Shown: one piece after another, positions 1 to 64,000 of the stretch
Layout: each line of letters begins with the position of its first letter
Position numbering within the stretch: the stretch's first letter is position 1
Origin: Escherichia phage BF17
Reading direction: 5' to 3' (one strand)
Sequence record: MW822008.1
DNA length: 64,000 nt
Made by a program: the position numbers and the translations under genes
Notes under the pieces: generated by a model
Told to the model about the DNA's origin: nothing
Databases searched by the model: none
What the model saw: the letters and a program-made list of their open reading frames with translations, nothing else

Positions 1-75
1 ATTATTGAAGCTTTCAGTAAAGATGATATTTTGGCATTCATCGCTTCAGTAGAGGTTTCGAGCAACCCTAAATAA
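1..75 (+). CDS. 3' end of an upstream ORF (partial, last 24 codons)
   Basis: Open frame from window edge to TAA at 73-75; too short to assign function. Confidence 0.25.
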   Translation: MIEAFSKDDILAFIASVEVSSNPK

Positions 76-120
76 TAATGAAGAACACAAGTTCTTCGTA
101 ACAATTTGGGAGATACTATT

Positions 121-363
121 ATGCTCAGTTTTCGTGAACAATTAGCAAAAGGCCAATTCGCTGCTAAAGCTCAAACATCCATTCCTAAAAAGTCTGCTTT
201 CTTAGGGACGATTACAGAAGATGGTTATTGTGATTATGATGCACCAGAAGATTCATGGTACATTACGAAAGACACAAAACGTGGTAATAGACTTCACAAA
301 AGTACCATTGCTCGCAAACAACGAAAAGAATTGAAAAAAATTCGATTCGGTGAAGAAGAATAA
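121..363 (+). CDS. hypothetical protein
   Basis: ORF-track entry starts at TTG 106; ATG at 121 is preceded by GGGAGA; followed by hairpin terminator. Confidence 0.4.
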   Translation: MLSFREQLAKGQFAAKAQTSIPKKSAFLGTITEDGYCDYDAPEDSWYITKDTKRGNRLHKSTIARKQRKELKKIRFGEEE

Positions 364-374
364 AATATAAATTA

Positions 375-403
375 AGGACTCTGATTACAGAGTCCTTTCT
401 TTT
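375..403 (+). terminator. intrinsic terminator (hairpin AGGACTC/GAGTCCT + T-run)
   Basis: 7-bp inverted repeat followed by TTCTTTTC directly after stop at 363. Confidence 0.5.
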
Positions 404-414
404 CGGAGAATATA

Positions 415-891
415 ATGATACATGAACACCTAGGTAATTTGTTTGAATTATTCAACACTGTTACTGATGATCAAACCGCGTTGCATATAATCGCTCATGG
501 TTGTAATGCACAGGGTAAGATGGGTTCGGGTTTTGCAAAAGAACTAAGAAATCGTTATCCGATGGCATATGATGATTATAAAGCATATGAAAAGGAAATG
601 GGATTTCTAAGAACAGGACAAATTTCATATTCTTCTATAAGTGATGATTTGCTTATCGCAAACTGCATTACCCAAAAGTACTATGGTAATGACGGTTCTA
701 AGTATGTGAGTTATGATGCAATCGATGATGTTTTCAAACAACTCAATTACTTATGTAACGTTGAACGCACTGTTCATGTACACTTCCCGAAAATTGGAGC
801 CGATTTAGGCGGTGGTAACTGGAACGTTATCAAAGAAATCATTGACCACAGACTGGTTAATGCAGAAAAACACTTATACATTCTAAAATAA
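415..891 (+). CDS. macro-domain protein (TARG1/DarG-like ADP-ribose hydrolase fold)
   Basis: Motif AHGCNAQGKMGSGFA resembles TARG1-type AHCIS..MGAGIA; C-terminal FPKIGADLGGGNW resembles macro-domain FPAISTGVYGYP loop; GGAGAA RBS. Confidence 0.55.
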   Translation: MIHEHLGNLFELFNTVTDDQTALHIIAHGCNAQGKMGSGFAKELRNRYPMAYDDYKAYEKEMGFLRTGQISYSSISDDLLIANCITQKYYGNDGSKYVSYDAIDDVFKQLNYLCNVERTVHVHFPKIGADLGGGNWNVIKEIIDHRLVNAEKHLYILK

Positions 892-910
892 ACAAAAGGA
901 CTTGACAAAA

Positions 911-1219
911 ATGACTATGACCGTTAAACTACTAAACATCAACAGCGTTGGACCAGTACTAGCAATTCTACAAAATGATGCACCAGAAGCAGTAGTAGTT
1001 AACTACCCAGCACAGCTAGGTACTGACGAACAAGGTGAAATCATTCTACGTGATTACTTAGAATTCATTAGTTCTGAAAAAGGCGTTATTTTTTATAAAT
1101 CCAACATCATTAGTATCAGCGATGCAAACCCTGCACTAGTTGAAGCTTATGTTGAAGCAATCAAGGCAATCGAAGAAAAACCAGCACTGATTGTTCCTGA
1201 TAACAAAATCATCCTATAA
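911..1219 (+). CDS. hypothetical protein
   Basis: ORF track starts at TTG 902; first ATG at 911 with AAGGA RBS upstream. Confidence 0.4.
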   Translation: MTMTVKLLNINSVGPVLAILQNDAPEAVVVNYPAQLGTDEQGEIILRDYLEFISSEKGVIFYKSNIISISDANPALVEAYVEAIKAIEEKPALIVPDNKIIL

Positions 1220-1231
1220 TAGAGGTATCTA

Positions 1232-1609
1232 ATGGCTGCTCAAAACGTTAAAGTTAAAACTATCCAAGCTATTGTAGTACTGAAAGATTCTACTCCATCA
1301 CCAAAAGAACTGGTTATGGCTGGTATGACAATGCTACATCAGTACAATCCAGAATCACCTAACTATGTACTGGAATACGAAGCAAAGCAGTTTAAAGAAC
1401 ATTGGCAGTCATGGATTAAAGATAATGAAATGGAACAGGTTGTTTATGCTGCTGATGACATTTTCGAACTAGAACAAATCGAATATCTAGCAGGGCAACA
1501 ATCTGTACCATTGAGTAACTTCGGCAATGGGGAAGAAGTTTTAGTACTGGGACCATTTACCGCTGATGCCATCATGCACTTACTAAGTAATTGTAAAAAA
1601 GTTGGCTAA
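1232..1609 (+). CDS. hypothetical protein (weak PTH2-like pattern, unverified)
   Basis: 125-aa ORF with GAGGT RBS; C-terminal VLVLGPFTADAIMHLL loosely resembles peptidyl-tRNA hydrolase 2 C-terminus. Confidence 0.45.
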   Translation: MAAQNVKVKTIQAIVVLKDSTPSPKELVMAGMTMLHQYNPESPNYVLEYEAKQFKEHWQSWIKDNEMEQVVYAADDIFELEQIEYLAGQQSVPLSNFGNGEEVLVLGPFTADAIMHLLSNCKKVG

Positions 1610-1870
1610 AAAACAAATATTATCAGGTTACCGTAATAACACGTTGCACTACAATGACTTAAAGTACTGGGTTGACCCCCACAACAATAAGTCATTGTTG
1701 CTGTACAGAGATAAATTTCGAGATTTGTACGGTATATATGACACACAGTTAATATACTTAGTTGATACCGAACATTTTGCTCCTATAGTATACCTGTACT
1801 GCTTGTATAATTCCAAATAACTATTAGCACCTCTAAATAATGTATATAAACATTAATGAGGTGCTTTTTT

Positions 1871-2662
1871 ATGTCTTACGATTATATGGGTGGAAACCCA
1901 GATGCTCCAAACTTTGATCATCGTGAAAAACTGAAAGATGTTATCACTCAAATGTTAGGTGCTGGTGCAGTTGAAGTTGAAATTACTGATGGTCAATTGG
2001 AAATTGCGATTGATAATGCGGTATCAAACTACCGAGCATGGAGTTCTGCTTCAAAAGAAGAAGCATTCTTGAACATGAAATTCTATGATTCACAATCTGT
2101 ATACATGCTTCCTACTGAAGTTGAAATTGTTAAACAGATTTATCGTTATGGTAACGGTTATCTAAGTTCTGGTAGTGGTAACTCAGTTGACCCTTTTTCA
2201 CTTGCATTTACCAACACTTACCTTTTAACGTCTGCACGTAACGCTGGTGGTTATGACTTAACTACTTATGATTTTAGTTTTCAATTCCAAGAATTAGTTG
2301 GGCGTATGTTTGGTAGAGAAATCATCTTCCAGTTCAACCCAATGACCAAAAAACTAATAATTGATCGTGATATTCGCGGTACTGAAGAAGTGCTATTACA
2401 TGTATATCATAATATACCTGAACCATTGCTATTCCAACGTCAACAAAGCTATCCTTGGCTACGTGACTGGGCATTGTCTGAAGCTATGATTATGTTGGGT
2501 CGCAACCGTGCTAAATTTGCTACATTGCCTGGACCACAGGGTACATTCTCTATGGATGGTGATACATTACGTAATGAAGGTGCACAACTTCAAGAACAGC
2601 TTAAAGAACAGTTGAAGAGATACAAAGATGGTGGTGATCCACTTGGAATGATTATCGGATAA
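1871..2662 (+). CDS. hypothetical protein
   Basis: ATG at 1871 has GAGGTG RBS (ORF track begins at 1856); followed by strong terminator. Confidence 0.5.
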   Translation: MSYDYMGGNPDAPNFDHREKLKDVITQMLGAGAVEVEITDGQLEIAIDNAVSNYRAWSSASKEEAFLNMKFYDSQSVYMLPTEVEIVKQIYRYGNGYLSSGSGNSVDPFSLAFTNTYLLTSARNAGGYDLTTYDFSFQFQELVGRMFGREIIFQFNPMTKKLIIDRDIRGTEEVLLHVYHNIPEPLLFQRQQSYPWLRDWALSEAMIMLGRNRAKFATLPGPQGTFSMDGDTLRNEGAQLQEQLKEQLKRYKDGGDPLGMIIG

Positions 2663-2672
2663 AACAAAAAAA

Positions 2673-2698
2673 AGACTCCTATATGGGGTCTTTTTTTA
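2673..2698 (+). terminator. intrinsic terminator
   Basis: AGACTCC-TATAT-GGGGTCT hairpin followed by T7. Confidence 0.7.
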
Positions 2699-2702
2699 TA
2701 TG

Positions 2703-2714
2703 TTGTGATATAAT
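2703..2714 (+). promoter_or_regulatory. extended -10 element TGTGATATAAT
   Basis: Same 12-mer TGTGATATAATG as in promoters at 15043 and 44343; no clear -35. Confidence 0.4.
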
Positions 2715-2741
2715 GATAATATTAATCTAAAGGAACCTGAC

Positions 2742-3020
2742 ATGAATAACAACATAGATGTAATGTATGCAATGTATAACAAATATACTTGTGGAGCACC
2801 TACATTGGATTATGAATCAACCGAAAAGAACTGGAAATTTATAAAAGAATCAATCGTAGATGTTTTCGGTAGAGATCGAATAAACGCGTGGGCGAGTATA
2901 TGTCGTGATGATAATGGAGAAACATTCTACATCACTTATGTTACTATATATTATGGGAGCGAGTTTATAGTTGGATTACTTGAATGTTTAGTAGGAAAGG
3001 ATTTAGTAGTACTTATATAA
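2742..3020 (+). CDS. hypothetical protein
   Basis: 92-aa ORF with AAGGAA RBS. Confidence 0.4.
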   Translation: MNNNIDVMYAMYNKYTCGAPTLDYESTEKNWKFIKESIVDVFGRDRINAWASICRDDNGETFYITYVTIYYGSEFIVGLLECLVGKDLVVLI

Positions 3021-3038
3021 TATACATGGAGAAGTATT

Positions 3039-3665
3039 ATGGAAAGACAAATAATTGCAATTAACGGTACTATCGGTAGCGGCAAAGATACTTTTGGTGA
3101 AACTTTTATCAATAATGGTTACACAAGAATGTCATTTGCAACTAATCTTAAAGATTCAGTTGCTGCTATCTTTGGATGGGATCGTGAAATGCTTGAGGGT
3201 TCGACTAAGGAAAGTCGTAAACTCCGTGAAGAGCCAGACCAGTACTGGTGTGAGAAGTTGGGGCGTGATGATGTTTCCCCTCGTTGGGTATTACAGAATT
3301 ACGGTACTAATATTTTGCGTAAGTACTTTCATAATGATATTTGGGTCCATAGCTTAGAGAAGTCAATGCAATCTGTTGAAGGGAATATTATCATTACTGA
3401 CTGCCGATTTCCAAATGAACTAAAAATGATTCGTTCATTAAATGGTATTGTGATTGAAGTTCAGCGTACCCTCCCACACTGGTATGGTTTAGCAGCATCT
3501 TTTAATAAAGGTGATATTAGCATGAAACCAATTGAGTTAGAATCAGTTCATGAATCTGAATGGGCGTGGATTGGTATCAATAATCCTGATATCATTGTAC
3601 AAAATAATAGCACAATTGAAGCGTTGCACCAACAAGCATTGAGCGTTATTTATGCCAATAAGTGA
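3039..3665 (+). CDS. P-loop nucleotide kinase, dNMP-kinase-like (T4 gp1-like)
   Basis: N-terminal Walker A INGTIGSGKDT resembles T4 gp1 LSGVKRSGKDT; GGAGAAG RBS. Confidence 0.55.
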   Translation: MERQIIAINGTIGSGKDTFGETFINNGYTRMSFATNLKDSVAAIFGWDREMLEGSTKESRKLREEPDQYWCEKLGRDDVSPRWVLQNYGTNILRKYFHNDIWVHSLEKSMQSVEGNIIITDCRFPNELKMIRSLNGIVIEVQRTLPHWYGLAASFNKGDISMKPIELESVHESEWAWIGINNPDIIVQNNSTIEALHQQALSVIYANK

Positions 3666-3759
3666 AATTAAAACAATTAGGACTTGACATTCAAATCCTT
3701 CAATAAATAAGACTATACGAATATAATTCGAATAACCAATTATTTTTGGAGGATTTAAT

Positions 3760-6423
3760 ATGGCAGGAGATCTACTCTCACCTGGCGTTTCCATTTCAGT
3801 AACTGATGAAAGTATGAGTACTGCTGCTGCTCCTGGCACAGTACCACTATTTGTAATCGCTACTGCTGAAGACAAACTTGTTCCTGGTAGCAGTGCAATC
3901 GCTGCGGGAACCACTAAAGCAAACGCTGGTAAACTACAGCTACTAACATCACAGAAAAGCTCACTAGATACATTTGGCTCACCAATTTTCCAAATGAACA
4001 ATGGTTCAGTTGTTCAAGGTGACGAACTAAACGAATATGGTCTACATGCTGTATATTCTTATCTAGGCATCACCAACCGTGCATATGTTATTCGTGCTGA
4101 TATCGATTTAGCTCAACTATCACCAAGTGCAACTGCACCAACTGGTCCAGTACCAAATGGTACTCTATGGTTTGATGCTGCTCAATCACAAATTGAAGCT
4201 TATGTTGCTAAGAAAGACAGCCCAAGCAGCTTCTATGACTGGCAATTGAAGCCTGTTACCATCGTAAGTTCTGAAGAAGTTGACGATGTTAGCCTAGTTG
4301 GTCTAAACGTTGATGATCTAGTTCTACGTTATAAGCCAAGTAATGGTCAAATGCTTATGTACAAACGTGCAGCATCTGGTCTAGTACAGGTTGAAACTTA
4401 TCTATCACCAATCAACAAAGTTCCAGTTGGTTCAACTGTTGAACAAGGTAACGTATGGATTCGTGATGGTTATACTCAAAATGGTTCAAACTATTTTGGT
4501 ACTCGTTTTGTTCTAAAACGTTATGCATCTCTAACTCAAGTTTGGAATATCGTTCCAGCATATACTGGTAATTCTTTCCAAGAAGTTGAAGCTAAGAGTG
4601 GTGTACTAAACAACAGTTATATTGCTTGCCGTTTTGATGACGATAGTAAGAGTTTCTCTTTCTATATTCAAAGTGCAAAACTATCAGCAATTAGTGCTCC
4701 AGCAGTACCACTAGGTGAAACTGTTATTGAGCAAGCTGGTGAAGATAGTTATTTGACTTTCGCTTACCTAAACAAATCTGTTAAAGTACTTGCAGTACCA
4801 CAAGGTGGCGTAATTAATACTCAAACTATCATCGATAATCTAAATGTTAGTGCTGATCTTATCAATGATGGATTCAAATTCAAACGTGAATCTAATGGCG
4901 GTTTGGTAGTTACAAACACCAAAGGTTATAGCTTTAAAGTTACCCAAAGCGGTGATGATATTTTTGCAGCGAATGAACTAGCTAAACTAACTGTAGATAG
5001 TAACAACTATTCTCTAGTTAACGTTAATAACTTACGTGTTAGCTCTTCTGTTCCACGTAGTATTGCTAAAGACGGTACTATTTGGTATGATTTCGGTAAT
5101 TCCGATAACCTAACTGTTACCATGTACATTGCAGATGTTGCAAATGACGAATGGGATCTAGTACAAGAAGATAACAAATATGTTCAAGTTGATGAACCTG
5201 CGGCAGACCGTCTAATTTGGGTACGCCCTCTATCTCAAGGAATTGATGGTTATGATTTCTATCGTAACGTTGATGGTGAGTGGGTTAAACTAGACAATAC
5301 TGACCAAAGTACTCTAAACGGTATGATTTTCGCTGACTTTAACTTCCCTGAACAAGTTGCTTCTGCTGCTCTTTATCAGAATGGTATGCTTGCAATTGAC
5401 CTCGGTAATACCGAAGGTGTTGTTAAGAAAATGGTTAATGGTCAATGGCAAGTTGTTAGTGGTGTTAGTCTTGATGGTGCAGGTCTATTCGGTCGTGCAG
5501 CACAACGCAAACTAATCGTTGAAGCACTAGCTGCTGTAATCGTCGGTAATGATGATATCCGTTCTGAATTCATCGACTTCAACCTAATCTGTGTTCCTGG
5601 TTATGTAGAAACTCTAGATGAATGTATTACCCTAAACACTGATCGTAAAGAAACAGCGTTCATTGTAACTGATGTACCTGCTCGTTTGAACCCAACCGGA
5701 AACGGTAGTGCAGTTCAAGAATGGGCTACTAACGCGAATAACGCACCAAGTAATGGTTCAGTAGGCCGTACTTCTGCATATGATTATGCTGCTCAGTACA
5801 TGGGCTGGTGTCTAAGTACTAACGTTGATGGTGAAGAAGTAGCGGTTCCAGGCAGTACTGTTGCAATGCGTACCTATGCGTACAGTGATAGTGTTAGTTT
5901 TGTATGGTATCCACCTGCTGGTACTACTCGTGGTGTTGTAACCAATGCTGCAAGTACTGGTTTCATTAACAGTGAAGGTGAATATCAACCAGTAGTATAC
6001 AACCAAGGTCAACGTGACGTGATGTATACCAACAACATTAACCCAATTGCAATGCGTCCTAACCGTGGCTTGCTAGTATATGGTGATAAAACACTATCTG
6101 CTAACCAAACCTCTGCACTAAGCCGTGTTAACGTTGCTCGTTTGGTTGTTTACATTCGTCGTCAACTAGAAATCATCTCTGAACCATTCCTATTCCGTTT
6201 GAATACTCCAAGTACTCGTCAGGAATTCAGTGGTGTAGTGAATAGCTTCCTAGCTGAAATCGTTCAACAACAAGGTCTATATAACTTCGCAGTTGTTTGT
6301 GACGAAAGTAACAACACTTCTGAACGTATTGACCGTAATGAACTTTGGATGGATATTGCAATCCAACCTACTAAGTCTATCAACTTCATTTACGTACCTA
6401 TTCGTATTGAAAAGACTCAATAA
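3760..6423 (+). CDS. tail sheath protein
   Basis: 887 aa; N-terminus MAGDLLSPGVSISVTDES resembles T4 gp18 start LLSPGIELKE; followed by putative tube genes; GGAGG RBS. Confidence 0.75.
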   Translation: MAGDLLSPGVSISVTDESMSTAAAPGTVPLFVIATAEDKLVPGSSAIAAGTTKANAGKLQLLTSQKSSLDTFGSPIFQMNNGSVVQGDELNEYGLHAVYSYLGITNRAYVIRADIDLAQLSPSATAPTGPVPNGTLWFDAAQSQIEAYVAKKDSPSSFYDWQLKPVTIVSSEEVDDVSLVGLNVDDLVLRYKPSNGQMLMYKRAASGLVQVETYLSPINKVPVGSTVEQGNVWIRDGYTQNGSNYFGTRFVLKRYASLTQVWNIVPAYTGNSFQEVEAKSGVLNNSYIACRFDDDSKSFSFYIQSAKLSAISAPAVPLGETVIEQAGEDSYLTFAYLNKSVKVLAVPQGGVINTQTIIDNLNVSADLINDGFKFKRESNGGLVVTNTKGYSFKVTQSGDDIFAANELAKLTVDSNNYSLVNVNNLRVSSSVPRSIAKDGTIWYDFGNSDNLTVTMYIADVANDEWDLVQEDNKYVQVDEPAADRLIWVRPLSQGIDGYDFYRNVDGEWVKLDNTDQSTLNGMIFADFNFPEQVASAALYQNGMLAIDLGNTEGVVKKMVNGQWQVVSGVSLDGAGLFGRAAQRKLIVEALAAVIVGNDDIRSEFIDFNLICVPGYVETLDECITLNTDRKETAFIVTDVPARLNPTGNGSAVQEWATNANNAPSNGSVGRTSAYDYAAQYMGWCLSTNVDGEEVAVPGSTVAMRTYAYSDSVSFVWYPPAGTTRGVVTNAASTGFINSEGEYQPVVYNQGQRDVMYTNNINPIAMRPNRGLLVYGDKTLSANQTSALSRVNVARLVVYIRRQLEIISEPFLFRLNTPSTRQEFSGVVNSFLAEIVQQQGLYNFAVVCDESNNTSERIDRNELWMDIAIQPTKSINFIYVPIRIEKTQ

Positions 6424-6431
6424 AACACTAA

Positions 6432-6456
6432 GGGAACCTTTTGGTTCCCTTTTTTA
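6432..6456 (+). terminator. intrinsic terminator
   Basis: GGGAACC-TTTT-GGTTCCC hairpin + T6 directly after sheath stop. Confidence 0.75.
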
Positions 6457-6506
6457 TTGTTTAAAATTAAATACGTTATGTTATTAATTCAACGATCAGG
6501 AATAAT

Positions 6507-6653
6507 ATGGAAGAAATACTTAAAAAAACATTACAAGATGTAAGTAAAACTGTAGCAACACAGGACGATGCCGTAAAAATCCTTAAAGCTTTTATACAAA
6601 ATTTGGAACATTGTCGGTATAATTCGAGAATACAATGTTTACACAAATGGTAA
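6507..6653 (+). CDS. possible small ORF (48 aa) not in ORF track
   Basis: ATG with AGGA upstream in the 387-bp sheath-tube gap; translation MEEILKKTLQDVSKTVATQDDAVKILKAFIQNLEHCRYNSRIQCLHKW. Confidence 0.25.
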   Translation: MEEILKKTLQDVSKTVATQDDAVKILKAFIQNLEHCRYNSRIQCLHKW

Positions 6654-6810
6654 ATGGTCGGTTGGTGTAAACTATACAGATCATAAACAAGAAAAAAAGT
6701 ACTTGTATTGTGTGAATATAGATTGGTTTCCTGTTGATGAGATACTTCAATAAAAGTGTAAGTAATAGATAAATAATATAAAGATGTCATTCCATAACAG
6801 GAGAATATAA

Positions 6811-7497
6811 ATGGCTACAATGCTTGATCGATATGGCGTTCCGCTCGCTGGCGGTGGTCGTATCTCTATGAAACAACCTAAAGCAAAATATAAATTCCGT
6901 GTTGTTTTCTTTGGCTTCGGTGCTAACGACGATGGCAATATGATTACCCTAGATACCAACACCGTTGGTGCTGTATCTGTATCACATGAAAACGTCACTG
7001 TGCATAGTTATAACAGTTCTGCTCACTATAAAGGTAAGTATACTTGGGATACTATTGATGTGGCTTTCCGTGATTCAGTTGGTAATGCTTCTGCTAAAGC
7101 TCTTTATAACCAAATGCGTAAAGAATTTAACTATTACAGTCAAGAATCTCGTATGACTGATTCCCAGTTCAAATTTGAAATGTGGATTCAAGAGCTAGAT
7201 GGCTCCAATAGTGAAAACACTTCTAACCTTTTTGAAGGTACTTTGAGTACTTGGGTATGTCAAGGCTGCTTTATCGAATCTAGTAACTTTGGTGACTGGG
7301 ATTATTCCTCAAGTGAAGCACAAGTTATTTCTATGACAATTCAACCAGACGGCTGTGCAAAACTCGGTCCTAATGGTGAAGCGTTCGGTGATGAAATTAC
7401 TGGTTTCGGTAACCCATCCACTGCTACCTCTATTAGTGGTGCACAAACCAACATTAGTAGTACTACTCTACCAGATAGTAACTTCTACGAAAATTAA
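6811..7497 (+). CDS. putative tail tube protein
   Basis: Directly downstream of sheath; paralogous to next gene (shared YGVPL...QPKAKYKFRV and DSVGNASAKAL motifs). Confidence 0.55.
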   Translation: MATMLDRYGVPLAGGGRISMKQPKAKYKFRVVFFGFGANDDGNMITLDTNTVGAVSVSHENVTVHSYNSSAHYKGKYTWDTIDVAFRDSVGNASAKALYNQMRKEFNYYSQESRMTDSQFKFEMWIQELDGSNSENTSNLFEGTLSTWVCQGCFIESSNFGDWDYSSSEAQVISMTIQPDGCAKLGPNGEAFGDEITGFGNPSTATSISGAQTNISSTTLPDSNFYEN

Positions 7498-7515
7498 TTT
7501 TTCTTTTAAACGTAA

Positions 7516-7543
7516 GCCTCGAACTAGTTCGGGGCTTTTTTTA
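7516..7543 (+). terminator. intrinsic terminator
   Basis: GCCTCGAAC/GTTCGGGGC hairpin + T7. Confidence 0.6.
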
Positions 7544-7586
7544 TGCTAAATAAAGTATAATACCTTATAAAATAAAAGAGGTTGCT

Positions 7587-8363
7587 ATGGCAAATAACAT
7601 GATTAATAAATATGGCGTTCCTCTACCATCAGGACGTAACCGTTCAATGTTACAACCGAAAGCAAAATACAAATTTCGTGTTATTGTATATAATTTCGGT
7701 ACTGATATAGATGAGCGTGATCACATTGCATTAGATGTTGATAAAGTTGATAGACCTACTGTTACTTTCAGTACTCATAAACTATATCAATTTACAACAA
7801 ATACATCTTACATTGGTAGTCACGATTGGGACCCAATTACTTTAACTATCCGTGATTCAGTTGGTAATGCATCAGCAAAAGCCTTGTCACGACAATTACA
7901 GAAACAATTAGATTTTCAACGAAGAATTACTTCCAGAACTGACCATGATTATGGTTCATATAAGTTCGGAATTGTCATTCAGATGTTGAATGGTCGCAAC
8001 TCTGATGATACACTAGAAGACTTGGGAAGAAACACATTAGTTAATGCAACAACTGCCGCTACCAACAATACTGGATTAGTCAACGCTGTTGATCAGTTCA
8101 TTGGTGGTTCATCATACAATAGTGCTGGCGTTATGGAGTACTTTGTACTAACAGGATGTGTTATACAAAATATATCATATGATTCACTTGACTATAGTTC
8201 AAGTTCTCCTGTTGAAATGGTTATTACAATAAAACCTGATAATTGTATCCAATTCGATAATATCGAAGAAATGTACAGTACTAGAATAAATTCACTTTTA
8301 CCTGAAAACGTAAACCAAGGATTAGATATCATTGACCGTGTTTTCGGTAGCATTGGATTATAA
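7587..8363 (+). CDS. putative tail tube protein (paralogue)
   Basis: Paralogue of 6811-7497; AGAGG RBS. Confidence 0.55.
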   Translation: MANNMINKYGVPLPSGRNRSMLQPKAKYKFRVIVYNFGTDIDERDHIALDVDKVDRPTVTFSTHKLYQFTTNTSYIGSHDWDPITLTIRDSVGNASAKALSRQLQKQLDFQRRITSRTDHDYGSYKFGIVIQMLNGRNSDDTLEDLGRNTLVNATTAATNNTGLVNAVDQFIGGSSYNSAGVMEYFVLTGCVIQNISYDSLDYSSSSPVEMVITIKPDNCIQFDNIEEMYSTRINSLLPENVNQGLDIIDRVFGSIGL

Positions 8364-8374
8364 GGAGATAACCC

Positions 8375-9469
8375 ATGAGTGATTTTTTTGATTCATTTGT
8401 CAGTACTGGAACTAGTATAGTTAATGGTGTTATTGACAATATCAACATCATTAGAGAACCAGCTTTTGAGAATTATAACGCTGCACAACGTGTGTTTGGT
8501 ACAGCAGGTGAAATGGGTTTTTCATTCTATAATTTACCAAAATTTAAGAACAGTTTTATTATCGAATTTGTACTAACCCCGTTCGCAAAGAACTTTATTA
8601 AAACCCAACTCCCAGATACACATACTGATTTTGATGTTAATAATGTATCGTGCTTTGTAAAAGATGTAACACTTCCTAGTTTTTCTTTTAGTGTTGAAAC
8701 CGTAAACCAATACAACAAAAAACGTTTAGTTACTGGTGATATTGTTTATAAACCAAGTAATGTTGTCTTCTACGATACTGTTGATGGTGCTGGATATCTC
8801 CTAATGGACGCATATCGTAAGTTCTACTATGGTGACTTCTTTGACAAGAACCCACAATCTTACCGAAATGACGTACTCAGTACACCAGAAAATTTCAATG
8901 GTTTAGGTGGAAACTGGGGTCGTTCTGTAATGAACAATGGTAACTACGACAACCAGTACTTTTTCAAATCAATTAATATCTATGAAATTGATAATGAAAC
9001 CTATACAGTTCATAACATGATAAATGTATTCATCGAAGATATACAATTAGAAACTAAATCTATGGAAAGTGAAGGTGACCCAGCACTATTATCTTTGACT
9101 ATGCGTTATGAAGCGTGTAACAACTTTGGTCCTGAAGGGTACTTGAGTATTGGTGTCCCTACAATGGAAATTGCACAACTCATCACCGATACTGAAGGTC
9201 TTGGTGTGAGTGGATTCTTTAAGTACTTTGGTGAACTTGATGACAAAACTAAAGGAATTTCGACAGTTGGTAAAATTATCCGAGCAGGAACATCAGTTAG
9301 TGATATAATCAGTAGTGCTGGTGATATCCTTCGTGGTGACATTACTCCTGATACCATCCGAAACATAGGTTCCGCAGTGACAAGAGGTGCAAATGCTATT
9401 GGTTTAGGAAGCATCGTTTCTTCTGCAAGCTCAAAATTCGGATTAGGTAACATATTAGGAGATTTTTAA
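8375..9469 (+). CDS. hypothetical virion protein (possibly tube-initiator-like)
   Basis: 364-aa ORF immediately after tube genes; AAGGAG RBS; no motif recognised. Confidence 0.4.
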   Translation: MSDFFDSFVSTGTSIVNGVIDNINIIREPAFENYNAAQRVFGTAGEMGFSFYNLPKFKNSFIIEFVLTPFAKNFIKTQLPDTHTDFDVNNVSCFVKDVTLPSFSFSVETVNQYNKKRLVTGDIVYKPSNVVFYDTVDGAGYLLMDAYRKFYYGDFFDKNPQSYRNDVLSTPENFNGLGGNWGRSVMNNGNYDNQYFFKSINIYEIDNETYTVHNMINVFIEDIQLETKSMESEGDPALLSLTMRYEACNNFGPEGYLSIGVPTMEIAQLITDTEGLGVSGFFKYFGELDDKTKGISTVGKIIRAGTSVSDIISSAGDILRGDITPDTIRNIGSAVTRGANAIGLGSIVSSASSKFGLGNILGDF

Positions 9470-10486
<1,017 letters not shown>

Positions 10487-10513
10487 CTTAAACGACCTTA
10501 TGGAGTTATTAAA

Positions 10514-11047
10514 ATGAATAGATTACAACAAATCCTAACGGATAAAAAACCAGTTTTTGAATACCGAGTCAAGTTTGCAGTTGAACCTACCAATGAGCAA
10601 CTAAGTAAAGTATCACAACGCCTAATGGATCGTTATGATGCATTTGATATTGGTGCACTAAAGAAAACTATTTTCATGGAAAGACCACTAGATTTTTATG
10701 AATTAGATTGTGGTGAAATTTGGATGTTTGATTTCAAATGCCACCGTGGTGTTCAATCAAACGTACTAATGTATGAAATTGGCAACCTACTAAGTATGAC
10801 TGAAGCTCTAATCCGTGTACGTAGTAAAGATGAACCACGTCAACAAGAAATGACCGAACTCGAAGATGATATTGACTTTGACGATTACGAACCAGTAATT
10901 GGTGTTGATTTTGGCAAACCAGAAGACAGCCATGATTTAGCTGGTGAAGAACGTGCTGTAACCGCAGTTAAAGATGCGATTGAAGCAGTTAAAAGTGACA
11001 ATAAATACTCTCAATATATGAGTGCTGGTTTTGGTAAAAAGGATTGA
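10514..11047 (+). CDS. hypothetical protein
   Basis: 177-aa ORF with GGAG RBS. Confidence 0.45.
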   Translation: MNRLQQILTDKKPVFEYRVKFAVEPTNEQLSKVSQRLMDRYDAFDIGALKKTIFMERPLDFYELDCGEIWMFDFKCHRGVQSNVLMYEIGNLLSMTEALIRVRSKDEPRQQEMTELEDDIDFDDYEPVIGVDFGKPEDSHDLAGEERAVTAVKDAIEAVKSDNKYSQYMSAGFGKKD

Positions 11048-11050
11048 GAC

Positions 11051-11596
11051 ATGAGTATACTTAATGAAATGTTAGACTATAATGATGAAGAGCTAAATGA
11101 AGCTCGTCCATATAGTCGTTCACAAAGTGCAGTAGATAGTGCAAAAGGAAAAGTAAAAGGCTTTTTCGGTAGTGGTCAAGTAGAACAAGGTGCACAAGAA
11201 GTTGGTGCAGAAGCAAACCGTCTTTGGGCTGAATTTAAACGCTATGTTGGTCGCAAATACGGTAAAGCACAGCCATCAGTACCATATGCTGATGTTGCAC
11301 AATTCTTCAAAGGAAATAACCTTGATATAAAACACCTGGGAAATAACAGTCGTCGTACTTTTACTCCTAAAGATGTTGGTTCTGCTCTATTGGCAGCAGC
11401 ACGTGACTTGATGAATGATTATCGTGATGATGATAAAGGTGAAGAACAACAACGTCCTGCACCACAAGCTCAACCTGACAATGCTCCACAACCAGCACCA
11501 CAGGAACAGCCAAAAGCACAAGGTTCTAGTATCCCTGATGCTCTACAAAAATTAAGTCCAGAGCAGCGTGAACAACTTTTGCGTATGCTTTCTTAA
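11051..11596 (+). CDS. hypothetical protein with P/Q/A-rich low-complexity tail
   Basis: 181-aa ORF; AAGGA RBS; PQAQPDNAPQPAPQEQP segment. Confidence 0.45.
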   Translation: MSILNEMLDYNDEELNEARPYSRSQSAVDSAKGKVKGFFGSGQVEQGAQEVGAEANRLWAEFKRYVGRKYGKAQPSVPYADVAQFFKGNNLDIKHLGNNSRRTFTPKDVGSALLAAARDLMNDYRDDDKGEEQQRPAPQAQPDNAPQPAPQEQPKAQGSSIPDALQKLSPEQREQLLRMLS

Positions 11597-11609
11597 GGAG
11601 AATCAACAC

Positions 11610-13121
11610 ATGGATAATTTTTTCAGTACTGAAACTACCACAGTACCTAATGGATATGTATATACTTCTCACACTGGTGGCAAATATGTATTTCTAGAAG
11701 GTTTCTGGTTTAACGACAATAATATGTTAATGGTAGACCCTAAAAAATACCCATCCATGTACGCAAGTGCTCGACAACAGATTGTTGAGCACAATCTATC
11801 TTCTAGTGAATATAAAATTGGTAAAAAATATATTCTTGAAGGTAAAGAGTGTACATTTCTTGGTGAAAATCGTTTCAATTCTAAAGATGGAATTCTACTA
11901 ACTGAAAGTGAAATTATCACTGAACTAATGGCAGATGACCACCGTGTATATAATGTTTCAAAAGAAACTCTACAAAAAGAATGGAACTCCCTAAAATTCT
12001 ATATCCTTCCACCATATGCTGATGATATTTCTATTCCAGCAGGTATGGAAGTTAGTGGATTTAAATTCATCCCTAAAAATCACCGTTTTGTTGATGCAAA
12101 ATCTGGACGTCCAGTTGACCCAGCAATGACACGTAAACTTTCCGATGAAGGTATGCGTATTGCTCGCCAATTAGCACCAAAAAACAAACTAATTCCAATT
12201 AAATCTACATTAGTACAAGGTAATACTCGTTCAGAATGGAATGGTAAAGAATTTTGTGATAATGATGGTAATGTTGTAATTCCAGAACAAAATGCACATG
12301 TAATCTTTAATGCATATCAGCAATTTGTTAAGGCTAACCCTGGTGATTTTCCTTCACTAACTGGTGATCATGAATCAGGTGAACAACGTTTTGGTTCAGG
12401 TGAAAAGCCAGAACAACCTAAACAACCAGTAAAACAGCCAGTATTCGCAACAAAAGAATCCATTAATGAAGCAGATGAAGAGATTGAAGAAACTGAATCT
12501 GTTGTGGTTCCACATGGTTACCGCATTACTTCAAATAAAGGTAAAACATACATTAAACAAAAAAATGCATGGTTTGATGTAGAAACTAAAAAACAACTAA
12601 ATTCTAGTGCTGCAAAAAGTGTTGAACGTGCTGCTCAACGTGATATAATTCGCCATAATAGTTCTGGTGCAATGAAAATCGGAACTAAAGTAAAATCTAA
12701 GAAAGGCACAGAGTATTCTTATATCGGTGGTAACCGCTTTATCAGTGCAGAAGGTAAATTGATTCCAAAATCAACTGCTGATGACATTCTTGCTCGTTAT
12801 GATGCAGAACGTGCTGATAAGAAAGAAGAAGAACCTGAAGAGAAAGTAGATGCTGAAGTATCAAGTACTGATGTAGTTGAGCCAAAAGCTGAACCTACTA
12901 AAGAACCAGAACCTGTTGCAGAGCCAGAACCTGAAGTTCCTGCTGCTGGGGATGAAGTTCAATCATTAGCTTCACGAATTAAAGAATCACCTTACGCTAA
13001 GAAAATTACAGTACTCTTAACGCGTGGTGATGAGGTTTCTCTAATTGCTGCTGACATTTTACTATCTGGTAAAAAGGATGAAACAGTGCAAATTTTAAAA
13101 TCATTAAATAAGAATGATTGA
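11610..13121 (+). CDS. hypothetical protein with internal tandem duplication
   Basis: ATG at 11610 with AAGGAG RBS (track starts 11568); two copies of a ~110-aa module (VPNGYVYTSHTGGKY.. / VPHGYRITSNKGKTY..; YKIGKKY..GENRF / MKIGTKV..GGNRF). Confidence 0.5.
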   Translation: MDNFFSTETTTVPNGYVYTSHTGGKYVFLEGFWFNDNNMLMVDPKKYPSMYASARQQIVEHNLSSSEYKIGKKYILEGKECTFLGENRFNSKDGILLTESEIITELMADDHRVYNVSKETLQKEWNSLKFYILPPYADDISIPAGMEVSGFKFIPKNHRFVDAKSGRPVDPAMTRKLSDEGMRIARQLAPKNKLIPIKSTLVQGNTRSEWNGKEFCDNDGNVVIPEQNAHVIFNAYQQFVKANPGDFPSLTGDHESGEQRFGSGEKPEQPKQPVKQPVFATKESINEADEEIEETESVVVPHGYRITSNKGKTYIKQKNAWFDVETKKQLNSSAAKSVERAAQRDIIRHNSSGAMKIGTKVKSKKGTEYSYIGGNRFISAEGKLIPKSTADDILARYDAERADKKEEEPEEKVDAEVSSTDVVEPKAEPTKEPEPVAEPEPEVPAAGDEVQSLASRIKESPYAKKITVLLTRGDEVSLIAADILLSGKKDETVQILKSLNKND

Positions 13122-13143
13122 TAACTAAAAGGATTTATTTAAA

Positions 13144-14133
13144 ATGGCTAAAAAAATTAATGAAGCACAAGTTAAAATCGATATCGCAGGTCTAGAATCT
13201 GAAGATCTAGAAACACTATCTCGTATGCTTGCATTAGCTGGTCAAGCAGAGCGTCAAGCTTCTCCTGTTGCTGCTCCAGTTCCTTCTATGGGGTCTATGA
13301 CCCCTTCTCTACCACCAATCGCTCCACTCGACATGGATTCCATTGGTGCTGGTGCTGAAGAAGAAGTTGGTGGTACAATGGATGGTGCGATTGATGCACC
13401 AGTTGAAGACCCATTGGAAGTAGCTGCTGACTCACTATCTGCTGAAGCTGGTGATTTTGGTGGTGATTCTGAAGAAGTAAGTATGGATGCAGAGTTCGAA
13501 GAGCCTGGTGTTGCAGATGAAGAAGAGTTTTCTTTAGATCTTTCCGGTCAACCTCAACTAGAATCAGTTGAAGAAGAGGAAGAAGAAGAAATCATCGAAG
13601 AAGAATTCGATTTCAGTCGTATGCTATCTCTAGCTGGGCTTCAAGACGAACCAGAAGATGAATATTCAGTAGAAGGTAACCCAGATACTGAAGTTAAAGT
13701 TGAAGAAAACACTTTCCTACCAGACCTAACCATCTCTGAAGATGAAGAACAAGGTGACAGTACTGATTTTGGACCTTACAACACTGAAGCTGATGCCGTT
13801 CGTGACGGTCAAGCTAAAACTAATGGTGTAGAAGGTGACCACTTTGTTGTTATTACCAAGGGTAACAAGTTCTACTGGAGACGTGTCGTTGATGAAGATG
13901 TTGACAATCGTCCTGAACCAGAGTACTATGACAATGACGGTAACGAGAACCGTGTTCACAAATTTGAACCTAAGTTTCCAGGTACTGCTCTAGGTGACAA
14001 CCCACTCAATGTTAATGAGAGTGATGAGTCCGTGGAAGGTAACGAAGAACTAGAAGATGAAAGCGATGAAGAAGTCGAAGACATTTTCGAAAGTCTCCAG
14101 AAGAAATATCAACAATTTCTAGGGGACAAATAA
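13144..14133 (+). CDS. highly acidic protein (D/E-rich)
   Basis: 329 aa with long E/D runs (EEEEEEEIIEEEFDF); AAAGGA RBS. Confidence 0.5.
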   Translation: MAKKINEAQVKIDIAGLESEDLETLSRMLALAGQAERQASPVAAPVPSMGSMTPSLPPIAPLDMDSIGAGAEEEVGGTMDGAIDAPVEDPLEVAADSLSAEAGDFGGDSEEVSMDAEFEEPGVADEEEFSLDLSGQPQLESVEEEEEEEIIEEEFDFSRMLSLAGLQDEPEDEYSVEGNPDTEVKVEENTFLPDLTISEDEEQGDSTDFGPYNTEADAVRDGQAKTNGVEGDHFVVITKGNKFYWRRVVDEDVDNRPEPEYYDNDGNENRVHKFEPKFPGTALGDNPLNVNESDESVEGNEELEDESDEEVEDIFESLQKKYQQFLGDK

Positions 14134-14134
14134 G

Positions 14135-14527
14135 ATGGGATATAATTATCGTGAATTGGTTGAAGCATTAGATGAAATCACTTCTAGTGAAGAATCTACT
14201 GAAGAAGAAAGTTTTGCAGTTGAGACTCCTTCTGATGCTGTTGCCACCGATTTACTTAAAGATATCACCGAATGCCTTATCCACATTGTGGATAAGGTTA
14301 AATCAGGTGAAGATCAAAAAGAAATCGTAGAAAAGCTTCAAAAAGCGTGTGACATTTTATCGGATGTTCGATATAATGATGAAAGTACTGAAGAAGTTGA
14401 TGAATCCACTGATTGCTGCTTCGGAACCAAAGATATGGGTCCGAAAATTGGTAAAGATGGTGTCCAAGACTATAAAGTTAAAGATGCTCCTTCATATGCA
14501 GCAAGACAGGGTTTCGTGGGGATGTAA
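14135..14527 (+). CDS. acidic hypothetical protein
   Basis: 130-aa ORF, E/D-rich, GGGGA RBS, tightly packed after previous gene. Confidence 0.45.
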   Translation: MGYNYRELVEALDEITSSEESTEEESFAVETPSDAVATDLLKDITECLIHIVDKVKSGEDQKEIVEKLQKACDILSDVRYNDESTEEVDESTDCCFGTKDMGPKIGKDGVQDYKVKDAPSYAARQGFVGM

Positions 14528-14530
14528 TTT

Positions 14531-14908
14531 ATGATTCCTGAACCACACAACAGTACTGAATTTCAAAACGATGTACTTTTAAAAGTTAGAGAAGTACATG
14601 GATCAGACGCTGAATTAACAGACCGTATGCTTCTGATGTCAATTTTTGAAAATTTCAGAACTGGCGGTGGTTTAAGACTTAGCAAGTTTGGATATACAAT
14701 TTGTAAAGAAAACATTCTTTACGAATTTACAAAAATCCCCTTGCAAAGAGAGTTCAAAAGTTCTATAATCTTTACATCGCTTGATAGGATATGTACTTCA
14801 CCCTACTATGTAGAAGGGCAGTACATATACCTCTCGGACGCAATGATAGTTACAGAGTTAACATTGTGTGGTGATGATTTTAGAATGTTATTTTCGATGC
14901 ACATGTAG
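14531..14908 (+). CDS. hypothetical protein
   Basis: 125-aa ORF with GGGGA RBS. Confidence 0.4.
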   Translation: MIPEPHNSTEFQNDVLLKVREVHGSDAELTDRMLLMSIFENFRTGGGLRLSKFGYTICKENILYEFTKIPLQREFKSSIIFTSLDRICTSPYYVEGQYIYLSDAMIVTELTLCGDDFRMLFSMHM

Positions 14909-14933
14909 CTTCGAAAATAAAGAAAAAAAGATG

Positions 14934-14961
14934 TTGACAACGCCGAATGATGTGTTATAAT
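14934..14961 (+). promoter_or_regulatory. sigma70-type promoter P1 (TTGACA-N16-TGnTATAAT)
   Basis: TTGACA 14934-14939, TATAAT 14956-14961 with TG extended -10. Confidence 0.7.
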
Positions 14962-15025
14962 GACCACCACGAAGCAAGTTTTCAAAATCACAAGATGTGA
15001 GATTGAAAAAGAAATAAAAAAGTTG

Positions 15026-15053
15026 TTGACAAGCCTGAACGATGTGATATAAT
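15026..15053 (+). promoter_or_regulatory. sigma70-type promoter P2, tandem duplicate of P1
   Basis: TTGACA 15026-15031, TATAAT 15048-15053; ~40-bp block GTTGACAA...GATGTG.TATAATGACCAC repeated 92 bp apart. Confidence 0.7.
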
Positions 15054-15115
15054 GACCACATCAAGACGGCAAAGAGAAATGCCTTTTTAAATACATGGAT
15101 GATTCATGAAGTAAC

Positions 15116-15158
15116 AAAGGAACTGATAAGTTAAAAATTCTTTTAACACAGTTCCTTT
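15116..15158 (+). promoter_or_regulatory. long stem-loop in 5' leader of the AAA+ gene
   Basis: AAAGGAACTG ... CAGTTCCTTT 10-bp inverted repeat with nested GTTAAAA/TTTTAAC stem. Confidence 0.45.
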
Positions 15159-15184
15159 ACTTTTGCCCACGGATTGGCTATAAT
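15156..15184 (+). promoter_or_regulatory. possible third promoter (TTTACT-N17-TATAAT)
   Basis: TATAAT 15179-15184 with weak -35 at 15156-15161. Confidence 0.35.
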
Positions 15185-15224
15185 AGAAACCTAAACGATT
15201 TTATCCAACAAAAGGAAAATATAC

Positions 15225-16553
15225 ATGTCTACTCAAAACAACGATATCCTGAACGTAAAACTGACTCCTAAGAAAGCTAAAGAAGCAATGGCACTGGCTG
15301 ACATGATTCAAGATAGCCTGATGATTTGGGGTAGCCCTGGTATCGGTAAATCTGCTATCGCACGTCAATACGCTGATGAGAACTACCCACTGCGTAAAGA
15401 TAACGTGGCAAAAATTGAGTTCATGAAACAACAAATCGAAGCTGATACTGAAAATGCTGATCAACTTCGCCGTGAACTGGCAGCGTTTGAAGCCAAACTA
15501 ATCGACCAAGACACTAACTTTATCGATTTCCGTTTGTCTCAGATTGAACCAAGTGACCTTCGCGGTATTCCAGTTCCAGAGAAAGTGTTCCTTGATATGG
15601 ATGGTAAGCAACTGATTGAATCTGAACTGGCTAGTGCACAAGATTACATCGCTGAAACAGCAGTTGTGTGGGCAGCACCTAAAGTACTGAAACTGTCTCC
15701 AGATTGGAAAGGTGTTATTCTGTTTGACGAAATCAACTCTGCAATGCCGATTGTACAGGCAGCGTCTTATCAGCTAATCCTCGACCGTTGTGTTGGTGAG
15801 ATGAAGCTACCTAAGACTGCACTGATTCTCGCAGCAGGTAACCGTGAAACTGATGGCGGTGTAACGTTCTCTCTAGCTACACCACTGCGTGACCGTATGA
15901 CCCACATCGAAATGATTCCTTATCATCAAGATTGGATTAACGATTATGCGATTGGTAAGCGTTTGAACCCAGCAACTGTAGCGTTCATCAACAACACTGG
16001 TGCTAAACACTTCAACACCCTTAGCCCACAAGATCCTTCTCACTGTGGTGGTACTTCTCCACGTTCATGGGAAGCAGTAGCACGCTACGAAGATCTGAAG
16101 AAAGTTAAGAACATTGATAAAGAAGTGTTCCGTGCGATGATTGCAGGTCGTGTTGGTGAAGGCGTAGCAACTGAATACATCGAGTATGTTGATAACGTAG
16201 CTAAACTACCAGATACCATGTCCATCCTACAGGGTGAGATTAAAGAGATTGATGCTTCGCTTGATATTTCCGCGAACTACTTCATCACTCTGAATCTGGT
16301 TTACAAAATTATCGACCTCTACAATGAGAAGCAAGAACAACGTCTACCAGTGGAAGATTGGGGTAAGCTGTGCAACAACTTCATCACCTTCCTAGACCAT
16401 AACTTCTCTGCAACTCAAGCAGAACTGGCAGTACTGGCGATTCGTACCATCACGCTTCATAAAGTAGCGATTACGATTAAAGATGTACCAGCGTTTAAAG
16501 ACTTCGTTATGAAGTACTCTGACCTAGTACGTAAAGCACGCTCTCTTGGTTAA
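15225..16553 (+). CDS. MoxR-type AAA+ ATPase (AAA_5 / CbbQ-NorQ-CobS-like)
   Basis: Walker A GSPGIGKS, Walker B VILFDEINSA, AAGN and TPLRDRM motifs; single AAA module; AAGGA RBS. Confidence 0.75.
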   Translation: MSTQNNDILNVKLTPKKAKEAMALADMIQDSLMIWGSPGIGKSAIARQYADENYPLRKDNVAKIEFMKQQIEADTENADQLRRELAAFEAKLIDQDTNFIDFRLSQIEPSDLRGIPVPEKVFLDMDGKQLIESELASAQDYIAETAVVWAAPKVLKLSPDWKGVILFDEINSAMPIVQAASYQLILDRCVGEMKLPKTALILAAGNRETDGGVTFSLATPLRDRMTHIEMIPYHQDWINDYAIGKRLNPATVAFINNTGAKHFNTLSPQDPSHCGGTSPRSWEAVARYEDLKKVKNIDKEVFRAMIAGRVGEGVATEYIEYVDNVAKLPDTMSILQGEIKEIDASLDISANYFITLNLVYKIIDLYNEKQEQRLPVEDWGKLCNNFITFLDHNFSATQAELAVLAIRTITLHKVAITIKDVPAFKDFVMKYSDLVRKARSLG

Positions 16554-16575
16554 TAATTAAAAAGAGTGTTGACAA

Positions 16576-16606
16576 GAAGGATACCACATGGTATCCTTCT
16601 TTTATC
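16576..16606 (+). terminator. intrinsic terminator after AAA+ gene
   Basis: Perfect palindrome GAAGGATACCA-CATG-TGGTATCCTTC + TTTT; preceded by TTGACA at 16569. Confidence 0.65.
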
Positions 16607-16628
16607 TTAACTAAACGAGGAAATACAA

Positions 16629-18038
16629 ATGTCAGATAAACGTTTCAGTGATGTTACTCCGGCTCTCCAGAAAGAATGTCAAGATCGTCTGATCTTAGCT
16701 CGCACATCTTTAATGCTAACATTCCCATTCTTTGGTGTACTGGCTTCTCGTCTGCGTCCAGTTGCAAACAATACATGGTGTCGTACTTTGGCAGTAGATG
16801 GTAAGCATTTATTCTACAACGTAGAATTCATCATGGGTATTCAGGACCAATCCAAAAAGACCGCATACGAAGAAGCAATTCGTGAGAAACATCCTGAAGT
16901 AACTGAAGAACAACTTAAAGAAATGACAGAAGGTTTGACTGATGAAAACCTGATTGCAGTTATCTGTCATGAGATTCTTCACTGTGCATATGACCACTTC
17001 TTGCGTCGTGGTATGCGTGACCCGCAGCGTTATAACCGTGCTGCTGACTATGCAATTAACCAGATTCTTGTTCGTGATAAAATTGGTAAAATCCAAAGCC
17101 AATGGCTGTACGATAAAAAGTACGATGGCATGACTGCTGAAGAGATTTATAACATTCTCGAAGAAGAAGATAAGCAGGATCAAGACGGAGAAGGTGAAGG
17201 TAACCCACAGGCTGGTAGTGGTGAGGGCGAAGGTAAATCACGTGGTACTTTTGGCGATATCAAAGATGGTAAAGGCAAAGGTACAACAATTGACCAGCAT
17301 GACGTTCCACAAGAAGGTCAAGAGGGTGGTTCAAGTGAGAAACAAAAACGTGATTATATGGATGATTTCAAAACAGCAATGATGAATGCTGCTCGTGCAG
17401 GTGGTACTCCTGCTGAAATCGCACGTATGATTAACAACTTCAAAGAACCAAAGATCGACTGGCGTTCTAAACTTCACCGCACGCTACGTAGCTGGTTGAA
17501 GTCTGACGCAACTTATCAAAGTCCTAATCGTCGTTCATGGGGTGCTGGTTTTGGTAGTACTGGTTCATTCTACGGGAATCCAATCTTCCCTGGCATGAAA
17601 CCTGATGATGATATTGATATTGCAATTGCACTAGATGCATCCGGTTCTATCTCTGAAGATATGCTCCGTGATTTCATCAGTGAAGTACTGGGTATCACTA
17701 AGCAGTTTAAACAATTTAAAATCCGTATCATGACGTTCGATACTGAAGTTTATACTGTAAAAGATTACAAAACTGGTGAAGAGAGTAAGATTCTTGAATA
17801 TCCAGTGAAAGGTGGTGGTGGTACTGACTTTGAAGCAGTATGGGTTCATATGAAGCATGACAACTATAAGCCAAAACAGCTTATTATGTTTACTGATGGT
17901 GAGCCGTGGCAGTCATGGGGCGATCCTGATTACTGTAAGACACTGTTTGTTATCCACAGTAATCCTAACAAACAAGCACCATTTGGTGAAACTGTACACT
18001 ACGAATATGAAGCTGACAAAAAGCGTCAACGTAGCTAA
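16629..18038 (+). CDS. vWA-domain protein with N-terminal HExxH metallopeptidase-like domain (DUF2201-like), partner of the AAA+ ATPase
   Basis: HEILH motif; MIDAS residues DASGS ... GGGGTDFE ... FTDGEP; GAGGA RBS. Confidence 0.75.
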   Translation: MSDKRFSDVTPALQKECQDRLILARTSLMLTFPFFGVLASRLRPVANNTWCRTLAVDGKHLFYNVEFIMGIQDQSKKTAYEEAIREKHPEVTEEQLKEMTEGLTDENLIAVICHEILHCAYDHFLRRGMRDPQRYNRAADYAINQILVRDKIGKIQSQWLYDKKYDGMTAEEIYNILEEEDKQDQDGEGEGNPQAGSGEGEGKSRGTFGDIKDGKGKGTTIDQHDVPQEGQEGGSSEKQKRDYMDDFKTAMMNAARAGGTPAEIARMINNFKEPKIDWRSKLHRTLRSWLKSDATYQSPNRRSWGAGFGSTGSFYGNPIFPGMKPDDDIDIAIALDASGSISEDMLRDFISEVLGITKQFKQFKIRIMTFDTEVYTVKDYKTGEESKILEYPVKGGGGTDFEAVWVHMKHDNYKPKQLIMFTDGEPWQSWGDPDYCKTLFVIHSNPNKQAPFGETVHYEYEADKKRQRS

Positions 18039-18050
18039 GTACTAAATAAT

Positions 18051-18081
18051 GAGAACGGAAAATTCCGTTCTCTACTTTTTT
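18051..18081 (+). terminator. intrinsic terminator after vWA gene
   Basis: GAGAACGGAA-AA-TTCCGTTCTC hairpin + T6. Confidence 0.75.
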
Positions 18082-18147
18082 CAGCGGGACAGCTTGGAAA
18101 AAGGTGATATAATTATATTTGTAACAACATACATGGAGAGTATTAAA

Positions 18148-18378
18148 ATGGAACAAGAACCAGAAAAAATTCAACTAACACTAATCGACCTAATCAACGC
18201 TGCTAAAATCATGGAAGCTGCTGTGGCTCGTAATTCATTTAAAGTCGAAGAACTTGTTGATGTTGCTCCAGTCGTATCTAAGTTTGTTGAGTTTGCTAAC
18301 TCTGCACTCGAAGATATCAAAGCACAAGAAGAAGCTGAAGCTGCACAAGCTGCTGCTGAACAAAATAAAGGAGAATAA
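18148..18378 (+). CDS. small acidic hypothetical protein
   Basis: Track ORF 18049 overlaps the terminator; ATG at 18148 has GGAGAG RBS. Confidence 0.4.
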   Translation: MEQEPEKIQLTLIDLINAAKIMEAAVARNSFKVEELVDVAPVVSKFVEFANSALEDIKAQEEAEAAQAAAEQNKGE

Positions 18379-18380
18379 TA

Positions 18381-19034
18381 ATGGCTATTCGTCACGTTGG
18401 TGTAGTACGTAATACAGGTTCACGTGTATTTGTGGTATGGCGTTCACTCCCTGATGATCCAGAACATTGTCTCATTGTTTATCGCGATTCACTTCCTGAA
18501 GCATATGCTCAATCTGTTGCAGATTTAGTAATGAATCAAGGTCAATCGAATGTAGATTTGTGGGAAGTTATGCATAAGATTGGTCATCTAGACGGTCGCA
18601 AAATGCTAGATGTGCTTCATAATCTACAACATTTGCGTCGTGCACGTACTTGTGATATTGATATGCATGTTGGTGGCAACAGTAAGATTTCTCTTGATGT
18701 TCTAAACACCGCAATCAATGATAATGATGCTAAAAAACATGAAGATGGTAAAGTTAAAGAATACAACCCATTCAAGCCACAAGAAGTTGATACTTCTGTT
18801 GAAGAAGCTACCATTGTTGAGCAACTACTTAAAGATGCACAACGTTATGAGCAGTTGGCTAAAGAGCACTTTGAACGTGCTTACAACTTAGAACCATCTC
18901 TACGTCCACAAGTTCAAGCAACACCTGTAGCACCTGATAGCAAAACTTTCTATATTGAAATCCCAGAAGGAATTTCACAAACCAAAGCAATTGAGAAAGT
19001 TAAACAGGCATTTGCTGAACGTAAAGCAAAATAA
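18381..19034 (+). CDS. hypothetical protein
   Basis: 217-aa ORF with AAAGGAG RBS. Confidence 0.45.
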   Translation: MAIRHVGVVRNTGSRVFVVWRSLPDDPEHCLIVYRDSLPEAYAQSVADLVMNQGQSNVDLWEVMHKIGHLDGRKMLDVLHNLQHLRRARTCDIDMHVGGNSKISLDVLNTAINDNDAKKHEDGKVKEYNPFKPQEVDTSVEEATIVEQLLKDAQRYEQLAKEHFERAYNLEPSLRPQVQATPVAPDSKTFYIEIPEGISQTKAIEKVKQAFAERKAK

Positions 19035-19039
19035 TATAA

Positions 19040-19633
19040 ATGAATAAAATAGAATTAGATGAAGCAATCAATGGTTTATCTAATGTATGTTTCAGTGGCG
19101 GGGCAGCAGGTGCTGACCGCCTTTTTTCTATCTATGCAAAAGACAATGGATTTGAAGTAATAAATTTTTCATTCAAGGGTCACCAAAGCAGTGTAGATGA
19201 AAATACTATATTAGAAATTCCATCCAATATCCTTTGTGATAGTTCAATATTAAAACAATTAAACATTGCATGTTACTCTTTACGCCGTAAAGTTCCTAAG
19301 CCTGGTTCGTATGTATATAACTTACTTGCAAGGAATAGTTACCAGATACTTAATACTAAAAGAGTATATTGTATTGCAAATATTACATCACCCACGCAAG
19401 TTTCAGGTGGAACTGCATGGGCAGTACAGATGTATATGGATTCAGTTGACAATCCAGAAATATATTGTTATGATATGAACACTCGCTCTGTATTTTATTA
19501 TGATACAGTACTGAAAGAGTTTACTGAAACATTCTCAATACCAGCACCACACGGTAACTGGACTGGGATTGGTTCACGTAATGCTACACAAAAACACATG
19601 GAACACTTTATTACATTTTTCAAGGACGTATAA
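19040..19633 (+). CDS. hypothetical protein, possibly SLOG/DprA-like Rossmann fold
   Basis: N-terminal CFSGGAAGADRLFSIYA resembles the G-rich nucleotide-binding loop of DprA/LOG-type proteins; stop overlaps thyA start (ATGA). Confidence 0.3.
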   Translation: MNKIELDEAINGLSNVCFSGGAAGADRLFSIYAKDNGFEVINFSFKGHQSSVDENTILEIPSNILCDSSILKQLNIACYSLRRKVPKPGSYVYNLLARNSYQILNTKRVYCIANITSPTQVSGGTAWAVQMYMDSVDNPEIYCYDMNTRSVFYYDTVLKEFTETFSIPAPHGNWTGIGSRNATQKHMEHFITFFKDV

Positions 19634-20562
19634 TGAAACAACTACAAGAACTATATCAAAGAATTCTGGATCAAGGTGTCGAAAGCGTTGATCGTACTGG
19701 TGTTGGCACTATCAAGCTAATCGGACAACAAATGCGTTTTGACCTAAAAGAAGGTTTCCCAGCAGTAACTACTAAACGTTTAGCTTGGAAAGCAATGACT
19801 TCAGAATTGTTATGGTTTATTGAAGGTTCTCACGATGAGCGTCGTCTGTGTGAAATTTTACACGGGACACGTGATGTAGAAAAGAAAACAATTTGGACAG
19901 ACAACTACCTTAATCAAGGTGTAAGCCTTGGGTATTCTGATGGTGAGCTTGGCCCAGTTTATGGTAAACAATGGCGTGAATGGGAAGATTATAAATTCAG
20001 TTCCAGTACTGAAGAAATTCAAGAACTAAAAGATAAAGGGTATAAAGTTATTGATTATACTGGTTCACATGGTGTTATTATGCGTCGTGTAACTGACCAG
20101 CTAAAACAAGTTATTGAAGGTATCAATACTGATCCATACGGTCGTCGTCACATTCTAAGTGCATGGAACGTTGGTGAGCTTGATGCTATGACTTTGCCAC
20201 CCTGTCATAGCTTTGTGCAGTTTTGTGTTGTACAGGGTAAACTAAGTTGTATTCTTCATCAACGTAGTGCTGATCTATTCCTTGGTGTGCCATTTAATAT
20301 TAGTAGTTACTCACTACTAACTCATATGATTGCACAAATTACAGGGTTAGATGTTGGTGAATTTATTTGGAATGGTGGCGACTGCCATATCTATCAAAAC
20401 CATATTGAACAAGTAAAAGAGCAACTCCAACGTGAACCACGTACATTACCAGAATTATGGTTAGATCCTACTATTACTGATATTGAAGATTTCACTATGG
20501 ATTCTTTCAAATTAGTTAATTACGATCCAATGCCATCAATCAAAGCACCAATGGCTGTATAA
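19633..20562 (+). CDS. thyA: thymidylate synthase (ThyA-type)
   Basis: ELLWFIEGS, GPVYGKQWR, catalytic PPCHSF, QRSADLFLGVPFNISSY, GDCHIYQNH; Asn retained in PFN so dUMP-type rather than dCMP hydroxymethylase. Confidence 0.9.
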   Translation: MKQLQELYQRILDQGVESVDRTGVGTIKLIGQQMRFDLKEGFPAVTTKRLAWKAMTSELLWFIEGSHDERRLCEILHGTRDVEKKTIWTDNYLNQGVSLGYSDGELGPVYGKQWREWEDYKFSSSTEEIQELKDKGYKVIDYTGSHGVIMRRVTDQLKQVIEGINTDPYGRRHILSAWNVGELDAMTLPPCHSFVQFCVVQGKLSCILHQRSADLFLGVPFNISSYSLLTHMIAQITGLDVGEFIWNGGDCHIYQNHIEQVKEQLQREPRTLPELWLDPTITDIEDFTMDSFKLVNYDPMPSIKAPMAV

Positions 20563-20569
20563 AAGAAAA

Positions 20570-20594
20570 GGGAGACATAAGTCTCCCTTTTTTA
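20570..20594. terminator. bidirectional intrinsic terminator
   Basis: GGGAGAC-ATAA-GTCTCCC flanked by A-run and T-run between convergent genes. Confidence 0.8.
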
Positions 20595-22559
20595 TTATCT
20601 TAATGTAACCAGTGTACGTCCGGCAAATCTCACATCAGGAGTTGCAGGGATACTGAACACTACGCTTGTTCCATTGAATGTAACACTATCAACTTCAACA
20701 CGAGTGTAAACACCAGTACTTACGAGTTCTTGAATTTCAGCAGTTACTATGTTACTAGCAGTTACTGTTAATGTGTAATATGAGCCGTTTAAAACCCACG
20801 CTGACGCAACAAACGGGTCAGTACGAACAGAACCAGAACCAATTGGAACCCATTGTCCTTGAACCTTCTGCATCGATGTACGTTCGGTATTTGAGTATGC
20901 AATCATACCATCAACACCAACCGAGTTATCAATTGTAGCCAGTACTGGTAATTGAATACCATATCGGTTGAAACGAGTACGAATAACACCGTTATCATAT
21001 ATACTTACATCAGCATAACTTCCCATAGTGAAACGTAAGTCTGCACCAAGTAGTTTTATATCACTTTGGTTAGTAGTACTTTCTAATGTGAATACACCAT
21101 TCTCTAGTAAGTTTATGTTTTTGAATTTGTTATTAGTTCCATTGAAATTAGTATTTGCATTATAAGTACTAACACCATTAACTGTAATAGTGTCACCAGT
21201 AGTGTCACCTAGTGTTGTATTACCTTTAACAACTAAATTCCCGCTGGCATTGATGTTACCTGCGTCTAAATCACCAGTTAGTGATGTTGAACCATCTACA
21301 ATAATATTTCCATGAAAATGTGATTCACCATTTTTAAATTCAACTTGAACTTTATTCATTGAACTCAAAGAAATAATATTACTACTTGCACTTATCCCTA
21401 CGTTTGTGTTTGATGCATTATCAAAACGTATTACTGGCGTAGCTGCTGGTGTAGCGGTAGTTTGGAATAATGTTAGTGTTCCATTATTAATTCGAACACG
21501 TTCTGTGCCAGCAGTGCTGAACCCAATTGCGTCATCGGATGGATGAAATATACCAGTATTAGCATCGGACCACTTAGTTGGGTCATTACCTGGGTTATTC
21601 GTTGGGTCAAACGGATTATTATTAAATGTCAATGCTGGTGCTGCTGCACTGCCATACACCACCCCAAAACGCCCAGAGCCGTCTGTTCCATCATTATACA
21701 TGGAATCACCAGTTCTACGTAAACACTCAATCACAACGTTATCTATGGATGTTTGAACGGTCCCTGCGTTTGTTCTAAATTGACGATGATTTGCAATCAT
21801 TACAGTATTGTCATATAATACTGAAGCAGCGGAAATGCTTGTTCTTGACTGACGAAGACGTATATTCTTATCTTCAGTTATAATAATCCAATCGCCATCT
21901 GAAAGTGCAGTTTGGTTCATTGGAACACCAGATGCAAATGGTTTGGTCAAGTCAGTATCTGTTGCTAAATTTTCAAGGCCATCATGACCAGTACTAGGAA
22001 TAGATGCAGTAATAATTCTAGCAAAAGCGTATGTTACTAGTTTAGCACCAGATATATTTGGATTAGAGTCAACATAATATAAAATTTCAATCCAATTACC
22101 TTGTCCAGTTGGATTTGTAGGTGTAAATGTAACAGGACTTGTTTGTGGATTATTTGCTTCATAATGTGCTTGTGCGGCATCCATTATACCACGCACGACA
22201 TAATAATCACCATTAAGCGATGGTGATGGTGCTGGTAGTGGAGTTTGTGCTAAAGGTGGATCAATATCATCTGGGATGGGATTATATGTACCAACAAATT
22301 GTAAACCACTAGTTACTGAATCTGGTAATTGGGAAGTAAGAAGTTTACCGTTTGCATCTAGGTTTGCAAAACGTCTATATGCCATTGAACCATCTTCAAA
22401 GTCTAGTACACCTTCAAATGCTTTCCATCCTTTATTGTATCTAATCATCCCTGATCTAACCACATCAGCGGTTTCTTTAGTCGGTGCTTTAGGTAATTCT
22501 AGAAATGCCTGACTATCTATAATTACACCACCATCACCTCTAATTCGATTTATACTCAT
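20595..22559 (-). CDS. putative tail fibre / receptor-binding protein
   Basis: 654 aa, T/S/N/G-rich beta-type sequence, last gene of the minus-strand fibre operon; GAGGA RBS. Confidence 0.45.
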   Translation of the reverse strand: MSINRIRGDGGVIIDSQAFLELPKAPTKETADVVRSGMIRYNKGWKAFEGVLDFEDGSMAYRRFANLDANGKLLTSQLPDSVTSGLQFVGTYNPIPDDIDPPLAQTPLPAPSPSLNGDYYVVRGIMDAAQAHYEANNPQTSPVTFTPTNPTGQGNWIEILYYVDSNPNISGAKLVTYAFARIITASIPSTGHDGLENLATDTDLTKPFASGVPMNQTALSDGDWIIITEDKNIRLRQSRTSISAASVLYDNTVMIANHRQFRTNAGTVQTSIDNVVIECLRRTGDSMYNDGTDGSGRFGVVYGSAAAPALTFNNNPFDPTNNPGNDPTKWSDANTGIFHPSDDAIGFSTAGTERVRINNGTLTLFQTTATPAATPVIRFDNASNTNVGISASSNIISLSSMNKVQVEFKNGESHFHGNIIVDGSTSLTGDLDAGNINASGNLVVKGNTTLGDTTGDTITVNGVSTYNANTNFNGTNNKFKNINLLENGVFTLESTTNQSDIKLLGADLRFTMGSYADVSIYDNGVIRTRFNRYGIQLPVLATIDNSVGVDGMIAYSNTERTSMQKVQGQWVPIGSGSVRTDPFVASAWVLNGSYYTLTVTASNIVTAEIQELVSTGVYTRVEVDSVTFNGTSVVFSIPATPDVRFAGRTLVTLR

Positions 22560-22605
22560 TTAAATATTTCCTCAGAATAGATTATATATTAAGTATTTAT
22601 TTTAG

Positions 22606-22636
22606 ATAAAAGAAAAGGCCAACCATAGTTGACCTT
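22606..22636 (-). terminator. intrinsic terminator (minus strand)
   Basis: AAGGCCAAC/GTTGACCTT hairpin (one mismatch) followed on minus strand by T-run. Confidence 0.5.
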
Positions 22637-22649
22637 TAAAAAATATAAA

Positions 22650-23429
22650 TTAACGAGTACGCTCAGGAATATCAATACCTTCATATACCCATACAGCCGC
22701 CTGTTGTGCTTTATAAATTGCATCTTCATCAGCATCAGGAACTGCATCAATGTCAGCACATTGCTTATCACACTCTGCAAATAGGGATTCAACCATAGCA
22801 AATGCTTCAGTGTATAGTTGAGTCATTTCAGCAGCAGATAGTTTTACAATTGCGTCATCAAGGAAAATAGAAACACTATCAGCACCTGAAGTTACTTGAG
22901 TGTAATAGTTAAGAAGCATTTGACGACCAGCTAGATCAGTACTATAACGATGACCGTTAAACATATAACCAGCATTAATACGGTCACTACGAGATGATAC
23001 TGTGCGTGCTTTCAGATCAGATTTAACTGATGCAATGTCCATATCAACATAATTATAAGTTTTCAGTACTGTTAACTCTTTATATTCACCTTCTGCTTCT
23101 TCTAAGAATGTGATGACTGGTTGATTACTATCTAGTAGTTTAATATATTCCAAATTCTCATTAATTGCGTTCACGTTACCAACATTCTTATATTCCAACC
23201 ACCAGAAACCCTCTTCTTTACGAACAGCGTTATTAGGTTCAATTTCAGAACCATCTTTACTTGAAATACCATAAAGTGCACGAATATCGCTGTACAAATA
23301 ACGATATGTTTGTTCATCATCTGGAGTTGCTCCAGGGCGTTCTTTTAAACCCTTAACACCAACTGGGTTGGAGATGATGTTACCCAATTCATAATTTTCT
23401 TTAGAACTACCTTTTACATATGTAAACAT
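22650..23429 (-). CDS. hypothetical protein, possible fibre assembly or chaperone role
   Basis: 259-aa ORF between fibre genes; GAGGTAG RBS; function inferred from position only. Confidence 0.4.
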   Translation of the reverse strand: MFTYVKGSSKENYELGNIISNPVGVKGLKERPGATPDDEQTYRYLYSDIRALYGISSKDGSEIEPNNAVRKEEGFWWLEYKNVGNVNAINENLEYIKLLDSNQPVITFLEEAEGEYKELTVLKTYNYVDMDIASVKSDLKARTVSSRSDRINAGYMFNGHRYSTDLAGRQMLLNYYTQVTSGADSVSIFLDDAIVKLSAAEMTQLYTEAFAMVESLFAECDKQCADIDAVPDADEDAIYKAQQAAVWVYEGIDIPERTR

Positions 23430-23452
23430 ATAACTACCTCACTTGTTAAGAT

Positions 23453-23490
23453 GGTGTCACCATAATTGATGACACCGTTTTTTTTATTTT
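23453..23490 (+). terminator. plus-strand-oriented hairpin + T-run inside a minus-strand operon
   Basis: GGTGTCA ... TGACACC stem followed by GTTTTTTTTATTTT on plus strand. Confidence 0.4.
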
Positions 23491-23495
23491 AATTA

Positions 23496-26400
23496 TTAAG
23501 CAGTACGTTGTGCAATGAACAAATCAGTAACTGAACTTACACCATCATAAATTACTTGGTAAATGGTCACGCTACCAGCAGTTTTGTTTAGTTCACCATC
23601 AACAACAGCATAAGTACCATCAGTTGTAAAGTTTCTGTTACCAGTTGTATCTTGTTTAACATAGATGTATACTGATGCAGCTTTACCACCACCAATTAGG
23701 CCAGTAATTGGAGCCAACGTGGTATCTTGGTCTAGAGTGATGAAGTATACGTTACTTGTACCATCTGGAGTCCATGTTCCGGTTGGAGCAATTACTGATG
23801 ATGTAACTTGAGTTGGGATTACATCATACTTTTTGGTAGTTACTGTTGTAGTAGTTAAGTTAGCATTAGTAGTGGTTAGTTCACCAGTTACTGTTACTGC
23901 CTTATCAAACACAGCATTTTCTTTAAATGATGAAGTTGCATTAACGGTTAGAACGTCAGCCGCTGCGTCACCTAATGTTACGTTACCATTCGCAGTTAGT
24001 GCTCCTGTTACTGCTAGTGTTCCACCTACTGTTGCGTTACCAGTAACGGATGCACTTGCAAGTGTAGCCAAACCTGATGTTGTAATTGTAGAAACGGTTG
24101 TTGCACCGAATCCAGCAGTACCAGTTGCAGAGATATTACCACCTACTGTTAGGTTACCAGCAGTGATACCAACAGTACCAGTGATGTTTGCACCACTTGA
24201 CATAGTTACTGCACCACCAAATGAACCAGTAGTAGTAACTTCTAAAGTATTACCTTTAAGCAATCCAGTTGCAGTGATAGAAGTACCAGCAGTAATTGAA
24301 GTGTTAGCAGTAATTGAAGTGCCAGCCGCTACGTTGTTAGTTGCAGTCAAAGACTTAACAGCTACATCGGAATCTGCTTGGTTCAATTGTGCATTTAGTA
24401 CACCAGTAACAGTAAAGTCACCGTTGTTTACAACGTTACCATTAACGATTAGGTTGTTGTTTTGTGAACCGACTTCACCAATTGTTGCAGAACTTGAAAT
24501 AATTGCCGCACCAGCAGTAATATTACCAGCAGAAGATAAAGAATCGGATGCTATTACTGCAAACGGTTCTAGTGTTTGTCCACCAACATCGATATCTGCG
24601 TTAATACCACCTTCAACACGTAGTTTACCAGCAATATAAGTGTCTGGCATAATCTGTACAGTTTCAGGCTGCTCACCTAATGGTGTACCAACTGTTAGAG
24701 TTGCACCAGTTTTAACAGAACCTAGTGTTGTTTGACCAACTACACCTAGTGTACCACCAACGGTTGCGTTGTTAGTTACTGCTAGACCAGTTCCTGAACC
24801 ATTCAAGGTTGCAGATGGAGCAGTTACTGCACCAGAAGTTAGTGTTCCACCAATTGTTGCTAAACCAGTTACACCTAATGTTCCACCAAGGGTAGTATTA
24901 CCTGTCGCATTTAATGTTTCAGATAGAGTTAGTGTTTTAGCAGAGATATCTGCACCAGTTAGATCTAAGCTACCAGGAGTTAGTGTTCCAACTACAGTTA
25001 CATCGTTACCAAATGTCGCAGCACCAGTAACACCAAGAGTAGTACTGAAAGAGCCACTTGTTGCAGATACACCAGAAGTTACGATAGAACCAAGTGATGC
25101 TTGACCAGTTACTCCTAATGTACCACCAATAGTTGCATTATTAGTTACTGCTAGTGCAGTACCAGTACCGCTTAGGGTTGCCGATGGAGCAGTTACTTCA
25201 CCAGTTACACCTAATGTTCCACCTACTGTTGTGTTACCACCAAAGGAAGCTGCACCATCAGAGTGAATAGTTTCAGATACTGACAAACTCTTAGCTGTAA
25301 TGTCAGCAGTTGTTAGGTCTAAACCACCTGCTGGTGTGAATACACCTTCAACAGTTACATCGTTGTCAAATGTAGCTGCACCAGTAACATCCAATGTAGA
25401 ACTAAATGTACCAGTACTACCAGATACAGCACCGGAAACCAATGAACCAACAGTTGTTACACCAGTAATATTCGCAAGACCAGTTACAGTCAATGGACCT
25501 GAAGATAATGAGCCAGTTACACCTAATGTTCCACCAACGGTCGCATTGTTAGTAACACCCAAACTACCAGCATTCACTGTGCCAGATGCAGTAACATCAG
25601 TAGTACTTACACCACCACTTAGTGTGCTTAGGCCAGTTGCAGTGATGGTTGAAGCAGTTGCAAGACTATTAGCAGAAATATCTGCACCAGTTAGGTCAAT
25701 ACCACCTTGTGGAACCAATTCACCTTCAACTGTTAGTTTCTGAACAGTACTATCACCAGATACATTTAAGGATGCAGCACTTAGTGCAGCTACTGTACTT
25801 TGACCAGTTACATTTAAAGTGGTGTTTACTGTAGTGTTGTTTAAAGTTGTATCACCGGATACTAATATAGCGTTGGTATTGATACCACCAGCATCAACTT
25901 GAATACCACCAGTGCTTACAGTTACTTTCTTGCCGATATTTACAATATCAGTTAGGGTAGTTGCACCAGTTACTGAAGCAGTACCTGCGACTGAAAGGTT
26001 TCCAGATACGGATGGGCTACCAGTTACAACACCAGTTGTTAGTACTAGGTTACCACCAACGGTAGTATTTCCAGAACTAGCAAGGGTAATTGCTGAAACA
26101 TTGGAAGAACTTAAATCAATTGAACCATTAACAACTAGGTCACCACCAATTGTAGCACCTTCTGTAGTACTTAGGGATTTAGAACTAATATCGGTAGTAC
26201 TTAGGTCGATAGAACCAGGAGTAACAGTGCCAGATACGGTCAAATCACCAGTAATAGAAGCACTTTTCGCAATGTCAATTGTATCATTAACAGAACTAAT
26301 ATTATTAACATTTAATATACCATTAATGTTTGCATTATTGTCAACACGTAAACCTTCACCAACTCCATTTAGTACAATACTTGTAGCTGTTACTTCAGTA

Positions 26401-29216
26401 GCAGATACTTGTTTTAGTGTACTTGAACCAGTTGTTTCAATAGTATCTGCACGGACAGCACCAATAGTTGCATCAGTAGTAATTAGTTTTGGTAGAGTGC
26501 TAGAATTCACTGTATCAGAAACTGTAATAACACCAGCACTTGTAATTGTCTCTGCACTTGCAAGAGATTTCACAGACACATCAGCAGCACTTAGATCAAC
26601 TGTACCTGCTACCACAAGATCGCCACCAATTGTAGCACCTTCAGTTGTGGTTAGAGACTTAGAACTAATATCAGTAGTACTTAGGTCAATTGCACCAGGG
26701 GTCAATGTCCCAGATACGTCCAAATTACCAGTGATTGTAGTGTTATTGTTAATTGCTACACCATCAGCATTGCTGATTGACGCAGTTTCAACAGATGCAC
26801 CTTTTAATACGCCAGTAGCGGTAATGTTAGTTGCAGAAGTAATAGCACCAGAAGCGTTAACACCAGCTAGAGTTGATGTACCAGTTACATTTAGTGTGGT
26901 AGCATTTGCAGTGGTTGCAGTTACTGTGGTAATATTAGCTTCAGTACTGGAAAGTTTAGGTAGAACACTACTTACTGTACCTTCAGAACTAATAACTGCA
27001 CCAGTACTGGTTAGAGATTTAACAGCAACGTCAGCAGCACTTAGATCAACTGTACCTGCAACAACTAGGTCACCACCAATGATAGCACCTTCAGAAGTTG
27101 TTAGAGACTTAGCATCAATATCAGTAGTACTTAGGTCAATTGAACCAGGGGTAAGATTTCCAGTCACAGATAGATTACCTGCAATTGAAGTGTTGTTTGT
27201 TATTGACACACCAGCAGTGTTGCTAATGATTGCAGTTTCAACAGAAGATGCCTTTAGAGCACCAGTTTCAACGCTACCAGATTTAGAAAGACCAGTTACT
27301 ACAGATGATGCACCAGAAATTTCACCAGTTGCTGTAATAGTAGAGCCAGAAATTGCAGTACCTGCAATTGCACCAGTACTATTGATTGAAGTTGCTGTAA
27401 CACCAGCAAGAGTTGATTCACCAGCAACAGATAGAGTTGTTGTAACATCAACTTTGTTTGGAGCAATATCAAGACCGTCAACGTCAGCGATTGCAGTTAC
27501 ACCAGTTGAAGTTCCAGTTACTACCAAGTCTTTAACAGTGATTGTTTGACCAGTTACGGTTACATCACCACTGAAAGTGCCAGCTACAGCAGATAAATCG
27601 CCACTAAAGGTTGCGTTATCACCGCTAACATCCCCAGTAAAGGTTGCACTTGTACCGGATACTCTATCACTGAAGATACCTTTAGAACCACTAACATCAC
27701 CACTGAAAGTACCAGAGGCAGCAGATAATGCACCAGTAACAGTTGCAGCACCACCAACTTGTAGAGATGAACCTACAGTTGTTTGACCAACTGATTCAAG
27801 AGTTTGACCTTTGATTGCTTCAGCAGCAACTACTGATTTAGGAGTTAGATCTTGTCCACTCACATCAACAGTTAGGCCAGTTACAGTACCTGTAAATTCA
27901 ACATCATTAAGAATTGCTTTACCACCAACTTGTAGTTGTGGAGTTGCAGGGTTTTGTGTTGCGTTACCAGTAATTGTTAGATAATCTAATTTGTTTAGAC
28001 CATTACCAGTAATACCATAGGTAGATAGTGCAGCAGAACCGAAGGTTGCAGTTTGTAGAACGTTCAACTTAGCAGGAGACATTAGTTCAGATTGAACTTC
28101 GTTTGCTAACAAGACTGTTGGACGTGCACTAGGTGCAGTATATGCAAAACCTAGCTTAACGTTAGCATCAGCGGTATTTTGACCCAAATTGATTGCTTTG
28201 AATGTTGCAGTACTTGCTAGACCAGTGATGTTTGCACCCAATGTAACTGCACCAGTTAGTGCTGAAGCACCGGATACTGATAATGTTGTTGCTTGGATAT
28301 CATCTAAATCAAAACTACCACCAATAGTACCAGATACGTTGATGTTGTTAAAGTTTGCAGTACCAGAACTTTCGATATTAGGAATAGTTGCTACACCAGT
28401 TACTTCTAAATCAACAACTTTAGTTTTACCTTTAGTTACTTCAAGTAAAGGAGTGGTTGGTGATTGAATTGCGTTACCAGAAATAGTTACATAATCTAAT
28501 TTGTTTAAACCATTACCTGTAATACCGTAAGTTGAAAGTGAAGAATCACCAAATGTTGCAGTTTGTAGAACATTCAACTTAGCTGGTGACATTAGTTCGG
28601 ATTGAACTTCGTTCTGTAGAAGAACGGTTGGTCGTTGTCCTGGAACGGTGTAACCAAAGTTTAGTCTATATGCTTGACCTGCTTCATTAGGCCCGATACG
28701 AATATCACGGAAGTTTGCAGTACTTGCAAGACCAGTGATATTTGCACCCAATGTGACTGAACCAGTTAGTGCTGAAGCACCAGACACATTAAGTGTTGTA
28801 GCATTAATATCAGAAAGATTAAAAGTACCACCAAGTGTACCAGAAATGTTTACATCTTTAAAAGTTGCTGTGCCAGTTGAAGTAATATCAGTTGATTCAA
28901 CAGAATCAAATGATCCTGAATTAGCTTCTAAATTATCAAATTTTGCAGTTGTTCCGACAGCAGCAGTAATGTTTCCTGCAAATGTCGCAGCACCTGAAAC
29001 ATCAGCACCACCGGATAAGGTTGCCTTACCAGCAACATCCAATGCACCTGTGACATTCACAGAACCAGCGGTAATTGCAGTGAATACTGCGTTAGCAAAA
29101 GACACTTCCCCATTAACCGTTAGGTCATTACTGAATACTGCATTACCTTTGACCAAAAGATCCTTACCTACCGTGGAATTACCAGATACATCAAGATCCG
29201 TTTTAATCGAGTACAT
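23496..29216 (-). CDS. giant repeat-containing tail fibre protein (1906 aa)
   Basis: G/T/S/A/V-rich beta-repeat composition; paralogous to 29366-34282 (shared MYSIKTDLD start and TPDGT..VYIYV C-terminus); internal tandem repeats. Confidence 0.7.
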   Translation of the reverse strand: MYSIKTDLDVSGNSTVGKDLLVKGNAVFSNDLTVNGEVSFANAVFTAITAGSVNVTGALDVAGKATLSGGADVSGAATFAGNITAAVGTTAKFDNLEANSGSFDSVESTDITSTGTATFKDVNISGTLGGTFNLSDINATTLNVSGASALTGSVTLGANITGLASTANFRDIRIGPNEAGQAYRLNFGYTVPGQRPTVLLQNEVQSELMSPAKLNVLQTATFGDSSLSTYGITGNGLNKLDYVTISGNAIQSPTTPLLEVTKGKTKVVDLEVTGVATIPNIESSGTANFNNINVSGTIGGSFDLDDIQATTLSVSGASALTGAVTLGANITGLASTATFKAINLGQNTADANVKLGFAYTAPSARPTVLLANEVQSELMSPAKLNVLQTATFGSAALSTYGITGNGLNKLDYLTITGNATQNPATPQLQVGGKAILNDVEFTGTVTGLTVDVSGQDLTPKSVVAAEAIKGQTLESVGQTTVGSSLQVGGAATVTGALSAASGTFSGDVSGSKGIFSDRVSGTSATFTGDVSGDNATFSGDLSAVAGTFSGDVTVTGQTITVKDLVVTGTSTGVTAIADVDGLDIAPNKVDVTTTLSVAGESTLAGVTATSINSTGAIAGTAISGSTITATGEISGASSVVTGLSKSGSVETGALKASSVETAIISNTAGVSITNNTSIAGNLSVTGNLTPGSIDLSTTDIDAKSLTTSEGAIIGGDLVVAGTVDLSAADVAVKSLTSTGAVISSEGTVSSVLPKLSSTEANITTVTATTANATTLNVTGTSTLAGVNASGAITSATNITATGVLKGASVETASISNADGVAINNNTTITGNLDVSGTLTPGAIDLSTTDISSKSLTTTEGATIGGDLVVAGTVDLSAADVSVKSLASAETITSAGVITVSDTVNSSTLPKLITTDATIGAVRADTIETTGSSTLKQVSATEVTATSIVLNGVGEGLRVDNNANINGILNVNNISSVNDTIDIAKSASITGDLTVSGTVTPGSIDLSTTDISSKSLSTTEGATIGGDLVVNGSIDLSSSNVSAITLASSGNTTVGGNLVLTTGVVTGSPSVSGNLSVAGTASVTGATTLTDIVNIGKKVTVSTGGIQVDAGGINTNAILVSGDTTLNNTTVNTTLNVTGQSTVAALSAASLNVSGDSTVQKLTVEGELVPQGGIDLTGADISANSLATASTITATGLSTLSGGVSTTDVTASGTVNAGSLGVTNNATVGGTLGVTGSLSSGPLTVTGLANITGVTTVGSLVSGAVSGSTGTFSSTLDVTGAATFDNDVTVEGVFTPAGGLDLTTADITAKSLSVSETIHSDGAASFGGNTTVGGTLGVTGEVTAPSATLSGTGTALAVTNNATIGGTLGVTGQASLGSIVTSGVSATSGSFSTTLGVTGAATFGNDVTVVGTLTPGSLDLTGADISAKTLTLSETLNATGNTTLGGTLGVTGLATIGGTLTSGAVTAPSATLNGSGTGLAVTNNATVGGTLGVVGQTTLGSVKTGATLTVGTPLGEQPETVQIMPDTYIAGKLRVEGGINADIDVGGQTLEPFAVIASDSLSSAGNITAGAAIISSSATIGEVGSQNNNLIVNGNVVNNGDFTVTGVLNAQLNQADSDVAVKSLTATNNVAAGTSITANTSITAGTSITATGLLKGNTLEVTTTGSFGGAVTMSSGANITGTVGITAGNLTVGGNISATGTAGFGATTVSTITTSGLATLASASVTGNATVGGTLAVTGALTANGNVTLGDAAADVLTVNATSSFKENAVFDKAVTVTGELTTTNANLTTTTVTTKKYDVIPTQVTSSVIAPTGTWTPDGTSNVYFITLDQDTTLAPITGLIGGGKAASVYIYVKQDTTGNRNFTTDGTYAVVDGELNKTAGSVTIYQVIYDGVSSVTDLFIAQRTA
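24266..24490. repeat. near-identical ~210-225-bp segment shared with 30093-30300, with 18-bp unit copy-number difference
   Basis: Direct read: CCAGTTGCAGTGATAGAAGTACCAGCAGTAATTGAAGT ... CACCAATTGTTGCAG in both genes; this copy has an extra 18-bp unit (GTSITA x3 vs x2). Confidence 0.8.
26100..27260. repeat. three tandem copies of a ~450-bp coding repeat within the 1906-aa fibre gene
   Basis: Recurring block ...CTTAGGTCAATTGAACCAGGGGT... ; protein repeat TPGxIDLSTTDISSKSL.TTEGATIGGDLVVAGTVDLSAADV x3. Confidence 0.7.
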
Positions 29217-29316
29217 AGAGTCCCCTCCTATAACGATGAACTATATATTCATAACCCATCTTTTGTTAATATACTTATATTTAGTTTAATTCACAAAAAC
29301 ACTATTATCTAATACA

Positions 29317-29345
29317 AAAGAAAAAGCCAACTAAAAAAGTTGGCT
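29317..29345 (-). terminator. intrinsic terminator between the two fibre genes
   Basis: AGCCAAC/GTTGGCT hairpin followed on minus strand by TTTTCTTTT. Confidence 0.6.
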
Positions 29346-29365
29346 TTAATTATTAATTTAAAATG

Positions 29366-32300
29366 TTATACACGTTGTGCAACGAAGGTATCAAACACAG
29401 TACTGAAACCATCATAGATTACTTGGATAATACTTGTTTGACCAACTACAGCACTTACTGTACCAGAAACTACAGAGTATGCACCACCGAAGGTGAAAGT
29501 AGTATCAGCAACAGATGGAGTTACATAGATATACACTGAACATGCTTGACCACTACCAATTAGACCCGCGATGGAATCCATTGTAACACTTTGGTCAAGA
29601 GTTAAGCGATATACGTTAGTAGTACCATCTGGTGTCCAAGTGCCACCTACAGCAGCAGTAGAAGCAGTAACACTAGCAGGGATAACAGAATATTTCTTAG
29701 TTACCATGTTGTTTGTAGTGAAGTTTGCAGTGGTGGTGTTAATAGAACCAGTCACTGTTAGGTTCTTATCAAATGTTGCGTTCTCTTTAAATGTAGATGT
29801 TGCATTTACAGTTAAAGTATCAGCAGCAGCATCACCAATCACAGTGTTACCATTTGCAGTTAATGTACCACCTACAGTTAGATCACCAGTTACAGATGCA
29901 CTTGCCATTGTAACAGCACCAGTTGTAGTAATGGTTGTTGCAGTTAGTGCTTGGAAGCTTGATTCTTCTGTTGCAATTACTGAACCATCAACATGCATGT
30001 CACCACCTGAAACATCAGCACCACCTAGTAGGCTTACTTTACCACCGAACGAACCAGTAGTCGTGATAACAAGAGAGTTACCATTCAATGCACCAGTTGC
30101 AGTGATAGAAGTACCAGCAGTAATTGAAGTACCAGCCGCTACGTTGTTAGTTGCAGTCAAAGACTTAACAGCTACATCGGAATCTGCTTGGTTCAATTGT
30201 GCATTTAGTACCCCAGTAACGGTGAAGTCACCATTAGTTACTACGTTACCATTAACAGTTAGGTTGTTGTTTTGTGAACCAACATCACCAATTGTTGCAG
30301 CTTTAGAAACGATGGTTGCACCAGAAGTAATGTTACCAACAGCAGATAGTGTTGCAGCAGCTTCAATTGCATATGGTTCTAGTGTTTGACCACTTACGTC
30401 GATTTCAGCGTTAATACCACCGATTACACGCAATTTACCAGCAATATAAGTATCTGGAATGATCTGTACAGTTTCAGGTTGTTCACCAACTGGAGTACCA
30501 ACAGTTAGGGTTGTGCCAGTTTTCACTGCACCAGTAGCTGTTAGTGAAGATACAGTAGTAGCACCAGTAACATCTAGAGTGCCAGTTACACCCAAATTAC
30601 CACCAACTGATGCGTTTGCAGTAGAAGTTAAACTTCCAACAGTTGCTAGACCAGATGCAGTCACAGTAGAAGTACTAACACCACCACTTAGAGTACTTAG
30701 GCCAGTTGCATTGATAGTTGTTGCAGTAGTTAGACTATTAGCAGTAATGTCTGCACCGCTTAGGTCAAGACCACCTTGTGGGATCAATTCACCTTGGACA
30801 GTTAGTTTCTGAACAGTACTGTCACCAGAAACTGTTAGTGATGTCGCAGATACACCTGCTAGAGTAGAAGCACCAGTTACACCTAAAGTTCCAGTAATGG
30901 AAGTTCCTGCTAGAGTAGAAGCACCAGAAACGTTAATTGTGTTAGTATTGATACCACCATCAACTACCTGAATACCACCAGTACTCACTGTTACTTTCTT
31001 ACCGATATTAACAATATCAGTTAGGTTAACAGCACCAGTTACACCAAGAGTTCCACCGATTGTTGTATTACCAGAGATAGCTGGGCTACCAGTCACAACA
31101 CCAGTTGTTAGTACTAGATCAGTTCCAACAGTAGTAGAACCAGTACTTGCTAGACTTGCAGCTACAAGGTTAGTTGCACTTAAGTCGAATGCACCATCTA
31201 CAGTTAGGTCACCAGCAATGTGTGCGTTACCTAGTGAATCAAGAGATTTAACGGTTACATCAGTATTGCTTAGGTCGATTGAACCAGCAGTTAGTGTACC
31301 AGATACAGCTAAATCACCAGTGATTGCAGTATTTTTTGCAATATTAAGAGAAGCAGCAGTTGTTGTTAAAGAACCAACAGTTGCAATGCCACCAACAGAT
31401 AATGCACCACCAACGTTTGCATCATTATCAACTTGAAGACCAAGGCCACTACCAGAAAATTCAGCACTAGTAGCAGTTACTTGAGTAGCTGATACACTTT
31501 GTAGTACACTGTTGCCAGTTGCATTAATAGTACCTGCATTTACTGTAAAGAGTGTTGCATCAGTTGAAGTAATTTTAGGTAACGAACTAGTATTGGTTGA
31601 ATCGGTAACGGTAATAACACCAGCACTTGTAATTGTCTCTGCACTTGCAAGAGATTTCACAGACACATCAGCAGCACTTAGGTCAAAAGTACCATCAACT
31701 ACTAAGTTTCCACCAACATTAACATCAGCAGTAGTAGTTAGTGAGTTTGCAGTAATATCAACAGTTGTTAGATCAAGACCACCTTCAGGTTTGAATACAC
31801 CAGTGACAGTTAGATCTTTTGCCGCGACAACATTACTTGCTAGATTTAGTGTACCAGCACCAGCAGCTTCAGCTTGTAAAGTTGGAACTGTTACAGAAGT
31901 TGTGATTGTTGCAGTACCAGAAGACAAACGCGAACCAGATACTACACCAGTACTAGTTAGTGTTCCTACTTTCGCTGCACCAGTAGTAGTTAGTGTTCCA
32001 CCTGAAACGTCACCAGTTGCGACAACAGAAGATGCATTAATTACACCAAATGTACTTGGGTTAGTTGCACTAACTGATTTTGTTACTACATCAGCAGCAG
32101 ACAAATCAATAGCACCAGTTACTGCAAGAGAACCACCCACAGTTACGTTACCAGTAGTTGTTAAAGAAGCAGCACTTACATCAGTAGTGCTTAAATCTAT
32201 ACTACTCGGAGTTAGTGTTCCAGTAATAGTTACGTTATTAGCAAAAGTAGTGTCACCAGTAATACTTGGAACAGTTAGTGAAGCCATAGAACCAGCACCA

Positions 32301-34282
32301 GTTACTGCAAGAGAACCACCAGATAGTGCACCAGCCGCAGTTACTGTATTACCAGATACAGACGCACCAGTAACATCACCAGTACTGGTTACTGAACTAG
32401 CAGTTAGGCCAGCTAAAGTAGTGTCCCCAGCAACAGATAGTGTTGTTGTAACATCAACTTTATTTGGGGCGATATCAAGACCATCAACATCAGCTTGGGC
32501 AGTTACACCAGTAGTTGTACCAGTTACTACTAAATCACGTACAGTTACAGTTTGACCAGTAACGCTAACATCACCACTGAAAGTACCTTTAGCAGCACTT
32601 ACGTCACCAGTGAAGGTTGCAGCAGTACCAGTTAGTGCACCAACAACATTAGCTGTTCCACCAACTTGTAGGTTAGTTCCTACGGTGGTTTGACCAACAG
32701 ATTCAAGGGTTTGTCCTTTGATTGCTTCAGCAGCAACAACAGATTTAGGAGTTAGGTCTTGACCACTTACATCAACTGTTAGGCCAGTTACAGTACCAGT
32801 GAATTCAACATCATTTAGTACTGATTTACCAGCTACTTGTAGTTGTGGTGTTGCTGGACTTTGTGTACCATTACCAGTAATAGATAGATAATCTAGTTTG
32901 TTTAGACCGTTACCTGTGATACCATAGGTTGCAAGAGATGCATCACCAAAGGTAGCAGTTTTTTGTACATTTAGTACTGCTGGAGATACTAGTTCAGACT
33001 GAATTTCATTTTGTAGAATTACAGTTGGACGAGCACCAGGGGCAGAATAAGCAAAACCATACTTAACGTTAGCATCGGCTGCGTTTTGTCCTAAACTTAC
33101 TGCTTTAAAATTAGCAGTACTATTAGCACCGGAAATATCAGCACCCAAAGTTACACCACCAACAAGGCTAGTTAATCCAGAAACAGTTAGAGTGTTTGCT
33201 TCAATATCATCAAGACTGAAAGTACCGCCGAGTGTACCAGATACGTTGATGTTATTAAAATTAGCAGTACCAGTACTTTCAATGTTAGGAATAGTTGCAG
33301 TTCCTGTTACTTCGAAATCATGAACTTTAGTTTTACCTGAAGTTACTTGTAATAGTGGAGTTGTTGGATCTTGAACAGAGTTACCAGATACTGTTAGGTA
33401 ATCTAGTTTGTTTAGACCATTACCAGTAATACCAAAAGTGGATAATGACGAATCACCAAAAGATGCAGTTTTCAATACACTTAGGGTAGCTGGAGACATC
33501 AATTCTGATTGGATTTCGTTCTGTAGAATTACAGTTGGACGAAGACTTGGAGCAGAATAGTTAAAGCTCAAACGGTAGTTAGTGTTTGCAGCATTGGAAC
33601 CAATTTTAATATCACGGAAGTTTGCACTACTATTCACACCAGTAATGTTGGAACCTAATGTAACACCACCTTGTAGACTGGTCAAACCAGAAACAGTTAG
33701 AGTTGTTGCATTAACATCAGATAGACTAAATGTTCCACCTAGTGTACCGGAAATATTCACATCTTTAAAGTTTGCAGTTCCAGTTGATGTAATATCAGTA
33801 GTTGCAGTGTTTGTGAATGTTGCATCAGTTGCAGTTATTGTGTCAAATGCTGCGGTAGTGCCAGTTTCAGCAGTAATGTTACCTTTAAATGAAGAAGTTC
33901 CAAGAACATCCATTGATGCCACTTGGGTATCTTTTAGTACAGCAGTGCCAGCGGTTTGTGTTAGGTTACCTGCCATTGATACTGGGCTTTGGAATTGTGC
34001 ATTAGAATTAATCGTTGCAGTATCAGAACCAACAGGTAAATTACCAATTACGGAATTACCATGAACTTCAATTCCACCATTCAATGATGCTTTACCAGCA
34101 ACATCTAGTGTAGATGAAATGTCTACAGTTTCTGCTTCAATTGCAGTGAATACAGCGTCAGCAAAAGTTACAGTTCCATTAACTGTTAGATTTTTATTGA
34201 ATACTGCATCGCCTTTCACAAGAAGATCTTTAGCAACCGTTGCACCACCAGTTATATCGAGATCTGTTTTAATCGAGTACAT
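29366..34282 (-). CDS. giant repeat-containing tail fibre protein (1638 aa), paralogue
   Basis: Same composition and shared N- and C-terminal modules as 23496-29216; GGAGGG RBS. Confidence 0.7.
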   Translation of the reverse strand: MYSIKTDLDITGGATVAKDLLVKGDAVFNKNLTVNGTVTFADAVFTAIEAETVDISSTLDVAGKASLNGGIEVHGNSVIGNLPVGSDTATINSNAQFQSPVSMAGNLTQTAGTAVLKDTQVASMDVLGTSSFKGNITAETGTTAAFDTITATDATFTNTATTDITSTGTANFKDVNISGTLGGTFSLSDVNATTLTVSGLTSLQGGVTLGSNITGVNSSANFRDIKIGSNAANTNYRLSFNYSAPSLRPTVILQNEIQSELMSPATLSVLKTASFGDSSLSTFGITGNGLNKLDYLTVSGNSVQDPTTPLLQVTSGKTKVHDFEVTGTATIPNIESTGTANFNNINVSGTLGGTFSLDDIEANTLTVSGLTSLVGGVTLGADISGANSTANFKAVSLGQNAADANVKYGFAYSAPGARPTVILQNEIQSELVSPAVLNVQKTATFGDASLATYGITGNGLNKLDYLSITGNGTQSPATPQLQVAGKSVLNDVEFTGTVTGLTVDVSGQDLTPKSVVAAEAIKGQTLESVGQTTVGTNLQVGGTANVVGALTGTAATFTGDVSAAKGTFSGDVSVTGQTVTVRDLVVTGTTTGVTAQADVDGLDIAPNKVDVTTTLSVAGDTTLAGLTASSVTSTGDVTGASVSGNTVTAAGALSGGSLAVTGAGSMASLTVPSITGDTTFANNVTITGTLTPSSIDLSTTDVSAASLTTTGNVTVGGSLAVTGAIDLSAADVVTKSVSATNPSTFGVINASSVVATGDVSGGTLTTTGAAKVGTLTSTGVVSGSRLSSGTATITTSVTVPTLQAEAAGAGTLNLASNVVAAKDLTVTGVFKPEGGLDLTTVDITANSLTTTADVNVGGNLVVDGTFDLSAADVSVKSLASAETITSAGVITVTDSTNTSSLPKITSTDATLFTVNAGTINATGNSVLQSVSATQVTATSAEFSGSGLGLQVDNDANVGGALSVGGIATVGSLTTTAASLNIAKNTAITGDLAVSGTLTAGSIDLSNTDVTVKSLDSLGNAHIAGDLTVDGAFDLSATNLVAASLASTGSTTVGTDLVLTTGVVTGSPAISGNTTIGGTLGVTGAVNLTDIVNIGKKVTVSTGGIQVVDGGINTNTINVSGASTLAGTSITGTLGVTGASTLAGVSATSLTVSGDSTVQKLTVQGELIPQGGLDLSGADITANSLTTATTINATGLSTLSGGVSTSTVTASGLATVGSLTSTANASVGGNLGVTGTLDVTGATTVSSLTATGAVKTGTTLTVGTPVGEQPETVQIIPDTYIAGKLRVIGGINAEIDVSGQTLEPYAIEAAATLSAVGNITSGATIVSKAATIGDVGSQNNNLTVNGNVVTNGDFTVTGVLNAQLNQADSDVAVKSLTATNNVAAGTSITAGTSITATGALNGNSLVITTTGSFGGKVSLLGGADVSGGDMHVDGSVIATEESSFQALTATTITTTGAVTMASASVTGDLTVGGTLTANGNTVIGDAAADTLTVNATSTFKENATFDKNLTVTGSINTTTANFTTNNMVTKKYSVIPASVTASTAAVGGTWTPDGTTNVYRLTLDQSVTMDSIAGLIGSGQACSVYIYVTPSVADTTFTFGGAYSVVSGTVSAVVGQTSIIQVIYDGFSTVFDTFVAQRV

Positions 34283-34358
34283 TTAGTTCCCTCCAAATAG
34301 GCAAAAAGCATAAAATACATTTGACCTTGTTAATATACATATATTTAGTTATTGATAT

Positions 34359-34402
34359 AAAAAATCCAGACTAGATGAATCATAGTCTGGACTATTTTTT
34401 TT
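34359..34402. terminator. bidirectional-type hairpin terminator
   Basis: TCCAGACT ... AGTCTGGA 8-bp stem flanked by A6 and T8. Confidence 0.6.
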
Positions 34403-35300
34403 ATTTACCGGAAATTACTATTTTACCACTAAACGCTTCGTCAGAAGTGAATGTAACATTACCACTTGCATCAATTTGAGTTTCGGTTATTACCAGTTCA
34501 AATGGTGATGCTGCTGTGCTGCCTGGAGTTTTATTTGAATAAATTGAAATATACAAATTATCAGGTGTTTGGTTATGTTCAGACGCGGGGATAGTAATGG
34601 TGTATTCATCACTAGATACTACCCAATCCGCTTGGTTAATTAATTTACTATAAGGTACTGTCATTGTTGTTGCTCCTATGATGTTGACTTTGACACTTGT
34701 ATAATCAGTGATTTGACCAATAACATCAATCGTAATGTCACCAATACCACTCACAGTGACGTTAGTTTGGAATACAGTGTCAAGTGGGATGTTACCAGGG
34801 TCACCCTGTAGCTGAACCATAATATCTGGTCCACGACCATGTACTGATTCAGGTAAAGAATAAGTATATTGATCTGTTGTTCCAGGAACTAATGTAAATG
34901 CCGATACAGGAACGATTTCAGTAGTAACGTAAGAACTATCAGTACCTGGAGTTGTGCTTTGGAGAGGTTTCCAAACACCAAGGTCTTTAATATAGATCTG
35001 AATAATATTAGTACTGTCAACTAAGAAGTAAGCGTCACCATCTACACCGATTGATTCAGATGGTGCAATAGTTCCACGTAAAATACCGGAACCGCCACCA
35101 CCACCGCTATGTGTATTCAAATAACCCAATGTAACCAAGTGTGTATTTGCGGTTGGGTCACCTGCTGAAACAGGAAGAAGTTGTGTACCCGTGTAGTTCT
35201 GGATTTGAACAACATTACCATTAGTGGCAATTTGTGCACCATTTTTACCAAGTATGAAGGTCTTCTTCATGGTTCCTTCTAAATTAGAAAAAACTGCCAT
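34401..35300 (-). CDS. short tail fibre / receptor-binding protein sharing N-terminal module with the tailspike
   Basis: Starts MAVFSNLEGTM, identical to start of 35315-37456; G-rich linker then beta-rich domain. Confidence 0.5.
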   Translation of the reverse strand: MAVFSNLEGTMKKTFILGKNGAQIATNGNVVQIQNYTGTQLLPVSAGDPTANTHLVTLGYLNTHSGGGGGSGILRGTIAPSESIGVDGDAYFLVDSTNIIQIYIKDLGVWKPLQSTTPGTDSSYVTTEIVPVSAFTLVPGTTDQYTYSLPESVHGRGPDIMVQLQGDPGNIPLDTVFQTNVTVSGIGDITIDVIGQITDYTSVKVNIIGATTMTVPYSKLINQADWVVSSDEYTITIPASEHNQTPDNLYISIYSNKTPGSTAASPFELVITETQIDASGNVTFTSDEAFSGKIVISGK

Positions 35301-35314
35301 TTTTATAATCTCCT

Positions 35315-37456
35315 TTAAGATAGGGTGATATATGTTATTGGTTGAGCAGCTTTCAATAATGCCCCTGCTGCGGTAGCAGTAACAATCGGATCGGCAATAT
35401 CGATACGATACGCATTATTAACAACATAAACTGCTCTAGTGATATATGTTTTTAAATCTTCGCCGTTTTCCCCTGCTCCTGTGATTAGGATTTCGGTTCC
35501 AGCAGCTTTAGCATATTGATTTTCACCCCATGATACACCCAATGCTTCGATATAAGTTTGTCCTGCAACTGTTTGTCTAATTGTGTCATATCGACCAAAG
35601 AAAGAACCACCTACTGTAACAATAAATTTTCCACCTGATTGTTTATGGATAATTGTTCCTTCTGGGAAATATCTCCCACCAGGAAAAACATCATAAGGCA
35701 CGTAATACTGTTCAACTACAGGTATTACTACAGGTCCACGATGACCCGTTCCATCAATTGCAGTGGTTACTTTAAAGTTATTAGATGATTGGTCAATACG
35801 GTCAACATACATTCTTGAGAAACTATATTTTGATATGTTACAATCATCTTGAACAACACAATTAGTCCAGTTGGTATATGTATATTTAGAGCGAGTATAT
35901 AAGCCCCCTCCTTCACCTTCAGTTGCAAGGTGTTGTCCAATAACATCAAGTTCTTTAGTACTGATATTATTAAACTTGGAAGATGACGGCAATCCACGCC
36001 ATTGAATTCTACTACATGTAATATTAGAAAGTTCAGTAGTATTTAGCCAATTATCAGAGCCTGATGTATGCACAATAATAGACGACTCAGGAATGTGGAG
36101 ATTACATAATTTAAAGTTACGTGGAGGACCAGCAAATTTACCAGATGTTACACCCCAGTTAATAGAAACCATACGGTTAGTTACTGATGGATCATTTAAT
36201 AGATGTCCAGATAGGCCATCAATAATAAAATCAACAGAACCATAAGTAATTACACCAGCGGTTGTCAAACCAGTACCAATTGATACCAATGTCGATGGAT
36301 AAACTTCATTATTAAGAATTTTAAAGTCTTTACCCAATTCAACGTGAATACATTGACGAACATTGTATAAGCGGTTATTTTTTATAACGAATTTTTTTAC
36401 ATATTGTGAATCATCTGCATTCACATCATAAGGACCAGAACCAGCAACGCCGATACCAATACCCCAGTTTGAAAGAGGAATTGGTGCATCTGTACCATCT
36501 ACGTTTTCAATCAAGTTACCTTCTATTACAAAACCGTCTGGGTAATGTGAGTTGACTACGTTCAATTCAATTGCATCACCATATATATCATGGATGTGGT
36601 TGTATGAATAACGCCCAACTGTCATTTTCTCACCAGTGCCTTGCTGAAGAACACCGTACTTACATTGTGTCATTTCATTAAAGCAGAAGTCGATAGTACC
36701 TGATTCAGTCATACCTTGCATTAGAAATGCAGCAGTACTTGTAATATTAATAAATTTATTAAAATAAAATTTACCATTACCACCAAAGAATTTTAAATAA
36801 CATCCTGTTAATGTTGCTTGTTGGATTGTACTATTCAGTACTGATACCATTGTTCCACCGTTACCAGTGATTGTTCCACCAAACCATTGAATATCATTCA
36901 AATAAACAGCAGTTCTGATACGATAATTACCACCAGCTTGAATTTGGATTTGGTGTTCTTTTGCATAAACTGCACATGCGTTAACCGCCGCCGTGTCATC
37001 AGTGATGCCATCACCTTTTGCACCAAACTCTTCTGGAGTTATGTAAAACTGTGCCTGTTGGAGTGTTCCTCCAGTAATAAGTCCGATATAATCAGCACCG
37101 TTAACACTGGAAAGGACATTTTTATTAATGTATAATGATTTTACCCAAACATCATTTGTTTTTGCAAAGATATCAACAATACCCTCAGAATCAACTTGAA
37201 AATAAGTGTTGTTATTTTTACCAATGTCATTTGTTGGTGGAAGCACGCCAAATAAAGCATTTGGGTTATCTTCAAGATACCTAACGTTTACTGCGGAATC
37301 ATCGTCATTAGGAGTTCCCACCTTAACAGGTAGGAACGTTTCGCCTAAAAAGTCTTTGATTGCGACAGAATCGTTTACAAAATTAATAGAAGCACCACGT
37401 TTACCCAACTTAAATGTTGGCATCATGGTTCCTTCTAAATTGGAAAAAACTGCCAT
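35315..37456 (-). CDS. tailspike with pectate-lyase-like beta-helix (putative polysaccharide depolymerase)
   Basis: Motif EEFGAKGDGITDDTAAVNACA typical of the pectate-lyase-superfamily N-cap; N-terminal MAVFSNLEGTM module; 14-bp gap to next gene. Confidence 0.7.
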   Translation of the reverse strand: MAVFSNLEGTMMPTFKLGKRGASINFVNDSVAIKDFLGETFLPVKVGTPNDDDSAVNVRYLEDNPNALFGVLPPTNDIGKNNNTYFQVDSEGIVDIFAKTNDVWVKSLYINKNVLSSVNGADYIGLITGGTLQQAQFYITPEEFGAKGDGITDDTAAVNACAVYAKEHQIQIQAGGNYRIRTAVYLNDIQWFGGTITGNGGTMVSVLNSTIQQATLTGCYLKFFGGNGKFYFNKFINITSTAAFLMQGMTESGTIDFCFNEMTQCKYGVLQQGTGEKMTVGRYSYNHIHDIYGDAIELNVVNSHYPDGFVIEGNLIENVDGTDAPIPLSNWGIGIGVAGSGPYDVNADDSQYVKKFVIKNNRLYNVRQCIHVELGKDFKILNNEVYPSTLVSIGTGLTTAGVITYGSVDFIIDGLSGHLLNDPSVTNRMVSINWGVTSGKFAGPPRNFKLCNLHIPESSIIVHTSGSDNWLNTTELSNITCSRIQWRGLPSSSKFNNISTKELDVIGQHLATEGEGGGLYTRSKYTYTNWTNCVVQDDCNISKYSFSRMYVDRIDQSSNNFKVTTAIDGTGHRGPVVIPVVEQYYVPYDVFPGGRYFPEGTIIHKQSGGKFIVTVGGSFFGRYDTIRQTVAGQTYIEALGVSWGENQYAKAAGTEILITGAGENGEDLKTYITRAVYVVNNAYRIDIADPIVTATAAGALLKAAQPITYITLS

Positions 37457-37470
37457 TTATCAACCCTCTT

Positions 37471-38634
37471 TTAAATGTTATCTTGAATAGGCTGAATAGG
37501 TGCTTGCCATGATAAAGTACAAACGATCTTCATTTCACCAAATGAACTGTTGTTTACGGAATCATTGAATACACAAGAAATGATTTCATCTTTACTTGAC
37601 ACTTCATGGTTGGTTTCGTTAACAATGTAACGCATTTTGCGGTTGATATCGAAATAATCAACAGGTGCAATTACAGTACCACCAATATCTTCTTGTGCTT
37701 CACCACCGAAACGTACAAACATTTCACTTACTGGTTCATCATATGCTTGGTTAATATCAACTTCGATATTAGTTACTAGGTATCCAGCAGGGCATGTACC
37801 AATAACTAACAATGCGTTGGTCCATGAATGATCAATAGTGTTGATGATAACAACTGTATCTTTACCTGGTTCACCCTGAATACCTGGTTCACCTTGCTTA
37901 CCTTCTTCACCGTCTTTTCCACGGAATAAGATGCCAGCACTCCACTCTTTAGTTGGGGTGGATGATGTAGTTACGATATCAACATAATACAAATTACCAT
38001 CAGTAGTGTTATAGAAGCAATAATCTTGTGGTAGATTATCAATGCTTGGGAATTGACTACCAGTACTATCAATGTGGAAACGACCACGTAGACCCTGTTC
38101 ACCACGGAAAGGAACACCATCACTCCATGTTGCAGTTACGCTTTGATAGAAATATAATTTACCATCTTCAGTATTATAGAAGGTATAGTTATTGACGAGG
38201 CCAGTTGTTGGAAACACAGTACCGGAACTGTCAATGTGGAATGGTTTACCAGCTTCACCAGTATCACCTTTACCAAACTCTACACGGTTCCAAGTACTAA
38301 TTGTTTCTTGTGCATCGTTTGATTTAAAATATAAAGTACTAGTGCCGTTTGCAAGACTAAGATAACACCACCCTAGTTCTTCACCAACACGGAAGAGTTC
38401 ATTAGGAACTTCAAAACCTATCTCATTTGGATAAAAGTTTCTACCGTTAGCACCATTTTGTCCAACCACTAGACCTAAGTCTTGGATTGTATTGTCGGAA
38501 TAGGTTACAATTAAATGTCCAGCAGCGTTAATAACTAAACTTTTGATGCCAGAATTATTACATGAACCACCTGACCCATTGTTGAATGAAATTGTCATAA
38601 TATTTCCCTTGTATGAGTTAATGTCATATACCAA
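37471..38634 (-). CDS. fibre-like protein with collagen-like G-X-Y run
   Basis: GKDGEEGKQGEPGIQGEPGKD (7 G-X-Y triplets); duplicated FHIDS.G..FP motif; first gene of the operon. Confidence 0.5.
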   Translation of the reverse strand: MVYDINSYKGNIMTISFNNGSGGSCNNSGIKSLVINAAGHLIVTYSDNTIQDLGLVVGQNGANGRNFYPNEIGFEVPNELFRVGEELGWCYLSLANGTSTLYFKSNDAQETISTWNRVEFGKGDTGEAGKPFHIDSSGTVFPTTGLVNNYTFYNTEDGKLYFYQSVTATWSDGVPFRGEQGLRGRFHIDSTGSQFPSIDNLPQDYCFYNTTDGNLYYVDIVTTSSTPTKEWSAGILFRGKDGEEGKQGEPGIQGEPGKDTVVIINTIDHSWTNALLVIGTCPAGYLVTNIEVDINQAYDEPVSEMFVRFGGEAQEDIGGTVIAPVDYFDINRKMRYIVNETNHEVSSKDEIISCVFNDSVNNSSFGEMKIVCTLSWQAPIQPIQDNI

Positions 38635-38707
38635 TATTTATCAGTACAAAATACATTTCGTTGCCATTAATAAATAAATGAAAGTTCACTACTAAAAGGG
38701 CTTAACA

Positions 38708-39205
38708 ATGGCATTAAGATCAAAAGACTTCCTCTTCAAAAGAAAAACTAAAGATGGTTCATGGCAAGAATTTCCTGAATCAGATAGCTGGTATCCTGCT
38801 AACTTAGATTATCATTGGAACGAACAAACATTACCATTAGCTAGTGGCGGCTATTATGGTAGTACTACAGGATTACATACAATATCCTTTACCCTACGTA
38901 ACTTCATTGGTAGAATTTACGTACTCGCTACACTGGCAAGTAATCCATCTGACGATGATTGGTTCCCAATTAAATTTACCGAAAGCTGCAACTTCTATCT
39001 TGAATTTACTGATAATGTCATTCTTAACCCAAATGGTGGTGACCTTATTAGAGAACAAGGTACAACTGGTACATTCGCTGAAACCTTAACCGGAAACTTT
39101 ACCTATCTGAAAGTTGGTATTGACCGTGATTACATTAGCAAGTATCCATCTGATGTACAAAAAAGTTTAGCTGGTAAGTTAGAACAAATTTTAATTAACT
39201 ACTAA
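38708..39205 (+). CDS. hypothetical protein
   Basis: 165-aa ORF with AAAGGG RBS, divergent from fibre operon. Confidence 0.45.
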   Translation: MALRSKDFLFKRKTKDGSWQEFPESDSWYPANLDYHWNEQTLPLASGGYYGSTTGLHTISFTLRNFIGRIYVLATLASNPSDDDWFPIKFTESCNFYLEFTDNVILNPNGGDLIREQGTTGTFAETLTGNFTYLKVGIDRDYISKYPSDVQKSLAGKLEQILINY

Positions 39206-39214
39206 GGATTAGAA

Positions 39215-39823
39215 ATGAAATTAGAAACAGAACAACCAAAACTATTTGTTAAGGGTCATGTACTAATTACTGACGTTACTGATCCATCTAACCAAAAAAT
39301 CGTTTTGGATAAATCAAACGCAATTCACCCTGAAAATATGAGTACTGCTATTGCTAATGCGTTGGCTTATAATCAAGATAGTACTGGTATTCCTATTGGA
39401 TCTATTAGTGAGATGCGTTTTGGTAATGGTGGAACAGTAGTTTTGAGTACTGGTCGTATCACATACAAGAAACCACGCGTTACTTCTTTCGGTGGTCTAT
39501 ATTCTCAGACTTATCTGAAAAAAATCAACCCACGTATCTCTGCTGGTATTGATTCACAATATAACAACATTACAACTGTTCACATTCCAGGCCAAGCTTA
39601 CACTGATATTGTCTGTATTTGTACATTAGGTTTAGGTGAGCCATCTGACCAAGGTGTTAGCTCTGGTACTAGCATGGATGGGACATATGTATTTGACGAA
39701 TTGGGTTTATATACAAATGGTGATAGTGGTATTCCACTTACCCATATCATTTTTCACCCAGTTGAGAAAAGTGCTAACCGTGTTTTGCAAATCAAATACA
39801 CAGTTCGTGTCCAACTACAATAA
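39215..39823 (+). CDS. hypothetical protein
   Basis: 202-aa ORF with AAGGA RBS. Confidence 0.45.
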   Translation: MKLETEQPKLFVKGHVLITDVTDPSNQKIVLDKSNAIHPENMSTAIANALAYNQDSTGIPIGSISEMRFGNGGTVVLSTGRITYKKPRVTSFGGLYSQTYLKKINPRISAGIDSQYNNITTVHIPGQAYTDIVCICTLGLGEPSDQGVSSGTSMDGTYVFDELGLYTNGDSGIPLTHIIFHPVEKSANRVLQIKYTVRVQLQ

Positions 39824-39835
39824 TAAGGTGATGAT

Positions 39836-40936
39836 ATGAGTGTAAGTTATACAATTTATAGAAGTAATGGTAGCGTTTATGCTACCATTCCAAATAACGT
39901 AATATTAGGACCAAACCAACCTGGTAGTAACCCAGTACCGTTAAACTTTGCAGGTAGAAATAAAGTTGGTTACGGGCAAGCATGGAACGAAAACTTCCTC
40001 CACTTGGTTGAGAACTTCAGTGGGGCTACTGCACCTCGTGGTAACGTTAATGGTCAGATTTGGTACAGAAATACTGGCAACACTGGTGAACTACTTCTTG
40101 CATTAGTTGATAATGCTCGTCAACCAGTAGATACTGCATCTGAAGCTGACTGGGCATCTATCCCAATGATTTCAATTTTCAACACAGTACCAGATGGTGA
40201 AAATAGTATTATGGGTCGTATGGTTCTTACCAGCAATGGTGATTCCCTTCGTGTCCTAATGAAAAATAAAGAATGGCGTGAAATTCAAACATCTCGTCCT
40301 GAAAATAAAGAATACTCCACACTACTTGATATCAACTATGATACAGGTAAGAAATACATTGAATTTACACAAAGTAACAGTACTAAGCCATTAGCTTACT
40401 TCAATATGGGTGGCACTTCACAGGTTGATTCAAATAACTGGACAACATTCACAAATGGTACTGGGGTGTTTGAATTTGGTAGTAACTATTTTTATGAATT
40501 GAAAATTATGATTCGTGAAGTTAGTGATTCATCAGGTGAAATTGTTTCTCTTCCGTATAATTCAAAAACATTTTTCATTAAAGGTCAGTTCTATGTTGAT
40601 AACCAAGGTACATTTGTTCCTGGTTCAATTGGTGCAAGTCAGATTCCAGACCCACGTCGCATTACACAACTAGAATCAATCAAGGATGTAATTACCAGTA
40701 GTCGCCCTAATTGGGATGTATCTATGGTAATTAATGGTGTTGACCCAACTCTCCCAAATCCGAATGGTATTACAAAAGCGGATTACGAAAACTGGGTGGT
40801 TAACTCTCTTAACTCTAATAAAAACTTAGGGTTCCGCGTCGATGGTATAGTAAACAACCTTTCGGCGGGTGAGTCAGTTAAGCTTCAAGCATCTGTCCTA
40901 CTTAATATAACAGGTATCCCACTGATTGGGGTATAA
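39836..40936 (+). CDS. hypothetical protein, possibly tail-associated
   Basis: 366-aa ORF with AAGGTGA RBS; no motif recognised. Confidence 0.4.
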   Translation: MSVSYTIYRSNGSVYATIPNNVILGPNQPGSNPVPLNFAGRNKVGYGQAWNENFLHLVENFSGATAPRGNVNGQIWYRNTGNTGELLLALVDNARQPVDTASEADWASIPMISIFNTVPDGENSIMGRMVLTSNGDSLRVLMKNKEWREIQTSRPENKEYSTLLDINYDTGKKYIEFTQSNSTKPLAYFNMGGTSQVDSNNWTTFTNGTGVFEFGSNYFYELKIMIREVSDSSGEIVSLPYNSKTFFIKGQFYVDNQGTFVPGSIGASQIPDPRRITQLESIKDVITSSRPNWDVSMVINGVDPTLPNPNGITKADYENWVVNSLNSNKNLGFRVDGIVNNLSAGESVKLQASVLLNITGIPLIGV

Positions 40937-40968
40937 AAAGAAAAAAGGAGCCAATGGCTCCTTTTTTT
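40937..40968. terminator. bidirectional intrinsic terminator
   Basis: GGAGCC-AAT-GGCTCC flanked by A-run and T7 between convergent genes. Confidence 0.75.
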
Positions 40969-40969
40969 G

Positions 40970-41434
40970 TTAATATCGATATGGTAAGCTGTTGACAAAC
41001 TGTGTACCTTGACGTATACTTTCCCACAATGAATAAAAATCCTTCATTAAATTTGCGTTGAGTAATGTGTTTTTTGCACCAGGATGTAACGGTTTAGGCC
41101 ATGAGCCAATCTTAACCCATGCATAACCAGAACTCTCATGATTTAAAGTAGGTACGAATTCATTTTCAACTACAATGACAAATGAATAGTATTTAAATTT
41201 ACCATTCTTAGTGCAGAACACATCAAATGGTATAATATCTATTATCGTTGGAATAGAATCACCTAGTTCTTCTTTAATCTCACGCATAAGACCCTGTAAA
41301 GGAGTTTCATTATACTCAAGCTTCCCACCAACAAATGCCCAGTTGTTAGAATACGTACTTCTTTCTGATCTCAAGTTTAACATCATGTGTCCAGTACTTT
41401 TAGATAAAAATATAGCACCTACTGCTTCATTCAT
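40970..41434 (-). CDS. Nudix hydrolase
   Basis: Canonical Nudix box GGKLEYNETPLQGLMREIKEELG (G-x5-E-x7-REUxEExGU); AAGGAGG RBS. Confidence 0.8.
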   Translation of the reverse strand: MNEAVGAIFLSKSTGHMMLNLRSERSTYSNNWAFVGGKLEYNETPLQGLMREIKEELGDSIPTIIDIIPFDVFCTKNGKFKYYSFVIVVENEFVPTLNHESSGYAWVKIGSWPKPLHPGAKNTLLNANLMKDFYSLWESIRQGTQFVNSLPYRY

Positions 41435-41446
41435 AACAACACCTCC

Positions 41447-42790
41447 TTATTTGTCAGTGAAAGTTATTTTCCAATACCCCTGGCGATATACCGACATAAT
41501 ACTCTTATGCCATTTGAATTTGTCATTATATCTATAATATCCACTATCTTCCATATTATAAACATAGTTGTGTACTAGTGATGGTTCAATAAGTTCTGCT
41601 CCATCATTGGTAATTTTAAACAAATAGTTCGCTGGGATTTCAGTCTCTTTGTAAATGATGTTATGTATGCTATTATTTACATAATATTGTTCAGGTAGTG
41701 CGTTATATAACAAAGAGCCTTTACTAATGAATCCATGTATTGTATAATCAACAGTATAATTACTATTATCAAGCTGAACTACAATCTTGTTAGCATCAAC
41801 CCCTTCACCAAATGAAGAGATATGTCCTTTTAGTGGGTTATCCTCTTCTATAGCTTGTTGGAATTTAATACCTACAGTCTTGTCTTCATATTCTGGGTCC
41901 AAGTACTTAAGGTATTTTTCCCATGAATAAATCCCACCATTTGGTGATGTTTCTGATAGTGATTGACTAACAAGAGTAAGTTGGTAAGTATCTGGTATAT
42001 TAAGTTCAGAGTTTGTTATTTCATCAACTTTAATACATAAGTTCTTTGGTGTGAACACATCAGTAATGATATCGGAGTAATTACCAATTTCAAAATCAAG
42101 TTCATCACGAGCACCTTTAATATTGGTGGTGATTTGTTGGATAAGTTTTGGTTTCTCAACAATAGCTGGCAAAGAGAACCAAATTGTGGTTTCAAATGTC
42201 AATACCATTATATCCAAATCACTATCGGTTCCTTGTGGGAAACCACGAGTAGTAAATTGACAGTCAATCAACTCCACATCACTCAATGATGTCCAATCCA
42301 ATGGGTTCTCGGAGAGTTGTAATTGAATACTAGGAGCAAACAATGTTGAAATTTGCTCAAATAGTTCCATTTTAGTTTGTGTTTGTGTAACCCAAATATT
42401 AACATCAAACGTAAATGTCCAAGGTACTGGGTTATGACGAGTTACTTTATACTGTTTATCTAAGTCTTTAGTATATTCGTTAATTCCAGGGGACTTGTTA
42501 GTCCCCATAACTAATGTTTCATTTGCGTTTGAACGAACTGACTTGCGATCTAGTTTAAGTTGGTTTACACTAATGGTCATGATTGGTGCTGTTGGAAGCA
42601 CGTTCTCACTGTTACCATTAATAATTGCTGCTGCCATACGTGAAATATCTGCATAGCGGCAAGGAACTTTCTTATATTTTGGTTTTCCGTCAGCATCAAC
42701 ACCATTTTGTACTTGAAATTCACCAAACACTCTGATAAGATGTTTCAGTACTCGACGAAATTGACCATCATAATAATAATCTATTTTCAT
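41447..42790 (-). CDS. hypothetical virion protein
   Basis: 447-aa ORF; start overlaps upstream stop (ATGA). Confidence 0.45.
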   Translation of the reverse strand: MKIDYYYDGQFRRVLKHLIRVFGEFQVQNGVDADGKPKYKKVPCRYADISRMAAAIINGNSENVLPTAPIMTISVNQLKLDRKSVRSNANETLVMGTNKSPGINEYTKDLDKQYKVTRHNPVPWTFTFDVNIWVTQTQTKMELFEQISTLFAPSIQLQLSENPLDWTSLSDVELIDCQFTTRGFPQGTDSDLDIMVLTFETTIWFSLPAIVEKPKLIQQITTNIKGARDELDFEIGNYSDIITDVFTPKNLCIKVDEITNSELNIPDTYQLTLVSQSLSETSPNGGIYSWEKYLKYLDPEYEDKTVGIKFQQAIEEDNPLKGHISSFGEGVDANKIVVQLDNSNYTVDYTIHGFISKGSLLYNALPEQYYVNNSIHNIIYKETEIPANYLFKITNDGAELIEPSLVHNYVYNMEDSGYYRYNDKFKWHKSIMSVYRQGYWKITFTDK

Positions 42791-44295
42791 TCTGAATCCT
42801 TATGTATACGATACACTGTATTAGGTTTAACTGCATCATGTAATGGTACACGGTTCGGGCTATTAACAAATTCTGTTAGAGCAAGATCTGCACCTTCCCA
42901 CGGTTTTCTACCACCGTAATCGAAAATCACCCAAGAATTCTTGGACGCACTGTATTCCCATAGGGTTACTGGTGTATAATCGGTACGATAGTAGTAATCA
43001 CCATCAACTGCATCACTTGGGAACATGTTACCTTCAGGAACTGTACCTCGTGCTGGAGGAATCTTAGGACGATAATCTTGTTGTGAATCGATATTTCCAT
43101 AAACACTATTAGAAGTGAATGGGTCATTAACGTAAGTTACTTCTGGTTCTCCCCATTTACCATTTAAGTACTGATAAATGTGTGGTTCTTTGTATTCAAT
43201 ATAAAAATCATCAACCCCTTGTGGCGGTGTGCTTTCTGTAGTACACTCAACATCACAATTTAGCCACTTTTTGGCAGATTTGTCGTATTGATACAATGAG
43301 AAGCCAGTAACATCAGCCTCGTTTTCTTTAAAGAAGAAGTCACCATCCATCGGTTTGCGAGGAAAGATGGTTCCACGCTTGACTTCCACAGAAATCCATG
43401 TATCATTAGATAGTTCTTTCAGTACTGGGTAAGTTTTCTTGAGGAAATACATTTTATTTGCTGGTTCCTCTGGTAATTCGTATCCATTTAGCATATACTT
43501 AGACAAATCAACAGTATCTGGTCTGTCATCGAACAAGTGTTCGTTAGTAAAATGAATGTATGGTACTTCATCATCAGCTTGCATAATGATACGGTTCATA
43601 ATATCCATTTCATTACCATAGCTGCTGTTCTCTGAAGAGCCATCATCAGTATTACCATTGCCGTTGTTTGGATCATCTGGGTCATCAGGGTAGTTATTGT
43701 TACCTAGAAGGTCAGAGTACTCTGGTGAATCAGTAAGAGGTTTAACACGGAGTTTGTAAATGTGATGTTGCCATGTAACTGAGTAACCTTCTGACGTTCT
43801 AAACCCATCTTGTACTACATAGAAGCGGTTTAAACCAGAATCTTTACCAAGTACATCAAAATCACGTAAGTTAGGAAGTTCGATTACGTCACCTGGCATA
43901 ATTTTTCTTCCCAAACGCTGAATCATTGTGTTATAATGAATTGTGATGTCCATTGTGTTAAAATTGAAGAACAATCCTGGGATTTTCAAGTCAGGTGTTG
44001 CTTCTTGGACTTGGTAGACGCAACTTAAGGTGATAGCTTCGAGATTATAGTTACGGCTTGGAGTGTCCCCAAAAATTAAATCACCAATGCTTGACACAAC
44101 GGTACTATCTGATCCATAATAATCACCGCCGTATGATAAATCAGTGTTGTCAGCGACTTGTTTTGGTCCGACATAGGCATAAAGCCACATGTCAACACCA
44201 CCGATGTTGTATTGTTCTGCTATGGCAGAGTCAATGAACTTGTAATCATTGGTTCTACCTTTTTTCCACATTCTGTATGCCATGTTTGTCTCCAA
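42787..44295 (-). CDS. hypothetical virion protein
   Basis: 502-aa ORF with GGAGA RBS, divergent from the ClpA-like gene. Confidence 0.45.
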   Translation of the reverse strand: METNMAYRMWKKGRTNDYKFIDSAIAEQYNIGGVDMWLYAYVGPKQVADNTDLSYGGDYYGSDSTVVSSIGDLIFGDTPSRNYNLEAITLSCVYQVQEATPDLKIPGLFFNFNTMDITIHYNTMIQRLGRKIMPGDVIELPNLRDFDVLGKDSGLNRFYVVQDGFRTSEGYSVTWQHHIYKLRVKPLTDSPEYSDLLGNNNYPDDPDDPNNGNGNTDDGSSENSSYGNEMDIMNRIIMQADDEVPYIHFTNEHLFDDRPDTVDLSKYMLNGYELPEEPANKMYFLKKTYPVLKELSNDTWISVEVKRGTIFPRKPMDGDFFFKENEADVTGFSLYQYDKSAKKWLNCDVECTTESTPPQGVDDFYIEYKEPHIYQYLNGKWGEPEVTYVNDPFTSNSVYGNIDSQQDYRPKIPPARGTVPEGNMFPSDAVDGDYYYRTDYTPVTLWEYSASKNSWVIFDYGGRKPWEGADLALTEFVNSPNRVPLHDAVKPNTVYRIHKDSE

Positions 44296-44325
44296 AATAA
44301 ATCGGGTATATCTTTATTTACCTTG

Positions 44326-44353
44326 TTGACAAACGCAAAGAATGTGATATAAT
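44326..44353 (+). promoter_or_regulatory. sigma70-type promoter (TTGACA-N16-TGnTATAAT) for ClpA-like gene
   Basis: TTGACA 44326-44331, TGTGATATAAT 44343-44353; same architecture as P1/P2. Confidence 0.7.
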
Positions 44354-44391
44354 GTTTATTAATTAGAGTGACTACTCATTTAGGAGAATAC

Positions 44392-46680
44392 ATGAATCTT
44401 ACCCAATTGTTCAAAAAAAGCGACGAACTGGCAACTTCTCTGGGTCATACCTTCTTGACTATTGACCATCTAAGTGCTACAGTACTGACAATCGATAGCA
44501 TCAAAGCAGTGTTTGAGGATATGAACATCGATGCAGAGAAACTACACGGTCGTTTGATTGCATATCTGAAAAATACAGCATTCCCACATGCACCTAAAAG
44601 TGCTGATGGTGATGAAGCGAACCGCACATCACTTCTTGTGAACCGTGTAGTTCAGGAACTTTCTAAGAAATCAGTAATTGAGCAACTTAAACGTGATGAT
44701 TTCTCAATTGATGCTTATTTTGTACTGTTTGAGTGTTTGTCCTTCCCAAATACTGCACTAGAAGCAGCATTGCGTGAAGAGGGTATCACTTGTACTGAAG
44801 CAGCACGAACTCTTCAGAAGCACGTAGAAGCAATCGACAACGGAATTAACCTTCAAAGCATTAGTGATGAACCAACTGGGGAGAAAAAAGTGGCACAACA
44901 GCAACCATCGTCCAAACAAAAAGGTTTAGAAGATTACACCACTAACCTAACCGCACTTGCAAAAGAAGGTAAACTTGACCCAATGATTGGTCGCCAGAAA
45001 GAGCTTTCTGCACTGATTGAAACTCTGGCCCGTAAGACTAAGAAAAATGCTATCCTGACTGGTGAAGCTGGTGTTGGTAAAACGCAAATTATTGATGGTC
45101 TAGCACAGGCAATCGCTGATGGTGAAGTACCAGAGCATCTTAAAGATGTTGAAATTCTGTCTCTGAACGTAGGTGCACTGACTGCTGGTACTAAGTACCG
45201 TGGTGAGTTCGAAGAACGTATCGATAACCTACTAAAAGAACTGAAGAAACGTGAAAACACTATTGTGTTCATCGATGAAATCCATATTATGGTTGGTGCT
45301 GGTTCAGCAAGCAACGGTTCTATGGATATGAGCAACATGCTCAAACCTGCACTATCTCGTGGTGAGATTCGTGTAATCGGTGCAACAACTTACGATGAAT
45401 ATCGTAAAAACATCGAAAAAGATAGTGCACTAACTCGTCGTTTCATGAAAATTGATGTAGTTGAGCCAACAATTGATGAAACCCGTGCGATTGTGAATGG
45501 TTTGAAATCTACTTATGAAACTTTCCATAACGTAGAGTTCAGTACTGAAGCAATGGATGCAGTTATTACACTAAGTGATAAGTTCCTGAAGAACAAACAC
45601 TTCCCTGACAAAGCAATCGACCTAATGGATGCGGCAGCAGCGAAAGTACGTTCTCGTGAAACTGATGATAACATCATCACTGTTGCACTGATTCAAGAAG
45701 TTGTTGCAGGTATCGCAAACCTAGATATTAACGTGGTTGCTTGCACTGAAAGTGAACGTATGCGTAATCTACCAGATGCACTCCGTTCTCGTGTATACGG
45801 TCAAGAAGAAGCAGTACAGAAACTGGTTGATAACGTGATGGTAGCTCGTGCTGGTCTGCGTGATAAATCAAGTGTTCAAGGTGCATTCATGTTTGTTGGG
45901 CCATCTGGTACTGGTAAAACTGAAATTACCAAAGCACTGGCTGATGCAACTGGTTCTGAACTGATTCGTTTCGATATGTCCGAGTTTTCACAGGAACATA
46001 CTGTTGCTAAACTGATTGGTTCACCTCCAGGCTATGTTGGTCACGATTCTGGTAACGGTCTGCTACTCGACAAGATTGAGCAGTTCCCGAATGCAGTACT
46101 GTTGCTTGATGAAATCGAAAAAGCTGATCGTAAAGTACTACTAACCTTCCTACAGGTTCTGGACGAAGGACGTTTGACTGGTTCACAAGGTAAAACTGTT
46201 TACTTCAATAACGTAACTGTTATTATGACAACTAACCTTGGTGCAGCAGATTCAACCAAGCGTAGTATTGGGATGAGCGGTAGTGACACAGCACAAGATA
46301 AAGCGATTAAAGCATTCTTGCCACCTGAATTCATCAACCGTATCGATAGTATTGTGACATTCAAAGACCTAAGCAGCGAAGCGATTGACAGCATCATTGA
46401 TAAGTTCATGGGAAGTTTGAATGAACAAATCAAAGACCGCAAAGTTAAAGTTTCACTGACCAAAGCGGCACGTGAGTGGTTGGCAACAAATGGTGTTAAA
46501 GTTGGGATGGGTGCACGTCCAATGAAACGCACTATTGAGCAAAACATCCGTGTCCCACTAGCTAAAGAGATGTTGTGTGGTTCTCTGGTTAATGGTGGTA
46601 ACGTAACGTTTGATGTGATTGATGGTAAATTGGCTATCAAACCTAAACGAACTAAAGCAGTAGAAAAAGTTATTGCGTAA
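44392..46680 (+). CDS. ClpA-like two-ring AAA+ unfoldase (Clp/Hsp100 family)
   Basis: D1 Walker A GEAGVGKT and B IVFIDEIH; D2 Walker A GPSGTGKT and B LLLDEIE; sensor GARPMKR; no ClpB middle domain; SIGMSG loop where ClpA has IGL; ATG 44392 with TAGGAG RBS (track starts at GTG 44368). Confidence 0.8.
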   Translation: MNLTQLFKKSDELATSLGHTFLTIDHLSATVLTIDSIKAVFEDMNIDAEKLHGRLIAYLKNTAFPHAPKSADGDEANRTSLLVNRVVQELSKKSVIEQLKRDDFSIDAYFVLFECLSFPNTALEAALREEGITCTEAARTLQKHVEAIDNGINLQSISDEPTGEKKVAQQQPSSKQKGLEDYTTNLTALAKEGKLDPMIGRQKELSALIETLARKTKKNAILTGEAGVGKTQIIDGLAQAIADGEVPEHLKDVEILSLNVGALTAGTKYRGEFEERIDNLLKELKKRENTIVFIDEIHIMVGAGSASNGSMDMSNMLKPALSRGEIRVIGATTYDEYRKNIEKDSALTRRFMKIDVVEPTIDETRAIVNGLKSTYETFHNVEFSTEAMDAVITLSDKFLKNKHFPDKAIDLMDAAAAKVRSRETDDNIITVALIQEVVAGIANLDINVVACTESERMRNLPDALRSRVYGQEEAVQKLVDNVMVARAGLRDKSSVQGAFMFVGPSGTGKTEITKALADATGSELIRFDMSEFSQEHTVAKLIGSPPGYVGHDSGNGLLLDKIEQFPNAVLLLDEIEKADRKVLLTFLQVLDEGRLTGSQGKTVYFNNVTVIMTTNLGAADSTKRSIGMSGSDTAQDKAIKAFLPPEFINRIDSIVTFKDLSSEAIDSIIDKFMGSLNEQIKDRKVKVSLTKAAREWLATNGVKVGMGARPMKRTIEQNIRVPLAKEMLCGSLVNGGNVTFDVIDGKLAIKPKRTKAVEKVIA

Positions 46681-46712
46681 AAAAGAAAAGGAGAGCAAAT
46701 GCTCTCCTTTTT
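46681..46712. terminator. bidirectional intrinsic terminator
   Basis: GGAGAGC-AAAT-GCTCTCC flanked by A-run and T5. Confidence 0.75.
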
Positions 46713-46713
46713 G

Positions 46714-49700
46714 TTATTTAACTTCTAATAGATTTTTAATGTCATTACCACTTATTTGCAAACTATCGGAGTAAACAGATAGTTCGATTGGATAACTGTT
46801 AACACTATAACGTTTTAGTAAATTAACTTTACCTAAGTTCAAGCCATTAAATGAATATGTCACATTCTCTTTAAAGTCGTGTTCTGCACTATACATTACC
46901 CCACGGAGTAAGTTATTTGCAAAACGTACTTCAACTTTTTCAAAACCAAGAGAAATAATATCATTCATACTTGCACCAGCACCAGATAGAACATTATTAG
47001 TAACACTATATGGACTAACTGAATCTGGTTGTGAAACATAAGTAGCATTTTCTTCACTGATAGCAGTAATGTTAGTTACTGTTCCACCAACTACACCAAT
47101 ATATGTATCACTAACTAGTGGATATGCATATTCCCATACCCCGTCAGCATTCAGTACTGGTTGAATAATACCAACATCATACTCGAACACGTTAATTTCC
47201 ACACTATCAGTCATTTTGGTTCTCACTAACTCACTAAGAACACCTGCACCAGTAATTGGTAAGTTATATCCGTTATCAATGGTAACACCATCAACTTCAA
47301 ATATCTCGTTAGACACTACCCAAACATCAACGTCATCTGGTGTAATTCCATCATTATAAGAACCACCGTATAGTGTTGTGTCGTAGAATACTTCATAGTT
47401 CATTGCGTCGATAGCATAATTTCTATTTGTTTCATACAACTTAACACCATCAACCAAGAATTCTGGATCAGCAAAGGTTCTAATACGAACGATGTTCAAT
47501 GCTAGAGGTATTGCTGGTTCATTCTGTTGTTGTTTAGTGATGTTATCATAACGAAGCACAACTCCAGTACTATCTAGTAGTTCTACAGTTCCGTTCGCAG
47601 TGTTTCTTACTGTGTACAAGGTTGGTGTGGTGTCAGTTTTGATTTTTGATACACTCAAGATGGTTTCCCATGCATTGTTTTGGTATCTCACATAATCTTC
47701 ACCATCAGTTGTGAATATCATAACCTTATCACCATCAGATAGGGTATTGTCAATTACTTCAGCTTCTGTATCACTAACAATTGATTTAATTTTATAGAAG
47801 TATTTTTCATCATACTTACTGTATGATTTACTAATATCATTTTCAATCTTAGCGTAAGAAGGAATACTAACAATTGCTTCTGTTGTTTTATAAGGGTTGA
47901 TAATAACCATACCTTCAGTTTTATATCTACTATTGTCTCTCAATTGAACTAGTGAAACACTATTGAATCCATAACCATCAACTGTGAAGCGAATCTGACC
48001 AATCTTTCTTCCTGATGGGTTAATATCAGAAATGTCGATTATGTACGGATCTACTTCGTCACCTTCAACTTCCCATTTTAACTCGGAAGTTTGTGATTCA
48101 AGTGCTAGGTTATCAAATGCATTCATATCATCGTAGTACTTAGCATCGGTGATGCTATCTAGGATGTGCTGATAATCACTGTACATTGGGTTATTTCTAT
48201 CAAGAGGTAAGTCATCAAGATTTATTTCTGCCAATTGAACTAGTTGACCGTCAGTTATGAATTTGTCTTCCATGAAATCATCAATGCTTTGGTCATCTGG
48301 GATACTCTCGTATACACCATTAACATTAACATAAACATATTTTCGTGGCATCATAGTAAATGCATGAATATCAATAGGCATTCTACTTAGTATTTCTTCA
48401 GCCTTTTCATAATGGTCGGTAGCATCTTTGTCATACAAACCACGCATACCGGACAATACATGAATTGCGTCATTGTAGAATCGTTGATTTCCATTTTCAT
48501 CTACATGGCGATATGAATAAACACCATATTCAACTTCAAGTATAATTCTAACTTCATCATCAGTTGCAGTAGTATTGTTTTCTTTAATTAAAGAAACATA
48601 CTTATTATACAACTCACTACTAACTTCAAAGTAACCAAAGTTATAATCAGTACTGGATGCATAACCAAACGGTAGTCTGGTACTTGGATTATCATCATAG
48701 GTTAACCCACTAAATCCACATCCAACCTCATCATGAATTACTTCATCATCTGCACCTGTGTACAATTTCAAACGGTTAGAGAGTGTGTTATACTGAACAT
48801 AATGATTTACGTCATTAAACATTTCATTTTGTGTTGATTCTTTATATACACGATTCAACGTTTCTGTGAATTCTGCGGTTGCTACCAAATCATCTGCATG
48901 GTCTGCATACCATTGGTTAACACCGTAAGCAATCCCTAGAGTTACGTTCAATTCTGGGTAATACAATTGCATCTGATAAGCAACCAATAGGTCGAAATCT
49001 TCATCACTGTATTCTGGGAATGTATATTTGTAACGTTGTAATTCAAAATTACTAACAACATCTTGTGCATTAGATTGATATTTCTTATTCACTTCTTCCA
49101 ATACATCAACACTTGCCAAATTATCATTTGGTTTACATTGAGTGTTGTCGTAGTGCATGATAACATCAATTTCTTGGAAACGGCGATTAGGTGTTACGAA
49201 ATCACTTGGCAATTCACCAACTTGCTCCCAACGTTGAGTTACCTCATTGAATTGAGCATATTCATAATCCCAAATGTCTTTTTCCGTTTTAACCCAAGTC
49301 CCATCTGCAAATATATAGCCATTAGGATCTAAATCATTACACAAACCTTTAATTAAATCATCATCTGAAGTTTTCTGTTCAATCTGGGAACGAATCTTAG
49401 TTCTATATGGTTTAACTTCTTCAAAGTACTCAACGATTTGATTAATCAAGTTGTCGTTGGAATAGTTCTGTACTAATGATTGTTCTAAACCTACAATATA
49501 AATGTAAGATGTTTTGAATACCCAATCAACAACGCTTTGTTCTACGTGAACATACTTAACCATATCAAACACAATTTCACTCTGATGTAAGTCGAATGAG
49601 TTCTTCAATAAAGCTAGTGCTTTACGAACGTTAATCTCACGATTACTCAACGAACCATTAGCATCACGAACTGTATAGTCAGCGTATAACATATCATTCA

Positions 49701-52700
49701 ATTCAACTGTACTATTTTCACGACCAATTGCTTTCCAGTAAACTGAATCACGTGATTGTGCTTTAATGTACAATGTCCAGATGCCATCAACATCTGTAAT
49801 TCTGATAATGTCACCAACTTGATAGTTCTTAGTGTTTGCATCTTCTAGGCTGGATTCTTGTGTATATGCAGTATTTTTATCGTATCCAATATCATACCAA
49901 TCTGCTAGTGACCAGTACTGGGTCATGTCCAATGAAGTTCCTAGTGCTTCAACATAGTCTGATTGTTTAATCATTTTCTGTTGACCTTCACCACGGTTTT
50001 CCAATGTAATGGTAACCACACTACCAGCACTTGATGGACTATTCATTAGATGAATATAACCATTAGCATCAATATGCACAAAATATACAGAGCTAGTTGA
50101 TAGTGGGGTAGGTAATACACCACTAGTACTTACTAGTACTGCGTCGTTTTCTTTGAACTTGTCACTTTCAGGTGCAATGACTAATTCACTATTGTAAGTT
50201 AGCACACGATATGATACTTCATTCGGGTTAACTTCAGTAGTTTTAACATTAAACACTTCGTCCATTAGAACAGTGTTAGTTGTTATATTCTGTGAGCGAT
50301 AATAGTTATTTGCACTTTCTACAAAGTTTCTACGAGCTTCAATTACATCTTGGAACCAAGTCTTATTAGAACCTAAACCGTTTGGTACTAAAGGATATAG
50401 TAAATCAATAACAGTTCCTGATTCAGTAGTTTCTTGACCAATCATAGAATTCCACATAGAAGTCCAGATTGATGGATTGAAGTTATAGCTATCACCTTCT
50501 TTACATAATTGATACTGGTCATGTTTAATAACTTCAGTATTATCCATGTAATAAGAAACAGTTAAAATACTTGTGTCATCGTTGACTTCAAATTGCATAT
50601 TACTTAGAATGAACGAGCTTTCATTGATTGGTGCAAACCAAGGAATGTTAAGCTGTGCTGGTTCTTTAATAATACGAGCAATATCAGTACAAGATTTAGT
50701 TCTGGAATGTAATGGTGGTACATAAATTGTATCACGAACCCAGAAATAGTATTTTGTAACATAAGTATCAGTTGTGCTATCATATTCTAAGAACGTACTA
50801 TAATTATCTTCCAATGCGGTTCCGCTTGGTAGGTACATAGTGTTGTTTTTATTTTTGTTAGCAACGTCTTTACAGTATTTGTCCCAGTTATATGGTTCAA
50901 CTGGTGAACATACCCATTCAAGAACATCAACAGTACTGTGCGGTAACAATCTACCCCAGTTATAACGTTTATATTCATTTGTTGCATCAACATCCACATT
51001 ACCGTCAGCATCATAGATTGCACGAGTGTAATCTAAGTAGAAAGCAGTGCTGGTGTTCCACCAAACCTGACCAACTTTATCAGCACCCCATGCTTGAATC
51101 AATTCACCATTGCTGTTGTATTGTGCTGGGTCAACTGGAGATGTGTAGGTAACGTTCTGCATCGCTGCACCAGGAATAACACCGTTGATTGGGTCAAACA
51201 CGTTTAGGTACAACGCAGTAATGTTAGTACGTTCATCATATGTAGTTGGACGGTCAAACAAAGTACTTTGTGGAGCTTTAAAACTATATTTTCTGTCAAT
51301 GTATTCCTGACGCATCTCTTCAGTACTGAATCGTGAAACATAACGATACAAGCGTGGGCGAGTATCAGGATCAGTGAAGTCAATAGTGATTGAAGTGTCA
51401 AACGGAACTACCATAACTCTAGGGTCATTACCCGCAGTATAATATTGACTTTCTATAGTCAATGTATCTGGCATAAAGTTAGTTTCATCAACAAAGTAAT
51501 AATAATCACCATCATTTAGTGGGATATCATCACTTAGAGTTACTTTACAGAATTGTTCTGCATATACATCGGTATTTTCAATTGGAACGATAGAGAGCAT
51601 CTCAACTTCAGTGTCTACTAGTTCGAAAATATTCCACAAATCATTACCATCTTTAAACATCCATACAGAATCTGGGATTTCACCACTGTTATTCATATAA
51701 TTGATACGATCATTATATGCAGTACTGAAATCTTTAGTAACGTATGAAATTTCATCTAGTGTTACAGGACCAATGTCTGGAAGTTGGATATTCTCACTTC
51801 TTCCACTACGCATTGGGAATGAAAACTTACCATTTGGACGAGTAATCCAGCGTGAGTCAACCCCTTGTTCACCGTAATAAACAATACCATTACCAGTACC
51901 ATTTGATGTAGCATTAACATCAAACGAAACCATCTGTGGTTGTTGTTTAAATTGGTCATTGATTAGTTTAAATTGTAGATTTTTCTTACCATTGATATTA
52001 CCATAAGTACCAATCTTAAATGCCCATTCCTGAAGTGCTTTATATTCATCAGTGTCGTAAGATTTAGAAACGCGTAGTACTTTTTCCATTACTTGGTTAG
52101 TACCTTTGTCATGAATGAATCCTTTATAGAAATCAACACGACTAACATCACTACTAATCATACGTTGTAGATAATCACGAGTTTGATAGCCAATCAAGTG
52201 ATTTGATAACTCTTGAAGCTGAACATCACTCACAGGAGTTTCACTATTATAATATAATTCAAAATCAGTTACTAATTTTTCAAATGATGGTAAAGTTCCT
52301 GCTTCTAGGATAATGAAACCAGGTGCTTGTAGGCGACCAGTCCATGACCCAGTAATGTAACCATACATTTTAATCAATTCTTGAATAGCACCATAAGTTG
52401 GTTGGTAAATGTAATCACCAAAGATAGTTTTATCATCAAAAACAACTGCGTGTTCATATGAACTTAGGCTCAAACGAATCAACGCCATACGTTTTTGTGA
52501 TTCAGATGTAGTTCTCACTGTGAATACGTTACCGATACGCGAAGTTTCGATTTCATATTGACGGATGCCTTGGTTTTCATCATCGAGTAGTGACCAAACA
52601 CCACCACTATTCTGTGTAACAGATTGAACTGAACCAAAATCCGCACCAAATTTAGCATTAGCTGCACTTGGAGTACAGGAGATGAACTCACCAGTACTTA

Positions 52701-55700
52701 AATTATTCTGACTCCAAATAACAAAGTCTTTAGCAATAGTTGTCCAGTCTTGTTGAGTACCACTATCATTTACATCTTCAAAAATCCAGCCATGTTCTTT
52801 TAGATATTCACCATATCCACAAATGAAAGTATAAACTTCTTGGTATGTATTGAATATTTTACCATATTCTAATGTACCTTCAGATTTCCATTCATTGTAA
52901 TGAACAACAGTTCTGTCTTCCAATTTAAGAGTTACTTTTCTTCCATTTTTAACTGGAATTTTATATTTAAATTTAGCACCAACTAAATCATAACCATCAA
53001 TTTGATATGCACTACCATTCCAAGTAATTTTTACTGCACTCATTTGCTCATCGCGAATGTTATTGGAACGAACTAGACCGATAGTTTGGTTTTCTTGTGA
53101 AATCAAACCGAAAGATTTAGCAGTGAATGTCAATTGGTCTGCTTTAGTAAAGCCACCAATTTTGTGAGCGACATTGACATAAGAAGAACGAACAACGTCA
53201 CCGTATTTGGTGGTAATGTTCTTATTCTGATACATCAAATAGTCACTAACAAACATTTGATAACCGATAGTACGGGTGTTTTTCTCACCATGTACTAATG
53301 TAGTACTGTCAAAGTTTAGACGCTTACGGGTTTCACCATAAAGGAACTGTGAACCATCAGTATAAACTGGTTTAAGGTTATCATTACGGGTATCCCAGTA
53401 ATAGTTTGCAAACTGTGCTGGTTTTGCTTTGTATAGAAGAAGCATTTGGTCATAAGCAAACATCGCAGTGTTCATGTAAGTGAATTCCATGTCACCCATG
53501 TCACCATAAGACCACGGTTCTGCACGATGATCTAAATTACCACTAACAAGACCTAAAACTTCAGGTGCAATATACTCAACTTCACAAATATCAATACCAG
53601 TACTGGTTTTCTCGCCAGTCTTAGTGATTTTAAATGGCTGTACACCGAAACGCTTGTATTTGTCATATTGACCACGGCGTTCACCTGACAAAATAGTACC
53701 AGTACTGCTATCACCGATAGTACCATCAATATCCCACAATCCACTTGGGACCAAATCACCATTTTCATTCATTACTAGTGCTTCATACACATAAACAACA
53801 TCACCCTCACGTTCACCAACTTGAACTGCGGTTGGTTCGTATTCTTGGTTCCACCAAGTAGGACGTTGAGAGAAGCCCATCATTTCCCACGGATGGGTTG
53901 CTGGACGATATGTGCCATATTGGTCAGTATAGATTGCACGCCATGAACCACGAGCAGGAATTTCAGTACGTTGACCATCAACAACATAATAACTACCAGT
54001 ATAGTTCCAAGTTCTCCAGTTATTTGCATCATAATCATGAGTACTGTTACTAATGCCATTGGTTGCTGTGAAGTTAATGTAACCACGTAGTAATAGAGTT
54101 TTCTTTTCTTCTGCACTATAATCAGTACCAGTGAAATATGGAGTTGGGAATAGGTCTTCACTGTTTAGTACTGGTTTATAATCAATATCCTTGAAAGTAA
54201 GATCAATACTATTAAAGATACGATTTTCCAATTCAAAAACTACGTCATCCATTTTATCAACACCATTGATAACACGGTATGCTTTTGAAATAATACCAGT
54301 ATGACTGATATTATAACAGCTAGATTTACTACCAGCAGTTAAGAATGTTGCTTTTTGTGGTGTATAAGCTTGCAAAATACCCAAGAACTGTGGAGTTGGT
54401 GGGACAAATGCACGAATAAACCCAGCAGTGCTTGCAACGTTGTCATAGTAGAATGGGAATGTACTATCACGTCCCATATTAATAGCTGTTAGAATCGCAT
54501 CTACGATGTTTGATGCACTATTACCAAGAAAAGCACTTGGGTCTTCTTCATACAAACGAAGCATTTGAGTGTTGAACTTGTTAATGAAGCGGAAGTATTC
54601 TGCTTGCATAAACATGATTGATTCAAACAAATCAATATCTTCATTAGCGGTATGTGCCATTAGTGGTAACATGGACGCTTCGTTTTGAATAATTTTAGTG
54701 CCTACACCATTATTAACCAAACCAGCAGCCAAACGTTCTTCGTAATTGTTAAAGTCATCAGCAGAACCAGATGTAATATTCTTTTGAATAATATCTTGGA
54801 AGTGCAGGGTGTAATCACCTTGGTTGATGTATTCAATGTTTGAATTATATGGGTTATTTTGTAGATTAATTGGAACTTCATATGCACCCAACTCTTTATT
54901 AGGAGTGATAGTGCTACTATAAGTTCTGATTTGTACAACAGAATCTTCATCCAAATCAACAGAGCTATCAATTGTAATACTTTGTACTTGATTATTAACT
55001 ACAGTTTTTGTGTATTCTTTTATTTCCACACCATCAACAACTAGTTCGATAATATCATCAGAATTATCTAGTACTTTTTGTGCCAATTCAAATGTATGAT
55101 TGTACTTAACGCTTTGTACCCCATCACCAACGATAACATGCCAATCAAGATATGTTTCACGTTCTGCTTTGTAATATTGATAAGTTCTGTCAACTTCAAT
55201 TACATAAGCATACATTCCTTCAACTGGGTCTTTGAAACTTTCCATGTCATAAACAGTACTGAACACGCGGAACATTACTGTACGTTCAACCTGTGGAGTT
55301 TGTTTAACATATTGTTTGGAGTATTCAGTACTACGAACCCAATCAGTTTCTAGGTTCATTGTATTACCTTCACCAATTACGTTATAGTAATATAGTCCAT
55401 CAATTTCAACTTCCACACCCAAATGCTCGTAAGTATAACGAGTTGATTGTAGGAAATTCTCATATGTGTAATAATTGTAATCACCTAGTTCAATATTATA
55501 ACCATAAACGCTATCAGTTGCATAATTATAGTTAATTTTAAAACCAAATAGTGAAGAACCAGTAAAAGTACTTGATGGATAGGTAGTAGTGTTGTTTAGT
55601 TTAACACCATTACGGTCATACAATTGGAATTGTGGAAATACGTTCACAGAAGTTTTAGACTGTGCTTGAATCCAATGAGAACCGTCCCAATACATGGAAC

Positions 55701-56715
55701 TGTTACCAAATTCATTACCTTTGATAATAAGAACTACGTCACCATCTTGTGGTTCACCACTCGGACGGCTTTCAGATTCTTCGTCTGGATCTAATGCTAG
55801 ACCATACACACGTGTTCCATCTTGCATACGTTTAACATATACTTTATAAATTCGGTTGTTTTCACCATTGTTACCAATACTGGTGAAAAGAATACGCATA
55901 CCATCTTGTGGAATAATACCATCAATACGTATACCGCTGTTAATATCTTTTTGTACGATATCTTCAGGTTTAATAATATCAGAGAACAAATCAACTGTCC
56001 CACGGAATTTAGTACCGTAGTTCATTAGTTCGATATTTTTATTGTATTCGATAATTGGTGCACGAGCACGAACAAAACGGGAATCTTGCATTAGTTCTTC
56101 AGTTAGGATAGTACCATCTTCTAAAGTTTCACCTAATGTGTACCAGAAGTTTTGTAGTGACCAAGTGTTACCATTTTCTGCACCACGTTCCATTACAATA
56201 TAATCTGGAGTTGTGATATTATAGCTATTCTTGGAATCCCATAGGTATGAACTGTAGTTGTTCATTTTATTTGGGTTAATTGGTGGGGTCCATGAATAGA
56301 ACTTACCATTAAACAAACGGCTTTCATTTTCGGTTAGTGCACCGTAATGATTCATATAGCCAACTAGATCATCATAAAATTGAATTGAACGAATGCTGGA
56401 GTCATCATTTCTTGAGACATACGCAGTGGACAACTGATATAGTTGACGTGCGACTGTTGACTCGTGTAAGAAGATGTTCCCTGCTGCTGCCGGAGAACCC
56501 ATGTCACCAATGTAGCCGTCAACTAATTCGTTTTCAGCCGGATTAAACCATTGTTGGATAACATCATCACTGACTTTCTGAATATCTTCTAAGCCTTGCA
56601 TCCACTCAGGCAATCTTTTTATGAAAAGCTTCTTCTGTACTGCTTCAGCCATCTGTGTAGGTTGAAACTTAAAATTATTAGTCATTTTTGGACTCCATAT
56701 AATTCGTTCATTCAT
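46714..56715 (-). CDS. giant virion protein (3333 aa), putative baseplate or fibre-associated
   Basis: Single uninterrupted 10-kb ORF downstream of gp6-like gene; alternative start at 56685 (MTNNF) has GGAG RBS. Confidence 0.65.
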   Translation of the reverse strand: MNERIIWSPKMTNNFKFQPTQMAEAVQKKLFIKRLPEWMQGLEDIQKVSDDVIQQWFNPAENELVDGYIGDMGSPAAAGNIFLHESTVARQLYQLSTAYVSRNDDSSIRSIQFYDDLVGYMNHYGALTENESRLFNGKFYSWTPPINPNKMNNYSSYLWDSKNSYNITTPDYIVMERGAENGNTWSLQNFWYTLGETLEDGTILTEELMQDSRFVRARAPIIEYNKNIELMNYGTKFRGTVDLFSDIIKPEDIVQKDINSGIRIDGIIPQDGMRILFTSIGNNGENNRIYKVYVKRMQDGTRVYGLALDPDEESESRPSGEPQDGDVVLIIKGNEFGNSSMYWDGSHWIQAQSKTSVNVFPQFQLYDRNGVKLNNTTTYPSSTFTGSSLFGFKINYNYATDSVYGYNIELGDYNYYTYENFLQSTRYTYEHLGVEVEIDGLYYYNVIGEGNTMNLETDWVRSTEYSKQYVKQTPQVERTVMFRVFSTVYDMESFKDPVEGMYAYVIEVDRTYQYYKAERETYLDWHVIVGDGVQSVKYNHTFELAQKVLDNSDDIIELVVDGVEIKEYTKTVVNNQVQSITIDSSVDLDEDSVVQIRTYSSTITPNKELGAYEVPINLQNNPYNSNIEYINQGDYTLHFQDIIQKNITSGSADDFNNYEERLAAGLVNNGVGTKIIQNEASMLPLMAHTANEDIDLFESIMFMQAEYFRFINKFNTQMLRLYEEDPSAFLGNSASNIVDAILTAINMGRDSTFPFYYDNVASTAGFIRAFVPPTPQFLGILQAYTPQKATFLTAGSKSSCYNISHTGIISKAYRVINGVDKMDDVVFELENRIFNSIDLTFKDIDYKPVLNSEDLFPTPYFTGTDYSAEEKKTLLLRGYINFTATNGISNSTHDYDANNWRTWNYTGSYYVVDGQRTEIPARGSWRAIYTDQYGTYRPATHPWEMMGFSQRPTWWNQEYEPTAVQVGEREGDVVYVYEALVMNENGDLVPSGLWDIDGTIGDSSTGTILSGERRGQYDKYKRFGVQPFKITKTGEKTSTGIDICEVEYIAPEVLGLVSGNLDHRAEPWSYGDMGDMEFTYMNTAMFAYDQMLLLYKAKPAQFANYYWDTRNDNLKPVYTDGSQFLYGETRKRLNFDSTTLVHGEKNTRTIGYQMFVSDYLMYQNKNITTKYGDVVRSSYVNVAHKIGGFTKADQLTFTAKSFGLISQENQTIGLVRSNNIRDEQMSAVKITWNGSAYQIDGYDLVGAKFKYKIPVKNGRKVTLKLEDRTVVHYNEWKSEGTLEYGKIFNTYQEVYTFICGYGEYLKEHGWIFEDVNDSGTQQDWTTIAKDFVIWSQNNLSTGEFISCTPSAANAKFGADFGSVQSVTQNSGGVWSLLDDENQGIRQYEIETSRIGNVFTVRTTSESQKRMALIRLSLSSYEHAVVFDDKTIFGDYIYQPTYGAIQELIKMYGYITGSWTGRLQAPGFIILEAGTLPSFEKLVTDFELYYNSETPVSDVQLQELSNHLIGYQTRDYLQRMISSDVSRVDFYKGFIHDKGTNQVMEKVLRVSKSYDTDEYKALQEWAFKIGTYGNINGKKNLQFKLINDQFKQQPQMVSFDVNATSNGTGNGIVYYGEQGVDSRWITRPNGKFSFPMRSGRSENIQLPDIGPVTLDEISYVTKDFSTAYNDRINYMNNSGEIPDSVWMFKDGNDLWNIFELVDTEVEMLSIVPIENTDVYAEQFCKVTLSDDIPLNDGDYYYFVDETNFMPDTLTIESQYYTAGNDPRVMVVPFDTSITIDFTDPDTRPRLYRYVSRFSTEEMRQEYIDRKYSFKAPQSTLFDRPTTYDERTNITALYLNVFDPINGVIPGAAMQNVTYTSPVDPAQYNSNGELIQAWGADKVGQVWWNTSTAFYLDYTRAIYDADGNVDVDATNEYKRYNWGRLLPHSTVDVLEWVCSPVEPYNWDKYCKDVANKNKNNTMYLPSGTALEDNYSTFLEYDSTTDTYVTKYYFWVRDTIYVPPLHSRTKSCTDIARIIKEPAQLNIPWFAPINESSFILSNMQFEVNDDTSILTVSYYMDNTEVIKHDQYQLCKEGDSYNFNPSIWTSMWNSMIGQETTESGTVIDLLYPLVPNGLGSNKTWFQDVIEARRNFVESANNYYRSQNITTNTVLMDEVFNVKTTEVNPNEVSYRVLTYNSELVIAPESDKFKENDAVLVSTSGVLPTPLSTSSVYFVHIDANGYIHLMNSPSSAGSVVTITLENRGEGQQKMIKQSDYVEALGTSLDMTQYWSLADWYDIGYDKNTAYTQESSLEDANTKNYQVGDIIRITDVDGIWTLYIKAQSRDSVYWKAIGRENSTVELNDMLYADYTVRDANGSLSNREINVRKALALLKNSFDLHQSEIVFDMVKYVHVEQSVVDWVFKTSYIYIVGLEQSLVQNYSNDNLINQIVEYFEEVKPYRTKIRSQIEQKTSDDDLIKGLCNDLDPNGYIFADGTWVKTEKDIWDYEYAQFNEVTQRWEQVGELPSDFVTPNRRFQEIDVIMHYDNTQCKPNDNLASVDVLEEVNKKYQSNAQDVVSNFELQRYKYTFPEYSDEDFDLLVAYQMQLYYPELNVTLGIAYGVNQWYADHADDLVATAEFTETLNRVYKESTQNEMFNDVNHYVQYNTLSNRLKLYTGADDEVIHDEVGCGFSGLTYDDNPSTRLPFGYASSTDYNFGYFEVSSELYNKYVSLIKENNTTATDDEVRIILEVEYGVYSYRHVDENGNQRFYNDAIHVLSGMRGLYDKDATDHYEKAEEILSRMPIDIHAFTMMPRKYVYVNVNGVYESIPDDQSIDDFMEDKFITDGQLVQLAEINLDDLPLDRNNPMYSDYQHILDSITDAKYYDDMNAFDNLALESQTSELKWEVEGDEVDPYIIDISDINPSGRKIGQIRFTVDGYGFNSVSLVQLRDNSRYKTEGMVIINPYKTTEAIVSIPSYAKIENDISKSYSKYDEKYFYKIKSIVSDTEAEVIDNTLSDGDKVMIFTTDGEDYVRYQNNAWETILSVSKIKTDTTPTLYTVRNTANGTVELLDSTGVVLRYDNITKQQQNEPAIPLALNIVRIRTFADPEFLVDGVKLYETNRNYAIDAMNYEVFYDTTLYGGSYNDGITPDDVDVWVVSNEIFEVDGVTIDNGYNLPITGAGVLSELVRTKMTDSVEINVFEYDVGIIQPVLNADGVWEYAYPLVSDTYIGVVGGTVTNITAISEENATYVSQPDSVSPYSVTNNVLSGAGASMNDIISLGFEKVEVRFANNLLRGVMYSAEHDFKENVTYSFNGLNLGKVNLLKRYSVNSYPIELSVYSDSLQISGNDIKNLLEVK

Positions 56716-56733
56716 TTGATTTATTTATGATAT

Positions 56734-56757
56734 AAAAAAGACGTTCCGAAGAACGCC
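56734..56757 (-). terminator. intrinsic terminator with UUCG tetraloop
   Basis: Minus-strand RNA GGCGTTC-UUCG-GAACGTC followed by U6, in the 50-bp gap between gp6-like and giant genes. Confidence 0.65.
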
Positions 56758-56765
56758 TTAATGTG

Positions 56766-59700
56766 TTATGAACCAATGTTAATGTTACTCTTAGCCAAGG
56801 AATTGACTATCTGTACGTTATCAACTGATGCAGTACTTAAGAAAATCTGGTCAGAACGTGAAGGGATTTCAAATAGTGATCCAAATTTAGAGTTAGGGTT
56901 TTGAGCTACGATAACAATAGTACTAATATGTCGTCCTAATTGGGAGTGAATGTATGTACACAAGTCTGTGTAATAGAAACTTTCACCAAAATCCCAGTTG
57001 TCAACATTAAAATACTCGTTAGTTAGTGCTACGACATTTTGACGAATTTCATCATCACTCATTGTACTGTTAGGCAATTTGACGACTTTAAAATCTGCTT
57101 TATAATCTTCAGCAGCACTCGCACCAAATAATGGTAGATATTCTGCACTATGCCAAATAATACTGTCACTGATGACTATTTTTTGTTCAACTTCTTTAAA
57201 AATGTCTTTCAATTCAACAGATGTTGGCGGTTTAGGCATATTACCTTGTGTTCCATTCTTCAACCATACATCAACTTCAGTTTTGTATGAATTGGTTAAT
57301 ACATACATGTCAATCAAGTTTGTTCTACTTGGGTCAATGCGATTATCATCTGGTGCATAATGTTTCCAGTGGAAATCAATACCAGTTCTTGCATTCGTTT
57401 TTACGGTATATTGTGAAGTTACATCTTTATAACCATAATAATCTAACTTTTGGTTAACATCAGCATTAGTACCGATATTAACAATAGCACGATAAAACGC
57501 AAGTTCAGGAGTTGCAGCAGTTGTATCATCAGAATAGGTCAAGTTCTCAATTAATTGGTTTAAACGGTCATTATTATTACCAACAGTTTGTTCAATGAAG
57601 TAATATTTACCATCATAGTTAAAGCCAACTATAAAGCCTGAACCTTTACTATAGATACCACTCAATGTTGTTGATCGAATAGCATTGTTGCGAACAAATT
57701 CACTTCTCTTATACGCATTAGTTTCTGCAAGTGCCTGATCCATTGTATAAGCCCATGAAGAATCAAGAATAGTGAAAGTATCATTCGGTAATGACAGTAC
57801 TGATATAGTGAAATCATCGTTTTCTTGGAAAACCAATATACCACCATATTTAACTGAATCTTCACCAGTCCAATTTGGTACAATTTCTCTGAATTGATTA
57901 GGTTCTAGTGGGATTCCATTACTATCAACGTTTTCAGAGGTGATAACCACACGAGAACCATCAAGATACCCGTTTTCTTGTTGAATTGTGTCATAAATTT
58001 GGAAATCTATGTTACTTGTCAACCCAGCATTACTATTGCTTGTGGTATTTGATGATAAAATTTCAATTTTGTCACTTTGAACACTACCAGTACTAATATC
58101 AGTTATCTTTTTAGAAGAAACGAAGTAAAAACGAACTTTATCACCACCAACGAACACATATTCAACGCCATTCGCATCAAATTCCCAGGTTTCAGCAGTA
58201 TATTTGATGTTAATCATAACAAGAACTTCATTTCCATTATAAGAAATAGTATCTTCATCAGTACTGATTTCTAATGGAATCCAAGAAGTTGTTTCTTTAT
58301 CATGAATAATAACAAAATCTGTCTTTTTATCAAGCATTGCAGCGATTGCTTGCACTTCGACACTATTAAAACGTGTTCTGTATTGTAAAATGTACTCTTG
58401 TGCTTGCATATTTGATGAAACTGAAGTACTTAGAACGTAATATCCATTATCAAGAACACTAACAATACTAGCCCACACAGTAGTTCCGGCATTTGAAAAC
58501 TTAATCAACGTACCAACTTGATAATTTCCGAATACGTTACCTGTTGCCCCCATAATACGACCATACGTATTAGTTGCGTAATTAGAATTGTATTCAGGTG
58601 TCCATTTTTGTTGAATTTCAATACCAATTGTATTCGGTGGATATGCTTGATAACGTTGGATTACAGCATTCTCACCAATCAATGGCTGAATATTATCAAT
58701 TACAATACTAGCATTTGTTTTGGTAGTTGGTAATTGTAAAGATTTATTAAATTGTGTGTTTTCTTGATACATTGAACCATCATCACTAAACACATCAGTG
58801 TTTTGATACTTACCAGTTGGATCATTAATATCAATGAATCGTGACTGTCCACTATATAAACGGTTAATTGCTTTAGATTTAAGAACTGTGTTACCCAAAC
58901 TCAACGGAGCAATGTTATAGTCTTCGCCGTTAACAAAACGGTTTTGAGTGTAATACATTTGTGGAGCACGAGCCTTAATTTGTTCAATTGTTTCTGCACT
59001 TTGTGCACGATCTGATTCATATTGCAATGTGAAACGAATATCCAAAGTACTGGATTCATAGCTTGATTGTGTTTTGGTTCTATAGGTGTATTTTACACTT
59101 TTGTTCTGGATTTCAGACGTTTTAATGTTGTATGTTTCACCATTACTAACACGATACCATACACGATACGTCCCACGAGGAACAACACCACTACGAGAAT
59201 CAGGATACTTAATAGTAATCTGGTCTTTATCACGAGTTGTGACAGCAAAGATTGTTTTTAGTTGACGGTTAACAGTATTGTATGCGATACTTTCCATAGA
59301 TGGAACTTTGGTCCATTTAGTACGTACAATACCATCTTCGTTGATTTCCTGAACCCAAACATCAGTTTCGTTGATATTATCTACGTTGATGTCTTGGATA
59401 CGGTTTTCTTCACGAATATTATATTGGTAATCTTGGTATGTCAATGTCCCTTGAACAAAATAAACGAAGAAACCAGTATTTGGTGAACTAAATCCGTTAC
59501 CATCATTCTGATAAACGATATATTTTTGCTCTTGTGGTTCAGGGTGACGCTCTTCAACACCAACTGCTGTAATATCAGGGTTGACAACTTCAAATGTCAT
59601 CGATTCACCATTAACTGTAGCTGTGAATGGAAGACTTGGTGCTGACATTGGAATTGTATTCATACGATATAGCTGACGAGAAACACCATTGATATCGATA

Positions 59701-60227
59701 CGTTTAACCGGATTACCAAACTGGTTAGTACTGACAAATGAACTGTTCATAACTAGAATGAAGTTCTCATACCAGTTTGTGTCCATTGGGTCATTCCAAC
59801 GAATGATTTTATCCTTAAGTGATTCGTTAAAACTATTACGAACGTCTTGGTTGGTTTTTATTTCTGTTAATTTAGCAACTGCACGACCTGGATATGAACG
59901 GCGTGGAGAGTAAGAAATCATTTTTGCGAGTTTCAGTACTGATGCACGACGAGTAGCAGTATCTAGGAAGTTCTCACGAGTGTTTAAATCCATACGGAAT
60001 GCTAAGTTCTGTCCTAGCATAGAAATGGTATCTAGAATAAAGATGAACTGGTCGTTTTCGATCCAGTCGTTGAAAGAATCTGGGTACGTAGCACGTAGAT
60101 AGTCAATCATACTTTGACGGATTGTATCAAAGTCATAAGCTGTTAGATTGATCTTATAAAAGCTTTCATATACTTGAGTCCAATCTTCACCAGCGTATAA
60201 ATTTGATTGCCTTTTTTGTTGTGACAT
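56766..60227 (-). CDS. baseplate wedge protein, gp6/Baseplate_J-like (1153 aa)
   Basis: ENFLDTATRRASVLKLAKMISYSPRRSYPGRAVAKLTEI aligns by eye with T4 gp6 ESFMRTANLRSSVVQAAQDNGYLPTSKSAAQTEI (recalled); follows gp25-like gene. Confidence 0.6.
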   Translation of the reverse strand: MSQQKRQSNLYAGEDWTQVYESFYKINLTAYDFDTIRQSMIDYLRATYPDSFNDWIENDQFIFILDTISMLGQNLAFRMDLNTRENFLDTATRRASVLKLAKMISYSPRRSYPGRAVAKLTEIKTNQDVRNSFNESLKDKIIRWNDPMDTNWYENFILVMNSSFVSTNQFGNPVKRIDINGVSRQLYRMNTIPMSAPSLPFTATVNGESMTFEVVNPDITAVGVEERHPEPQEQKYIVYQNDGNGFSSPNTGFFVYFVQGTLTYQDYQYNIREENRIQDINVDNINETDVWVQEINEDGIVRTKWTKVPSMESIAYNTVNRQLKTIFAVTTRDKDQITIKYPDSRSGVVPRGTYRVWYRVSNGETYNIKTSEIQNKSVKYTYRTKTQSSYESSTLDIRFTLQYESDRAQSAETIEQIKARAPQMYYTQNRFVNGEDYNIAPLSLGNTVLKSKAINRLYSGQSRFIDINDPTGKYQNTDVFSDDGSMYQENTQFNKSLQLPTTKTNASIVIDNIQPLIGENAVIQRYQAYPPNTIGIEIQQKWTPEYNSNYATNTYGRIMGATGNVFGNYQVGTLIKFSNAGTTVWASIVSVLDNGYYVLSTSVSSNMQAQEYILQYRTRFNSVEVQAIAAMLDKKTDFVIIHDKETTSWIPLEISTDEDTISYNGNEVLVMINIKYTAETWEFDANGVEYVFVGGDKVRFYFVSSKKITDISTGSVQSDKIEILSSNTTSNSNAGLTSNIDFQIYDTIQQENGYLDGSRVVITSENVDSNGIPLEPNQFREIVPNWTGEDSVKYGGILVFQENDDFTISVLSLPNDTFTILDSSWAYTMDQALAETNAYKRSEFVRNNAIRSTTLSGIYSKGSGFIVGFNYDGKYYFIEQTVGNNNDRLNQLIENLTYSDDTTAATPELAFYRAIVNIGTNADVNQKLDYYGYKDVTSQYTVKTNARTGIDFHWKHYAPDDNRIDPSRTNLIDMYVLTNSYKTEVDVWLKNGTQGNMPKPPTSVELKDIFKEVEQKIVISDSIIWHSAEYLPLFGASAAEDYKADFKVVKLPNSTMSDDEIRQNVVALTNEYFNVDNWDFGESFYYTDLCTYIHSQLGRHISTIVIVAQNPNSKFGSLFEIPSRSDQIFLSTASVDNVQIVNSLAKSNINIGS

Positions 60228-60292
60228 AATTTATTCCTTTAAATCAGTAAAGTACTAGTTCAGTACTGGGAATTATATATAGAAATATTTAT

Positions 60293-60323
60293 CCAAAAAG
60301 AAAAGCACCCCGAAGAGTGCTTT
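60293..60323 (-). terminator. hairpin terminator between gp25-like and gp6-like genes
   Basis: AAAGCAC-CCCGAAGA-GTGCTTT stem with T-runs on both strands. Confidence 0.5.
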
Positions 60324-60329
60324 TATAAT

Positions 60330-60725
60330 TTACAAAGATGATACAGAATAGGTAGCCATTCTGTTGTTACTTCTTGCATCAAAAACTATAGTTAATTCTT
60401 CAAGAGTATTGAGAACAACATATTCAAGTACTATATCCATCTGATAACCGTACTCAATTCTTGATATTTGAAGTTTCTTTAAGCTTAAACGTGGGTCCAA
60501 GCTAATAATTCTACGGGCATCTGCTTCCAAAAGGTTGATTGTATTATAACCATCCAATTCAAATAGCAAATCCCACGCAATGAACCCATAATCAGCATCA
60601 AATGCACGTTCACCTTTTTTTGTATTGAAATGATTCATTAAATCCTGACGAACCAATTCACTGTCATACAATGTTTCAGTTCTTCCAACTACTGGAGTTG
60701 AAAAACCTTTAAAAACAATTGCCAT
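60330..60725 (-). CDS. baseplate wedge protein gp25-like
   Basis: TKKGERAFDADYGFIAWDLLFE matches T4 gp25 TRKGSRPFDPEFGCDLSDQLFE (recalled); 131 aa vs 132. Confidence 0.8.
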   Translation of the reverse strand: MAIVFKGFSTPVVGRTETLYDSELVRQDLMNHFNTKKGERAFDADYGFIAWDLLFELDGYNTINLLEADARRIISLDPRLSLKKLQISRIEYGYQMDIVLEYVVLNTLEELTIVFDARSNNRMATYSVSSL

Positions 60726-60740
60726 TATGTGTTTCCTTTA

Positions 60741-61229
60741 TTATACGGATTCGACGATGCGAGCCATCTTCTCCGCTCTGGATGTGGTTTGTTTGTACCA
60801 CGAACTATCACGCATTTCTTTACCAGCAGTTTTATAATCCCCACGACCGAGAGCAGCCATCGCTTTTTTGAAATTTAAAACTTTTGATTTACCCATTTGG
60901 AACACCATAAACCACAATACACGCTGAACCTGTACTGGAGCAGTCATTCCAAATTGATCATAGATTGATTTTGCGTCATTGTAAGCGGTCTGAGCATCTT
61001 TTATAAGGAGAGCATCAGCTTCTGCTTCAGTGAGTCCATTTTTGAAACTTTCACCCTTAAGTACAAGGTGACCGTAACCAATGGTATCAAGACCTAGACT
61101 GTCTTTATATACCCAAAACTTATCATTTTTAAAATAACCAAGTTTTTTCTGATACGCAATAGTACCTTCAAATTCTTTAATTTCTTTAAAAAATTGTTCG
61201 TCGGTATTTTTGATTTCCCATTTACTCAT
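60741..61229 (-). CDS. endolysin, T4-lysozyme family (GH24)
   Basis: EFEG...YKDSLGLDTIGYGH with Glu/Asp/Thr at T4L positions E11/D20/T26; MVFQMGKSKV and SSWYKQTTSRAEKMA motifs. Confidence 0.85.
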   Translation of the reverse strand: MSKWEIKNTDEQFFKEIKEFEGTIAYQKKLGYFKNDKFWVYKDSLGLDTIGYGHLVLKGESFKNGLTEAEADALLIKDAQTAYNDAKSIYDQFGMTAPVQVQRVLWFMVFQMGKSKVLNFKKAMAALGRGDYKTAGKEMRDSSWYKQTTSRAEKMARIVESV

Positions 61230-61266
61230 AAAGATTTCCTCATTATTATTTATAGTACTGAAATAT

Positions 61267-63930
61267 TTATTGACATGCCTCTAATCTACGTGCCATTAAT
61301 TCAGCACGGCGTGTAGTTTGACGATACCAAGCTGAATTTCGAATTTGAGCAGCAGCTTGCTTGTAGTTACCTTTAGCCATTTCAGATAGCATTGACTTAA
61401 ATTTCATTACACCACCTTTACCCATCTGGAATACCATTTGACATAGAACTTGTTGTGCCATGTAAGGTGTTTTCATCTTATAAGAAGCGTAAATGGATTT
61501 TGCGTCATATATAGCCTTACTACTATCACGCACCAACATATCATTGGCTTCCTGTTCGGTAATCCCACCAGAGAAGTTTTCACCACCAACAATCAAGTGA
61601 CCGTAACCAATAGTTGGGAATCCACGACTATCCAAATATCTCCAAAATTTACCATTGCGGTAATATCCTTTAGCTTGTTGATACGCCATTGTTCCTTCAT
61701 ATTCTTTCAATTCAGAAATAAATTGTGAATCACCCGGAACAACTTTCCAATCAATTGCAGTCTTATCAACATTACCCACATTGTATGATTCTTGTGCAGT
61801 AGGTGCTGGAGTACCCCCTGAACGTTGTGTTCTTCTACGACGAGGGACATGACGAGAACCACGTTGAGAATACCCAGTACCGATAGTTTTAATTTTAGTT
61901 GTTACAACTAATTCATCACTATCAACAGAAGGTTGAACAACAGCTTTCGGTGCTGCTTGGTTCGTTGCTTGTCCTGCAATTAATGTTTTATTTCCCGCTT
62001 CAGAACCTGTACCAGTCTGGGATGCATAGAATAATCCAGGGTCAACTGAACCACTAAATCCTAGTACGTTGGCAGAGGTAACTCTTATTTCAAATTGAAT
62101 AACACCATTAGCTTTACCGATAACTTGACCTTTTTGAACAACGTCTTTATTGAGCAAATCTGATTGAATATTATAAAATACAGATTTATATCCAGACTTA
62201 TGTTGAACCAATAAAGCACCATTAGTGATAACAACTACACCGCCATCTGGAGCTACAACATCACCCTTGCACTGTATTTCCCAGCCACTTCTATCAGCTT
62301 TACCACCACCACTTGTCGGGACACCTTTCCCCCAATAACCGTATTGGCGAATGGTTCCACTACACGGCATGAACATATGAAGACCTTCATACGTAATGCT
62401 ATAACCAGTCATACCAGGATCAGAAGTCATTAAATCTTGTGTTTGAACTTGTTCTGTTTCTGTTGTATAATTTACATATTGAATTGCTTCAGTGTCCTGT
62501 ACTGGAGCTAAAGTTGGAGCTACATCATTAGCAGGTTCAGGTTGAACTGGGGATTCACTATTCCCACTACCACCACCTTGACGTGGAGGTTCAACAGTAC
62601 TGCCGTGATTCTCAGCATCAACCCAAGCCGATATATCATGTATATGATCATTCAAGCCAGCAGATGGGGTGCGGAAGTTTGGTGCATTAAATTCAGCAGT
62701 ACCACTATTACCACCACTGTTAACAGTAAGAGTTTGACCACCACCACTAATAATAGCTGATGAAGAACCAATAAGATTAGCACTGGTAGCAGCAGAGATT
62801 GACGCATTAGAACCAGCAGTTATATCAGTACTGCTACCACTTTGCATACGTAATGAAGCTGCTGTTACTAAACGTAAATCTGCTCCAGCGTTAATAACAA
62901 CCTGACCACCAACTTTAGCATCCAATGCACCAACCAAATCTAGTTTAGTGTTTGCACCAACACGAGCATTGAAGTCTGCTCCACTTTCAATATTATATGA
63001 GCGTCCAGCAACCATGTTAATATCTTGACCTGCACGAATGTTAATATTCTTATCACAGTGCATTTCAATATCACCTTCACCAGTGAATTTAATACGTGCA
63101 GTACCATCACGGTTAATTAAAAGAACATCACCAGAGGCTTCAGATAACAACAACTGTGCACCACTACGTGTTTTAATTACAACGCCTTCATTTTTACGAG
63201 AACCAACACGAGTATCGTTCACTGGGTTATTGAATTGGGTATCCTGATAACCATCTGGATCTTGATCCCATGTAGGTGCTGTTAATTCTTCTTCTGTGTA
63301 ACCATCATCAATAATAAAACTGTTACCACGAGGTGAGGAAAGACCATAAACAGTACTGGTGGTCTGGCGAGTACTGCTACGGTTAGCAACACCCGCTTCC
63401 TCATCATAAAGTAAGTTTTGTTTTTTCAGACCTGCAATAATTGGAACGTTTGCATATTTGTCTTGAGTACTGGTAGAAATTGTATTACGGTCATAATCAG
63501 TTACGGGTAATGGCATATCAGTACCAGCATAGTTGCTTATTTCAGTAGCCATCCCAGGAACCATCGTATTCATACGTTGGTCATAAACACAACCAATCCA
63601 ATACGCTTGGAATGTTCTTGCTTGTGCAAATATAACAACAACAGTACATCCGACATCAGGTGGAACCGCCCAAAAACCATATCCCTTTGGATATTGACCA
63701 TAAGCATCAGCACTTGGTATCCCTGGAGTTTTGCCAGCGAATGGAGACATGTATGATGCTTCAATCCATGACTCTTTTGAATTTTTATCACTTTGTGAAC
63801 CTTGAATCCACACTTTTAGCTTACCGGATTTAGTTGGGTCACGGTTATCCATCACGGTTGCTAGTTGTGGGTACGAAGGGTCAAAACGACCCAACTGTTG
63901 TTGGGCATATTTCTTACTTGTATCTGCCAT
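61267..63930 (-). CDS. baseplate central spike with C-terminal lysozyme domain and degenerate M23-like domain
   Basis: N-terminal OB-type region (KLKVWIQG...WIEASYMSPFAG...YWIGCVY), central beta-helical repeats, M23-like block lacking conserved His, C-terminal GH24 domain (EYEG...YLDSRGFPTIGYGH). Confidence 0.7.
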   Translation of the reverse strand: MADTSKKYAQQQLGRFDPSYPQLATVMDNRDPTKSGKLKVWIQGSQSDKNSKESWIEASYMSPFAGKTPGIPSADAYGQYPKGYGFWAVPPDVGCTVVVIFAQARTFQAYWIGCVYDQRMNTMVPGMATEISNYAGTDMPLPVTDYDRNTISTSTQDKYANVPIIAGLKKQNLLYDEEAGVANRSSTRQTTSTVYGLSSPRGNSFIIDDGYTEEELTAPTWDQDPDGYQDTQFNNPVNDTRVGSRKNEGVVIKTRSGAQLLLSEASGDVLLINRDGTARIKFTGEGDIEMHCDKNINIRAGQDINMVAGRSYNIESGADFNARVGANTKLDLVGALDAKVGGQVVINAGADLRLVTAASLRMQSGSSTDITAGSNASISAATSANLIGSSSAIISGGGQTLTVNSGGNSGTAEFNAPNFRTPSAGLNDHIHDISAWVDAENHGSTVEPPRQGGGSGNSESPVQPEPANDVAPTLAPVQDTEAIQYVNYTTETEQVQTQDLMTSDPGMTGYSITYEGLHMFMPCSGTIRQYGYWGKGVPTSGGGKADRSGWEIQCKGDVVAPDGGVVVITNGALLVQHKSGYKSVFYNIQSDLLNKDVVQKGQVIGKANGVIQFEIRVTSANVLGFSGSVDPGLFYASQTGTGSEAGNKTLIAGQATNQAAPKAVVQPSVDSDELVVTTKIKTIGTGYSQRGSRHVPRRRRTQRSGGTPAPTAQESYNVGNVDKTAIDWKVVPGDSQFISELKEYEGTMAYQQAKGYYRNGKFWRYLDSRGFPTIGYGHLIVGGENFSGGITEQEANDMLVRDSSKAIYDAKSIYASYKMKTPYMAQQVLCQMVFQMGKGGVMKFKSMLSEMAKGNYKQAAAQIRNSAWYRQTTRRAELMARRLEACQ

Positions 63931-64000
63931 CTTAAATTATTCCTTATTCAATTATACTATCGTGACGTTTGAGTGCACGAATTACAATTGCAGCCTGAAT

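Follow-up and report, generated by a model that had tools for sequence, protein, structure and literature searches.

Phage macrodomain factors that counter DarT2 (AdfM) have been shown for T4 (Tk.4) and PhiKZ (gp104), and T4 requires Tk.4 in order to plate on DarTG2 hosts (bioRxiv 10.1101/2025.11.20.689424). The cellular macrodomain protein SCO6735 of Streptomyces coelicolor strips DarT-made ADP-ribose from thymidine in ssDNA and rescues cells from DarT, and this activity depends on Gln85 (PMC9411070). A different function has been assigned to the macro protein Adpp of Vibrio phage Gary (KNV71_gp137), which is an ADP-ribose-1''-phosphate (ADPR-1''-P) phosphatase serving the NARP1 NAD+ pathway (aRES/Adpp preprint). 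Within the clade of macro proteins with a Gln in the core (Gln-type) that is described below, phage functions have been validated only for T4 AdfM and Gary Adpp. AdfM-type phage macro enzymes have been known since 2025-2026, and the macro protein of Escherichia phage BF17 adds another phage member to be compared with them. About 56% of jumbo phages reportedly encode a macro domain (PMC9503650).

The window analysed here is a stretch of 64,000 nucleotides of phage BF17 (MW822008.1), which is 99% identical to the Asteriusvirus jumbo coliphages vB_Ec-M-J and fEgEco12. It encodes a 158-aa macro protein close to its beginning (Table 1). A homologue search recovered 182 homologues at E<=1e-3, with identities ranging from 99% to about 40%, while a profile search gave 17,836 matches at E<=1e-3 (949 at E<=1e-30) among 1.84 billion representative proteins and tblastn matched 1,511 phage records. 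Because homologues are this numerous, the reading frame is a genuine gene and not a chance ORF. GenBank records of relatives already label it 'phosphatase' or 'macro domain', whereas the fEgEco12 genome paper makes no mention of it. Given these existing annotations and the frequency of macro domains in jumbo phages, the presence of the gene as such is unsurprising. The upstream hairpin ends the preceding small gene and lies 11 nt 5' of the macro ATG; a promoter scan found no sigma-70-like promoter between the hairpin and this ATG.

Table 1. Positions of the macro gene, its upstream signals and its active-site segments in the window
Feature	Position	Strand	Basis
Terminator-like hairpin (10-bp stem, 4-nt loop, T-tract)	374..403	+	terminator scan
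GGAG Shine-Dalgarno, 6 nt 5' of macro ATG	405..408	+	read from sequence
CDS of the 158-aa BF17 macro protein, stop codon included	415..891	+	ORF list, ATG start
Loop 1, residues 28-40, HGCNAQGKMGSGF	496..534	+	alignments
Core strand and extended mobile loop, residues 83-100, NCITQKYYGNDGSKYVSY	661..714	+	HMMER, MAFFT alignments
Loop 2, diphosphate-binding loop, residues 125-136, PKIGADLGGGNW	787..822	+	alignments

A first-pass annotation, made from the letters of the DNA, had described the product as a macro-domain protein related to TARG1 and DarG. As modelled by AlphaFold (AF2; pLDDT 95, pTM 0.91), the macro protein is a three-layer alpha/beta/alpha macro fold, which Foldseek matched to dozens of solved macrodomains with a probability of 1.0. 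TM-scores were 0.83 to BT1257 of Bacteroides thetaiotaomicron (2FG1/2AFC) and 0.75 to SCO6735 (5E3B), and the best viral structural match was the tk.4 protein of a T4-like phage (TMq 0.84). The best 17 Foldseek matches all belong to the ALC1-like class, and coronavirus and MacroD-type domains rank lower. When the family profile was searched against the PDB, it found only BT1257 (1.6e-26), SCO6735 (4.9e-20), Poa1p (4e-15), DarG of Mtb (3e-13) and Taq (1.4e-12), and TARG1 (1.5e-10). As these are its closest solved relatives, the macro protein belongs to the TARG1/DarG (ALC1-like) class, and both the domain and the kinship that had been proposed hold. BT1257 and SCO6735 are the best solved-structure matches (E 1e-15 and 3e-11 between them), and pairwise scores place the macro protein nearer to these two than to TARG1 or DarG. 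SCO6735 is its closest biochemically characterised relative (62 bits). Human TARG1/OARD1 (4J5S) shares fold and class (TM 0.75) with a pairwise score of 22 bits.

The macro protein matches PHROG_335 with an E-value of 4.5e-46, and T4 Tk.4 and PhiKZ gp104 are members of the same PHROG. Searched as a single sequence, it scored 20.2 bits against Pfam Macro (PF01661; cutoff 22, E 5.7e-4) over 115 of the 118 profile positions, whereas T4 Tk.4 scored 27.7 bits, above the cutoff; many close homologues of the BF17 protein carry a precomputed PF01661 match. With the PADLOC DarG model the macro protein obtained 39.4 bits and T4 AdfM 36 bits, which we count as equal, compared to 133 bits for PhiKZ gp104. 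For the NCBIfam DarG equivalog NF048014, whose cutoff is 250, the score was 33 bits, with the macro part alone being matched.

Both motifs cited in the first-pass annotation are present in the ORF, AHGCNAQGKMGSGFA as residues 27-41 and FPKIGADLGGGNW as residues 124-136 of the macro protein. Their likeness to TARG1 was maintained in the alignment, in which TARG1 'AHCISEDCRMGAGIA' (the sequence used is identical to PDB 2lgr/4j5q) is aligned to 'AHGCNAQGKMGSGFA' and TARG1 'PRIGCGLDRLQW' to 'PKIGADLGGGNW'. In loop 1, H28 and N31 match H24 and N27 of SCO6735, N22 of DarG and H24 of Adpp. Among 151 diverse relatives N31 is invariant (151/151), H28 is found in 149, and P125, G128, G134 and W136 in loop 2 are almost invariant. 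The site of TARG1 K84, DarG K80 and SCO6735 Q85 is occupied by Q87 (673-675), as seen in the HMMER alignment to 5e3b and with MAFFT; the SCO6735 numbering was verified via the 20-residue tag offset in 5E3B. Q87 is present in all 151 relatives, as are G91 and Y100, so that a Gln at this position is no sporadic loss. G132 stands at the site of TARG1 D125, and thus both residues of the TARG1 dyad (K84/D125) are absent, which the first-pass annotation had named as a ground for refuting its proposal. The missing Lys and Asp do not refute a macrodomain hydrolase, because SCO6735 has and needs Gln85, yet cleaves ADP-ribosylated thymidine DNA. As a ground for refutation, the absence of the dyad is therefore invalid.

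The mobile loop that follows Q87 (Q87-Y100) is three residues longer in the alignment than that of TARG1 and DarG and one to two residues shorter than that of SCO6735 and BT1257. It carries the basic residues K88 and K96, position 96 being K or R in 116 of the 151 relatives, and SCO6735 and BT1257 likewise have a long mobile loop with a Lys. These two proteins also share with the macro protein the Gln at the TARG1 K84/DarG K80 site and the H-x-C-N and N-x-I-x-Q motifs. However, they are cellular whereas the macro protein is phage-borne, identity is 28-29%, and position 130 is Gly in both and Asp in the macro protein. Gly is typical of the wider family at this position (130/151 representatives). 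We considered whether D130 stands in for TARG1 D125 or marks a function, and rejected it as a discriminator: within its own clade the position is D, G, V, T, E or A, and validated enzymes have Gly.

In the phylogenetic tree, the macro protein, SCO6735, BT1257, T4 Tk.4 and Gary Adpp form one Gln-type clade with 100% bootstrap, and the Lys-type DarG and PhiKZ gp104 form a separate clade, also with 100% support. The branch order of the four Gln-type sub-clades has bootstrap values of only 12-27%. The present analysis shows that most phage macro proteins lie in the Gln-type clade with SCO6735 and not in the Lys-type DarG/PhiKZ clade. PhiKZ gp104 and the DarG macrodomain (5M31/5M3E/5M3I) agree with the macro protein in fold, in belonging to the ALC1-like class and in the conserved Asn (N31; N22 in DarG), and the substrate proposed for them and for the macro protein is the same, ADP-ribosylated thymidine in ssDNA. 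They are, however, Lys-type proteins with an FPTK motif containing K78/K80. DarG has in addition a C-terminal DarT-binding domain and an adjoining darT, and the macro protein has neither.

Two phage proteins in the Gln-type clade are of particular relevance for the function of the macro protein. T4 Tk.4 is, like the BF17 protein, a single-domain macro protein (155 aa) and is homologous to it (E 5e-12, 29% identity). The core reads NLYTQ in Tk.4 and NCITQ in the macro protein, N-x-x-T-Q being common to both. The post-Gln loop of Tk.4 is about seven residues shorter, and Tk.4 clusters with Felix-O1-like and NARP1-linked macro proteins outside the sub-clade of the BF17 protein. Gary Adpp is also a single-domain phage macro protein with the same His/Asn/Gln core, but its post-Gln loop is unlike that of the macro protein. 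T4 AdfM and Gary Adpp share 35% identity (77 bits), so that Gary Adpp is a closer relative of T4 AdfM than the BF17 protein is. Because these two are such close relatives, sequence alone is not a sufficient basis for assigning function within PHROG_335; with Gary Adpp in the same clade and nearer to T4 AdfM, AdfM and Adpp activities are inseparable in this way. The identity of the core residue (Gln or Lys) was rejected as a discriminator, as Gary Adpp and T4 AdfM both have the Gln core.

The reading that we favour, with moderate confidence, is that the macro protein is a stand-alone DarG-like DNA de-ADP-ribosylase of the AdfM type. A role against DarT had been put forward in the first-pass annotation and is the best-supported candidate, given that the homologous T4 Tk.4 is AdfM, although Adpp offers a second validated role within the clade. 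We infer the substrate and the anti-DarT2 phenotype of the macro protein, whereas for T4 Tk.4 the DarTG2 phenotype has been demonstrated. The enzyme would be an ADP-ribosyl glycohydrolase with a macro domain of the TARG1/DarG (ALC1-like) class, in the Gln-type form known from SCO6735. If this is correct, Asteriusvirus jumbo coliphages, which are under study as therapeutic candidates, have a built-in DarTG2 resistance, and knowing this would help to predict their host range.

For the catalytic details we infer from SCO6735 mutagenesis and molecular dynamics how the macro protein may work. The thymine-linked ADP-ribose of single-stranded phage DNA would be held between loop 1 (H28-G-C-N31...G39) and loop 2 (P125...G134-N-W136). 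Q87 would position the distal ribose, and the catalytic water may be held by the backbone at G29, as has been proposed for Q85 and V25 of SCO6735. The extended loop from Q87 to Y100, with K88 and K96, might aid in holding the DNA. Cleavage of the N-glycosidic bond would then release free ADP-ribose and leave the DNA intact. During infection E. coli DarTG2 would fire and DarT2 would ADP-ribosylate the replicating phage DNA; the macro enzyme would remove these marks so that replication goes on, the protein acting as an orphan DarG-like antitoxin.

Several observations count against the AdfM reading. Identity to T4 Tk.4 is only 29%, and to SCO6735 28%. The DNA-activity residue K34 of SCO6735 corresponds to S38 in the macro protein, and the net charge is -4 compared to +7 for SCO6735. 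The conserved jumbo-phage neighbours are translation/tRNA genes and a NUDIX gene rather than DNA replication genes. Finally, Gary Adpp, a validated phosphatase, shares the Gln-type clade.

This last point leads to the question whether the macro protein could be an Adpp-type phosphatase, converting the ADPR-1''-P made by RES-domain NAD+ phosphorylases (aRES defence) to ADPR. We regard this as rather unlikely. Besides the common clade, the function-essential H24 of Adpp corresponds to the conserved H28, 'phosphatase' is a database label of the macro gene, and aRES systems are present in E. coli and Klebsiella. Moreover, among the proteins nearest to it beyond its own clade are the NARP1-linked macro proteins of Vibrio phages RYC (82 bits) and 1.063.O (77 bits), which share the QxYYGYD loop and D130. 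A macro gene of the Gary Adpp kind is carried by 15% of NARP1 operons (aRES/Adpp preprint). The gene of Gary Adpp itself lies between Adps and Namat, and Adps-Namat-macro linkage is seen in Acinetobacter and Pakpunavirus phages. However, the Adpp pathway exists to supply ADPR to Adps and Namat, and both are absent from the BF17-type phage: none was found within 6 kb on either side of the macro gene, nor annotated genome-wide in a near-identical genome. A tblastn search of that genome, using two queries each for Adps and Namat, gave a best E-value of 0.55, compared to 2e-12 for the macro positive control. Since neither gene turned up in the near-identical genome, we ranked the Adpp role lower. 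The Namat query would also pick up a Nampt-type gene, which makes a NARP2-type route unlikely as well. T4 is not known to encode NARP1 either. In addition, phages of Escherichia or Klebsiella are missing from the published table of NARP1-linked macro proteins, the validated Gary Adpp is only 25% identical (31 bits), and both core sites differ in the functional prototype Poa1p, which has Cys instead of N83 and Ser instead of Q87.

The genomic neighbourhood raises further alternatives. In Rak2-like jumbo phages the macro gene is part of a conserved block of a ribosome hibernation factor, a CCA-adding enzyme, NUDIX, glutaredoxin, in some cases YqeY, the macro protein and a PTH2-like hydrolase. 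The BF17-type gene is flanked by small hypothetical proteins, NUDIX, glutaredoxin and a PTH2-like protein; a Pfam search of the small neighbours at 106-363, 902-1219, 1232-1609 and 1602-1820 gave no match. It is rather unlikely that the long-loop sub-clade is not a DNA-directed AdfM but part of a translation-protection module removing ADP-ribose from tRNA or other RNA. Such a module, if true, would imply an undescribed host defence that reversibly ADP-ribosylates RNA bases. In a milder and likewise rather unlikely version of this reading, phage macrodomains of the Gln type would as a rule be bifunctional and act on ADP-ribosylated DNA as well as on ADPR-1''-P; AdfM and Adpp would then be two names for one enzyme found in two genomic settings.

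We consider it unlikely that the macro protein strips ADP-ribose from tRNA, rRNA or mRNA within a translation-maintenance cluster, against an RNA-targeting ADP-ribosyltransferase. SCO6735, TARG1 and DarG also cleave uracil-linked ADP-ribose in ssRNA (PMC13036486). The translation-related genes (S30AE/HPF, CCA-adding enzyme, YqeY, PTH2-like hydrolase) surround the macro gene in Rak2-like phages from E. coli to Xanthomonas. This synteny is, however, limited to one phage lineage and may represent inherited gene order; elsewhere, genes for DNA metabolism or anti-defence are found next to the macro gene. In a T5-like phage, for instance, a member of the same sub-clade adjoins HD_4, cpYpsA and Gad2, and in a small phage the adjoining genes are ERF and DnaB; this proximity to counter-defence or DNA-replication genes also speaks for the AdfM reading. 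CmdT, the RNA-base system that is known, has adenine as its target, and its modification has been described as irreversible. A bacterial defence acting by ADP-ribosylation of uracil in RNA is not known, which also counts against an RNA target.

Improbable, too, is a service to NAD+-consuming enzymes of the phage itself, in which the macro protein would deacylate Sir2-made O-acetyl-ADP-ribose or reverse Sir2-type ADP-ribosylation and NUDIX would clear the ADPR. The phage does have a genuine SIR2-family gene, directly followed by a Nudt16-like NUDIX gene, and a NUDIX-glutaredoxin pair is located three genes upstream of the macro gene, in an order (NUDIX-Grx-macro) that persists even in jumbo relatives with no more than 45-49% identity. 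The Sir2 gene, however, lies about 36 kb away, the flanks sampled in T5-like and small phages, whose macro genes fall in the same sub-clade, contain no NUDIX or Sir2, and such a role is known for no validated member of the Gln-type clade. It is highly unlikely that the macro protein is a non-catalytic sponge that binds immune signals derived from ADP-ribose, for example Thoeris His-ADPR or gcADPR; signals derived from ADP-ribose had also been raised as a target in the first-pass annotation. Macro domains do bind derivatives of ADPR, and the Thoeris II effector uses one to sense His-ADPR. However, H28, N31 and Q87, whose counterparts in relatives have been shown to be catalytic or essential, vary little or not at all across 151 diverse family members, the pattern expected of an enzyme, and all characterised Gln-type clade members are hydrolases.

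No NADAR (AdfN) or Alt-type ADP-ribosyltransferase companion of the macro gene was found by tblastn with T4 queries, a search of low sensitivity for families so divergent. The macrodomain mentioned in a preprint on Pseudomonas Migulavirinae phages is the ThsA effector of the host and not a phage macro protein.

The coding sequence of the macro protein appeared in the ORF list with the coordinates, strand and length given by the first-pass annotation, and both motifs quoted there were present in the protein. It is preceded by a hairpin with a perfect 10-bp stem and a T-tract, only 11 nt upstream of the start codon, and the promoter scan found no sigma-70-like promoter between hairpin and ATG. 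The octamer TATAAATT is similar to the T4 late-promoter consensus TATAAATA. The window is 99% identical to the Escherichia jumbo phages WPEC5, EC.P1, fEgEco12 and vB_Ec-M-J (genus Asteriusvirus, 350-385 kb), in whose records the gene is labelled 'phosphatase', 'macro domain-containing protein' or 'Appr-1-p processing domain protein'. A protein homology search returned 182 homologues (99% to ~40% identity), 1,511 phage genome records had a tblastn match, and, of 1.84 billion representative proteins searched with a profile, 17,836 scored at E<=1e-3, 949 of them at E<=1e-30. The ORF is a real, conserved gene. Finding it here is ordinary, because it is annotated in the relatives and ~56% of jumbo phages carry macro domains in a published survey (PMC9503650); the protein adds to a kind already known, which public records label as macro domain.

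Features of the macro gene, its surroundings and related loci
Feature	Position	Strand	Remarks
Macro protein CDS	window 415-891	+	ATG start, 158 aa (ORF list)
Ribosome-binding site GGAG	6 nt upstream of ATG	+	read from sequence
Strong terminator-like hairpin	window 374-397; 374-403 with T-tract	+	closes preceding small gene (terminator scan)
Late-promoter-like octamer	window 366-373
Diphosphate-binding loop	window 787-822		residues 125-136
Conserved gene block	window 1-6423; L001:1-6000 (fEgEco12, upstream)
MutT/NUDIX ORF	window 40970-41434	-	154 aa
SIR2-family and NUDIX genes	vB_Ec-M-J 87,169-88,385 (L010:37169-38385)		outside window
RCC1-like tandem family	vB_Ec-M-J 333-351 kb (L016:3206-20767)	-	outside window
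T4 tk.4	L002:6926-7390
LinBro homologue	L006:3977-4762		261 aa
Macro homologue of T5-like contig	L017:5414-7500

The Pfam Macro model was covered over nearly its whole length at 20.2 bits, just under the curated cutoff of 22, and PHROG_335 ('phosphatase') matched with an E-value of 4.5e-46. The AlphaFold2 model, with 49 homologues as input, was very confident (pLDDT 95, pTM 0.91). In Foldseek searches of the PDB the best match was BT1257 (2FG1, TM 0.83), followed by SCO6735, Poa1p, DarG and TARG1, with coronavirus and MacroD-type domains behind these. The family sequence profile matched only BT1257 (1.6e-26), SCO6735 (4.9e-20), Poa1p (4e-15), Mtb DarG (3e-13), Taq DarG (1.4e-12) and TARG1 (1.5e-10) in the PDB. 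These results place the protein among the macrodomains of the TARG1/DarG (ALC1-like) class, as the first-pass annotation had guessed. Among viral structures, tk.4 of a T4-like phage matched best, with a TMq of 0.84. DarG models scored the protein much like T4 Tk.4 (PADLOC, 39 vs 36 bits; NCBIfam, 33 vs 30 bits, against an equivalog cutoff of 250) and matched in their macro part only; it is therefore an orphan DarG-like macrodomain and not a DarG.

To compare active sites, the protein was aligned with TARG1 (sequence checked as identical to PDB entries), with T4 Tk.4 and PhiKZ gp104, and with DarG, SCO6735, BT1257 and Poa1p, whose sequences were extracted from alignments. The first-pass annotation had assumed the catalytic Lys and Asp of TARG1 and took their absence as refuting its proposal. 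Both are replaced: Gln87 aligns with TARG1 Lys84 and DarG Lys80, and Gly132 with TARG1 Asp125. This is no refutation and the criterion itself was wrong, because SCO6735 has Gln85 at this site, is left without any activity by mutation of this residue, efficiently removes DarT-made ADP-ribose from thymidine in ssDNA, and relieves E. coli and Streptomyces of DarT toxicity (PMC9411070). That Q87 aligns with Gln85 was confirmed by checking the 20-residue tag offset in chain 5E3B against the published SCO6735 numbering (H24, N27, K34, K89). Among the macro protein and 150 representatives sharing <=50% pairwise identity (n=151), N31, G39, Q87, G91 and Y100 were invariant and H28 was kept in 149, a pattern typical of an active enzyme. 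Both core positions are different in Poa1p (Cys for N83, Ser for Q87). Two weak points of the AdfM-type reading given below are that Lys34 of SCO6735 is not conserved (S38 here) and that the macro protein, unlike SCO6735, is net acidic. Asp130 lies in the diphosphate-binding loop, where 130 of the 151 diverse relatives have Gly.

Two functions have been demonstrated for phage macrodomains. As anti-DarT factors (AdfM), PhiKZ gp104 strips the DarT2-made ADP-ribose mark from DNA and shields chimalliviruses from DarTG2 (PMC13309987), and T4 Tk.4 is needed for growth on DarTG2 hosts, as seen by transposon sequencing (bioRxiv 10.1101/2025.11.20.689424). The second function is that of Adpp, the macro protein of Vibrio phage Gary, whose gene lies between those for Adps and Namat: it removes the phosphate of ADPR-1''-phosphate, which RES domains produce by phosphorolysis of NAD+, and so lets the NARP1 pathway rebuild NAD+ (bioRxiv 10.64898/2026.01.28.702374). 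The macro protein, Tk.4 and gp104 all belong to PHROG_335. A simple neighbour-joining distance tree (155 columns, 100 bootstraps) split the class into two clades with 100% support each: a Lys-type clade with the DarG proteins and gp104, and a Gln-type clade with the macro protein, Tk.4, Gary Adpp, all other sampled NARP1-linked macros, BT1257 and SCO6735. In PHROG_335 the phage macrodomains thus fall into two lineages of very unequal size, Lys-type (DarG/PhiKZ) and, by far the larger, Gln-type (SCO6735-like). The macro protein's own sub-clade (70% support) holds Rak2-like jumbo phages, one T5-like phage and one small phage; Tk.4 and Gary Adpp fall together in another, and the branching order of these sub-clades has bootstraps of only 12-27%. 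Position 130 varies (D/G/V/T/E/A) inside the own clade, and Asp130 is common to many jumbo-phage relatives, the NARP1-linked Vibrio RYC and 1.063.O macros and Barbavirus. Pairwise scores were 83 bits with the Barbavirus macro, 82 with that of RYC, 75 with BT1257, 62 with SCO6735, 47 with Tk.4, 43 with Taq DarG, 31 with Gary Adpp, 30 with gp104 and 22 with TARG1; identity to validated enzymes is 25-29%. The best matches of Tk.4 are NARP1-linked macros, Gary Adpp among them with 35% identity and 77 bits. Because AdfM and Adpp are names now given to closely related proteins, sequence by itself does not suffice to assign either function. T4 AdfM, shown genetically, and Gary Adpp, shown biochemically, may represent one bifunctional enzyme family. 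The two have 'H-x-C-N-C-F..M-G-x-G' and 'N-x-Y-x-Q' motifs in common (Gary Adpp from Table S1).

We give about an even chance to the macro protein being a stand-alone Gln-type ADP-ribosyl glycohydrolase, an AdfM-type orphan antitoxin that would clear DarT2-made ADP-ribose from phage ssDNA thymidines. By analogy with SCO6735, Q87 would position the distal ribose, catalysis would proceed by a water held on the G29 backbone, and an extended Lys-bearing loop could help to hold the DNA. Class and leading hypothesis of the first-pass annotation thus stand; its catalytic residues do not, and it left out Adpp. Within the own sub-clade, the macro gene adjoins HD_4, cpYpsA and Gad2 (anti-Gabija) in the T5-like phage, and an ERF recombinase and DnaB helicase in the small phage, settings compatible with a counter-defence or DNA-directed role.

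It is unlikely that the macro protein is instead an Adpp-type ADPR-1''-phosphate phosphatase, a role that makes sense only with Adps and Namat, even if the protein may have the activity itself. Over its whole length, the near-identical vB_Ec-M-J genome has no gene annotated as either of the two, and tblastn with Adps and Namat queries from two phages against the window and all genome pieces gave a best E-value of 0.55 (macro positive control, 2e-12). A Nampt-type NARP2 gene, which this search would also have picked up, was not found. T4 likewise is not known to encode such partners. The published table of NARP1-linked macros contains no Escherichia or Klebsiella phage (bioRxiv 10.64898/2026.01.28.702374), and the Adpp role is therefore without its partners in this phage. 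The macro-Adps-Namat linkage is present in one Acinetobacter phage and one Pakpunavirus and absent in Felixounavirus and Barbavirus.

The gene block around the macro gene is shared by Rak2-like jumbo phages whose hosts range from E. coli to Xanthomonas (macro protein identity 45-49%), as seen in the window, in fEgEco12 and in the jumbo-phage relatives L021 and L024. Its order is lysozyme, S30AE/ribosome hibernation factor, CCA-adding tRNA nucleotidyltransferase, NUDIX, glutaredoxin, YqeY (XaC1), small ORFs and macro, followed by small ORFs, PTH2-like hydrolase, gp13-like neck protein, dNMP kinase and tail sheath. Every jumbo relative has a NUDIX-glutaredoxin pair (fused in one relative) a short way upstream of the macro gene, and the phage encodes a genuine SIR2 protein with a Nudt16-like NUDIX next in line; both would suit a macro protein that works with the phage's Sir2 and NUDIX enzymes, for example as an O-acetyl-ADPR deacylase, a reading that we consider quite unlikely. 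We are equally sceptical of an RNA de-ADP-ribosylation enzyme, for which the series of translation and tRNA genes flanking macro and NUDIX would speak; the idea is made plausible by SCO6735, TARG1 and DarG, since U-ADPr in RNA is a substrate of all three as well (PMC13036486). A non-catalytic sponge for ADPR-derived signals is very improbable, given the invariant catalytic residues.

Several other loci were recorded. In the LinBro homologue (Felixounavirus) only the N-terminal ~150 residues form the macro domain, and the C-terminal ~110 are uncharacterised. In the metagenomic T5-like contig the homologue (43% identity) lies between the HD_4 (RelA/SpoT-type HD) and Gad2 genes, with the SLOG-family cpYpsA gene nearby, and these surroundings look like a counter-defence islet. 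The vB_Ec-M-J SIR2 protein matches PF02146 (E 3.7e-14), and the Nudt16-like hydrolase gene (PF22327, E 1.5e-18) follows directly with overlapping stop and start codons; the pair looks like a two-gene NAD+/ADP-ribose module. The phage's third NUDIX gene, annotated as MutT/NUDIX hydrolase in vB_Ec-M-J (EcMJ_313), sits there among tail/virion structural genes, adjoining a second 'tail sheath protein' gene. Finally, 14 consecutive paralogues of ~370-395 aa each, all annotated 'regulator of chromosome condensation', form a striking tandem family in vB_Ec-M-J.

Follow-up and report, generated by a model that had tools for sequence, protein, structure and literature searches.

What do two consecutive, extremely acidic proteins do for a phage? 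The question is raised by two adjacent genes, here called ORF A and ORF B, in the 64,000-nucleotide stretch of Escherichia phage BF17 that we analyzed (MW822008.1; hereafter the window for simplicity). A sequence-only reading had put both forward as candidate DNA mimics or injected internal proteins. The window belongs to a RaK2/121Q-like jumbo myovirus, and A and B are virion proteins of this phage, as orthologues of each have been detected in virions. With moderate confidence, we further assign them to the contents of the head, as prohead core or internal proteins processed by the head protease; their head location, cleavage and targeting are what we infer from the evidence below. Both ORFs lie exactly where the sequence-only reading had placed them, on the plus strand, within a block of closely spaced genes:

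9929-10486, plus strand: first of four upstream genes of the block, product also acidic
10514-11047, plus strand: second upstream gene, product also acidic
11051-11596, plus strand: third upstream gene
11610-13121, plus strand: fourth upstream gene
13144-14133, plus strand: ORF A, 329-aa hyper-acidic virion protein (PHROG 15988; orthologues 121Q gp560, phAPEC6 gp267c, RaK2 gp050 and CBB_213)
14135-14527, plus strand: ORF B, 130-aa acidic virion protein (PHROG 14971; orthologues 121Q gp561, RaK2 gp051 and CBB_214)
14531-14908, plus strand: last small ORF of the block, 125 aa, with conserved synteny

Each of the two ORFs is preceded by a plausible ribosome-binding site. The claim that both products are highly acidic was borne out by calculation. 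ORF A has a pI of 4.05, with 93 Asp+Glu residues (28.3%) against 20 Lys+Arg and a net charge of -73, and ORF B has a pI of 4.21, 24.6% Asp+Glu and a net charge of -18. Of the 53 ORFs in the window with 100 aa or more (mean Asp+Glu 11.9%, sd 5.0%), A and B rank first and second in acidity, followed by the first two genes of the block, 9929-10486 and 10514-11047. Acidity is kept across both families even where the sequence diverges, with 23-30% Asp+Glu and a net charge of -45 to -81 in 75 A homologues and 17-30% Asp+Glu in 19 B homologues.

The A/B region shares 99% identity with Escherichia phages Ecwhy_1, WPEC5 and fEgEco12 and approximately 82% with 121Q and phAPEC6. The block, in which intergenic gaps measure only 1-30 bp, comes after genes for the sheath, three tube proteins and a gp4-like head completion protein. 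Three of the four upstream block genes carry a virion-protein annotation in relatives. A and B are syntenic core genes in phages of Escherichia, Klebsiella, Salmonella, Erwinia, Yersinia, Xanthomonas and Vibrio, and their synteny is retained even in very distant metagenomic relatives. Their neighbours are tail and neck genes, not the portal-protease-scaffold-capsid cluster. That cluster has an acidic protein of its own, phAPEC6 gp228c; a comparison of A with this other acidic head protein found no homology.

The sequence-only reading had also noted that the two genes lie just upstream of a cluster of early promoters. These promoters are real and adjacent, each a perfect 12/12 match to the sigma-70 consensus with an extended -10 TG:

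14934-14961, plus strand: sigma-70 promoter
15026-15053, plus strand: sigma-70 promoter

They are irrelevant to A and B, however, because they lie downstream of both genes and of 14531-14908 and face the genes for a MoxR-type ATPase and a VWA protein; pointing into the MoxR-type ATPase gene, they do not drive A or B. The T4-type late promoter TATAAATA has one match in the window against 6.6 expected, indicating that T4-type late promoters are not used. A and B would be co-transcribed with the tail-tube and head-completion genes.

Within the two proteins, comparison of homologues and structure prediction (on single chains) delimited the following parts, with an arrow marking predicted cuts:

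13144-13164, plus strand: A residues 1-7, MAKKINE↓A, short T4-like propeptide with a prohead-protease site (both predicted)
13198-13257, plus strand: A residues 19-38, conserved helix with motif copy 1 (DLETLSRMLALAGQAE)
13570-13590, plus strand: run of seven Glu, encoded by (GAA)7, within an always-acidic linker of variable length
13606-13650, plus strand: A residues 155-169, motif copy 2 (FDFSRMLSLAGLQDE)
13717-13740, plus strand: A residues 192-199, motif LPDL(S/T)(L/I)xE↓D, predicted protease site that would free a C-terminal fragment
13762-13893, plus strand: A residues 207-250, small beta-alpha-beta-beta domain, confidently modelled (pLDDT 88-96)
14074-14118, plus strand: A residues 311-325, conserved C-terminal helix with invariant E316
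14135-14164, plus strand: B residues 1-10, MGYNYRELVE↓A, resembling a T4 capsid targeting sequence, with an L-x-E end followed by Ala/Ser
14234-14365, plus strand: B residues 34-77, predicted helical hairpin
14423-14524, plus strand: B residues 97-130, conserved tail GT..M.P....G...Y......SYAARQGFVG

The run of seven Glu, also part of the sequence-only reading, corresponds to A residues 143-149. In the AF2 model of A (mean pLDDT 60), 127 residues have a pLDDT below 50 and 236 below 70, and most of the protein is predicted to be disordered; for the model of B the mean pLDDT is 62.5. Against this background several short elements of A are strongly conserved. At the N-terminal site N6, E7 and A8 are invariant, with distant relatives carrying L-T-E↓A or L-Y-E↓A, and the LPDL(S/T)(L/I)xE↓D motif has an invariant core of P193, D194 and L195. 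Motif copy 2 is followed in most homologues by a conserved I-x-E↓S site. The SRML(A/S)LAG motif, present in two copies in A, was absent from every other long ORF when the window and the head cluster of phAPEC6 were searched. The beta-alpha-beta-beta domain occurs as a tandem triplication in some homologues. The best conserved stretch of the B family is its C-terminal tail, which is overall not acidic.

Published mass spectrometry (MS) finds orthologues of both proteins in purified virions of CBB, RaK2 and phAPEC6. In CBB, five peptides were reported for CBB_213 and one for CBB_214 (PMC5259590); RaK2 gp051, the B orthologue, was identified by MS/MS (PMC3622015); and phAPEC6 gp267c, the A orthologue, was represented by one peptide (PMC7247149). 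Low peptide counts are expected for A in any case, given its 20 Lys+Arg residues and a stretch of approximately 160 residues in CBB_213 that has no tryptic site. One peptide of CBB_214 reached high intensity in one gel slice.

The CBB peptide report also hints that the A orthologue is cleaved. Its N-terminal peptides (residues 12-27 and 28-38, covering the region of the helix at residues 19-38) appear in at least seven gel slices, and peptides of the C-terminal domain appear only in slices 09, 11, 12 and 13, where they stand alone in slices 12 and 13, the lowest of the gel. This fragment argument is only suggestive, because the gel is smeary, with 22-kDa proteins found in slice 02 and slice 13 alike, and spectral counts for the A orthologue are merely 2-4 per slice. 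The tryptic peptide spanning the E7-A8 junction was never detected in CBB, where only fully tryptic peptides were searched; as all of the published searches were fully tryptic, new N-termini would be invisible in them.

Which part of the virion do A and B occupy? The head gene cluster lies outside the window, and we read the protease and capsid genes in the close relative phAPEC6. There, gp227c matches Peptidase_S77 (PF03420, E = 9.9e-21), the family of the T4 gp21-type protease, and the capsid protein gp225c matches Gp23 (PF07068, E = 1.3e-89). T4 gp21 cleaves after L/I-x-E (PMC9026906). A cut of the capsid protein after L-T-E43 gives a computed mass of 37.2 kDa, and the mature capsid protein of 121Q has a mass of 37 kDa (PMC5646251).

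A motif of this kind lies at the start of both proteins, as I-N-E7↓A in A and L-V-E10↓A in B. All five head-core genes (capsid protein, scaffold, protease, acidic gp228 and gp229) have an [L/I]-x-E whose Glu comes no later than residue 10, and so do A, B and a 181-aa neighbour. The motif occupies this position in only 4 of 53 other proteins examined and in none of the sheath, tube, baseplate and fibre proteins examined. T4 gp67, gp68, gp21, gp22, gp24 and inh carry the same N-terminal signature. Of the A homologues, 74 of 75 keep the site; of the B homologues 17 of 19 do, the motif being absent from two distant members of the family; across homologues of both, the middle residue varies and the Glu and the following Ala/Ser are fixed. 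By total count, [L/I]-x-E is not enriched in A (5 sites against 5.9 in shuffled sequences) and mildly enriched in B (4 against 1.8). Because the motif has only three residues and A shows no overall enrichment, the argument rests on position and conservation. By these measures the N-terminal [L/I]-x-E signature is specific to head-core genes, and A and B share it.

We therefore compared A and B with the prohead core of T4. The two systems share a gp21-type protease and a gp23-type capsid protein, the core proteins gp67, gp22, gp68 and gp21 have [L/I]-x-E within their first 10 residues just as A and B do, and in both cases the genes are conserved core genes, not accessory ones. The prohead core protein gp67 ('pip'), with 44% Asp+Glu and a pI of 4.05, is also strongly acidic. 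It counts as an internal protein of the mature T4 head (PMC7697877), and the retention of gp67 fragments there is paralleled by the fragment retention that we propose for A and B. In contrast to gp67, A is four times longer and includes a small folded domain as well as the SRML(A/S)LAG helix motif in duplicate, and the A and B genes, unlike those of the T4 core, lie outside the portal-protease-scaffold cluster. Profile comparison with hhalign detected no homology (probability 0.2 for B against gp67 and 0.1 for A against gp68), so A and B are at most analogues of gp67 and gp68.

The T4 internal proteins offer a second comparison. They too have a short N-terminal segment ending in L/I-x-E, and the 10-residue segment of B equals the T4 targeting sequence in length. 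Like these proteins, A and B have a virion location, established in their orthologues, and might be ejected with the DNA. However, the T4 internal proteins are basic, DNA-binding and poorly conserved, whereas A and B are very acidic and syntenic across genera.

We propose that the conserved N-terminal segments bring A and B into the assembling prohead core, much as the 10-residue capsid targeting sequences of T4 do, and that the Peptidase_S77 protease then cuts both proteins after conserved [L/I]-x-Glu sites, predicted at E7, approximately E169 and E199 in A and at E10 in B. The acidic fragments would be kept in the mature head, where they could join either the inner body, a radiation-sensitive structure known from 121Q and phAPEC6, or a pool of acidic internal polypeptides like T4 gp67. 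The suggestion that A and B are injected internal proteins thus survives in part: virion MS of orthologues and the head-core-type N-terminal signature favour an internal protein, and injection itself would be a further step.

An alternative that shares much of this evidence confines A and B to the building of the head, where they would serve, for instance, to nucleate the core or to determine size, as T4 gp67 and gp68 do, before being degraded and mostly expelled; virion MS would then have sampled leftovers that play no part in the mature particle. The N-terminal signature, being the same as in the scaffold and core genes, fits this, and so do the [L/I/V/M]-x-E sites conserved at several internal positions; acidic, disordered linkers that hold short conserved motifs are frequent in scaffolding proteins, and T4 core proteins are cut to fragments that mostly leave the head. 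The small number of virion peptides, 1-5, points the same way, but it is also what the scarcity of tryptic sites predicts. Moreover, virions contain N-terminal as well as C-terminal portions of the A orthologue, one peptide of the B orthologue is highly intense in one slice, and the small folded domain of A is conserved and in some homologues duplicated, suggesting a function beyond the filling of space. We consider purely transient core proteins possible but rather unlikely.

We also weighed the proposal that A, B or both are polyanionic decoys, pre-packaged in virions or produced inside the cell, which bind and neutralize host DNA-binding proteins (restriction enzymes, RecBCD or nucleoid proteins, for example) in the manner of Ocr, ArdA or Arn. 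A high net negative charge of the kind expected for a mimic is present in both proteins, extreme and conserved, and B is small and helical, comparable to T7 Ocr, ArdA and T4 Arn in size and helical content and about equal to known mimics in acidity. If ejected, proteins carried in the virion could be delivered before any gene expression, and the T4 internal protein IPI* is a precedent for a packaged anti-restriction protein. Known DNA mimics, however, are rigid scaffolds with patterned charge, and the predicted disorder of A does not fit this description. Neither model has a compact, rigid fold that displays carboxylates in a pattern like that of DNA or that resembles a known mimic, with the low confidence of the B model limiting what this says about B. 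Foldseek searches of the AF2 models of A and B against the PDB returned nothing at E <= 0.001, a test similarly limited for B by model confidence, and the model of A matched only its own orthologues in BFVD at that threshold. When the A and B profiles were compared with PDB sequences, the only matches were to designed helical bundles, a compositional effect.

The genetic setting is likewise at odds with mimicry. A and B are virion-associated and tightly packed with structural genes instead of lying in an early region, and the strong sigma-70 promoters are downstream of them. They are also conserved, syntenic core genes over many host genera, in contrast to the anti-restriction internal proteins of T4, which are poorly conserved (PMC9026906). 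Beyond composition, nothing that we found speaks for the DNA mimics of the sequence-only reading, and we regard them as improbable.

Improbable, too, is a place in the head-tail joining region or in hair-like appendages: although the neighbouring genes encode neck, sheath, tube and head-completion proteins, collar and fibre densities in these phages lack an assignment, and the head-interior location is one that we infer, the N-terminal [L/I]-x-E is confined to the other side of the comparison (all head-core proteins, no sheath, tube, baseplate or fibre protein examined), a largely disordered protein with the charge of A is an unlikely block for an ordered external structure, and neither protein matches deposited structures of phage tails or necks.

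A third comparison is with the inner body of phiKZ. By bubblegram imaging, 121Q and phAPEC6 have a phiKZ-like inner body, and phiKZ inner-body proteins are cut after Glu by a gp21-related protease, as we predict for A and B. The two are candidates for the inner body of 121Q and phAPEC6, in which, or in ejection, they may have a role. The authors of the phAPEC6 study found no similarity of its proteins to phiKZ inner-body proteins and named RCC1-domain proteins, not the A and B orthologues, as inner-body candidates (PMC7247149). No internal proteins are assigned in the cryo-EM study of phiKp24, a jumbo phage of Klebsiella.

Membership of B in the phiKZ_IP family (PF12699) was tried and rejected, with the Pfam gathering score as threshold: the score of B, 18.6 bits, fell short of the cut-off of 27, and a match at E < 0.1 was obtained for only 4 of 14 members of its family, the best at E = 3.6e-4. 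A had no match to phiKZ_IP. Across Pfam, A matched no family and B had sub-threshold hits only (phiKZ_IP, saposin and Nab2). An exhaustive profile search with B recovered only approximately 30 clusters, nearly all of them small B-family proteins, with no link to other families.

A bolder version of the head-internal reading holds that protease-processed, disordered polyanions of the A/B type, not basic DNA-binding proteins, make up most of the phiKZ-like inner body in jumbo phages of the 121Q type. Such an inner body would form a DNA-repelling central spool and be ejected ahead of the genome, serving also as a pre-packaged decoy for host defence or nucleoid proteins that bind DNA. We think this version unlikely to be right.

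That A and B are virion proteins was already known from annotation, and the finding is otherwise fairly ordinary. What the analysis adds is a set of nominees for the head interior, comprising A, B and probably the 181-aa neighbour and phAPEC6 gp228c. The nomination follows from an N-terminal signature common to every head-core gene, the presence of a gp21-type protease and the virion proteomics of orthologues. For 121Q and phAPEC6, whose inner body is visible by bubblegram imaging, A and B are thereby put forward as candidate components, which bears on how a 350-kb genome is spooled and released in jumbo phages outside the phiKZ group. The short N-terminal segments of A and B, like the capsid targeting sequence of T4, could also be packaging tags for cargo in very large capsids.

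The window derives from a RaK2/121Q-like jumbo myovirus, which over 12500-15500 shares 99% identity with Escherichia phages Ecwhy_1, WPEC5, EC.P1 and fEgEco12 and ~82% with 121Q, PBECO4 and phAPEC6 (genus Asteriusvirus). The sequence-only reading had singled out two consecutive Asp/Glu-rich ORFs, including a run of seven Glu, and both observations were borne out. The two ORFs (hereafter A and B) are real, each with a ribosome-binding site, they are the top two for acidity among the 53 window ORFs of >=100 aa (mean Asp+Glu 11.9%, sd 5.0%), and the Glu run in A is encoded by (GAA)7 at 13570-13590. A has a pI of 4.05, with 28.3% Asp+Glu versus 6.1% Lys+Arg and a net charge of -73; B has a pI of 4.21, 24.6% Asp+Glu and a net charge of -18. 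Acidity itself is a conserved trait of both families (Asp+Glu 23-30% and net charge -45 to -81 in A homologues; Asp+Glu 17-30% in B homologues).

Gene order, read via the annotation of fEgEco12, 121Q, phAPEC6, RaK2 and CBB, passes from neck, tail sheath, three tail-tube paralogues and a gp4-like head completion protein into a tightly packed block that contains A and B:

9929-13121, four small or medium genes, after the gp4-like head completion gene and before A
13144-14133 (+), A, 329 aa
14135-14527 (+), B, 130 aa
14531-14908, 125-aa ORF directly after A and B, followed by a gap of 316 bp before the ATPase gene
14934-14961 and 15026-15053, perfect 12/12 sigma-70 promoters with extended -10 TG, in the 316-bp gap downstream of the block
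15156-15184, third, weaker promoter site after the perfect pair
15225-16553, MoxR-type ATPase
16629-18038, DUF2201/VWA protein

Because the intergenic gaps across 9470-14908 are only 1-30 bp, A and B very probably share a transcript with the structural genes. A promoter for this block was sought and none was identified. The early promoter cluster near which A and B had been placed does exist, with two perfect sigma-70 sites, but it lies downstream of both genes and faces away from them. The tandem pair has similar flanks and stands upstream of the ATPase and DUF2201/VWA gene pair. Despite these seemingly early promoters, phAPEC6 gp265c, orthologous to the ATPase, is reported in virions (6 peptides); phAPEC6 gp259c, orthologous to the thymidylate synthase, is reported there as well. 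Across the whole window the T4 late-promoter octamer TATAAATA is underrepresented (1 match versus 6.6 expected), and it is not used here, although this phage group encodes a sigma factor annotated for late transcription.

A is followed by B in every RaK2-like phage searched. Both are present in phages of Escherichia, Klebsiella, Salmonella, Erwinia and Serratia, and A without a detected B occurs additionally in phages of Yersinia, Pectobacterium, Cronobacter and Xanthomonas and in one Vibrio phage. Distant metagenomic relatives retain the full sheath-tube-gp4-...-A-B-small ORF-ATPase order. The architecture of A is kept even at ~30% identity and comprises these elements:

conserved N-terminal 36 residues with a helix
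length-variable acidic linkers
a second copy of the SRML(A/S)LAG motif, which in the window occurs in A only
LPDL(S/T)(L/I)xE motif
small folded domain
conserved GDNPL stretch
helix at the C-terminus

The best-conserved portion of B is its non-acidic C-terminal tail, ending SYAARQGFVG. An exhaustive profile search with B against 1.84 billion representatives returned only ~30 clusters, nearly all of them small proteins of the same family.

AlphaFold2, given 75 input sequences, predicted A to be mostly disordered (mean pLDDT 60; 127 residues below 50), with helices at 19-38, 157-163 and 311-325. Its sole confident domain is a beta-alpha-beta-beta fold at ~209-247 (pLDDT 88-96; GPF.S...A..DA....G....F.V.....G.YW), and some metagenomic homologues (P0050, P0061) carry this domain three times in tandem, indicating an independent module. 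The B model consists of an N-terminal helix and a helical hairpin at 34-77, with low confidence elsewhere. Neither model matched a PDB structure, the two profiles gave only compositional matches to designed helical bundles among PDB sequences, and a BFVD search returned orthologues only.

A and B are virion proteins and were previously annotated as such: PHROGs names both families 'virion structural protein', a label originating from mass spectrometry on purified virions. CBB virions yielded 5 peptides of the A orthologue CBB_213 and 1 of the B orthologue CBB_214 (PMC5259590), and phAPEC6 virions yielded 1 peptide of the A orthologue gp267c (PMC7247149). In RaK2 virions, MS/MS identified the B orthologue gp051 (PMC3622015). 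Such low counts are expected, since A is poor in Lys/Arg and ~160 consecutive residues of its CBB orthologue offer no tryptic site.

We propose, from their N-termini, that A and B are candidate protease-processed head-interior proteins, a specific, testable assignment added by this analysis. In T4, L/I-x-E is the motif after which the gp21 protease cuts, and internal proteins reach the prohead core by way of 10-residue N-terminal capsid targeting sequences that end in such a site (PMC9026906, PMC7697877). Head assembly in RaK2/121Q-like phages is of the T4 kind: phAPEC6 gp227c belongs to the Peptidase_S77 (gp21-type) proteases, and the capsid protein is of gp23 type. For the 121Q/phAPEC6 capsid protein, a cut after L-T-E43 would leave a computed 37.2 kDa, matching the 37 kDa published for the mature protein of 121Q (PMC5646251), so that gp21 specificity appears common to T4 and these phages.

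For 61 annotated proteins, drawn from the closest relative of the window and the phAPEC6 head cluster, we tabulated the N-termini. The motif [L/I]-x-E falls by residue 10 in each of the five head-core genes (capsid protein E7, scaffold E10, protease E7, acidic gp228 E9, gp229 E7), in A (I-N-E7↓A; arrow, predicted cut), B (L-V-E10↓A) and a 181-aa neighbour (L-N-E6), and in 4 of the 53 remaining proteins; none of the sheath, tube, baseplate and fibre proteins tabulated has it. T4 RefSeq sequences carry the same signature in gp67, gp68, gp21, gp22, gp24 and inh. In A, N6, E7 and A8 are invariant, and far relatives have L-T-E↓A or L-Y-E↓A, so constraint falls precisely on the positions that the protease reads. 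The B consensus R-x-L-M-E-S/A is present in 17/19 family members.

The CBB supplementary report, which itemises peptides per gel slice, offers a hint of cleavage in the A orthologue. Two N-terminal peptides (residues 12-27 and 28-38) occur six times each and were seen in slices 02, 05, 09 and 11; three C-domain peptides were found in slices 09, 11, 12 and 13 only, without N-terminal peptides in slices 12 and 13. As every C-terminal row is thereby placed, the other N-terminal rows come from slices without C-terminal peptides. The remaining ORFs in slice 13 are <=24 kDa, and its content would fit a 13.8-kDa C-terminal fragment after L-D-E189 of the CBB protein (E199 in A), a pattern that is only suggestive given a smeary gel (22-kDa proteins turn up in both slice 02 and slice 13), counts of 2-4 spectra in each slice and a fully tryptic search. 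QINEASVR, which spans E7↓A8, is absent from the report while neighbouring peptides are present, and detection of MLALAGQAENK indicates that the non-consensus Q-A-E36 is uncut.

Of the two roles suggested earlier, 'internal protein' thus gains partial support from orthologues in virions and the head-core-type N-terminus, and 'DNA mimic' is unsupported and unlikely; known mimics have only the charge in common with A and B. By analogy, the closest functional counterpart of A and B would be T4 gp67, a small, gp21-processed prohead-core protein with 44% Asp+Glu that is listed among mature-head internal proteins; homology to it was not detectable. T4 IPI, IPII and IPIII are targeted and cleaved in the way predicted for A and B but are their opposite in being basic, DNA-binding and poorly conserved.

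In bubblegram images, 121Q has an inner body like that of phiKZ (PMC5646251), and phAPEC6 has a rod of 91 x 18 nm along the portal axis; according to the phAPEC6 authors, the proteins of that phage lack similarity to phiKZ inner-body proteins (PMC7247149). A, B and the virion-associated acidic protein gp228c, unrelated in sequence, may be considered reasonable inner-body candidates. Membership of B in phiKZ_IP was rejected (Pfam score below threshold, seen in only 4/14 family members).

phAPEC6 gp228c (outside the window, its locus 4216-5064) is hyper-acidic (282 aa, 31% Asp+Glu), starts MANLKLLQE↓A and gave 5 peptides from phAPEC6 virions; it shows no sequence relatedness to A. Its gene lies between those for prohead protease and portal, a position corresponding to T4 gp67 and gp68.

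The whole block is acidic, as the ORFs directly after the head-completion gene (9929-10486 and 10514-11047) rank third and fourth (21.6% and 20.3% Asp+Glu); the N-terminal [L/I]-x-E is absent from both products. Orthologous to the second, CBB_210 is an abundant protein of CBB virions, with 13 peptides and 60% coverage. The 181-aa protein (11051-11596) starts MSILNE↓M, with L-x-E as in A and B, and ends ...REQLLRMLS; it has no Pfam match, and its name 'Hsp70 heat shock protein' (GenBank, PHROGs) looks like an annotation artefact. Pfam likewise lends no support to 'terminase small subunit' for the 185-aa ORF at 9929-10486 or 'transcriptional regulator HdfR' for the 125-aa ORF (both fEgEco12 names), or to 'HNH endonuclease' (several GenBank records) for 16629-18038, whose product combines a DUF2201_N metallopeptidase with VWA. 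Inspection by eye suggests that the 503-aa virion protein (11610-13121) contains an internal duplication, VPNGYVYTSHTGGKYVF...FWFN versus VVPHGYRITSNKGKTYI...AWFD, and a second duplicated pair, IGKKYILEGKECTFLGENRF versus IGTKVKSKKGTEYSYIGGNRF, as well as an acidic Pro/Glu-rich stretch at ~residues 400-450. Elsewhere in the window, an acidic 3333-aa ORF (46714-56715, -; pI 4.5) is orthologous to gp245, a virion protein of 382 kDa in phAPEC6.

Follow-up and report, generated by a model that had tools for sequence, protein, structure and literature searches.

In a 64 kb stretch of DNA (the window) from a 121Q/Rak2-type jumbo coliphage, two adjacent genes are a genuine, well-conserved two-gene module, predicted to encode an AAA+ motor and an adaptor with a built-in metalloprotease domain. 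Homology searches showed the pair to be the jumbo-phage orthologues of coliphage N4 gp24 and gp25, and the second gene product to be a dedicated vWA/MIDAS cofactor of the ATPase, fused to a predicted N-terminal HExxH zincin-like domain (DUF2201_N and DUF2201). A preliminary description had read the locus as a MoxR-type AAA+ ATPase with a vWA/MIDAS partner carrying an HExxH domain. This core reading was borne out: the two open reading frames lie exactly where it had placed them (15225-16553 and 16629-18038; these and all features below are on the + strand), and all motifs it quoted are present in their translations. Recognition of a MoxR-vWA pair in jumbo phages is not new. Iyer, Anantharaman, Krishnan, Burroughs and Aravind (2021, Viruses 13:63; PMC7824862) described a MoxR-vWA-metallopeptidase chaperone-cochaperone pair in group 2.2 jumbo phages (example accessions ASV44729.1 and ASV44728.2). 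Their pair has the same domains, a MoxR AAA+ ATPase and a vWA protein with an N-terminal metallopeptidase, with nothing different in kind, and their phage group appears to be the same, namely T4-related jumbo phages, for which the paper cites 121Q and RaK2. Their account is without regulatory anatomy or structural models, and only the regulatory details reported here are new: a lineage-specific promoter duplication, and conserved leader hairpins and an intergenic hairpin with compensatory changes. A literature search found no experiments on any member of the N4 gp24/gp25-like phage family.

The ATPase (442 aa; phrog_1297, 2.9e-105) carries the motifs GSPGIGKS (aa 36-43, Walker A), VILFDEINSA (aa 164-173, with Walker B D168-E169), AAGN (aa 203-206, with sensor 1 N206) and TPLRDRM (aa 219-225, with R224), together with a sensor-2-like P279-R280; Walker A/B, sensor 1, R224 and P279-R280 are invariant among 30 ATPase homologues. 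The preliminary description had made the MoxR assignment depend on an HMM match to MoxR/AAA_5 models. Pfam searches returned no AAA_5 match, an AAA_3 score of 17.9 bits, below the cutoff of 27, and an AAA match of 21.5 bits against a cutoff of 21.2. Since a direct AAA_5 match was absent, the class had to be established by other means. The AF2 model (pLDDT 85.6) has the MoxR-class fold with helix-2 insert and pre-sensor-1 hairpin; the best 12 matches in a Foldseek search of the PDB were all NorQ, with CbbQ2 also listed, and the best match of the ATPase profile to PDB sequences was midasin (6.3e-6). Furthermore, homologues at ~32% identity carry PF07728 AAA_5. By its invariant motifs, modelled structure, profile match and homologues, the protein is a MoxR-class ATPase. 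It contains two insertions specific to the jumbo-phage clade, one helical (~aa 53-95) and one predicted to lengthen the helix-2-insert hairpin (~aa 120-145).

The adaptor (469 aa) consists of an N-terminal DUF2201_N zincin-like domain, an acidic/Gly-rich disordered insert (~aa 188-236) and a compact C-terminal vWA domain (aa 330-460), with the motifs HEILH (aa 114-118), DASGS (aa 336-340), GGGGTDFE (aa 395-402) and FTDGEP (aa 421-426). Its MIDAS is complete (D336, S338, S340, T399 and D423), and the HExxH and MIDAS residues are invariant in homologues. The HMM matches anticipated for this protein were clear for DUF2201_N (2e-36) and DUF2201 ('VWA-like'; 9.7e-22), and the generic VWA match (20.8 bits) fell just under the cutoff of 23.8. 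In fold searches, matches to the vWA domain predominated, BchD, NorD and the midasin MIDAS domain among them. Pfam classes the N-terminal domain among metallopeptidases, and zincins have as their catalytic signature an HExxH motif whose Glu is invariant. The only further hints for this domain were weak ones to M48 and PhageMetallopep. Because the fold searches did not link the peptidase fold to a solved zincin, it is the invariance of HExxH alone that suggests catalytic activity.

The N4 proteins are homologous to the window pair over nearly their full length (tblastn 1e-23 for gp24 and 3e-23 for gp25; ~25-29% identity) and share its gene order and HExxH...DxSGS architecture, whereas the jumbo-phage ATPase is ~90 aa longer through its two insertions and the vWA protein ~90 aa longer through extra N-terminal helices and the acidic linker. 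Consistent with this relationship, the Muenster, RaK2 and phAPEC6 records label the genes N4 gp24/gp25-like. In the N4-like phages, the Schitoviridae, gp24 and gp25 are two of the 14 core genes (PMC4193335). Among phage records, 808 have the ATPase and 732 the vWA protein, with near-identical host breakdowns. The ATPase gene lies upstream of the vWA gene on the same strand in all 18 genome loci with flanks, and the two are adjacent in N4, an Aeromonas phage, Phosso and two large metagenomic phages. The pair is syntenic across all Rak2-type genera; it is not universal in phages and is confined to large virulent ones.

Upstream of the ATPase gene, the two near-identical consensus promoters 92 bp apart of the preliminary description were recovered. 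P1 (14934-14961; -35 at 14934-14939, TG-extended -10 at 14953-14961) and P2 (15026-15053; -35 at 15026-15031, TG-extended -10 at 15045-15053) each match the sigma-70 consensus at 12/12 positions with a TG extension. They sit within a 55-nt direct repeat whose copies, at 14913..14967 behind an A-rich tract and at 15005..15059, are 82% identical. Three 12/12 TG-extended sites were seen in the window versus 0.11 expected by chance. P2 is the orthologue of a single promoter common to all relatives: the extended -10 element is present at this site in 11/11 genomes compared, and the sequence just 3' of it (CACATCAAGAC / ATTAAGAC) is kept across genera. P1 is kept in G17 (11/12) and JNE01 (12/12); Muenster, Munch and the Eneladus/Mimas viruses have no equivalent. 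Judged from these alignments, the promoter was duplicated recently and only in the lineage of the window phage, G17 and JNE01, and the tandem is not a conserved design; the conserved arrangement is one predicted promoter plus hairpins.

Leader hairpin 1 (AAAGGAACTG...CAGTTCCTTT, followed by the T-rich tract ACTTTTG; 15116..15164) is situated downstream of the promoters and ahead of the ATPase start codon. Its stem-loop (15116-15158; dG -15.4 kcal/mol), noted earlier as a long 5'-leader structure, is far more stable than shuffled sequences (z = -4.28, 0/200 as good). Eleven genomes have it, and among them two of its base pairs show compensatory replacement (G-C to A-T and A-T to C-G) and one deletion affects both sides in a coordinated way. 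The hairpin looks terminator- or attenuator-like, and the equivalent site in G17 carries a terminator annotation; it could instead be the terminator of the upstream operon. Between the two genes is a hairpin with a 12-bp stem, a tetraloop and a T-tract (16574..16607), of which 16574-16601 folds at dG ~-18 to -19 kcal/mol (z = -6.04, 0/200 shuffles as good). It overlaps a TG-extended promoter-like site, TTGACA-17-TATCCT (16569..16597). A hairpin and T-run occupy this position in 11/11 Rak2/121Q-type genomes, with unrelated stem sequences, and in four of five unrelated lineages, where a TTGACA-17-TAnnnT promoter then occurs in three; N4, in contrast, has no obvious terminator hairpin between gp24 and gp25. 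An intrinsic-terminator-like hairpin (9-bp stem) and T-run closes the unit 3' of the vWA gene (18051..18081; 18051-18072, z = -5.33, 0/200 shuffles as good), and this element is present in 11/11 genomes, where the next extended -10 promoter comes after it (window coordinates 18086-18113). The 12/12 promoter sites and the three stable hairpins support the proposal that the pair is a self-contained unit, with promoters of its own and a separate terminator after each gene.

Taken jointly, the data are explained best, and we think rather probably, by a MoxR ATPase and vWA adaptor-peptidase machine with pre-late expression and unequal dosage, leaning toward a role in assembly. By analogy with NorQ-NorD and other MoxR-vWA pairs, the ATPase would assemble as a hexameric ring onto which a single vWA subunit docks. 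In the solved NorQ-NorD complex, one NorD vWA domain occupies the concave side of the NorQ ring of six and contacts the helix-2-insert loops (PMC13036017). The MIDAS site may hold an acidic residue of the client protein, and ATP hydrolysis would then pull or twist the adaptor so that the client is remodelled and cut by the tethered zincin-like peptidase; the two proteins would in effect be an AAA+ protease split over two polypeptides. Host sigma-70 RNA polymerase is predicted to initiate at the one conserved strong promoter, duplicated in the window lineage, and expression would thus start before the late phase. Pre-late expression is expected in N4 as well, although the N4 pair is transcribed by N4 RNAP II. 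Such timing is in line with RNA-seq of PA5oct, which puts the homologue in a 'middle' region, and with gp24 and gp25 being middle transcripts in N4 (PMC4193335). Transcripts would then cross the conserved attenuator-looking leader hairpin, and the terminator-like intergenic hairpin would leave the adaptor less abundant than the ATPase, in keeping with the needs of a 6:1 complex. The two genes look differently dosed, and mass spectrometry of phAPEC6 particles, which detected the ATPase and not the vWA protein, fits unequal abundance.

NorQ-NorD, CbbQ-CbbO, RavA-ViaA, CobS-CobT and BchI-BchD share the MoxR-class fold, a MIDAS vWA partner and gene adjacency with the phage pair. However, the phage ATPase is only 12-14% identical to NorQ (TM-score normalised to the query 0.32-0.39) and has a large extra C-terminal helical region; the phage partner bears a peptidase domain found in none of NorD, CbbO, ViaA, CobT and BchD, and the NorD finger element was not identified in it. 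The eukaryotic ribosome-biogenesis protein midasin/Rea1, an AAA_5 protein with its own MIDAS domain, has the AAA_5 and MIDAS logic in common but is a single giant polypeptide of six fused AAA modules without a peptidase. The likeness to FtsH-type AAA+ metalloproteases is an analogy of function only (AAA+ ring and HExxH peptidase), with no claim of homology: FtsH, of the classical AAA clade, combines the motor and an M41 peptidase in one polypeptide, whereas the phage activities reside on two vWA-linked proteins of different clades.

As to what the machine acts on, we tentatively favor large protein assemblies of the phage itself, which the pair would mature or process; Iyer et al. suggested virion assembly, by analogy only (PMC7824862). 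Virion-protein genes lie directly upstream of the pair in 121Q/G17 and, in N4-like roseophages, close to the homologues of gp24/gp25 (PMC4193335), and a 480 kb phage contig has ClpP-type protease and Gp23-like capsid genes 1.3 kb downstream of it. Furthermore, the ATPase turned up when virion preparations of phAPEC6 and PA5oct were analysed. This detection may reflect abundance only, since the virion lists also include ThyA, SSB, topoisomerase and RNase H. Also against an assembly role are the host early-type promoters, middle expression in N4, and DNA/nucleotide-metabolism neighbours in most lineages. These same observations make it possible, though less likely, that the machine acts early or midway through infection on host or phage DNA/nucleotide-metabolism or host-takeover proteins and not on virion proteins, for example as an activator or assembly factor of a complex for replication or dNTP synthesis, or through cleavage of a host factor. 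N4 gp24 and gp25 are middle transcripts (PMC4193335) and precede a dCTP deaminase, a thymidylate-synthase-like gene, a helicase and DNA polymerase. In the window, as in all Rak2-type relatives, the pair is followed 1.6 kb further on by ThyA, and neighbours elsewhere include 5'-3' exonuclease, thymidine kinase, glutaredoxin and metallophosphatase, DNA ligase and sliding clamp in a Brucella phage-like element, and RNase H in PA5oct. However, neighbourhood is a weak guide in large phages, where PA5oct and similar genomes have scattered temporal classes; the pair also has virion-protein neighbours and an ATPase seen in virion preparations, and the lineages share no specific partner gene.

It is improbable that the pair serves counter-defence, recognising and then degrading or remodelling a host immunity protein. 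Such a role would account for very early, strong expression from the strong, early-type promoters, and would suit a pair that is non-universal and restricted to large virulent phages. Yet anti-defence genes are typically accessory, patchy and fast-evolving, whereas this pair is core in N4-like phages, syntenic across Rak2-type genera and invariant in its active sites. MoxR-vWA cores do serve bacterial conflict systems, so that a phage mimic or antagonist is conceivable, and the preliminary description had raised a link to NTP-dependent systems of this kind. The ternary systems of Kaur, Burroughs, Iyer and Aravind (2020, eLife 9:e52696; PMC7159879) add VMAP, iSTAND, FtsH or a beta-propeller to the core, carry variable C-terminal effectors on the vWA protein and occur in multicellular bacteria. 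The link did not hold: the phage pair is binary and has neither a third component nor a variable effector, the peptidase domain of its adaptor is at the N-terminus, and a PADLOC search returned no match. The least likely role is metal loading into a phage or host metalloenzyme as by NorQD, CoxDE, CobST and BchID, with HExxH a metal-binding site and not a protease: the closest solved ATPase structures are of NorQ, an Fe-insertion chaperone, fold matches include the BchD and NorD vWA domains, and the Brucella homologue has a weak match to phrog_249 'porphyrin biosynthesis' (CobS-like), but in the lineages compared no nor, cox, cob or bch genes lie near the pair and no metalloenzyme gene is consistently linked to it, the N-terminal domain is placed with metallopeptidases and keeps its HExxH Glu, and the long N-terminal and linker regions seen in NorD and CbbO are missing from the phage vWA protein.

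Two smaller elements lie ahead of the ATPase start codon. The possible third promoter of the preliminary description is present as a weak site, TTTACT-17-TATAAT (15156..15184; 10/12 match), overlapping the leader T-tract and hairpin 2; it is retained in G17 and JNE01 only, its -10 decaying in Muenster, Munch and remoter genomes, and is probably not a conserved promoter. Leader hairpin 2, GCCCA-CGGA-TTGGC (15165..15178), has a 5-bp stem that covaries (outer pair G-C, C-G, A-T, T-A or G-T; third pair C-G, A-T or T-A) and a YGGA loop, which is CGGA or TGGA in 10/11 genomes and CGGATT in EJP2.

The MoxR-vWA-peptidase pair is real, had been read correctly from the sequence and is well supported, and its family, architecture and partnership are already known. 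Both ORFs, the ATPase gene (15225-16553, + strand, 442 aa) and the gene for its vWA partner (16629-18038, + strand, 469 aa), were found at these coordinates, with the start codon of the partner 75 bp 3' of the ATPase gene, and every motif quoted for them in the preliminary description was present in the translations. The phage itself falls among the jumbo myoviruses of 121Q/PBECO4/Rak2 type; across 14900-18100 it shared 99% identity with Escherichia phages WPEC5, EC.P1 and fEgEco12 (350-385 kb), 87% with 121Q/G17 (Asteriusvirus) and 73% with RaK2/K64-1.

We assign the ATPase to the MoxR class because four lines of evidence, its motifs, transitive homology, structure and a profile search, point to it. 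Residues G36, G39, K42 and S43 (Walker A), D168 and E169 (Walker B) and N206 (sensor 1) were invariant among 30 homologues, as were R224, P279 and R280; judged from position and motif resemblance, R224 is a candidate Arg finger and R280 a candidate sensor 2. The segment DFRLSQIEPSDLRGIP may resemble the MoxR helix-2 region. A direct Pfam scan of the ATPase gave no AAA_5 match; the AAA score (21.5 bits) just passed its cutoff of 21.2, and that of AAA_3 (17.9 bits) fell short of 27, whereas homologues about 32% identical to it (370-405 aa; E ~1e-53 to the query) bear precomputed PF07728 (AAA_5) and PF07726 (AAA_3) assignments. The AAA_5 part of the proposed AAA_5/MoxR identity therefore had no direct match, and the MoxR class stands on the other lines. 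When a family profile of the ATPase was compared with PDB sequences, the best match was to the AAA_5 modules of midasin (6.3e-6), a eukaryotic AAA_5 protein having its own MIDAS domain; neither protein had a significant PDB match when searched as a single sequence (RuvB 0.37, integrin 0.55).

The AlphaFold2 model of the ATPase (pLDDT 85.6) was closest in predicted fold to solved MoxR proteins and contained two hairpins: a long helix-2-insert hairpin (strands 115-124 and 141-150) between beta2 and Walker B, and a pre-sensor-1 hairpin of short strands (189-190 and 193-194). In a Foldseek search of the PDB with this model, the best 12 matches (E 2.4e-7 to 2.9e-6; target-normalised TM 0.50-0.62) were all to chains of NorQ in the 2026 NorQ/NorQD structures, and CbbQ2 ranked 23rd. 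The ATPases of the jumbo-phage clade furthermore carry two insertions, a helical hairpin past the Walker A helix (~aa 53-95) and a longer helix-2 insert (~aa 120-145), both of which are absent from shorter relatives.

The partner combines an N-terminal DUF2201_N domain (PF13203; 2e-36) with DUF2201, the Pfam 'VWA-like domain' (9.7e-22), as HMM searches confirmed. The vWA domain has the vWA (Rossmann-like) fold, and its MIDAS, described as complete, proved to be so, with D336, S338, S340, T399 and D423 invariant in 27 homologues. In these homologues H114, E115 and H118 of the HExxH motif were likewise invariant. Down to 25% identity, the order HExxH...DxSGS persisted in N4, rV5-like phages, PA5oct, an Aeromonas phage, the Phosso / 469 kb Sinorhizobium phage and two large metagenomic phages; DxSGS was kept in 8 lineages. 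No peptidase appeared among the fold matches listed for the partner, because the vWA domain dominates them; the N-terminal domain gave weak Pfam matches to PhageMetallopep (0.0076) and Peptidase_M48 (0.031), and D140, D222 and H224, all invariant, are candidate third zinc ligands. Since no solved peptidase was tied to this domain, we infer proteolytic activity from the invariant HExxH and regard the domain as a putative peptidase.

The vWA-peptidase family is widely misnamed: its members, N4 gp25 included, appear as 'HNH endonuclease' in PHROG 1314 and RefSeq, and elsewhere as 'anti-sigma factor', 'membrane protein' or 'transcriptional regulator HdfR'. The Pfam scan of the partner gave no HNH match.

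Annotations of phages Muenster, RaK2 and phAPEC6 tie the pair to gp24 and gp25 of coliphage N4. In a tblastn comparison with the N4 locus, most of the length of both the ATPase (9.8e-24) and the vWA protein (2.8e-23) was matched, with gene order and strand preserved, and PHROGs 1297 and 1314 are common to the pair and its homologues. By sequence comparison, the two genes thus qualify as the orthologous pair of N4 gp24/gp25. The 14 core genes of N4-like phages include both gp24 and gp25, which in N4 are middle transcripts (PMC4193335); their function is recorded as unknown (PMC4193335; PMC2784036). Few genes unite N4-like podoviruses with rV5-like myoviruses and several lineages of jumbo phages; those of this type do, and for over 15 years core-gene lists have carried them as genes of unknown function.

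The ATPase and the vWA protein are inherited together. Among 50,697 phage records searched by tblastn, the ATPase was found in 808 and the partner in 732, with near-identical host breakdowns; carriers of the pair include Rak2-type jumbo phages, rV5-like myoviruses and N4-like podoviruses, as well as Campylobacter and Aeromonas phages, PA5oct and Bacillus phage G. In the bacterial genomes scanned, the ATPase was upstream and on the same strand at all 18 loci having flanking sequence, and the single isolate locus inspected, in Brucella pecoris, was phage-like. The pairing recurred in all lineages and loci examined. In PA5oct (locus L017, 6361-7857), gp335 (the ATPase) and gp340 (the vWA protein) are separated by an insertion of three small ORFs and a homing endonuclease gene (gp339); gp339 had been considered as the vWA partner and was ruled out by tblastn, which identified gp340 instead. 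Iyer et al. have already described the pair in jumbo phages and, reasoning from Acidianus two-tailed virus, proposed that it acts in virion assembly together with proteolytic processing (PMC7824862), and the protein-level finding is therefore a re-discovery. In the literature on DUF2201 with MoxR, on transcriptomics of phage MoxR genes and on experiments with N4 gp24/gp25, we found no functional study.

The suggested link to NTP-dependent conflict systems was not borne out. In the ternary MoxR-vWA conflict systems described by Kaur et al. (2020), the MoxR and vWA proteins are joined by a VMAP, iSTAND, FtsH or beta-propeller component, and the vWA protein bears variable C-terminal effectors (PMC7159879). 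In contrast, the pair had no third conserved gene, and no neighbour was common to different lineages among the loci examined; the partner ends with its vWA domain (aa 330-460 of 469), and its sole extra domain is N-terminal and conserved. PADLOC and NCBIfam scans gave no meaningful match.

Upstream of the pair, the tandem promoters were confirmed as two 12/12 sigma-70 sites with a TG extension, P1 at 14934-14961 and P2 at 15026-15053, which lie within a 55-nt direct repeat (82% identical, 92-bp spacing). Three perfect TG-extended consensus sites were observed in the 64 kb window versus 0.11 expected by chance; the only other one, at 44326-44353, has an RBS and start codon within about 40 nt downstream, without a structured leader. 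The three intergenic regions were compared across 11 genomes, drawn from Munch and the Asterius-, Alcyoneus-, Eneladus- and Mimasvirus groups. An extended -10 promoter preceded the ATPase gene in every one of them, and the sequence right after the -10 element was conserved; promoter duplication was limited to the window phage, G17 and JNE01, with a single promoter in Muenster, Munch and the others. P2 is orthologous to the conserved promoter, and P1 is the recent copy. The third promoter (15156-15184) is doubtful, because it overlaps leader elements and is not conserved. At 1 site in the 64 kb window versus ~6.5 expected, the late promoter motif of T4 type, TATAAATA, was nearly absent and hence uninformative as a timing marker; late promoters of this T4-related jumbo phage must differ from the T4 type.

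The stem-loops reported in the leader (hairpin 1, 15116-15158) and after the ATPase (16574-16601) and vWA (18051-18072) genes were each markedly more stable than shuffled controls, with z scores of -4.3, -6.0 and -5.3, respectively. Hairpin 1, followed by a T-rich tract, was present 3' of the promoter in 11/11 genomes. Pairing in its 10-bp stem was kept through two compensatory double changes (G-C to A-T and A-T to C-G), in addition to one coordinated loss of both pairing partners, as counted on a hand-anchored alignment, which is less objective and was used because MAFFT mis-registered the 5' arm where loop lengths differed. Hairpin 2 (15165-15178) has, on the same alignment, a covarying 5-bp stem (GCCCA-CGGA-TTGGC) with a CGGA or TGGA loop in 10 of the 11 genomes and CGGATT in EJP2. 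Two more GGA motifs occur in the leader, in ACAUGGAUGA (15096-15104) and in the Shine-Dalgarno sequence (15212-15216), and the leader GGA motifs may resemble the GGA-in-loop sites of CsrA-type RNA-binding proteins. In EJP2 (L009, 912-1229) the leader is rearranged, with a strong 12/12 promoter downstream of hairpin 1, and hence the order of promoter and hairpin is not absolutely fixed. A small RNA made from P1/P2 and hairpin 1 was considered and set aside, its sole support being the proximity of promoter and terminator.

Between the ATPase and vWA genes, a hairpin and T-run were present in all 11 genomes with unrelated stem sequences, showing that the structure is what is conserved, and also in 4 of 5 unrelated lineages. 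Three of these four have a TTGACA-17-TAnnnT promoter after the hairpin, and their ATPase and vWA genes are therefore separate transcription units. A terminator 3' of the vWA gene, followed by the next promoter, was found in 11/11 genomes. An Rfam search of 14800-18300 at a permissive threshold gave a sole sub-threshold chance match, on the opposite strand within the vWA gene. The conserved, covarying hairpins in the leader and between the genes are suggestive of attenuation and of unequal dosage, and the dosage of the two partners is probably separate and unequal; a possible alternative is that the hairpins represent an inverted repeat acting at the DNA level. Beyond the vWA terminator, a hairpin at 18129-18143, ATACA-TGGAG-(A/T)GTAT, carries the RBS of the next gene in its loop; it is nearly unchanged in the 11 genomes and lies directly 3' of an extended -10 promoter (18086-18113).

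In NorQD, one vWA domain is docked in the concave face of the hexamer and contacts the helix-2-insert loops, and ATP drives remodelling of the adaptor linker (PMC13036017). In the phage, the ATPase ring would by analogy drive a single molecule of the vWA partner as adaptor, whose MIDAS would hold the client while the tethered peptidase cut it. Partial termination between the two genes would yield an excess of ATPase fitting a 6:1 complex; mass spectrometry of phAPEC6 particles detected the ATPase (6 peptides) and not the adaptor, which is consistent with such an excess. As a tentative reading, which we put forward with low confidence, the pair would be a split AAA+ protease, a MoxR motor with a vWA-tethered zincin, that is made at the onset of infection and cuts a specific host or phage protein. 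Hundreds of large virulent phages (N4-like, rV5-like, Rak2-like, PA5oct and phage G) would depend on this cut for takeover or replication, and the leader hairpins with their invariant YGGA loop would act as a dose-setting RNA switch.

As to the client, the evidence is split, and we lean slightly towards the phage's own assemblies, with a role in maturation that is plausible though short of probable. The ATPase is in the virion mass spectrometry lists of phAPEC6 and PA5oct, virion-protein genes lie directly 5' of the pair here and near the gp24/gp25 homologues of N4-like roseophages, and on a 480 kb phage contig genes for a ClpP-type protease and a Gp23-like capsid protein lie 1.3 kb 3' of the pair. 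However, the same virion lists also hold ThyA, SSB, topoisomerase and RNase H, and detection of the ATPase may therefore reflect mere abundance. A pre-replicative target, which we consider somewhat less likely, would fit the perfect host-type promoters, the middle-class expression of the pair in N4 and its place in the 'middle' region of PA5oct, and neighbours such as dCTP deaminase and a thymidylate-synthase-like gene in N4, ThyA here, and elsewhere a 5'-3' exonuclease, TK and glutaredoxin or a ligase and clamp. Counter-defence, one of the roles left open earlier, is very improbable, because the pair is a conserved core module and not an accessory one. Metal insertion, as by NorQD, CoxDE, CobST and BchID, is similarly improbable, since the pair has no linked target metalloenzyme or pathway; the neighbourhoods inspected showed no nor, cox, cob or bch genes.

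What is new is incremental: confirmation of the MoxR class by structure and profile where curated HMMs fail, two clade-specific ATPase insertions, a lineage-restricted promoter duplication, and conserved covarying leader and intergenic hairpins. Proteolysis would be a new output for the MoxR-vWA mechanism, recently solved structurally for NorQD, and a role in infection for a protease-coupled MoxR motor would close a real gap in phage biology. The predicted motor-protease is present in more than 700 phage genomes, and the window makes its role no more tractable. The regulatory detail obtained from the window could steer experiments.

In Pfam and PHROG, the only matches of the ORFs flanking the pair were to DprA-like/SLOG and ThyA proteins or to phage protein families without a known function. 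Two genes upstream of the ATPase, the ORF at 13144-14133 encodes a 329-aa protein of low complexity and extreme Asp/Glu richness, the 121Q counterpart of which is annotated as a structural protein. Downstream, a DprA-like/SLOG-type gene (19040-19633; phrog_768, 4e-27, with a weak YAcAr Pfam match) shares one base with the start of the thymidylate synthase gene (19633-20562), and the order of these two genes is syntenic throughout the Rak2-type group.

Follow-up and report, generated by a model that had tools for sequence, protein, structure and literature searches.

Predicted σ70-type promoters of a stereotyped family precede ATPase genes in the Rak2-like jumbo coliphage BF17

Genomic Setting

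The window considered here is a stretch of 64,000 nucleotides from Escherichia phage BF17 (MW822008.1), which BLAST assigns to a Rak2-like jumbo coliphage (Asteriusvirus) with 99% identity to fEgEco12 and others. An N4-like affiliation, prompted by an ORF of 3333 aa and by a gene pair resembling N4 gp24/gp25, is rejected on the basis of this placement. The group comprises coliphages of 350-380 kb that are almost unstudied; the literature searched contained neither a promoter analysis or transcriptome for any Asteriusvirus nor transcriptomic data for Rak2-like jumbo phages, and a paper on N1M2 concerns a phiKZ/OBP-like phage and is irrelevant.

Features of the window are listed in Table 1. P1 and P2 lie with a + strand late module (neck, sheath, tube, and structural proteins) on one side and the genes from AAA/vWA to ThyA on the other. 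The third consensus site, at 44326, lies ahead of a lone + strand Clp gene amid minus-strand baseplate and tail genes. On the whole-genome scale the three sites are at about 138.6 and 168.0 kb, inside late modules.

Table 1. Coordinates of predicted promoters, leader elements, and associated genes in the 64,000-nt window
Feature	Position	Strand	Details
Extended −10 promoter (putative)	2704..2715	+	No −35; directly after terminator 2667-2697
Duplication unit 1	14909..15000	+	A-rich UP-like tract 14911-14933, P1, initially transcribed region
P1 (putative promoter)	14934..14961	+	TTGACA 14934-14939; 16-nt spacer ending TGTGT; TATAAT 14956-14961; predicted start ~14966-14969
Duplication unit 2	15001..15092	+	A-rich tract 15004-15025, P2, initially transcribed region
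P2 (putative promoter)	15026..15053	+	TTGACA 15026-15031; 16-nt spacer ending TGTGA; TATAAT 15048-15053; predicted start ~15058-15060
First conserved GGA motif, A(U/A/C)GGA	15097..15099	+	Upstream of hairpin 1; in 14/15 distinct leaders
Leader hairpin 1	15116..15164	+	Intrinsic-terminator type; T-tract tail
P3 (weaker σ70-like site)	15156..15184	+	TTTACT-N17-TATAAT; 10/12 matches; overlaps terminator tail
Leader hairpin 2	15166..15177	+	4-5 bp stem; (C/U/A)GGA loop (CCCA-CGGA-TTGG)
AAA ATPase gene, N4 gp24 type	15225-16553	+	In predicted transcription unit 15225..18038, served by P1/P2
Intergenic hairpin	16574-16601		Within P1/P2 unit
DUF2201 metallopeptidase-like/VWA-like protein gene (DUF2201_N + VWA-like DUF2201 domain)	16629-18038	+	Same P1/P2 unit
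Terminator	18051-18072		After P1/P2 unit
Family sibling (putative promoter)	18086..18113	+	GGGACA-N16-TATAAT (GGTGATATAAT); ahead of ORF 18148-18378
Clp/Hsp100-like gene promoter (putative)	44326..44353	+	TTGACA 44326-44331; 16-nt spacer ending TGTGA; TATAAT 44348-44353; predicted start ~44358-44361; Shine-Dalgarno GGAG 44383-44386; ATG 44392
Two-AAA Clp/Hsp100 ATPase gene	44392-46680	+

Three Consensus Promoter Sites

At 14934, 15026, and 44326 the −35 and −10 hexamers match the consensus at 6/6 + 6/6 positions and are separated by 16 nt; all three sites have TG at −15/−14 (TGTTATAAT or TGATATAAT), a further TG upstream, and a G directly 3′ of the −10 element. The pattern TTGACA-N11-TGTGWTATAATG is found in three exact copies in the window, all on the + strand, against 0.07 expected (0/100 shuffles reached three); a search allowing up to two mismatches still returned exactly three matches. 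The shared architecture described in the initial annotation is therefore real, and GACCAC directly follows both tandem copies, as was also noted there. The formula given with it, TTGACA-N16-TGTG(A/T)TATAATG, names elements that are present, but N16 is the spacer between the hexamers and already includes TGTGW.

P1 and P2 have long A-tracts in the position of an UP element, and the 44326 site is AT-rich without an A-tract. The −46 to −38 segment of P1 (AAAAAAAGA) fits AAAAAARNR, the consensus that Estrem et al. are said to have given for the proximal UP subsite. The proposal that these are host-polymerase promoters is supported: given that both hexamers are complete, that the −10 is extended by TGn, and that P1/P2 have A-tracts, the three sites are very probably functional promoters of the σ70 type.

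AT-rich phage DNA gives many promoter-like matches, and a bulk promoter scan of positions 1-20000 was not above shuffles (72 vs 65.7), with a signal only in the top-scoring sites. The notion that the repeats reflect chance, or have a role other than that of promoters, for instance as repeats bound by a protein or as scars of recombination, is nevertheless hardly credible given the enrichment described above, the location of all three copies on the coding strand, in intergenic DNA, and ahead of genes, the hexamer-specific conservation, and the presence of a promoter at the orthologous position in every relative. T4-type late promoters were also considered and rejected: the sole TATAAATA of the window is a minus-strand copy at 61247, and none is near the three sites.

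Tandem Duplication of P1 and P2

The tandem duplication of P1 and P2 recognized in the initial annotation is genuine and about 92 bp long. Alignment of 14909-15000 with 15001-15092 gives a score of 23, compared with −7.4 ± 4.8 for shuffled sequences (maximum 11), and the similarity spans the A-tract, the spacer, and ~18 nt beyond the −10 element. RaK2 and more distant relatives have a single copy, and the spacer of RaK2's sole promoter is closest to that of P2. P1 and P2 probably arose by this duplication in the E. coli Asteriusvirus lineage.

Conservation in Related Phages

Comparison with the 121Q/G17 clade shows divergence in the 5′ half of the spacer but retention of the hexamers and of an (A/C)GATGTG block; in G17, for example, the P2 hexamers and GATGTGATATAATG are identical and the 5′ half of the spacer is different. 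P1 in this clade retains its −35 and has TACAAT as the −10 element, which is TATAAT in UE-S1. A TGnTATAAT promoter is present at the equivalent position upstream of the AAA gene in all 18 of 18 related loci. The −35 of this promoter is GGGACA or (G/A)TGAAAC in more distant relatives; the regions upstream of the AAA gene in CBB and GAP32 read (G/A)TGAAACG...TGGTATAAT.

Orthologues of the Clp promoter share a TGTG(A/C)TATAAT block despite differing −35 elements, which are TTGACA here, TAGACA in 121Q, GAGACA in EJP2, GGGACA in 7t3, and TGGAACG in GAP32/CBB. The 44326 promoter region aligns to CBB 145764-145891, which encloses the published Porf_235 at 145,858-145,886. Because orthologous sites carry TAGACA, GAGACA, GGGACA, or TGGAACG, the TT of the −35 is best regarded as a lineage detail; across genera, the −35 of the family drifts among TGAAACG, GGGACA/GAGACA, and TTGACA.

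Promoter Families in the Genome

The whole-genome motif scan suggested in the initial annotation was carried out completely on one genome, fEgEco12 (354 kb), in which perfect TTGACA-N16-18-TATAAT sites number 31 on the + strand and 0 on the minus strand, against ~1.0 expected. TGTGWTATAAT is present in 16 copies, 15 of them on the + strand (~1.6 by a base-composition estimate), and TTGACA is combined with TGTGW-TATAAT only at the three sites considered here. The early promoters of the terminal repeat have AGTACTG before the −10 element, not TGTGW, within the signature AGTACTG-TATAAT-nnTTACATCAA; outside the terminal repeat, members of this class are located at 290-327 kb. Membership of the three sites in this early class is rejected, as they have TGTGW in place of AGTACTG and are not ahead of the small ORFs of the genome end.

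The −35 register points to a different family. GACA is found in the exact N16 register at 24 of the 75 TGnTATAAT sites in fEgEco12, compared with 0-3 at any other register, and the window contains four GACA-N13-TGnTATAAT sites where 0.01 are expected. The −35 hexamers of this xxGACA-N16-TGnTATAAT family are TTGACA, GGGACA, GAGACA, TGGACA, TAGACA, and AGGACA, and its sites are upstream of the genes for gp32 ssb, primase, exonucleases, nudix proteins, and the ThyA cluster; TGAAAC-N14-20-TA[TC]AAT is absent from the + strand of fEgEco12. At the sibling beginning at 18086, GGGACA and TGATATAAT are kept in G17 and the spacer has diverged. The three consensus sites thus appear to belong to this second family, and the genome would have at least two stereotyped families of host-type promoters. 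For Asteriusvirus, no earlier description of the xxGACA family was found in the papers searchable.

A fourth −10 block listed in the initial annotation exists, at 2704-2715 and not at 2703-2714; this putative promoter precedes the ORF 2742-3020 and a dNMP-kinase-like gene, and 121Q retains both ATGTGATATAATG and the leader. A fifth exact −10 block, TGTGTTATAATG at 43927-43938, had been missed; it has a poor −35 (TTCCCA at a spacer of 18), does not fit the family register, and falls within an ORF of the minus strand, so that it is at best an unproven promoter and probably none at all.

The initial annotation held that TTGACA-N16-TGTGWTATAATG defines a phage-specific early class from which the AAA-vWA pair and the Clp homologue should be strongly expressed; as a rival explanation, this would make the sites a distinct class with immediate-early output. 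Both hexamers are perfect at each of the three sites, which also have an extended −10, and a perfect consensus needs no phage factor; the sites are the sole combinations of their kind in 354 kb, and the A-tracts of P1/P2 resemble those of early promoters. However, the stereotyped early signature of the genome is a different one and is located elsewhere, three members of which two are duplicates make no class, and a terminator-type hairpin separates P2 from the AAA gene. Since the −35 elements of orthologues vary, being interchangeable between them, and the CBB counterpart of the Clp promoter has already been published, the three sites do not form a separate class; perfect sites number 31 in fEgEco12, and the three fit the xxGACA family. 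Early timing is likewise not established: the sites are surrounded by late structural genes, and the family to which they fit is found ahead of genes for replication and nucleotide metabolism. As a whole, this interpretation is distinctly improbable.

It is somewhat unlikely, but conceivable, that the xxGACA family is a middle class read in vivo mainly by a phage σ70-family factor or by appropriated σ70, the match to the host consensus being incidental or adding dual recognition. Conserved GACA with variable first two bases departs from the TTG preference of σ70, clades with drifting spacers still share GGGACA, related genera carry TGAAACG instead, the family precedes gp32, primase, exonuclease, and nudix genes, and σ factors are annotated in fEgEco12 (two) and CBB. 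Extended −10 promoters, however, function with Eσ70 whatever their −35, nothing ties a phage σ factor to the xxGACA motif, and the three sites would be excellent σ70 promoters anyway. Region 4 of σ70 does not prefer the GGGACA/GAGACA that sibling sites retain, and the family may be read by a phage σ factor or require a phage co-factor.

The Leader RNA Upstream of the AAA Gene

The sequence between P2 and the AAA gene is a leader conserved in all relatives examined; it differs from that of G17 at a handful of positions in ~130 nt, in surroundings of 6 kb that are ~84% identical. Hairpin 1 has an outer stem of 10 bp (arms AAAGGAACTG, 15116-15125, and CAGTTCCTTT, 15149-15158), an inner stem of 6 bp (15131-15136/15141-15146), and a tail, TTTACTTTT (15156-15164), whose first three T residues are shared with the 3′ arm. 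It is predicted independently by RNAalifold, with three pairs showing compensatory change; in the leader alignment 94.8% of its cells are paired, and the annotators of G17 recorded it as an ARNOLD terminator. The stem of hairpin 2 covaries among genera (GCTTA/TAAGC, CTCAA/TTGAG, CCAAA/TTTGG, TCAGA/TCTGA), with 86.7% of cells paired and two pairs with compensatory change. For the leader, 92.3% of cells are paired compared with 18-54% when the fold is slid, five pairs are compensated, the covariation score is 0.311 versus 0.108 (0/500 shuffles), and the MFE z-score is −3.0.

CsrA/RsmA-type leaders have a GGA in a hairpin loop and a second GGA at the Shine-Dalgarno sequence, 10-63 nt away. In the BF17 leader GGA occurs in the loop of hairpin 2 (15171-15173) and at the Shine-Dalgarno sequence (15214-15216), a pattern that is conserved, though GGA motifs are common.

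No Rfam family reached its gathering score anywhere in the window, and the surroundings of the locus gave only chance-level matches (E 0.6-8). A covariance model of the leader found the locus alone at 61 bits; the next matches, at 28-33 bits, are ordinary intergenic terminators, and the idea of a repeated element is rejected accordingly. A leader peptide encoded by the short ORF ATGGATGATTCATGA (15096-15110) was dropped because its ATG is lost in 121Q.

Because transcripts from P2 meet a hairpin of terminator type before they reach the start codon, expression of the AAA-vWA genes would be conditional on read-through; the prediction of strong MoxR-vWA expression in the initial annotation overlooks this conserved hairpin. 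For a promoter meant to yield mRNA, a place ahead of a good terminator is unusual.

P1/P2 might instead mainly yield short non-coding leader RNAs ending at hairpin 1 (~105 nt from P2, ~195 nt from P1), with AAA-vWA mRNA coming from P3 or from late read-through from upstream, which is regarded as unlikely. The order promoter, T-tract hairpin, gene is kept in 15/15 distinct leaders, in all relatives examined, hairpin 1 resembles ordinary terminators of the phage, the leader is better conserved than coding sequence, and P3 lies just after the stem, with the same sequence in 121Q and a near match in RaK2 (TTTACT-N17-TATCAT). On the other hand, P3 is absent outside Asteriusvirus and RaK2, distant genera would give an RNA of only ~50 nt, the stretch from the start site to hairpin 1 is poorly conserved, and Rfam offers no match. 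Moreover, it is routine in this phage for a hairpin/T-tract element to be followed at once by a Shine-Dalgarno sequence, too closely for a promoter to fit in between, and termination at such elements must evidently be leaky.

A Model for Expression of the Two ATPase Units

The account that is judged probable combines host-polymerase promoters of the xxGACA family, the duplication that gave P1 and P2, and a leader that depends on read-through. P1, P2, and the 44326 site, with their perfect hexamers, 16-nt spacer, and TRTGn-type extended −10, would be the consensus-most members of the family, which would serve genes for replication, nucleotide metabolism, and accessory functions that are dispersed through the late modules. 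The first two bases of the −35 would have become TT in this lineage, so unmodified Eσ70 should be able to use these sites as soon as infection begins. Transcripts from P1/P2 would first cross the leader, with its terminator-type hairpin and U-rich tail followed by the GGA-loop hairpin ~40 nt before the GGA-containing Shine-Dalgarno sequence; AAA-vWA output would then be governed by read-through or attenuation in the leader, with a possible contribution from translational control and perhaps another from the weaker P3, which overlaps the terminator tail. The Clp/Hsp100-like gene, having a plain leader of ~32 nt, should follow its own promoter directly. The architecture of the sites, its enrichment and conservation, the positional orthology, the covariation of both hairpins, and the duplication are seen in the sequences; use of Eσ70, timing, termination efficiency, and any binding of a protein to the leader are what we infer from them.

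A more far-reaching combination, in which the family is read by a phage σ70-family factor with altered −35 specificity and the leader is an undescribed cis-regulatory RNA, is decidedly doubtful. Were the former true, the three TTGACA sites would be dual-specificity promoters, keeping the Clp/Hsp100 chaperone and the N4 gp24/gp25-like AAA-vWA module on through host-σ and phage-σ phases; were the latter true, the leader could gate the AAA-vWA module, either by attenuation or as a translational switch of the CsrA type.

For the annotation of transcription units, the three sites provide start points of high confidence. They could also be used as compact strong promoter parts; as promoters they are useful but unsurprising. 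Two promoter families, a drifting −35, and a structured leader make the temporal control of gene expression in Rak2-like jumbo phages open to concrete tests.

Comparison with Known Systems

The three sites share perfect hexamers, TG at −15/−14, and a spacer within 17 ± 1 with E. coli σ70 promoters of the extended −10 type (TGn/TRTGn, "−16 region") with UP elements; the A-tract of P1/P2 is at about −38 to −58, and the Clp promoter is without one. They differ in having a spacer of 16 where the optimum is 17 and in apparently being part of a phage-wide stereotyped family. The pair may also resemble rrnB P1 in the tandem arrangement, the 16-nt spacer, a candidate UP element, and the C-rich CCACCAC after the −10.

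Both hexamers (TTGACA and TATAAT), the 16-nt spacer, and an A-rich tract that ends ~2-3 nt 5′ of the −35 are shared with the early promoters seen in the fEgEco12 terminal repeat and with the RpoD-like promoters predicted, with UP-like elements, for CBB, and the start region of P2, CACATCAAG, resembles TTACATCAA of the early class. Only the early class has AGTACTG before the −10, often a second AGTACT 5′ of the −35, and clusters ahead of tiny genome-end ORFs.

Promoter-proximal terminators and attenuators, and T4-type delayed-early read-through, likewise place a stem-loop with a U-rich tail in the 5′ leader between a strong promoter and a gene. The candidate leader of BF17 differs in being without an identified antiterminator structure or regulator and in the additional GGA-loop hairpin that follows, which resembles CsrA/RsmA-type sites in sequence only.

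Among relatives, the distant PA5oct is rifampicin-sensitive and has σ70-like motifs at start sites determined by RNA-seq, and RpoD-like promoters with UP-like elements have been predicted for CBB. The closest parallel is the predicted "Promoter 1"/TGAAACG "divergent RpoD-like" class of Pectobacterium phage CBB and Cronobacter phage GAP32 (PMC5259590), of which the xxGACA family would be the Asteriusvirus counterpart. Both have the TGnTATAAT block, a similar distance to the upstream element, and an association with DNA-metabolism genes; CBB Porf_235 (TGGAACGACCTAAAAAAATGTGCTATAAT; PMC5259590) is the positional orthologue of the 44326 promoter, and the AAA-gene promoter of CBB and GAP32 also fits the TGAAACG motif. 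As the upstream element here is xxGACA (TTGACA at the three sites) and not TGAAACG, the BF17 promoters are homologous to that class in position and would work alike, while by motif they stand outside it.

Promoter sites and tandem duplication

Two predicted promoters, P1 and P2, precede the AAA ATPase gene and a third precedes the Clp gene; in all three the 16-nt spacer ends in TGTGT or TGTGA and a G directly follows TATAAT. The initial annotation had described these sites (14934, 15026, and 44326) as one recurrent module, and a pattern scan of the window bears this out: with up to two mismatches permitted, TTGACA-N11-TGTGWTATAATG has only three matches, all on the + strand, against 0.07 expected, a number reached in none of 100 shuffles. 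GACCAC follows both tandem copies, as had also been noted. The 92-bp units carrying P1 and P2 (14909-15000 and 15001-15092) align with a score of 23, as compared with -7.4 ± 4.8 (maximum 11) for composition shuffles. Since the score exceeds the shuffles and the similarity takes in the A-tract and the spacer and continues to about +18, P1 and P2 are, to judge by sequence, a true tandem duplication, as proposed, and not two independent consensus matches. Within the P1-P2 interval (14975-15003, +), the blocks AAGTTTTCAA and CACAAGATGTGAGnTTGAAAAA are near-identical in G17, a more divergent Asteriusvirus, and the adjacent bases have diverged; the blocks could be the upstream portion of the UP region of P2 or a factor site.

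Coordinates of promoters, leader elements, and genes in the window
Feature	Position	Strand	Basis or context
Extended -10 site	2704-2715	+	after terminator 2667-2697; without -35; 5' of small ORF and dNMP-kinase-like gene
P1	TTGACA 14934-14939, TATAAT 14956-14961	+	sequence
P2	TTGACA 15026-15031, TATAAT 15048-15053	+	sequence
Hairpin 1	15116-15158	+	RNAalifold, covariation
Hairpin 1 T-rich tail, TTTACTTTT	15156-15164	+	first three T shared with 3' arm
P3, TTTACT-N17-TATAAT, promoter-like	15156-15184	+	overlaps hairpin 1 tail
AAA ATPase	15225-16553	+	Pfam AAA, phrog_1297
DUF2201_N (putative metallopeptidase domain) and VWA-like DUF2201, N4 gp25 type	16629-18038	+	Pfam
Fourth family member, GGGACA-N16-TATAAT (GGTGATATAAT)	18086-18113	+	after strong terminator 18051-18072; 5' of ORF 18148-18378
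Clp-gene promoter	TTGACA 44326-44331, TATAAT 44348-44353	+	sequence
Class-I Clp/Hsp100 ATPase	44392-46680	+	AAA, AAA_lid_9, AAA_2, ClpB_D2-small domains

Two further copies of the bare -10 block TGTGWTATAATG lie at 2704-2715 and 43927-43938. The former had been reported one base off, at 2703-2714; the block and its leader are kept in 121Q, another of the more divergent phages, and it probably acts, independently of a -35, as an extended -10 promoter of the xxGACA family described below. The latter (+), a fifth exact TGTGTTATAATG that had been overlooked, is probably no promoter; it lies inside the minus-strand ORF 42787-44295, out of register, with a poor -35 (TTCCCA, spacer 18).

Genomic setting and downstream genes

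By megablast of 13000-19000, identity is 98.4-99.3% to nine Escherichia jumbo phages, including WPEC5, Ecwhy_1, fEgEco12, EC.P1, and CMSTMSU, and ~84% to the 121Q/PBECO4/G17 group (Asteriusvirus). These phages are Rak2-like myoviruses of 350-385 kb, and the window corresponds to ~123.7-187.7 kb of fEgEco12 in identical orientation. Late genes on the + strand (for neck, sheath, tube, head-closure, and structural proteins) form a module 5' of P1. On the other side of P1/P2 come the AAA-vWA pair, three small genes, and the gene for thymidylate synthase. The Clp gene stands alone on the + strand amid minus-strand tail/baseplate genes. Very large minus-strand ORFs at 46714-56715, 23496-29216, and 29366-34282 (3333, 1906, and 1638 aa) are annotated in fEgEco12 as hypothetical protein and long-tail-fibre proximal subunits.

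The domains of the three genes behind the promoters fit the labels given initially (MoxR-vWA pair, ClpA homologue), which are therefore acceptable. Homology of the AAA ATPase to N4 gp24 was noted by Klebsiella phage annotators. Several GenBank records label the vWA gene 'HNH endonuclease' or 'Zn-dependent hydrolase'; the former label apparently derives from the name of phrog_1314. Between the AAA and vWA genes, a 12-bp hairpin with a T-rich tail (16569-16601, +; AAGAAGGATACC...GGTATCCTTCTT) is overlapped by TTGACA-N17-TATCCT, and for this reason the operon may be punctuated internally.

A wider promoter family

The fEgEco12 genome was assembled and then motif-scanned, the sole relative scanned genome-wide. 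Its non-redundant 353.7 kb contains 31 perfect TTGACA-N16-18-TATAAT sites, every one of them on the + strand, against ~1.0 expected from first-order Markov simulations; the spacer is 16 in 20 of the 31 sites. Stereotyped early promoters (aaaaA....TTGACAaa..atttcAGTACTG-TATAAT-agTTtacAT) precede the tiny ORFs of the terminal repeat (21 kb) and also occur at 290-327 kb; AGTACTG stands 5' of TATAAT in 15 of 383 + strand hexamers, and none of these early promoters carries TGTGW (for TGTGWTATAAT, ~1.6 sites are expected by our own calculation from base frequencies).

Of the 75 + strand TGnTATAAT sites, 24 share a second pattern, in which GACA and TATAAT are separated by exactly 16 nt; at each of the other spacings between 10 and 23, GACA occurs at only 0-3 sites. 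The -35 elements of this xxGACA family are GGGACA (8), GAGACA (7), TGGACA, TAGACA, and AGGACA (2 each), and TTGACA, with the overall consensus ..g.GACAa.....aa....gTGaTATAAT, and the downstream genes include gp32 ssb, primase, exonucleases, RNase H-like nuclease, and nudix. P1, P2, and the Clp-gene promoter fit the register and the -10 block, and their counterparts are the only sites in fEgEco12 at which TTGACA and TGTGW are combined in this register. The three sites had been read as a promoter class of their own; the fEgEco12 scan and orthology instead place them within the 24-site family, an assignment that draws on motif register and on orthology rather than on transcript data. The family, including the member at 18086-18113 (kept in G17 with a drifted spacer), was absent from the initial annotation. 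Tandem promoters are not special to the AAA-vWA operon, because the gp32-like ssb gene also has two family members, 76 bp apart (fEgEco12 221715 and 221791; locus L011).

At orthologous positions the -35 varies. As the Clp-gene promoter, the window has ccttgTTGACA...TGTGATATAATg, 121Q ccttgTAGACA...TGTGATATAATg, EJP2 GAGACA...TGTGATATAAT, 7t3 GGGACA...TGTGATATAAT, and GAP32 TGGAACG...TGTGCTATAAT; the CBB counterpart of this promoter (145,858-145,886, TGGAACGACCTAAAAAAATGTGCTATAAT) is Porf_235 in the published table of 'TGAAACG' promoters, a class tied by its authors to DNA-synthesis genes and reported by them in GAP32 as well (PMC5259590). The AAA-gene promoter shows the same series, with TTGACA twice in the window and 121Q and once in RaK2, GGGACA in loci L017-L019 and L030, and (G/A)TGAAAC(G/A) in Eneladusvirus, CBB, GAP32, and metagenomic relatives; TGAAAC-N-TATAAT does not occur on the fEgEco12 + strand. 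The module is thus an xxGACA-family promoter whose -35 begins with a TT specific to this lineage, a change that may affect either timing (immediate use by unmodified Eσ70) or strength only.

Other signals were also observed. The early family (fEgEco12 1-21 kb and 290-327 kb; loci L007, L012, and L013) reads TTGACA-N9-AGTACTG-TATAAT-nnTTACATCAA, often with an extra AGTACT immediately upstream of the -35; the palindromic, ScaI-like sites on either side of the -35 resemble a possible operator for early shut-off. A third flavour, gggTTGACTtcggtcagccctttttgcTATAAT (fEgEco12 315184, 318778, 321821, 326443, and 327026; locus L013), embeds a GC-rich hairpin across the -35 and spacer and may combine terminator and promoter. 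The T4-type late motif TATAAATA occurs once in the window (61247-61254, minus), between two minus-strand baseplate genes, against 6.55 ± 2.6 expected; such avoidance would be consistent with the motif being a functional late signal.

Evidence for promoter function

Between the window and G17, both P1/P2 -35 hexamers, the (A/C)GATGTG block, and the P2 -10 are identical, whereas the 5' halves of the spacers have diverged (acgccgaat vs agatagaat; agcctgaac vs agttgaaac), a conservation pattern of promoter type; the P1 -10 is TACAAT in 121Q/G17 and TATAAT in UE-S1. Exactly one TGnTATAAT lies within 300 nt 5' of the AAA gene in 18 of 18 related IMG/VR loci, at an equivalent position directly after the stop codon of an upstream 125-aa ORF. 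A-tracts precede P1 and P2 at the UP-element position. For the related phage CBB, RpoD-like promoters with preceding UP-like elements have been reported, and the distant relative PA5oct is rifampicin-sensitive, with σ70-like motifs at RNA-seq start sites. On these grounds P1, P2, and the Clp-gene site are predicted to be functional promoters for the host polymerase; this part of the initial interpretation is supported, but not the class of their own.

The AAA-gene leader

The 170-nt leader between P2 and the AAA gene differs from G17, from ~15095 to the ATG, by a handful of positions in ~130 nt, and is thus better conserved than the surrounding 6 kb (~84% identical to the 121Q/G17 group); it is recognisable in RaK2 (72%). 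All relatives recovered, 15 distinct leaders, share one order: promoter, A(U/A/C)GGA, hairpin 1 with T-rich tail, hairpin 2 (4-5 bp stem, (C/U/A)GGA loop), ~35-nt spacer, Shine-Dalgarno, and ATG. Hairpin 1 was found unprompted by RNAalifold, with compensatory change in three pairs, and in RaK2 each arm is one base shorter, a compensated deletion (GGACTG/CAGTCC vs GGAACTG/CAGTTCC). Across both hairpins 92.3% of cells pair, against 18-54% with the 3' partners slid, with five compensated pairs and a covariation score of 0.311 (0.108 shuffled; reached in 0 of 500 shuffles). Folded from the P2 start site, the leader reaches -34.3 kcal/mol (z = -3.0).

Hairpin 1 is listed by the G17 annotators as an ARNOLD terminator. 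A leader covariance model scores 61 bits at this locus only, and its next matches (28-33 bits) are ordinary intergenic terminators, which argues that hairpin 1 is of the phage's normal terminator type and the whole leader unique; 15093-15182 (+) has no Rfam match. A hairpin with T-tract recurs in the phage between a stop codon and a following Shine-Dalgarno and ATG; examples lacking promoter space are 374-397 (+; ATG 415) and L009 19556-19583. Since hairpins directly 5' of a Shine-Dalgarno leave no room for a promoter, the intrinsic-terminator-like hairpins would have to be leaky punctuation, read through routinely. P1/P2 transcripts would be attenuated at hairpin 1, and the AAA-vWA genes expressed through read-through, with P3, conserved in Asteriusvirus and RaK2 only, possibly adding.

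Comparison with known systems

The literature searched yielded no promoter analysis or transcriptome for Asteriusvirus, so neither of the two promoter families (xxGACA and the early AGTACTG one) nor the AAA-gene leader appears to have been described for this genus; all three are variations on known themes. The GGA-loop hairpin 2 and GGA Shine-Dalgarno are like a CsrA-type site, in resemblance only. P1, P2, and the Clp-gene site are predicted to work like textbook extended -10 σ70 promoters, P1 and P2 with putative UP elements. They are homologous to the CBB/GAP32 'TGAAACG' class in position and -10 block, but by their upstream motif are not members of it.
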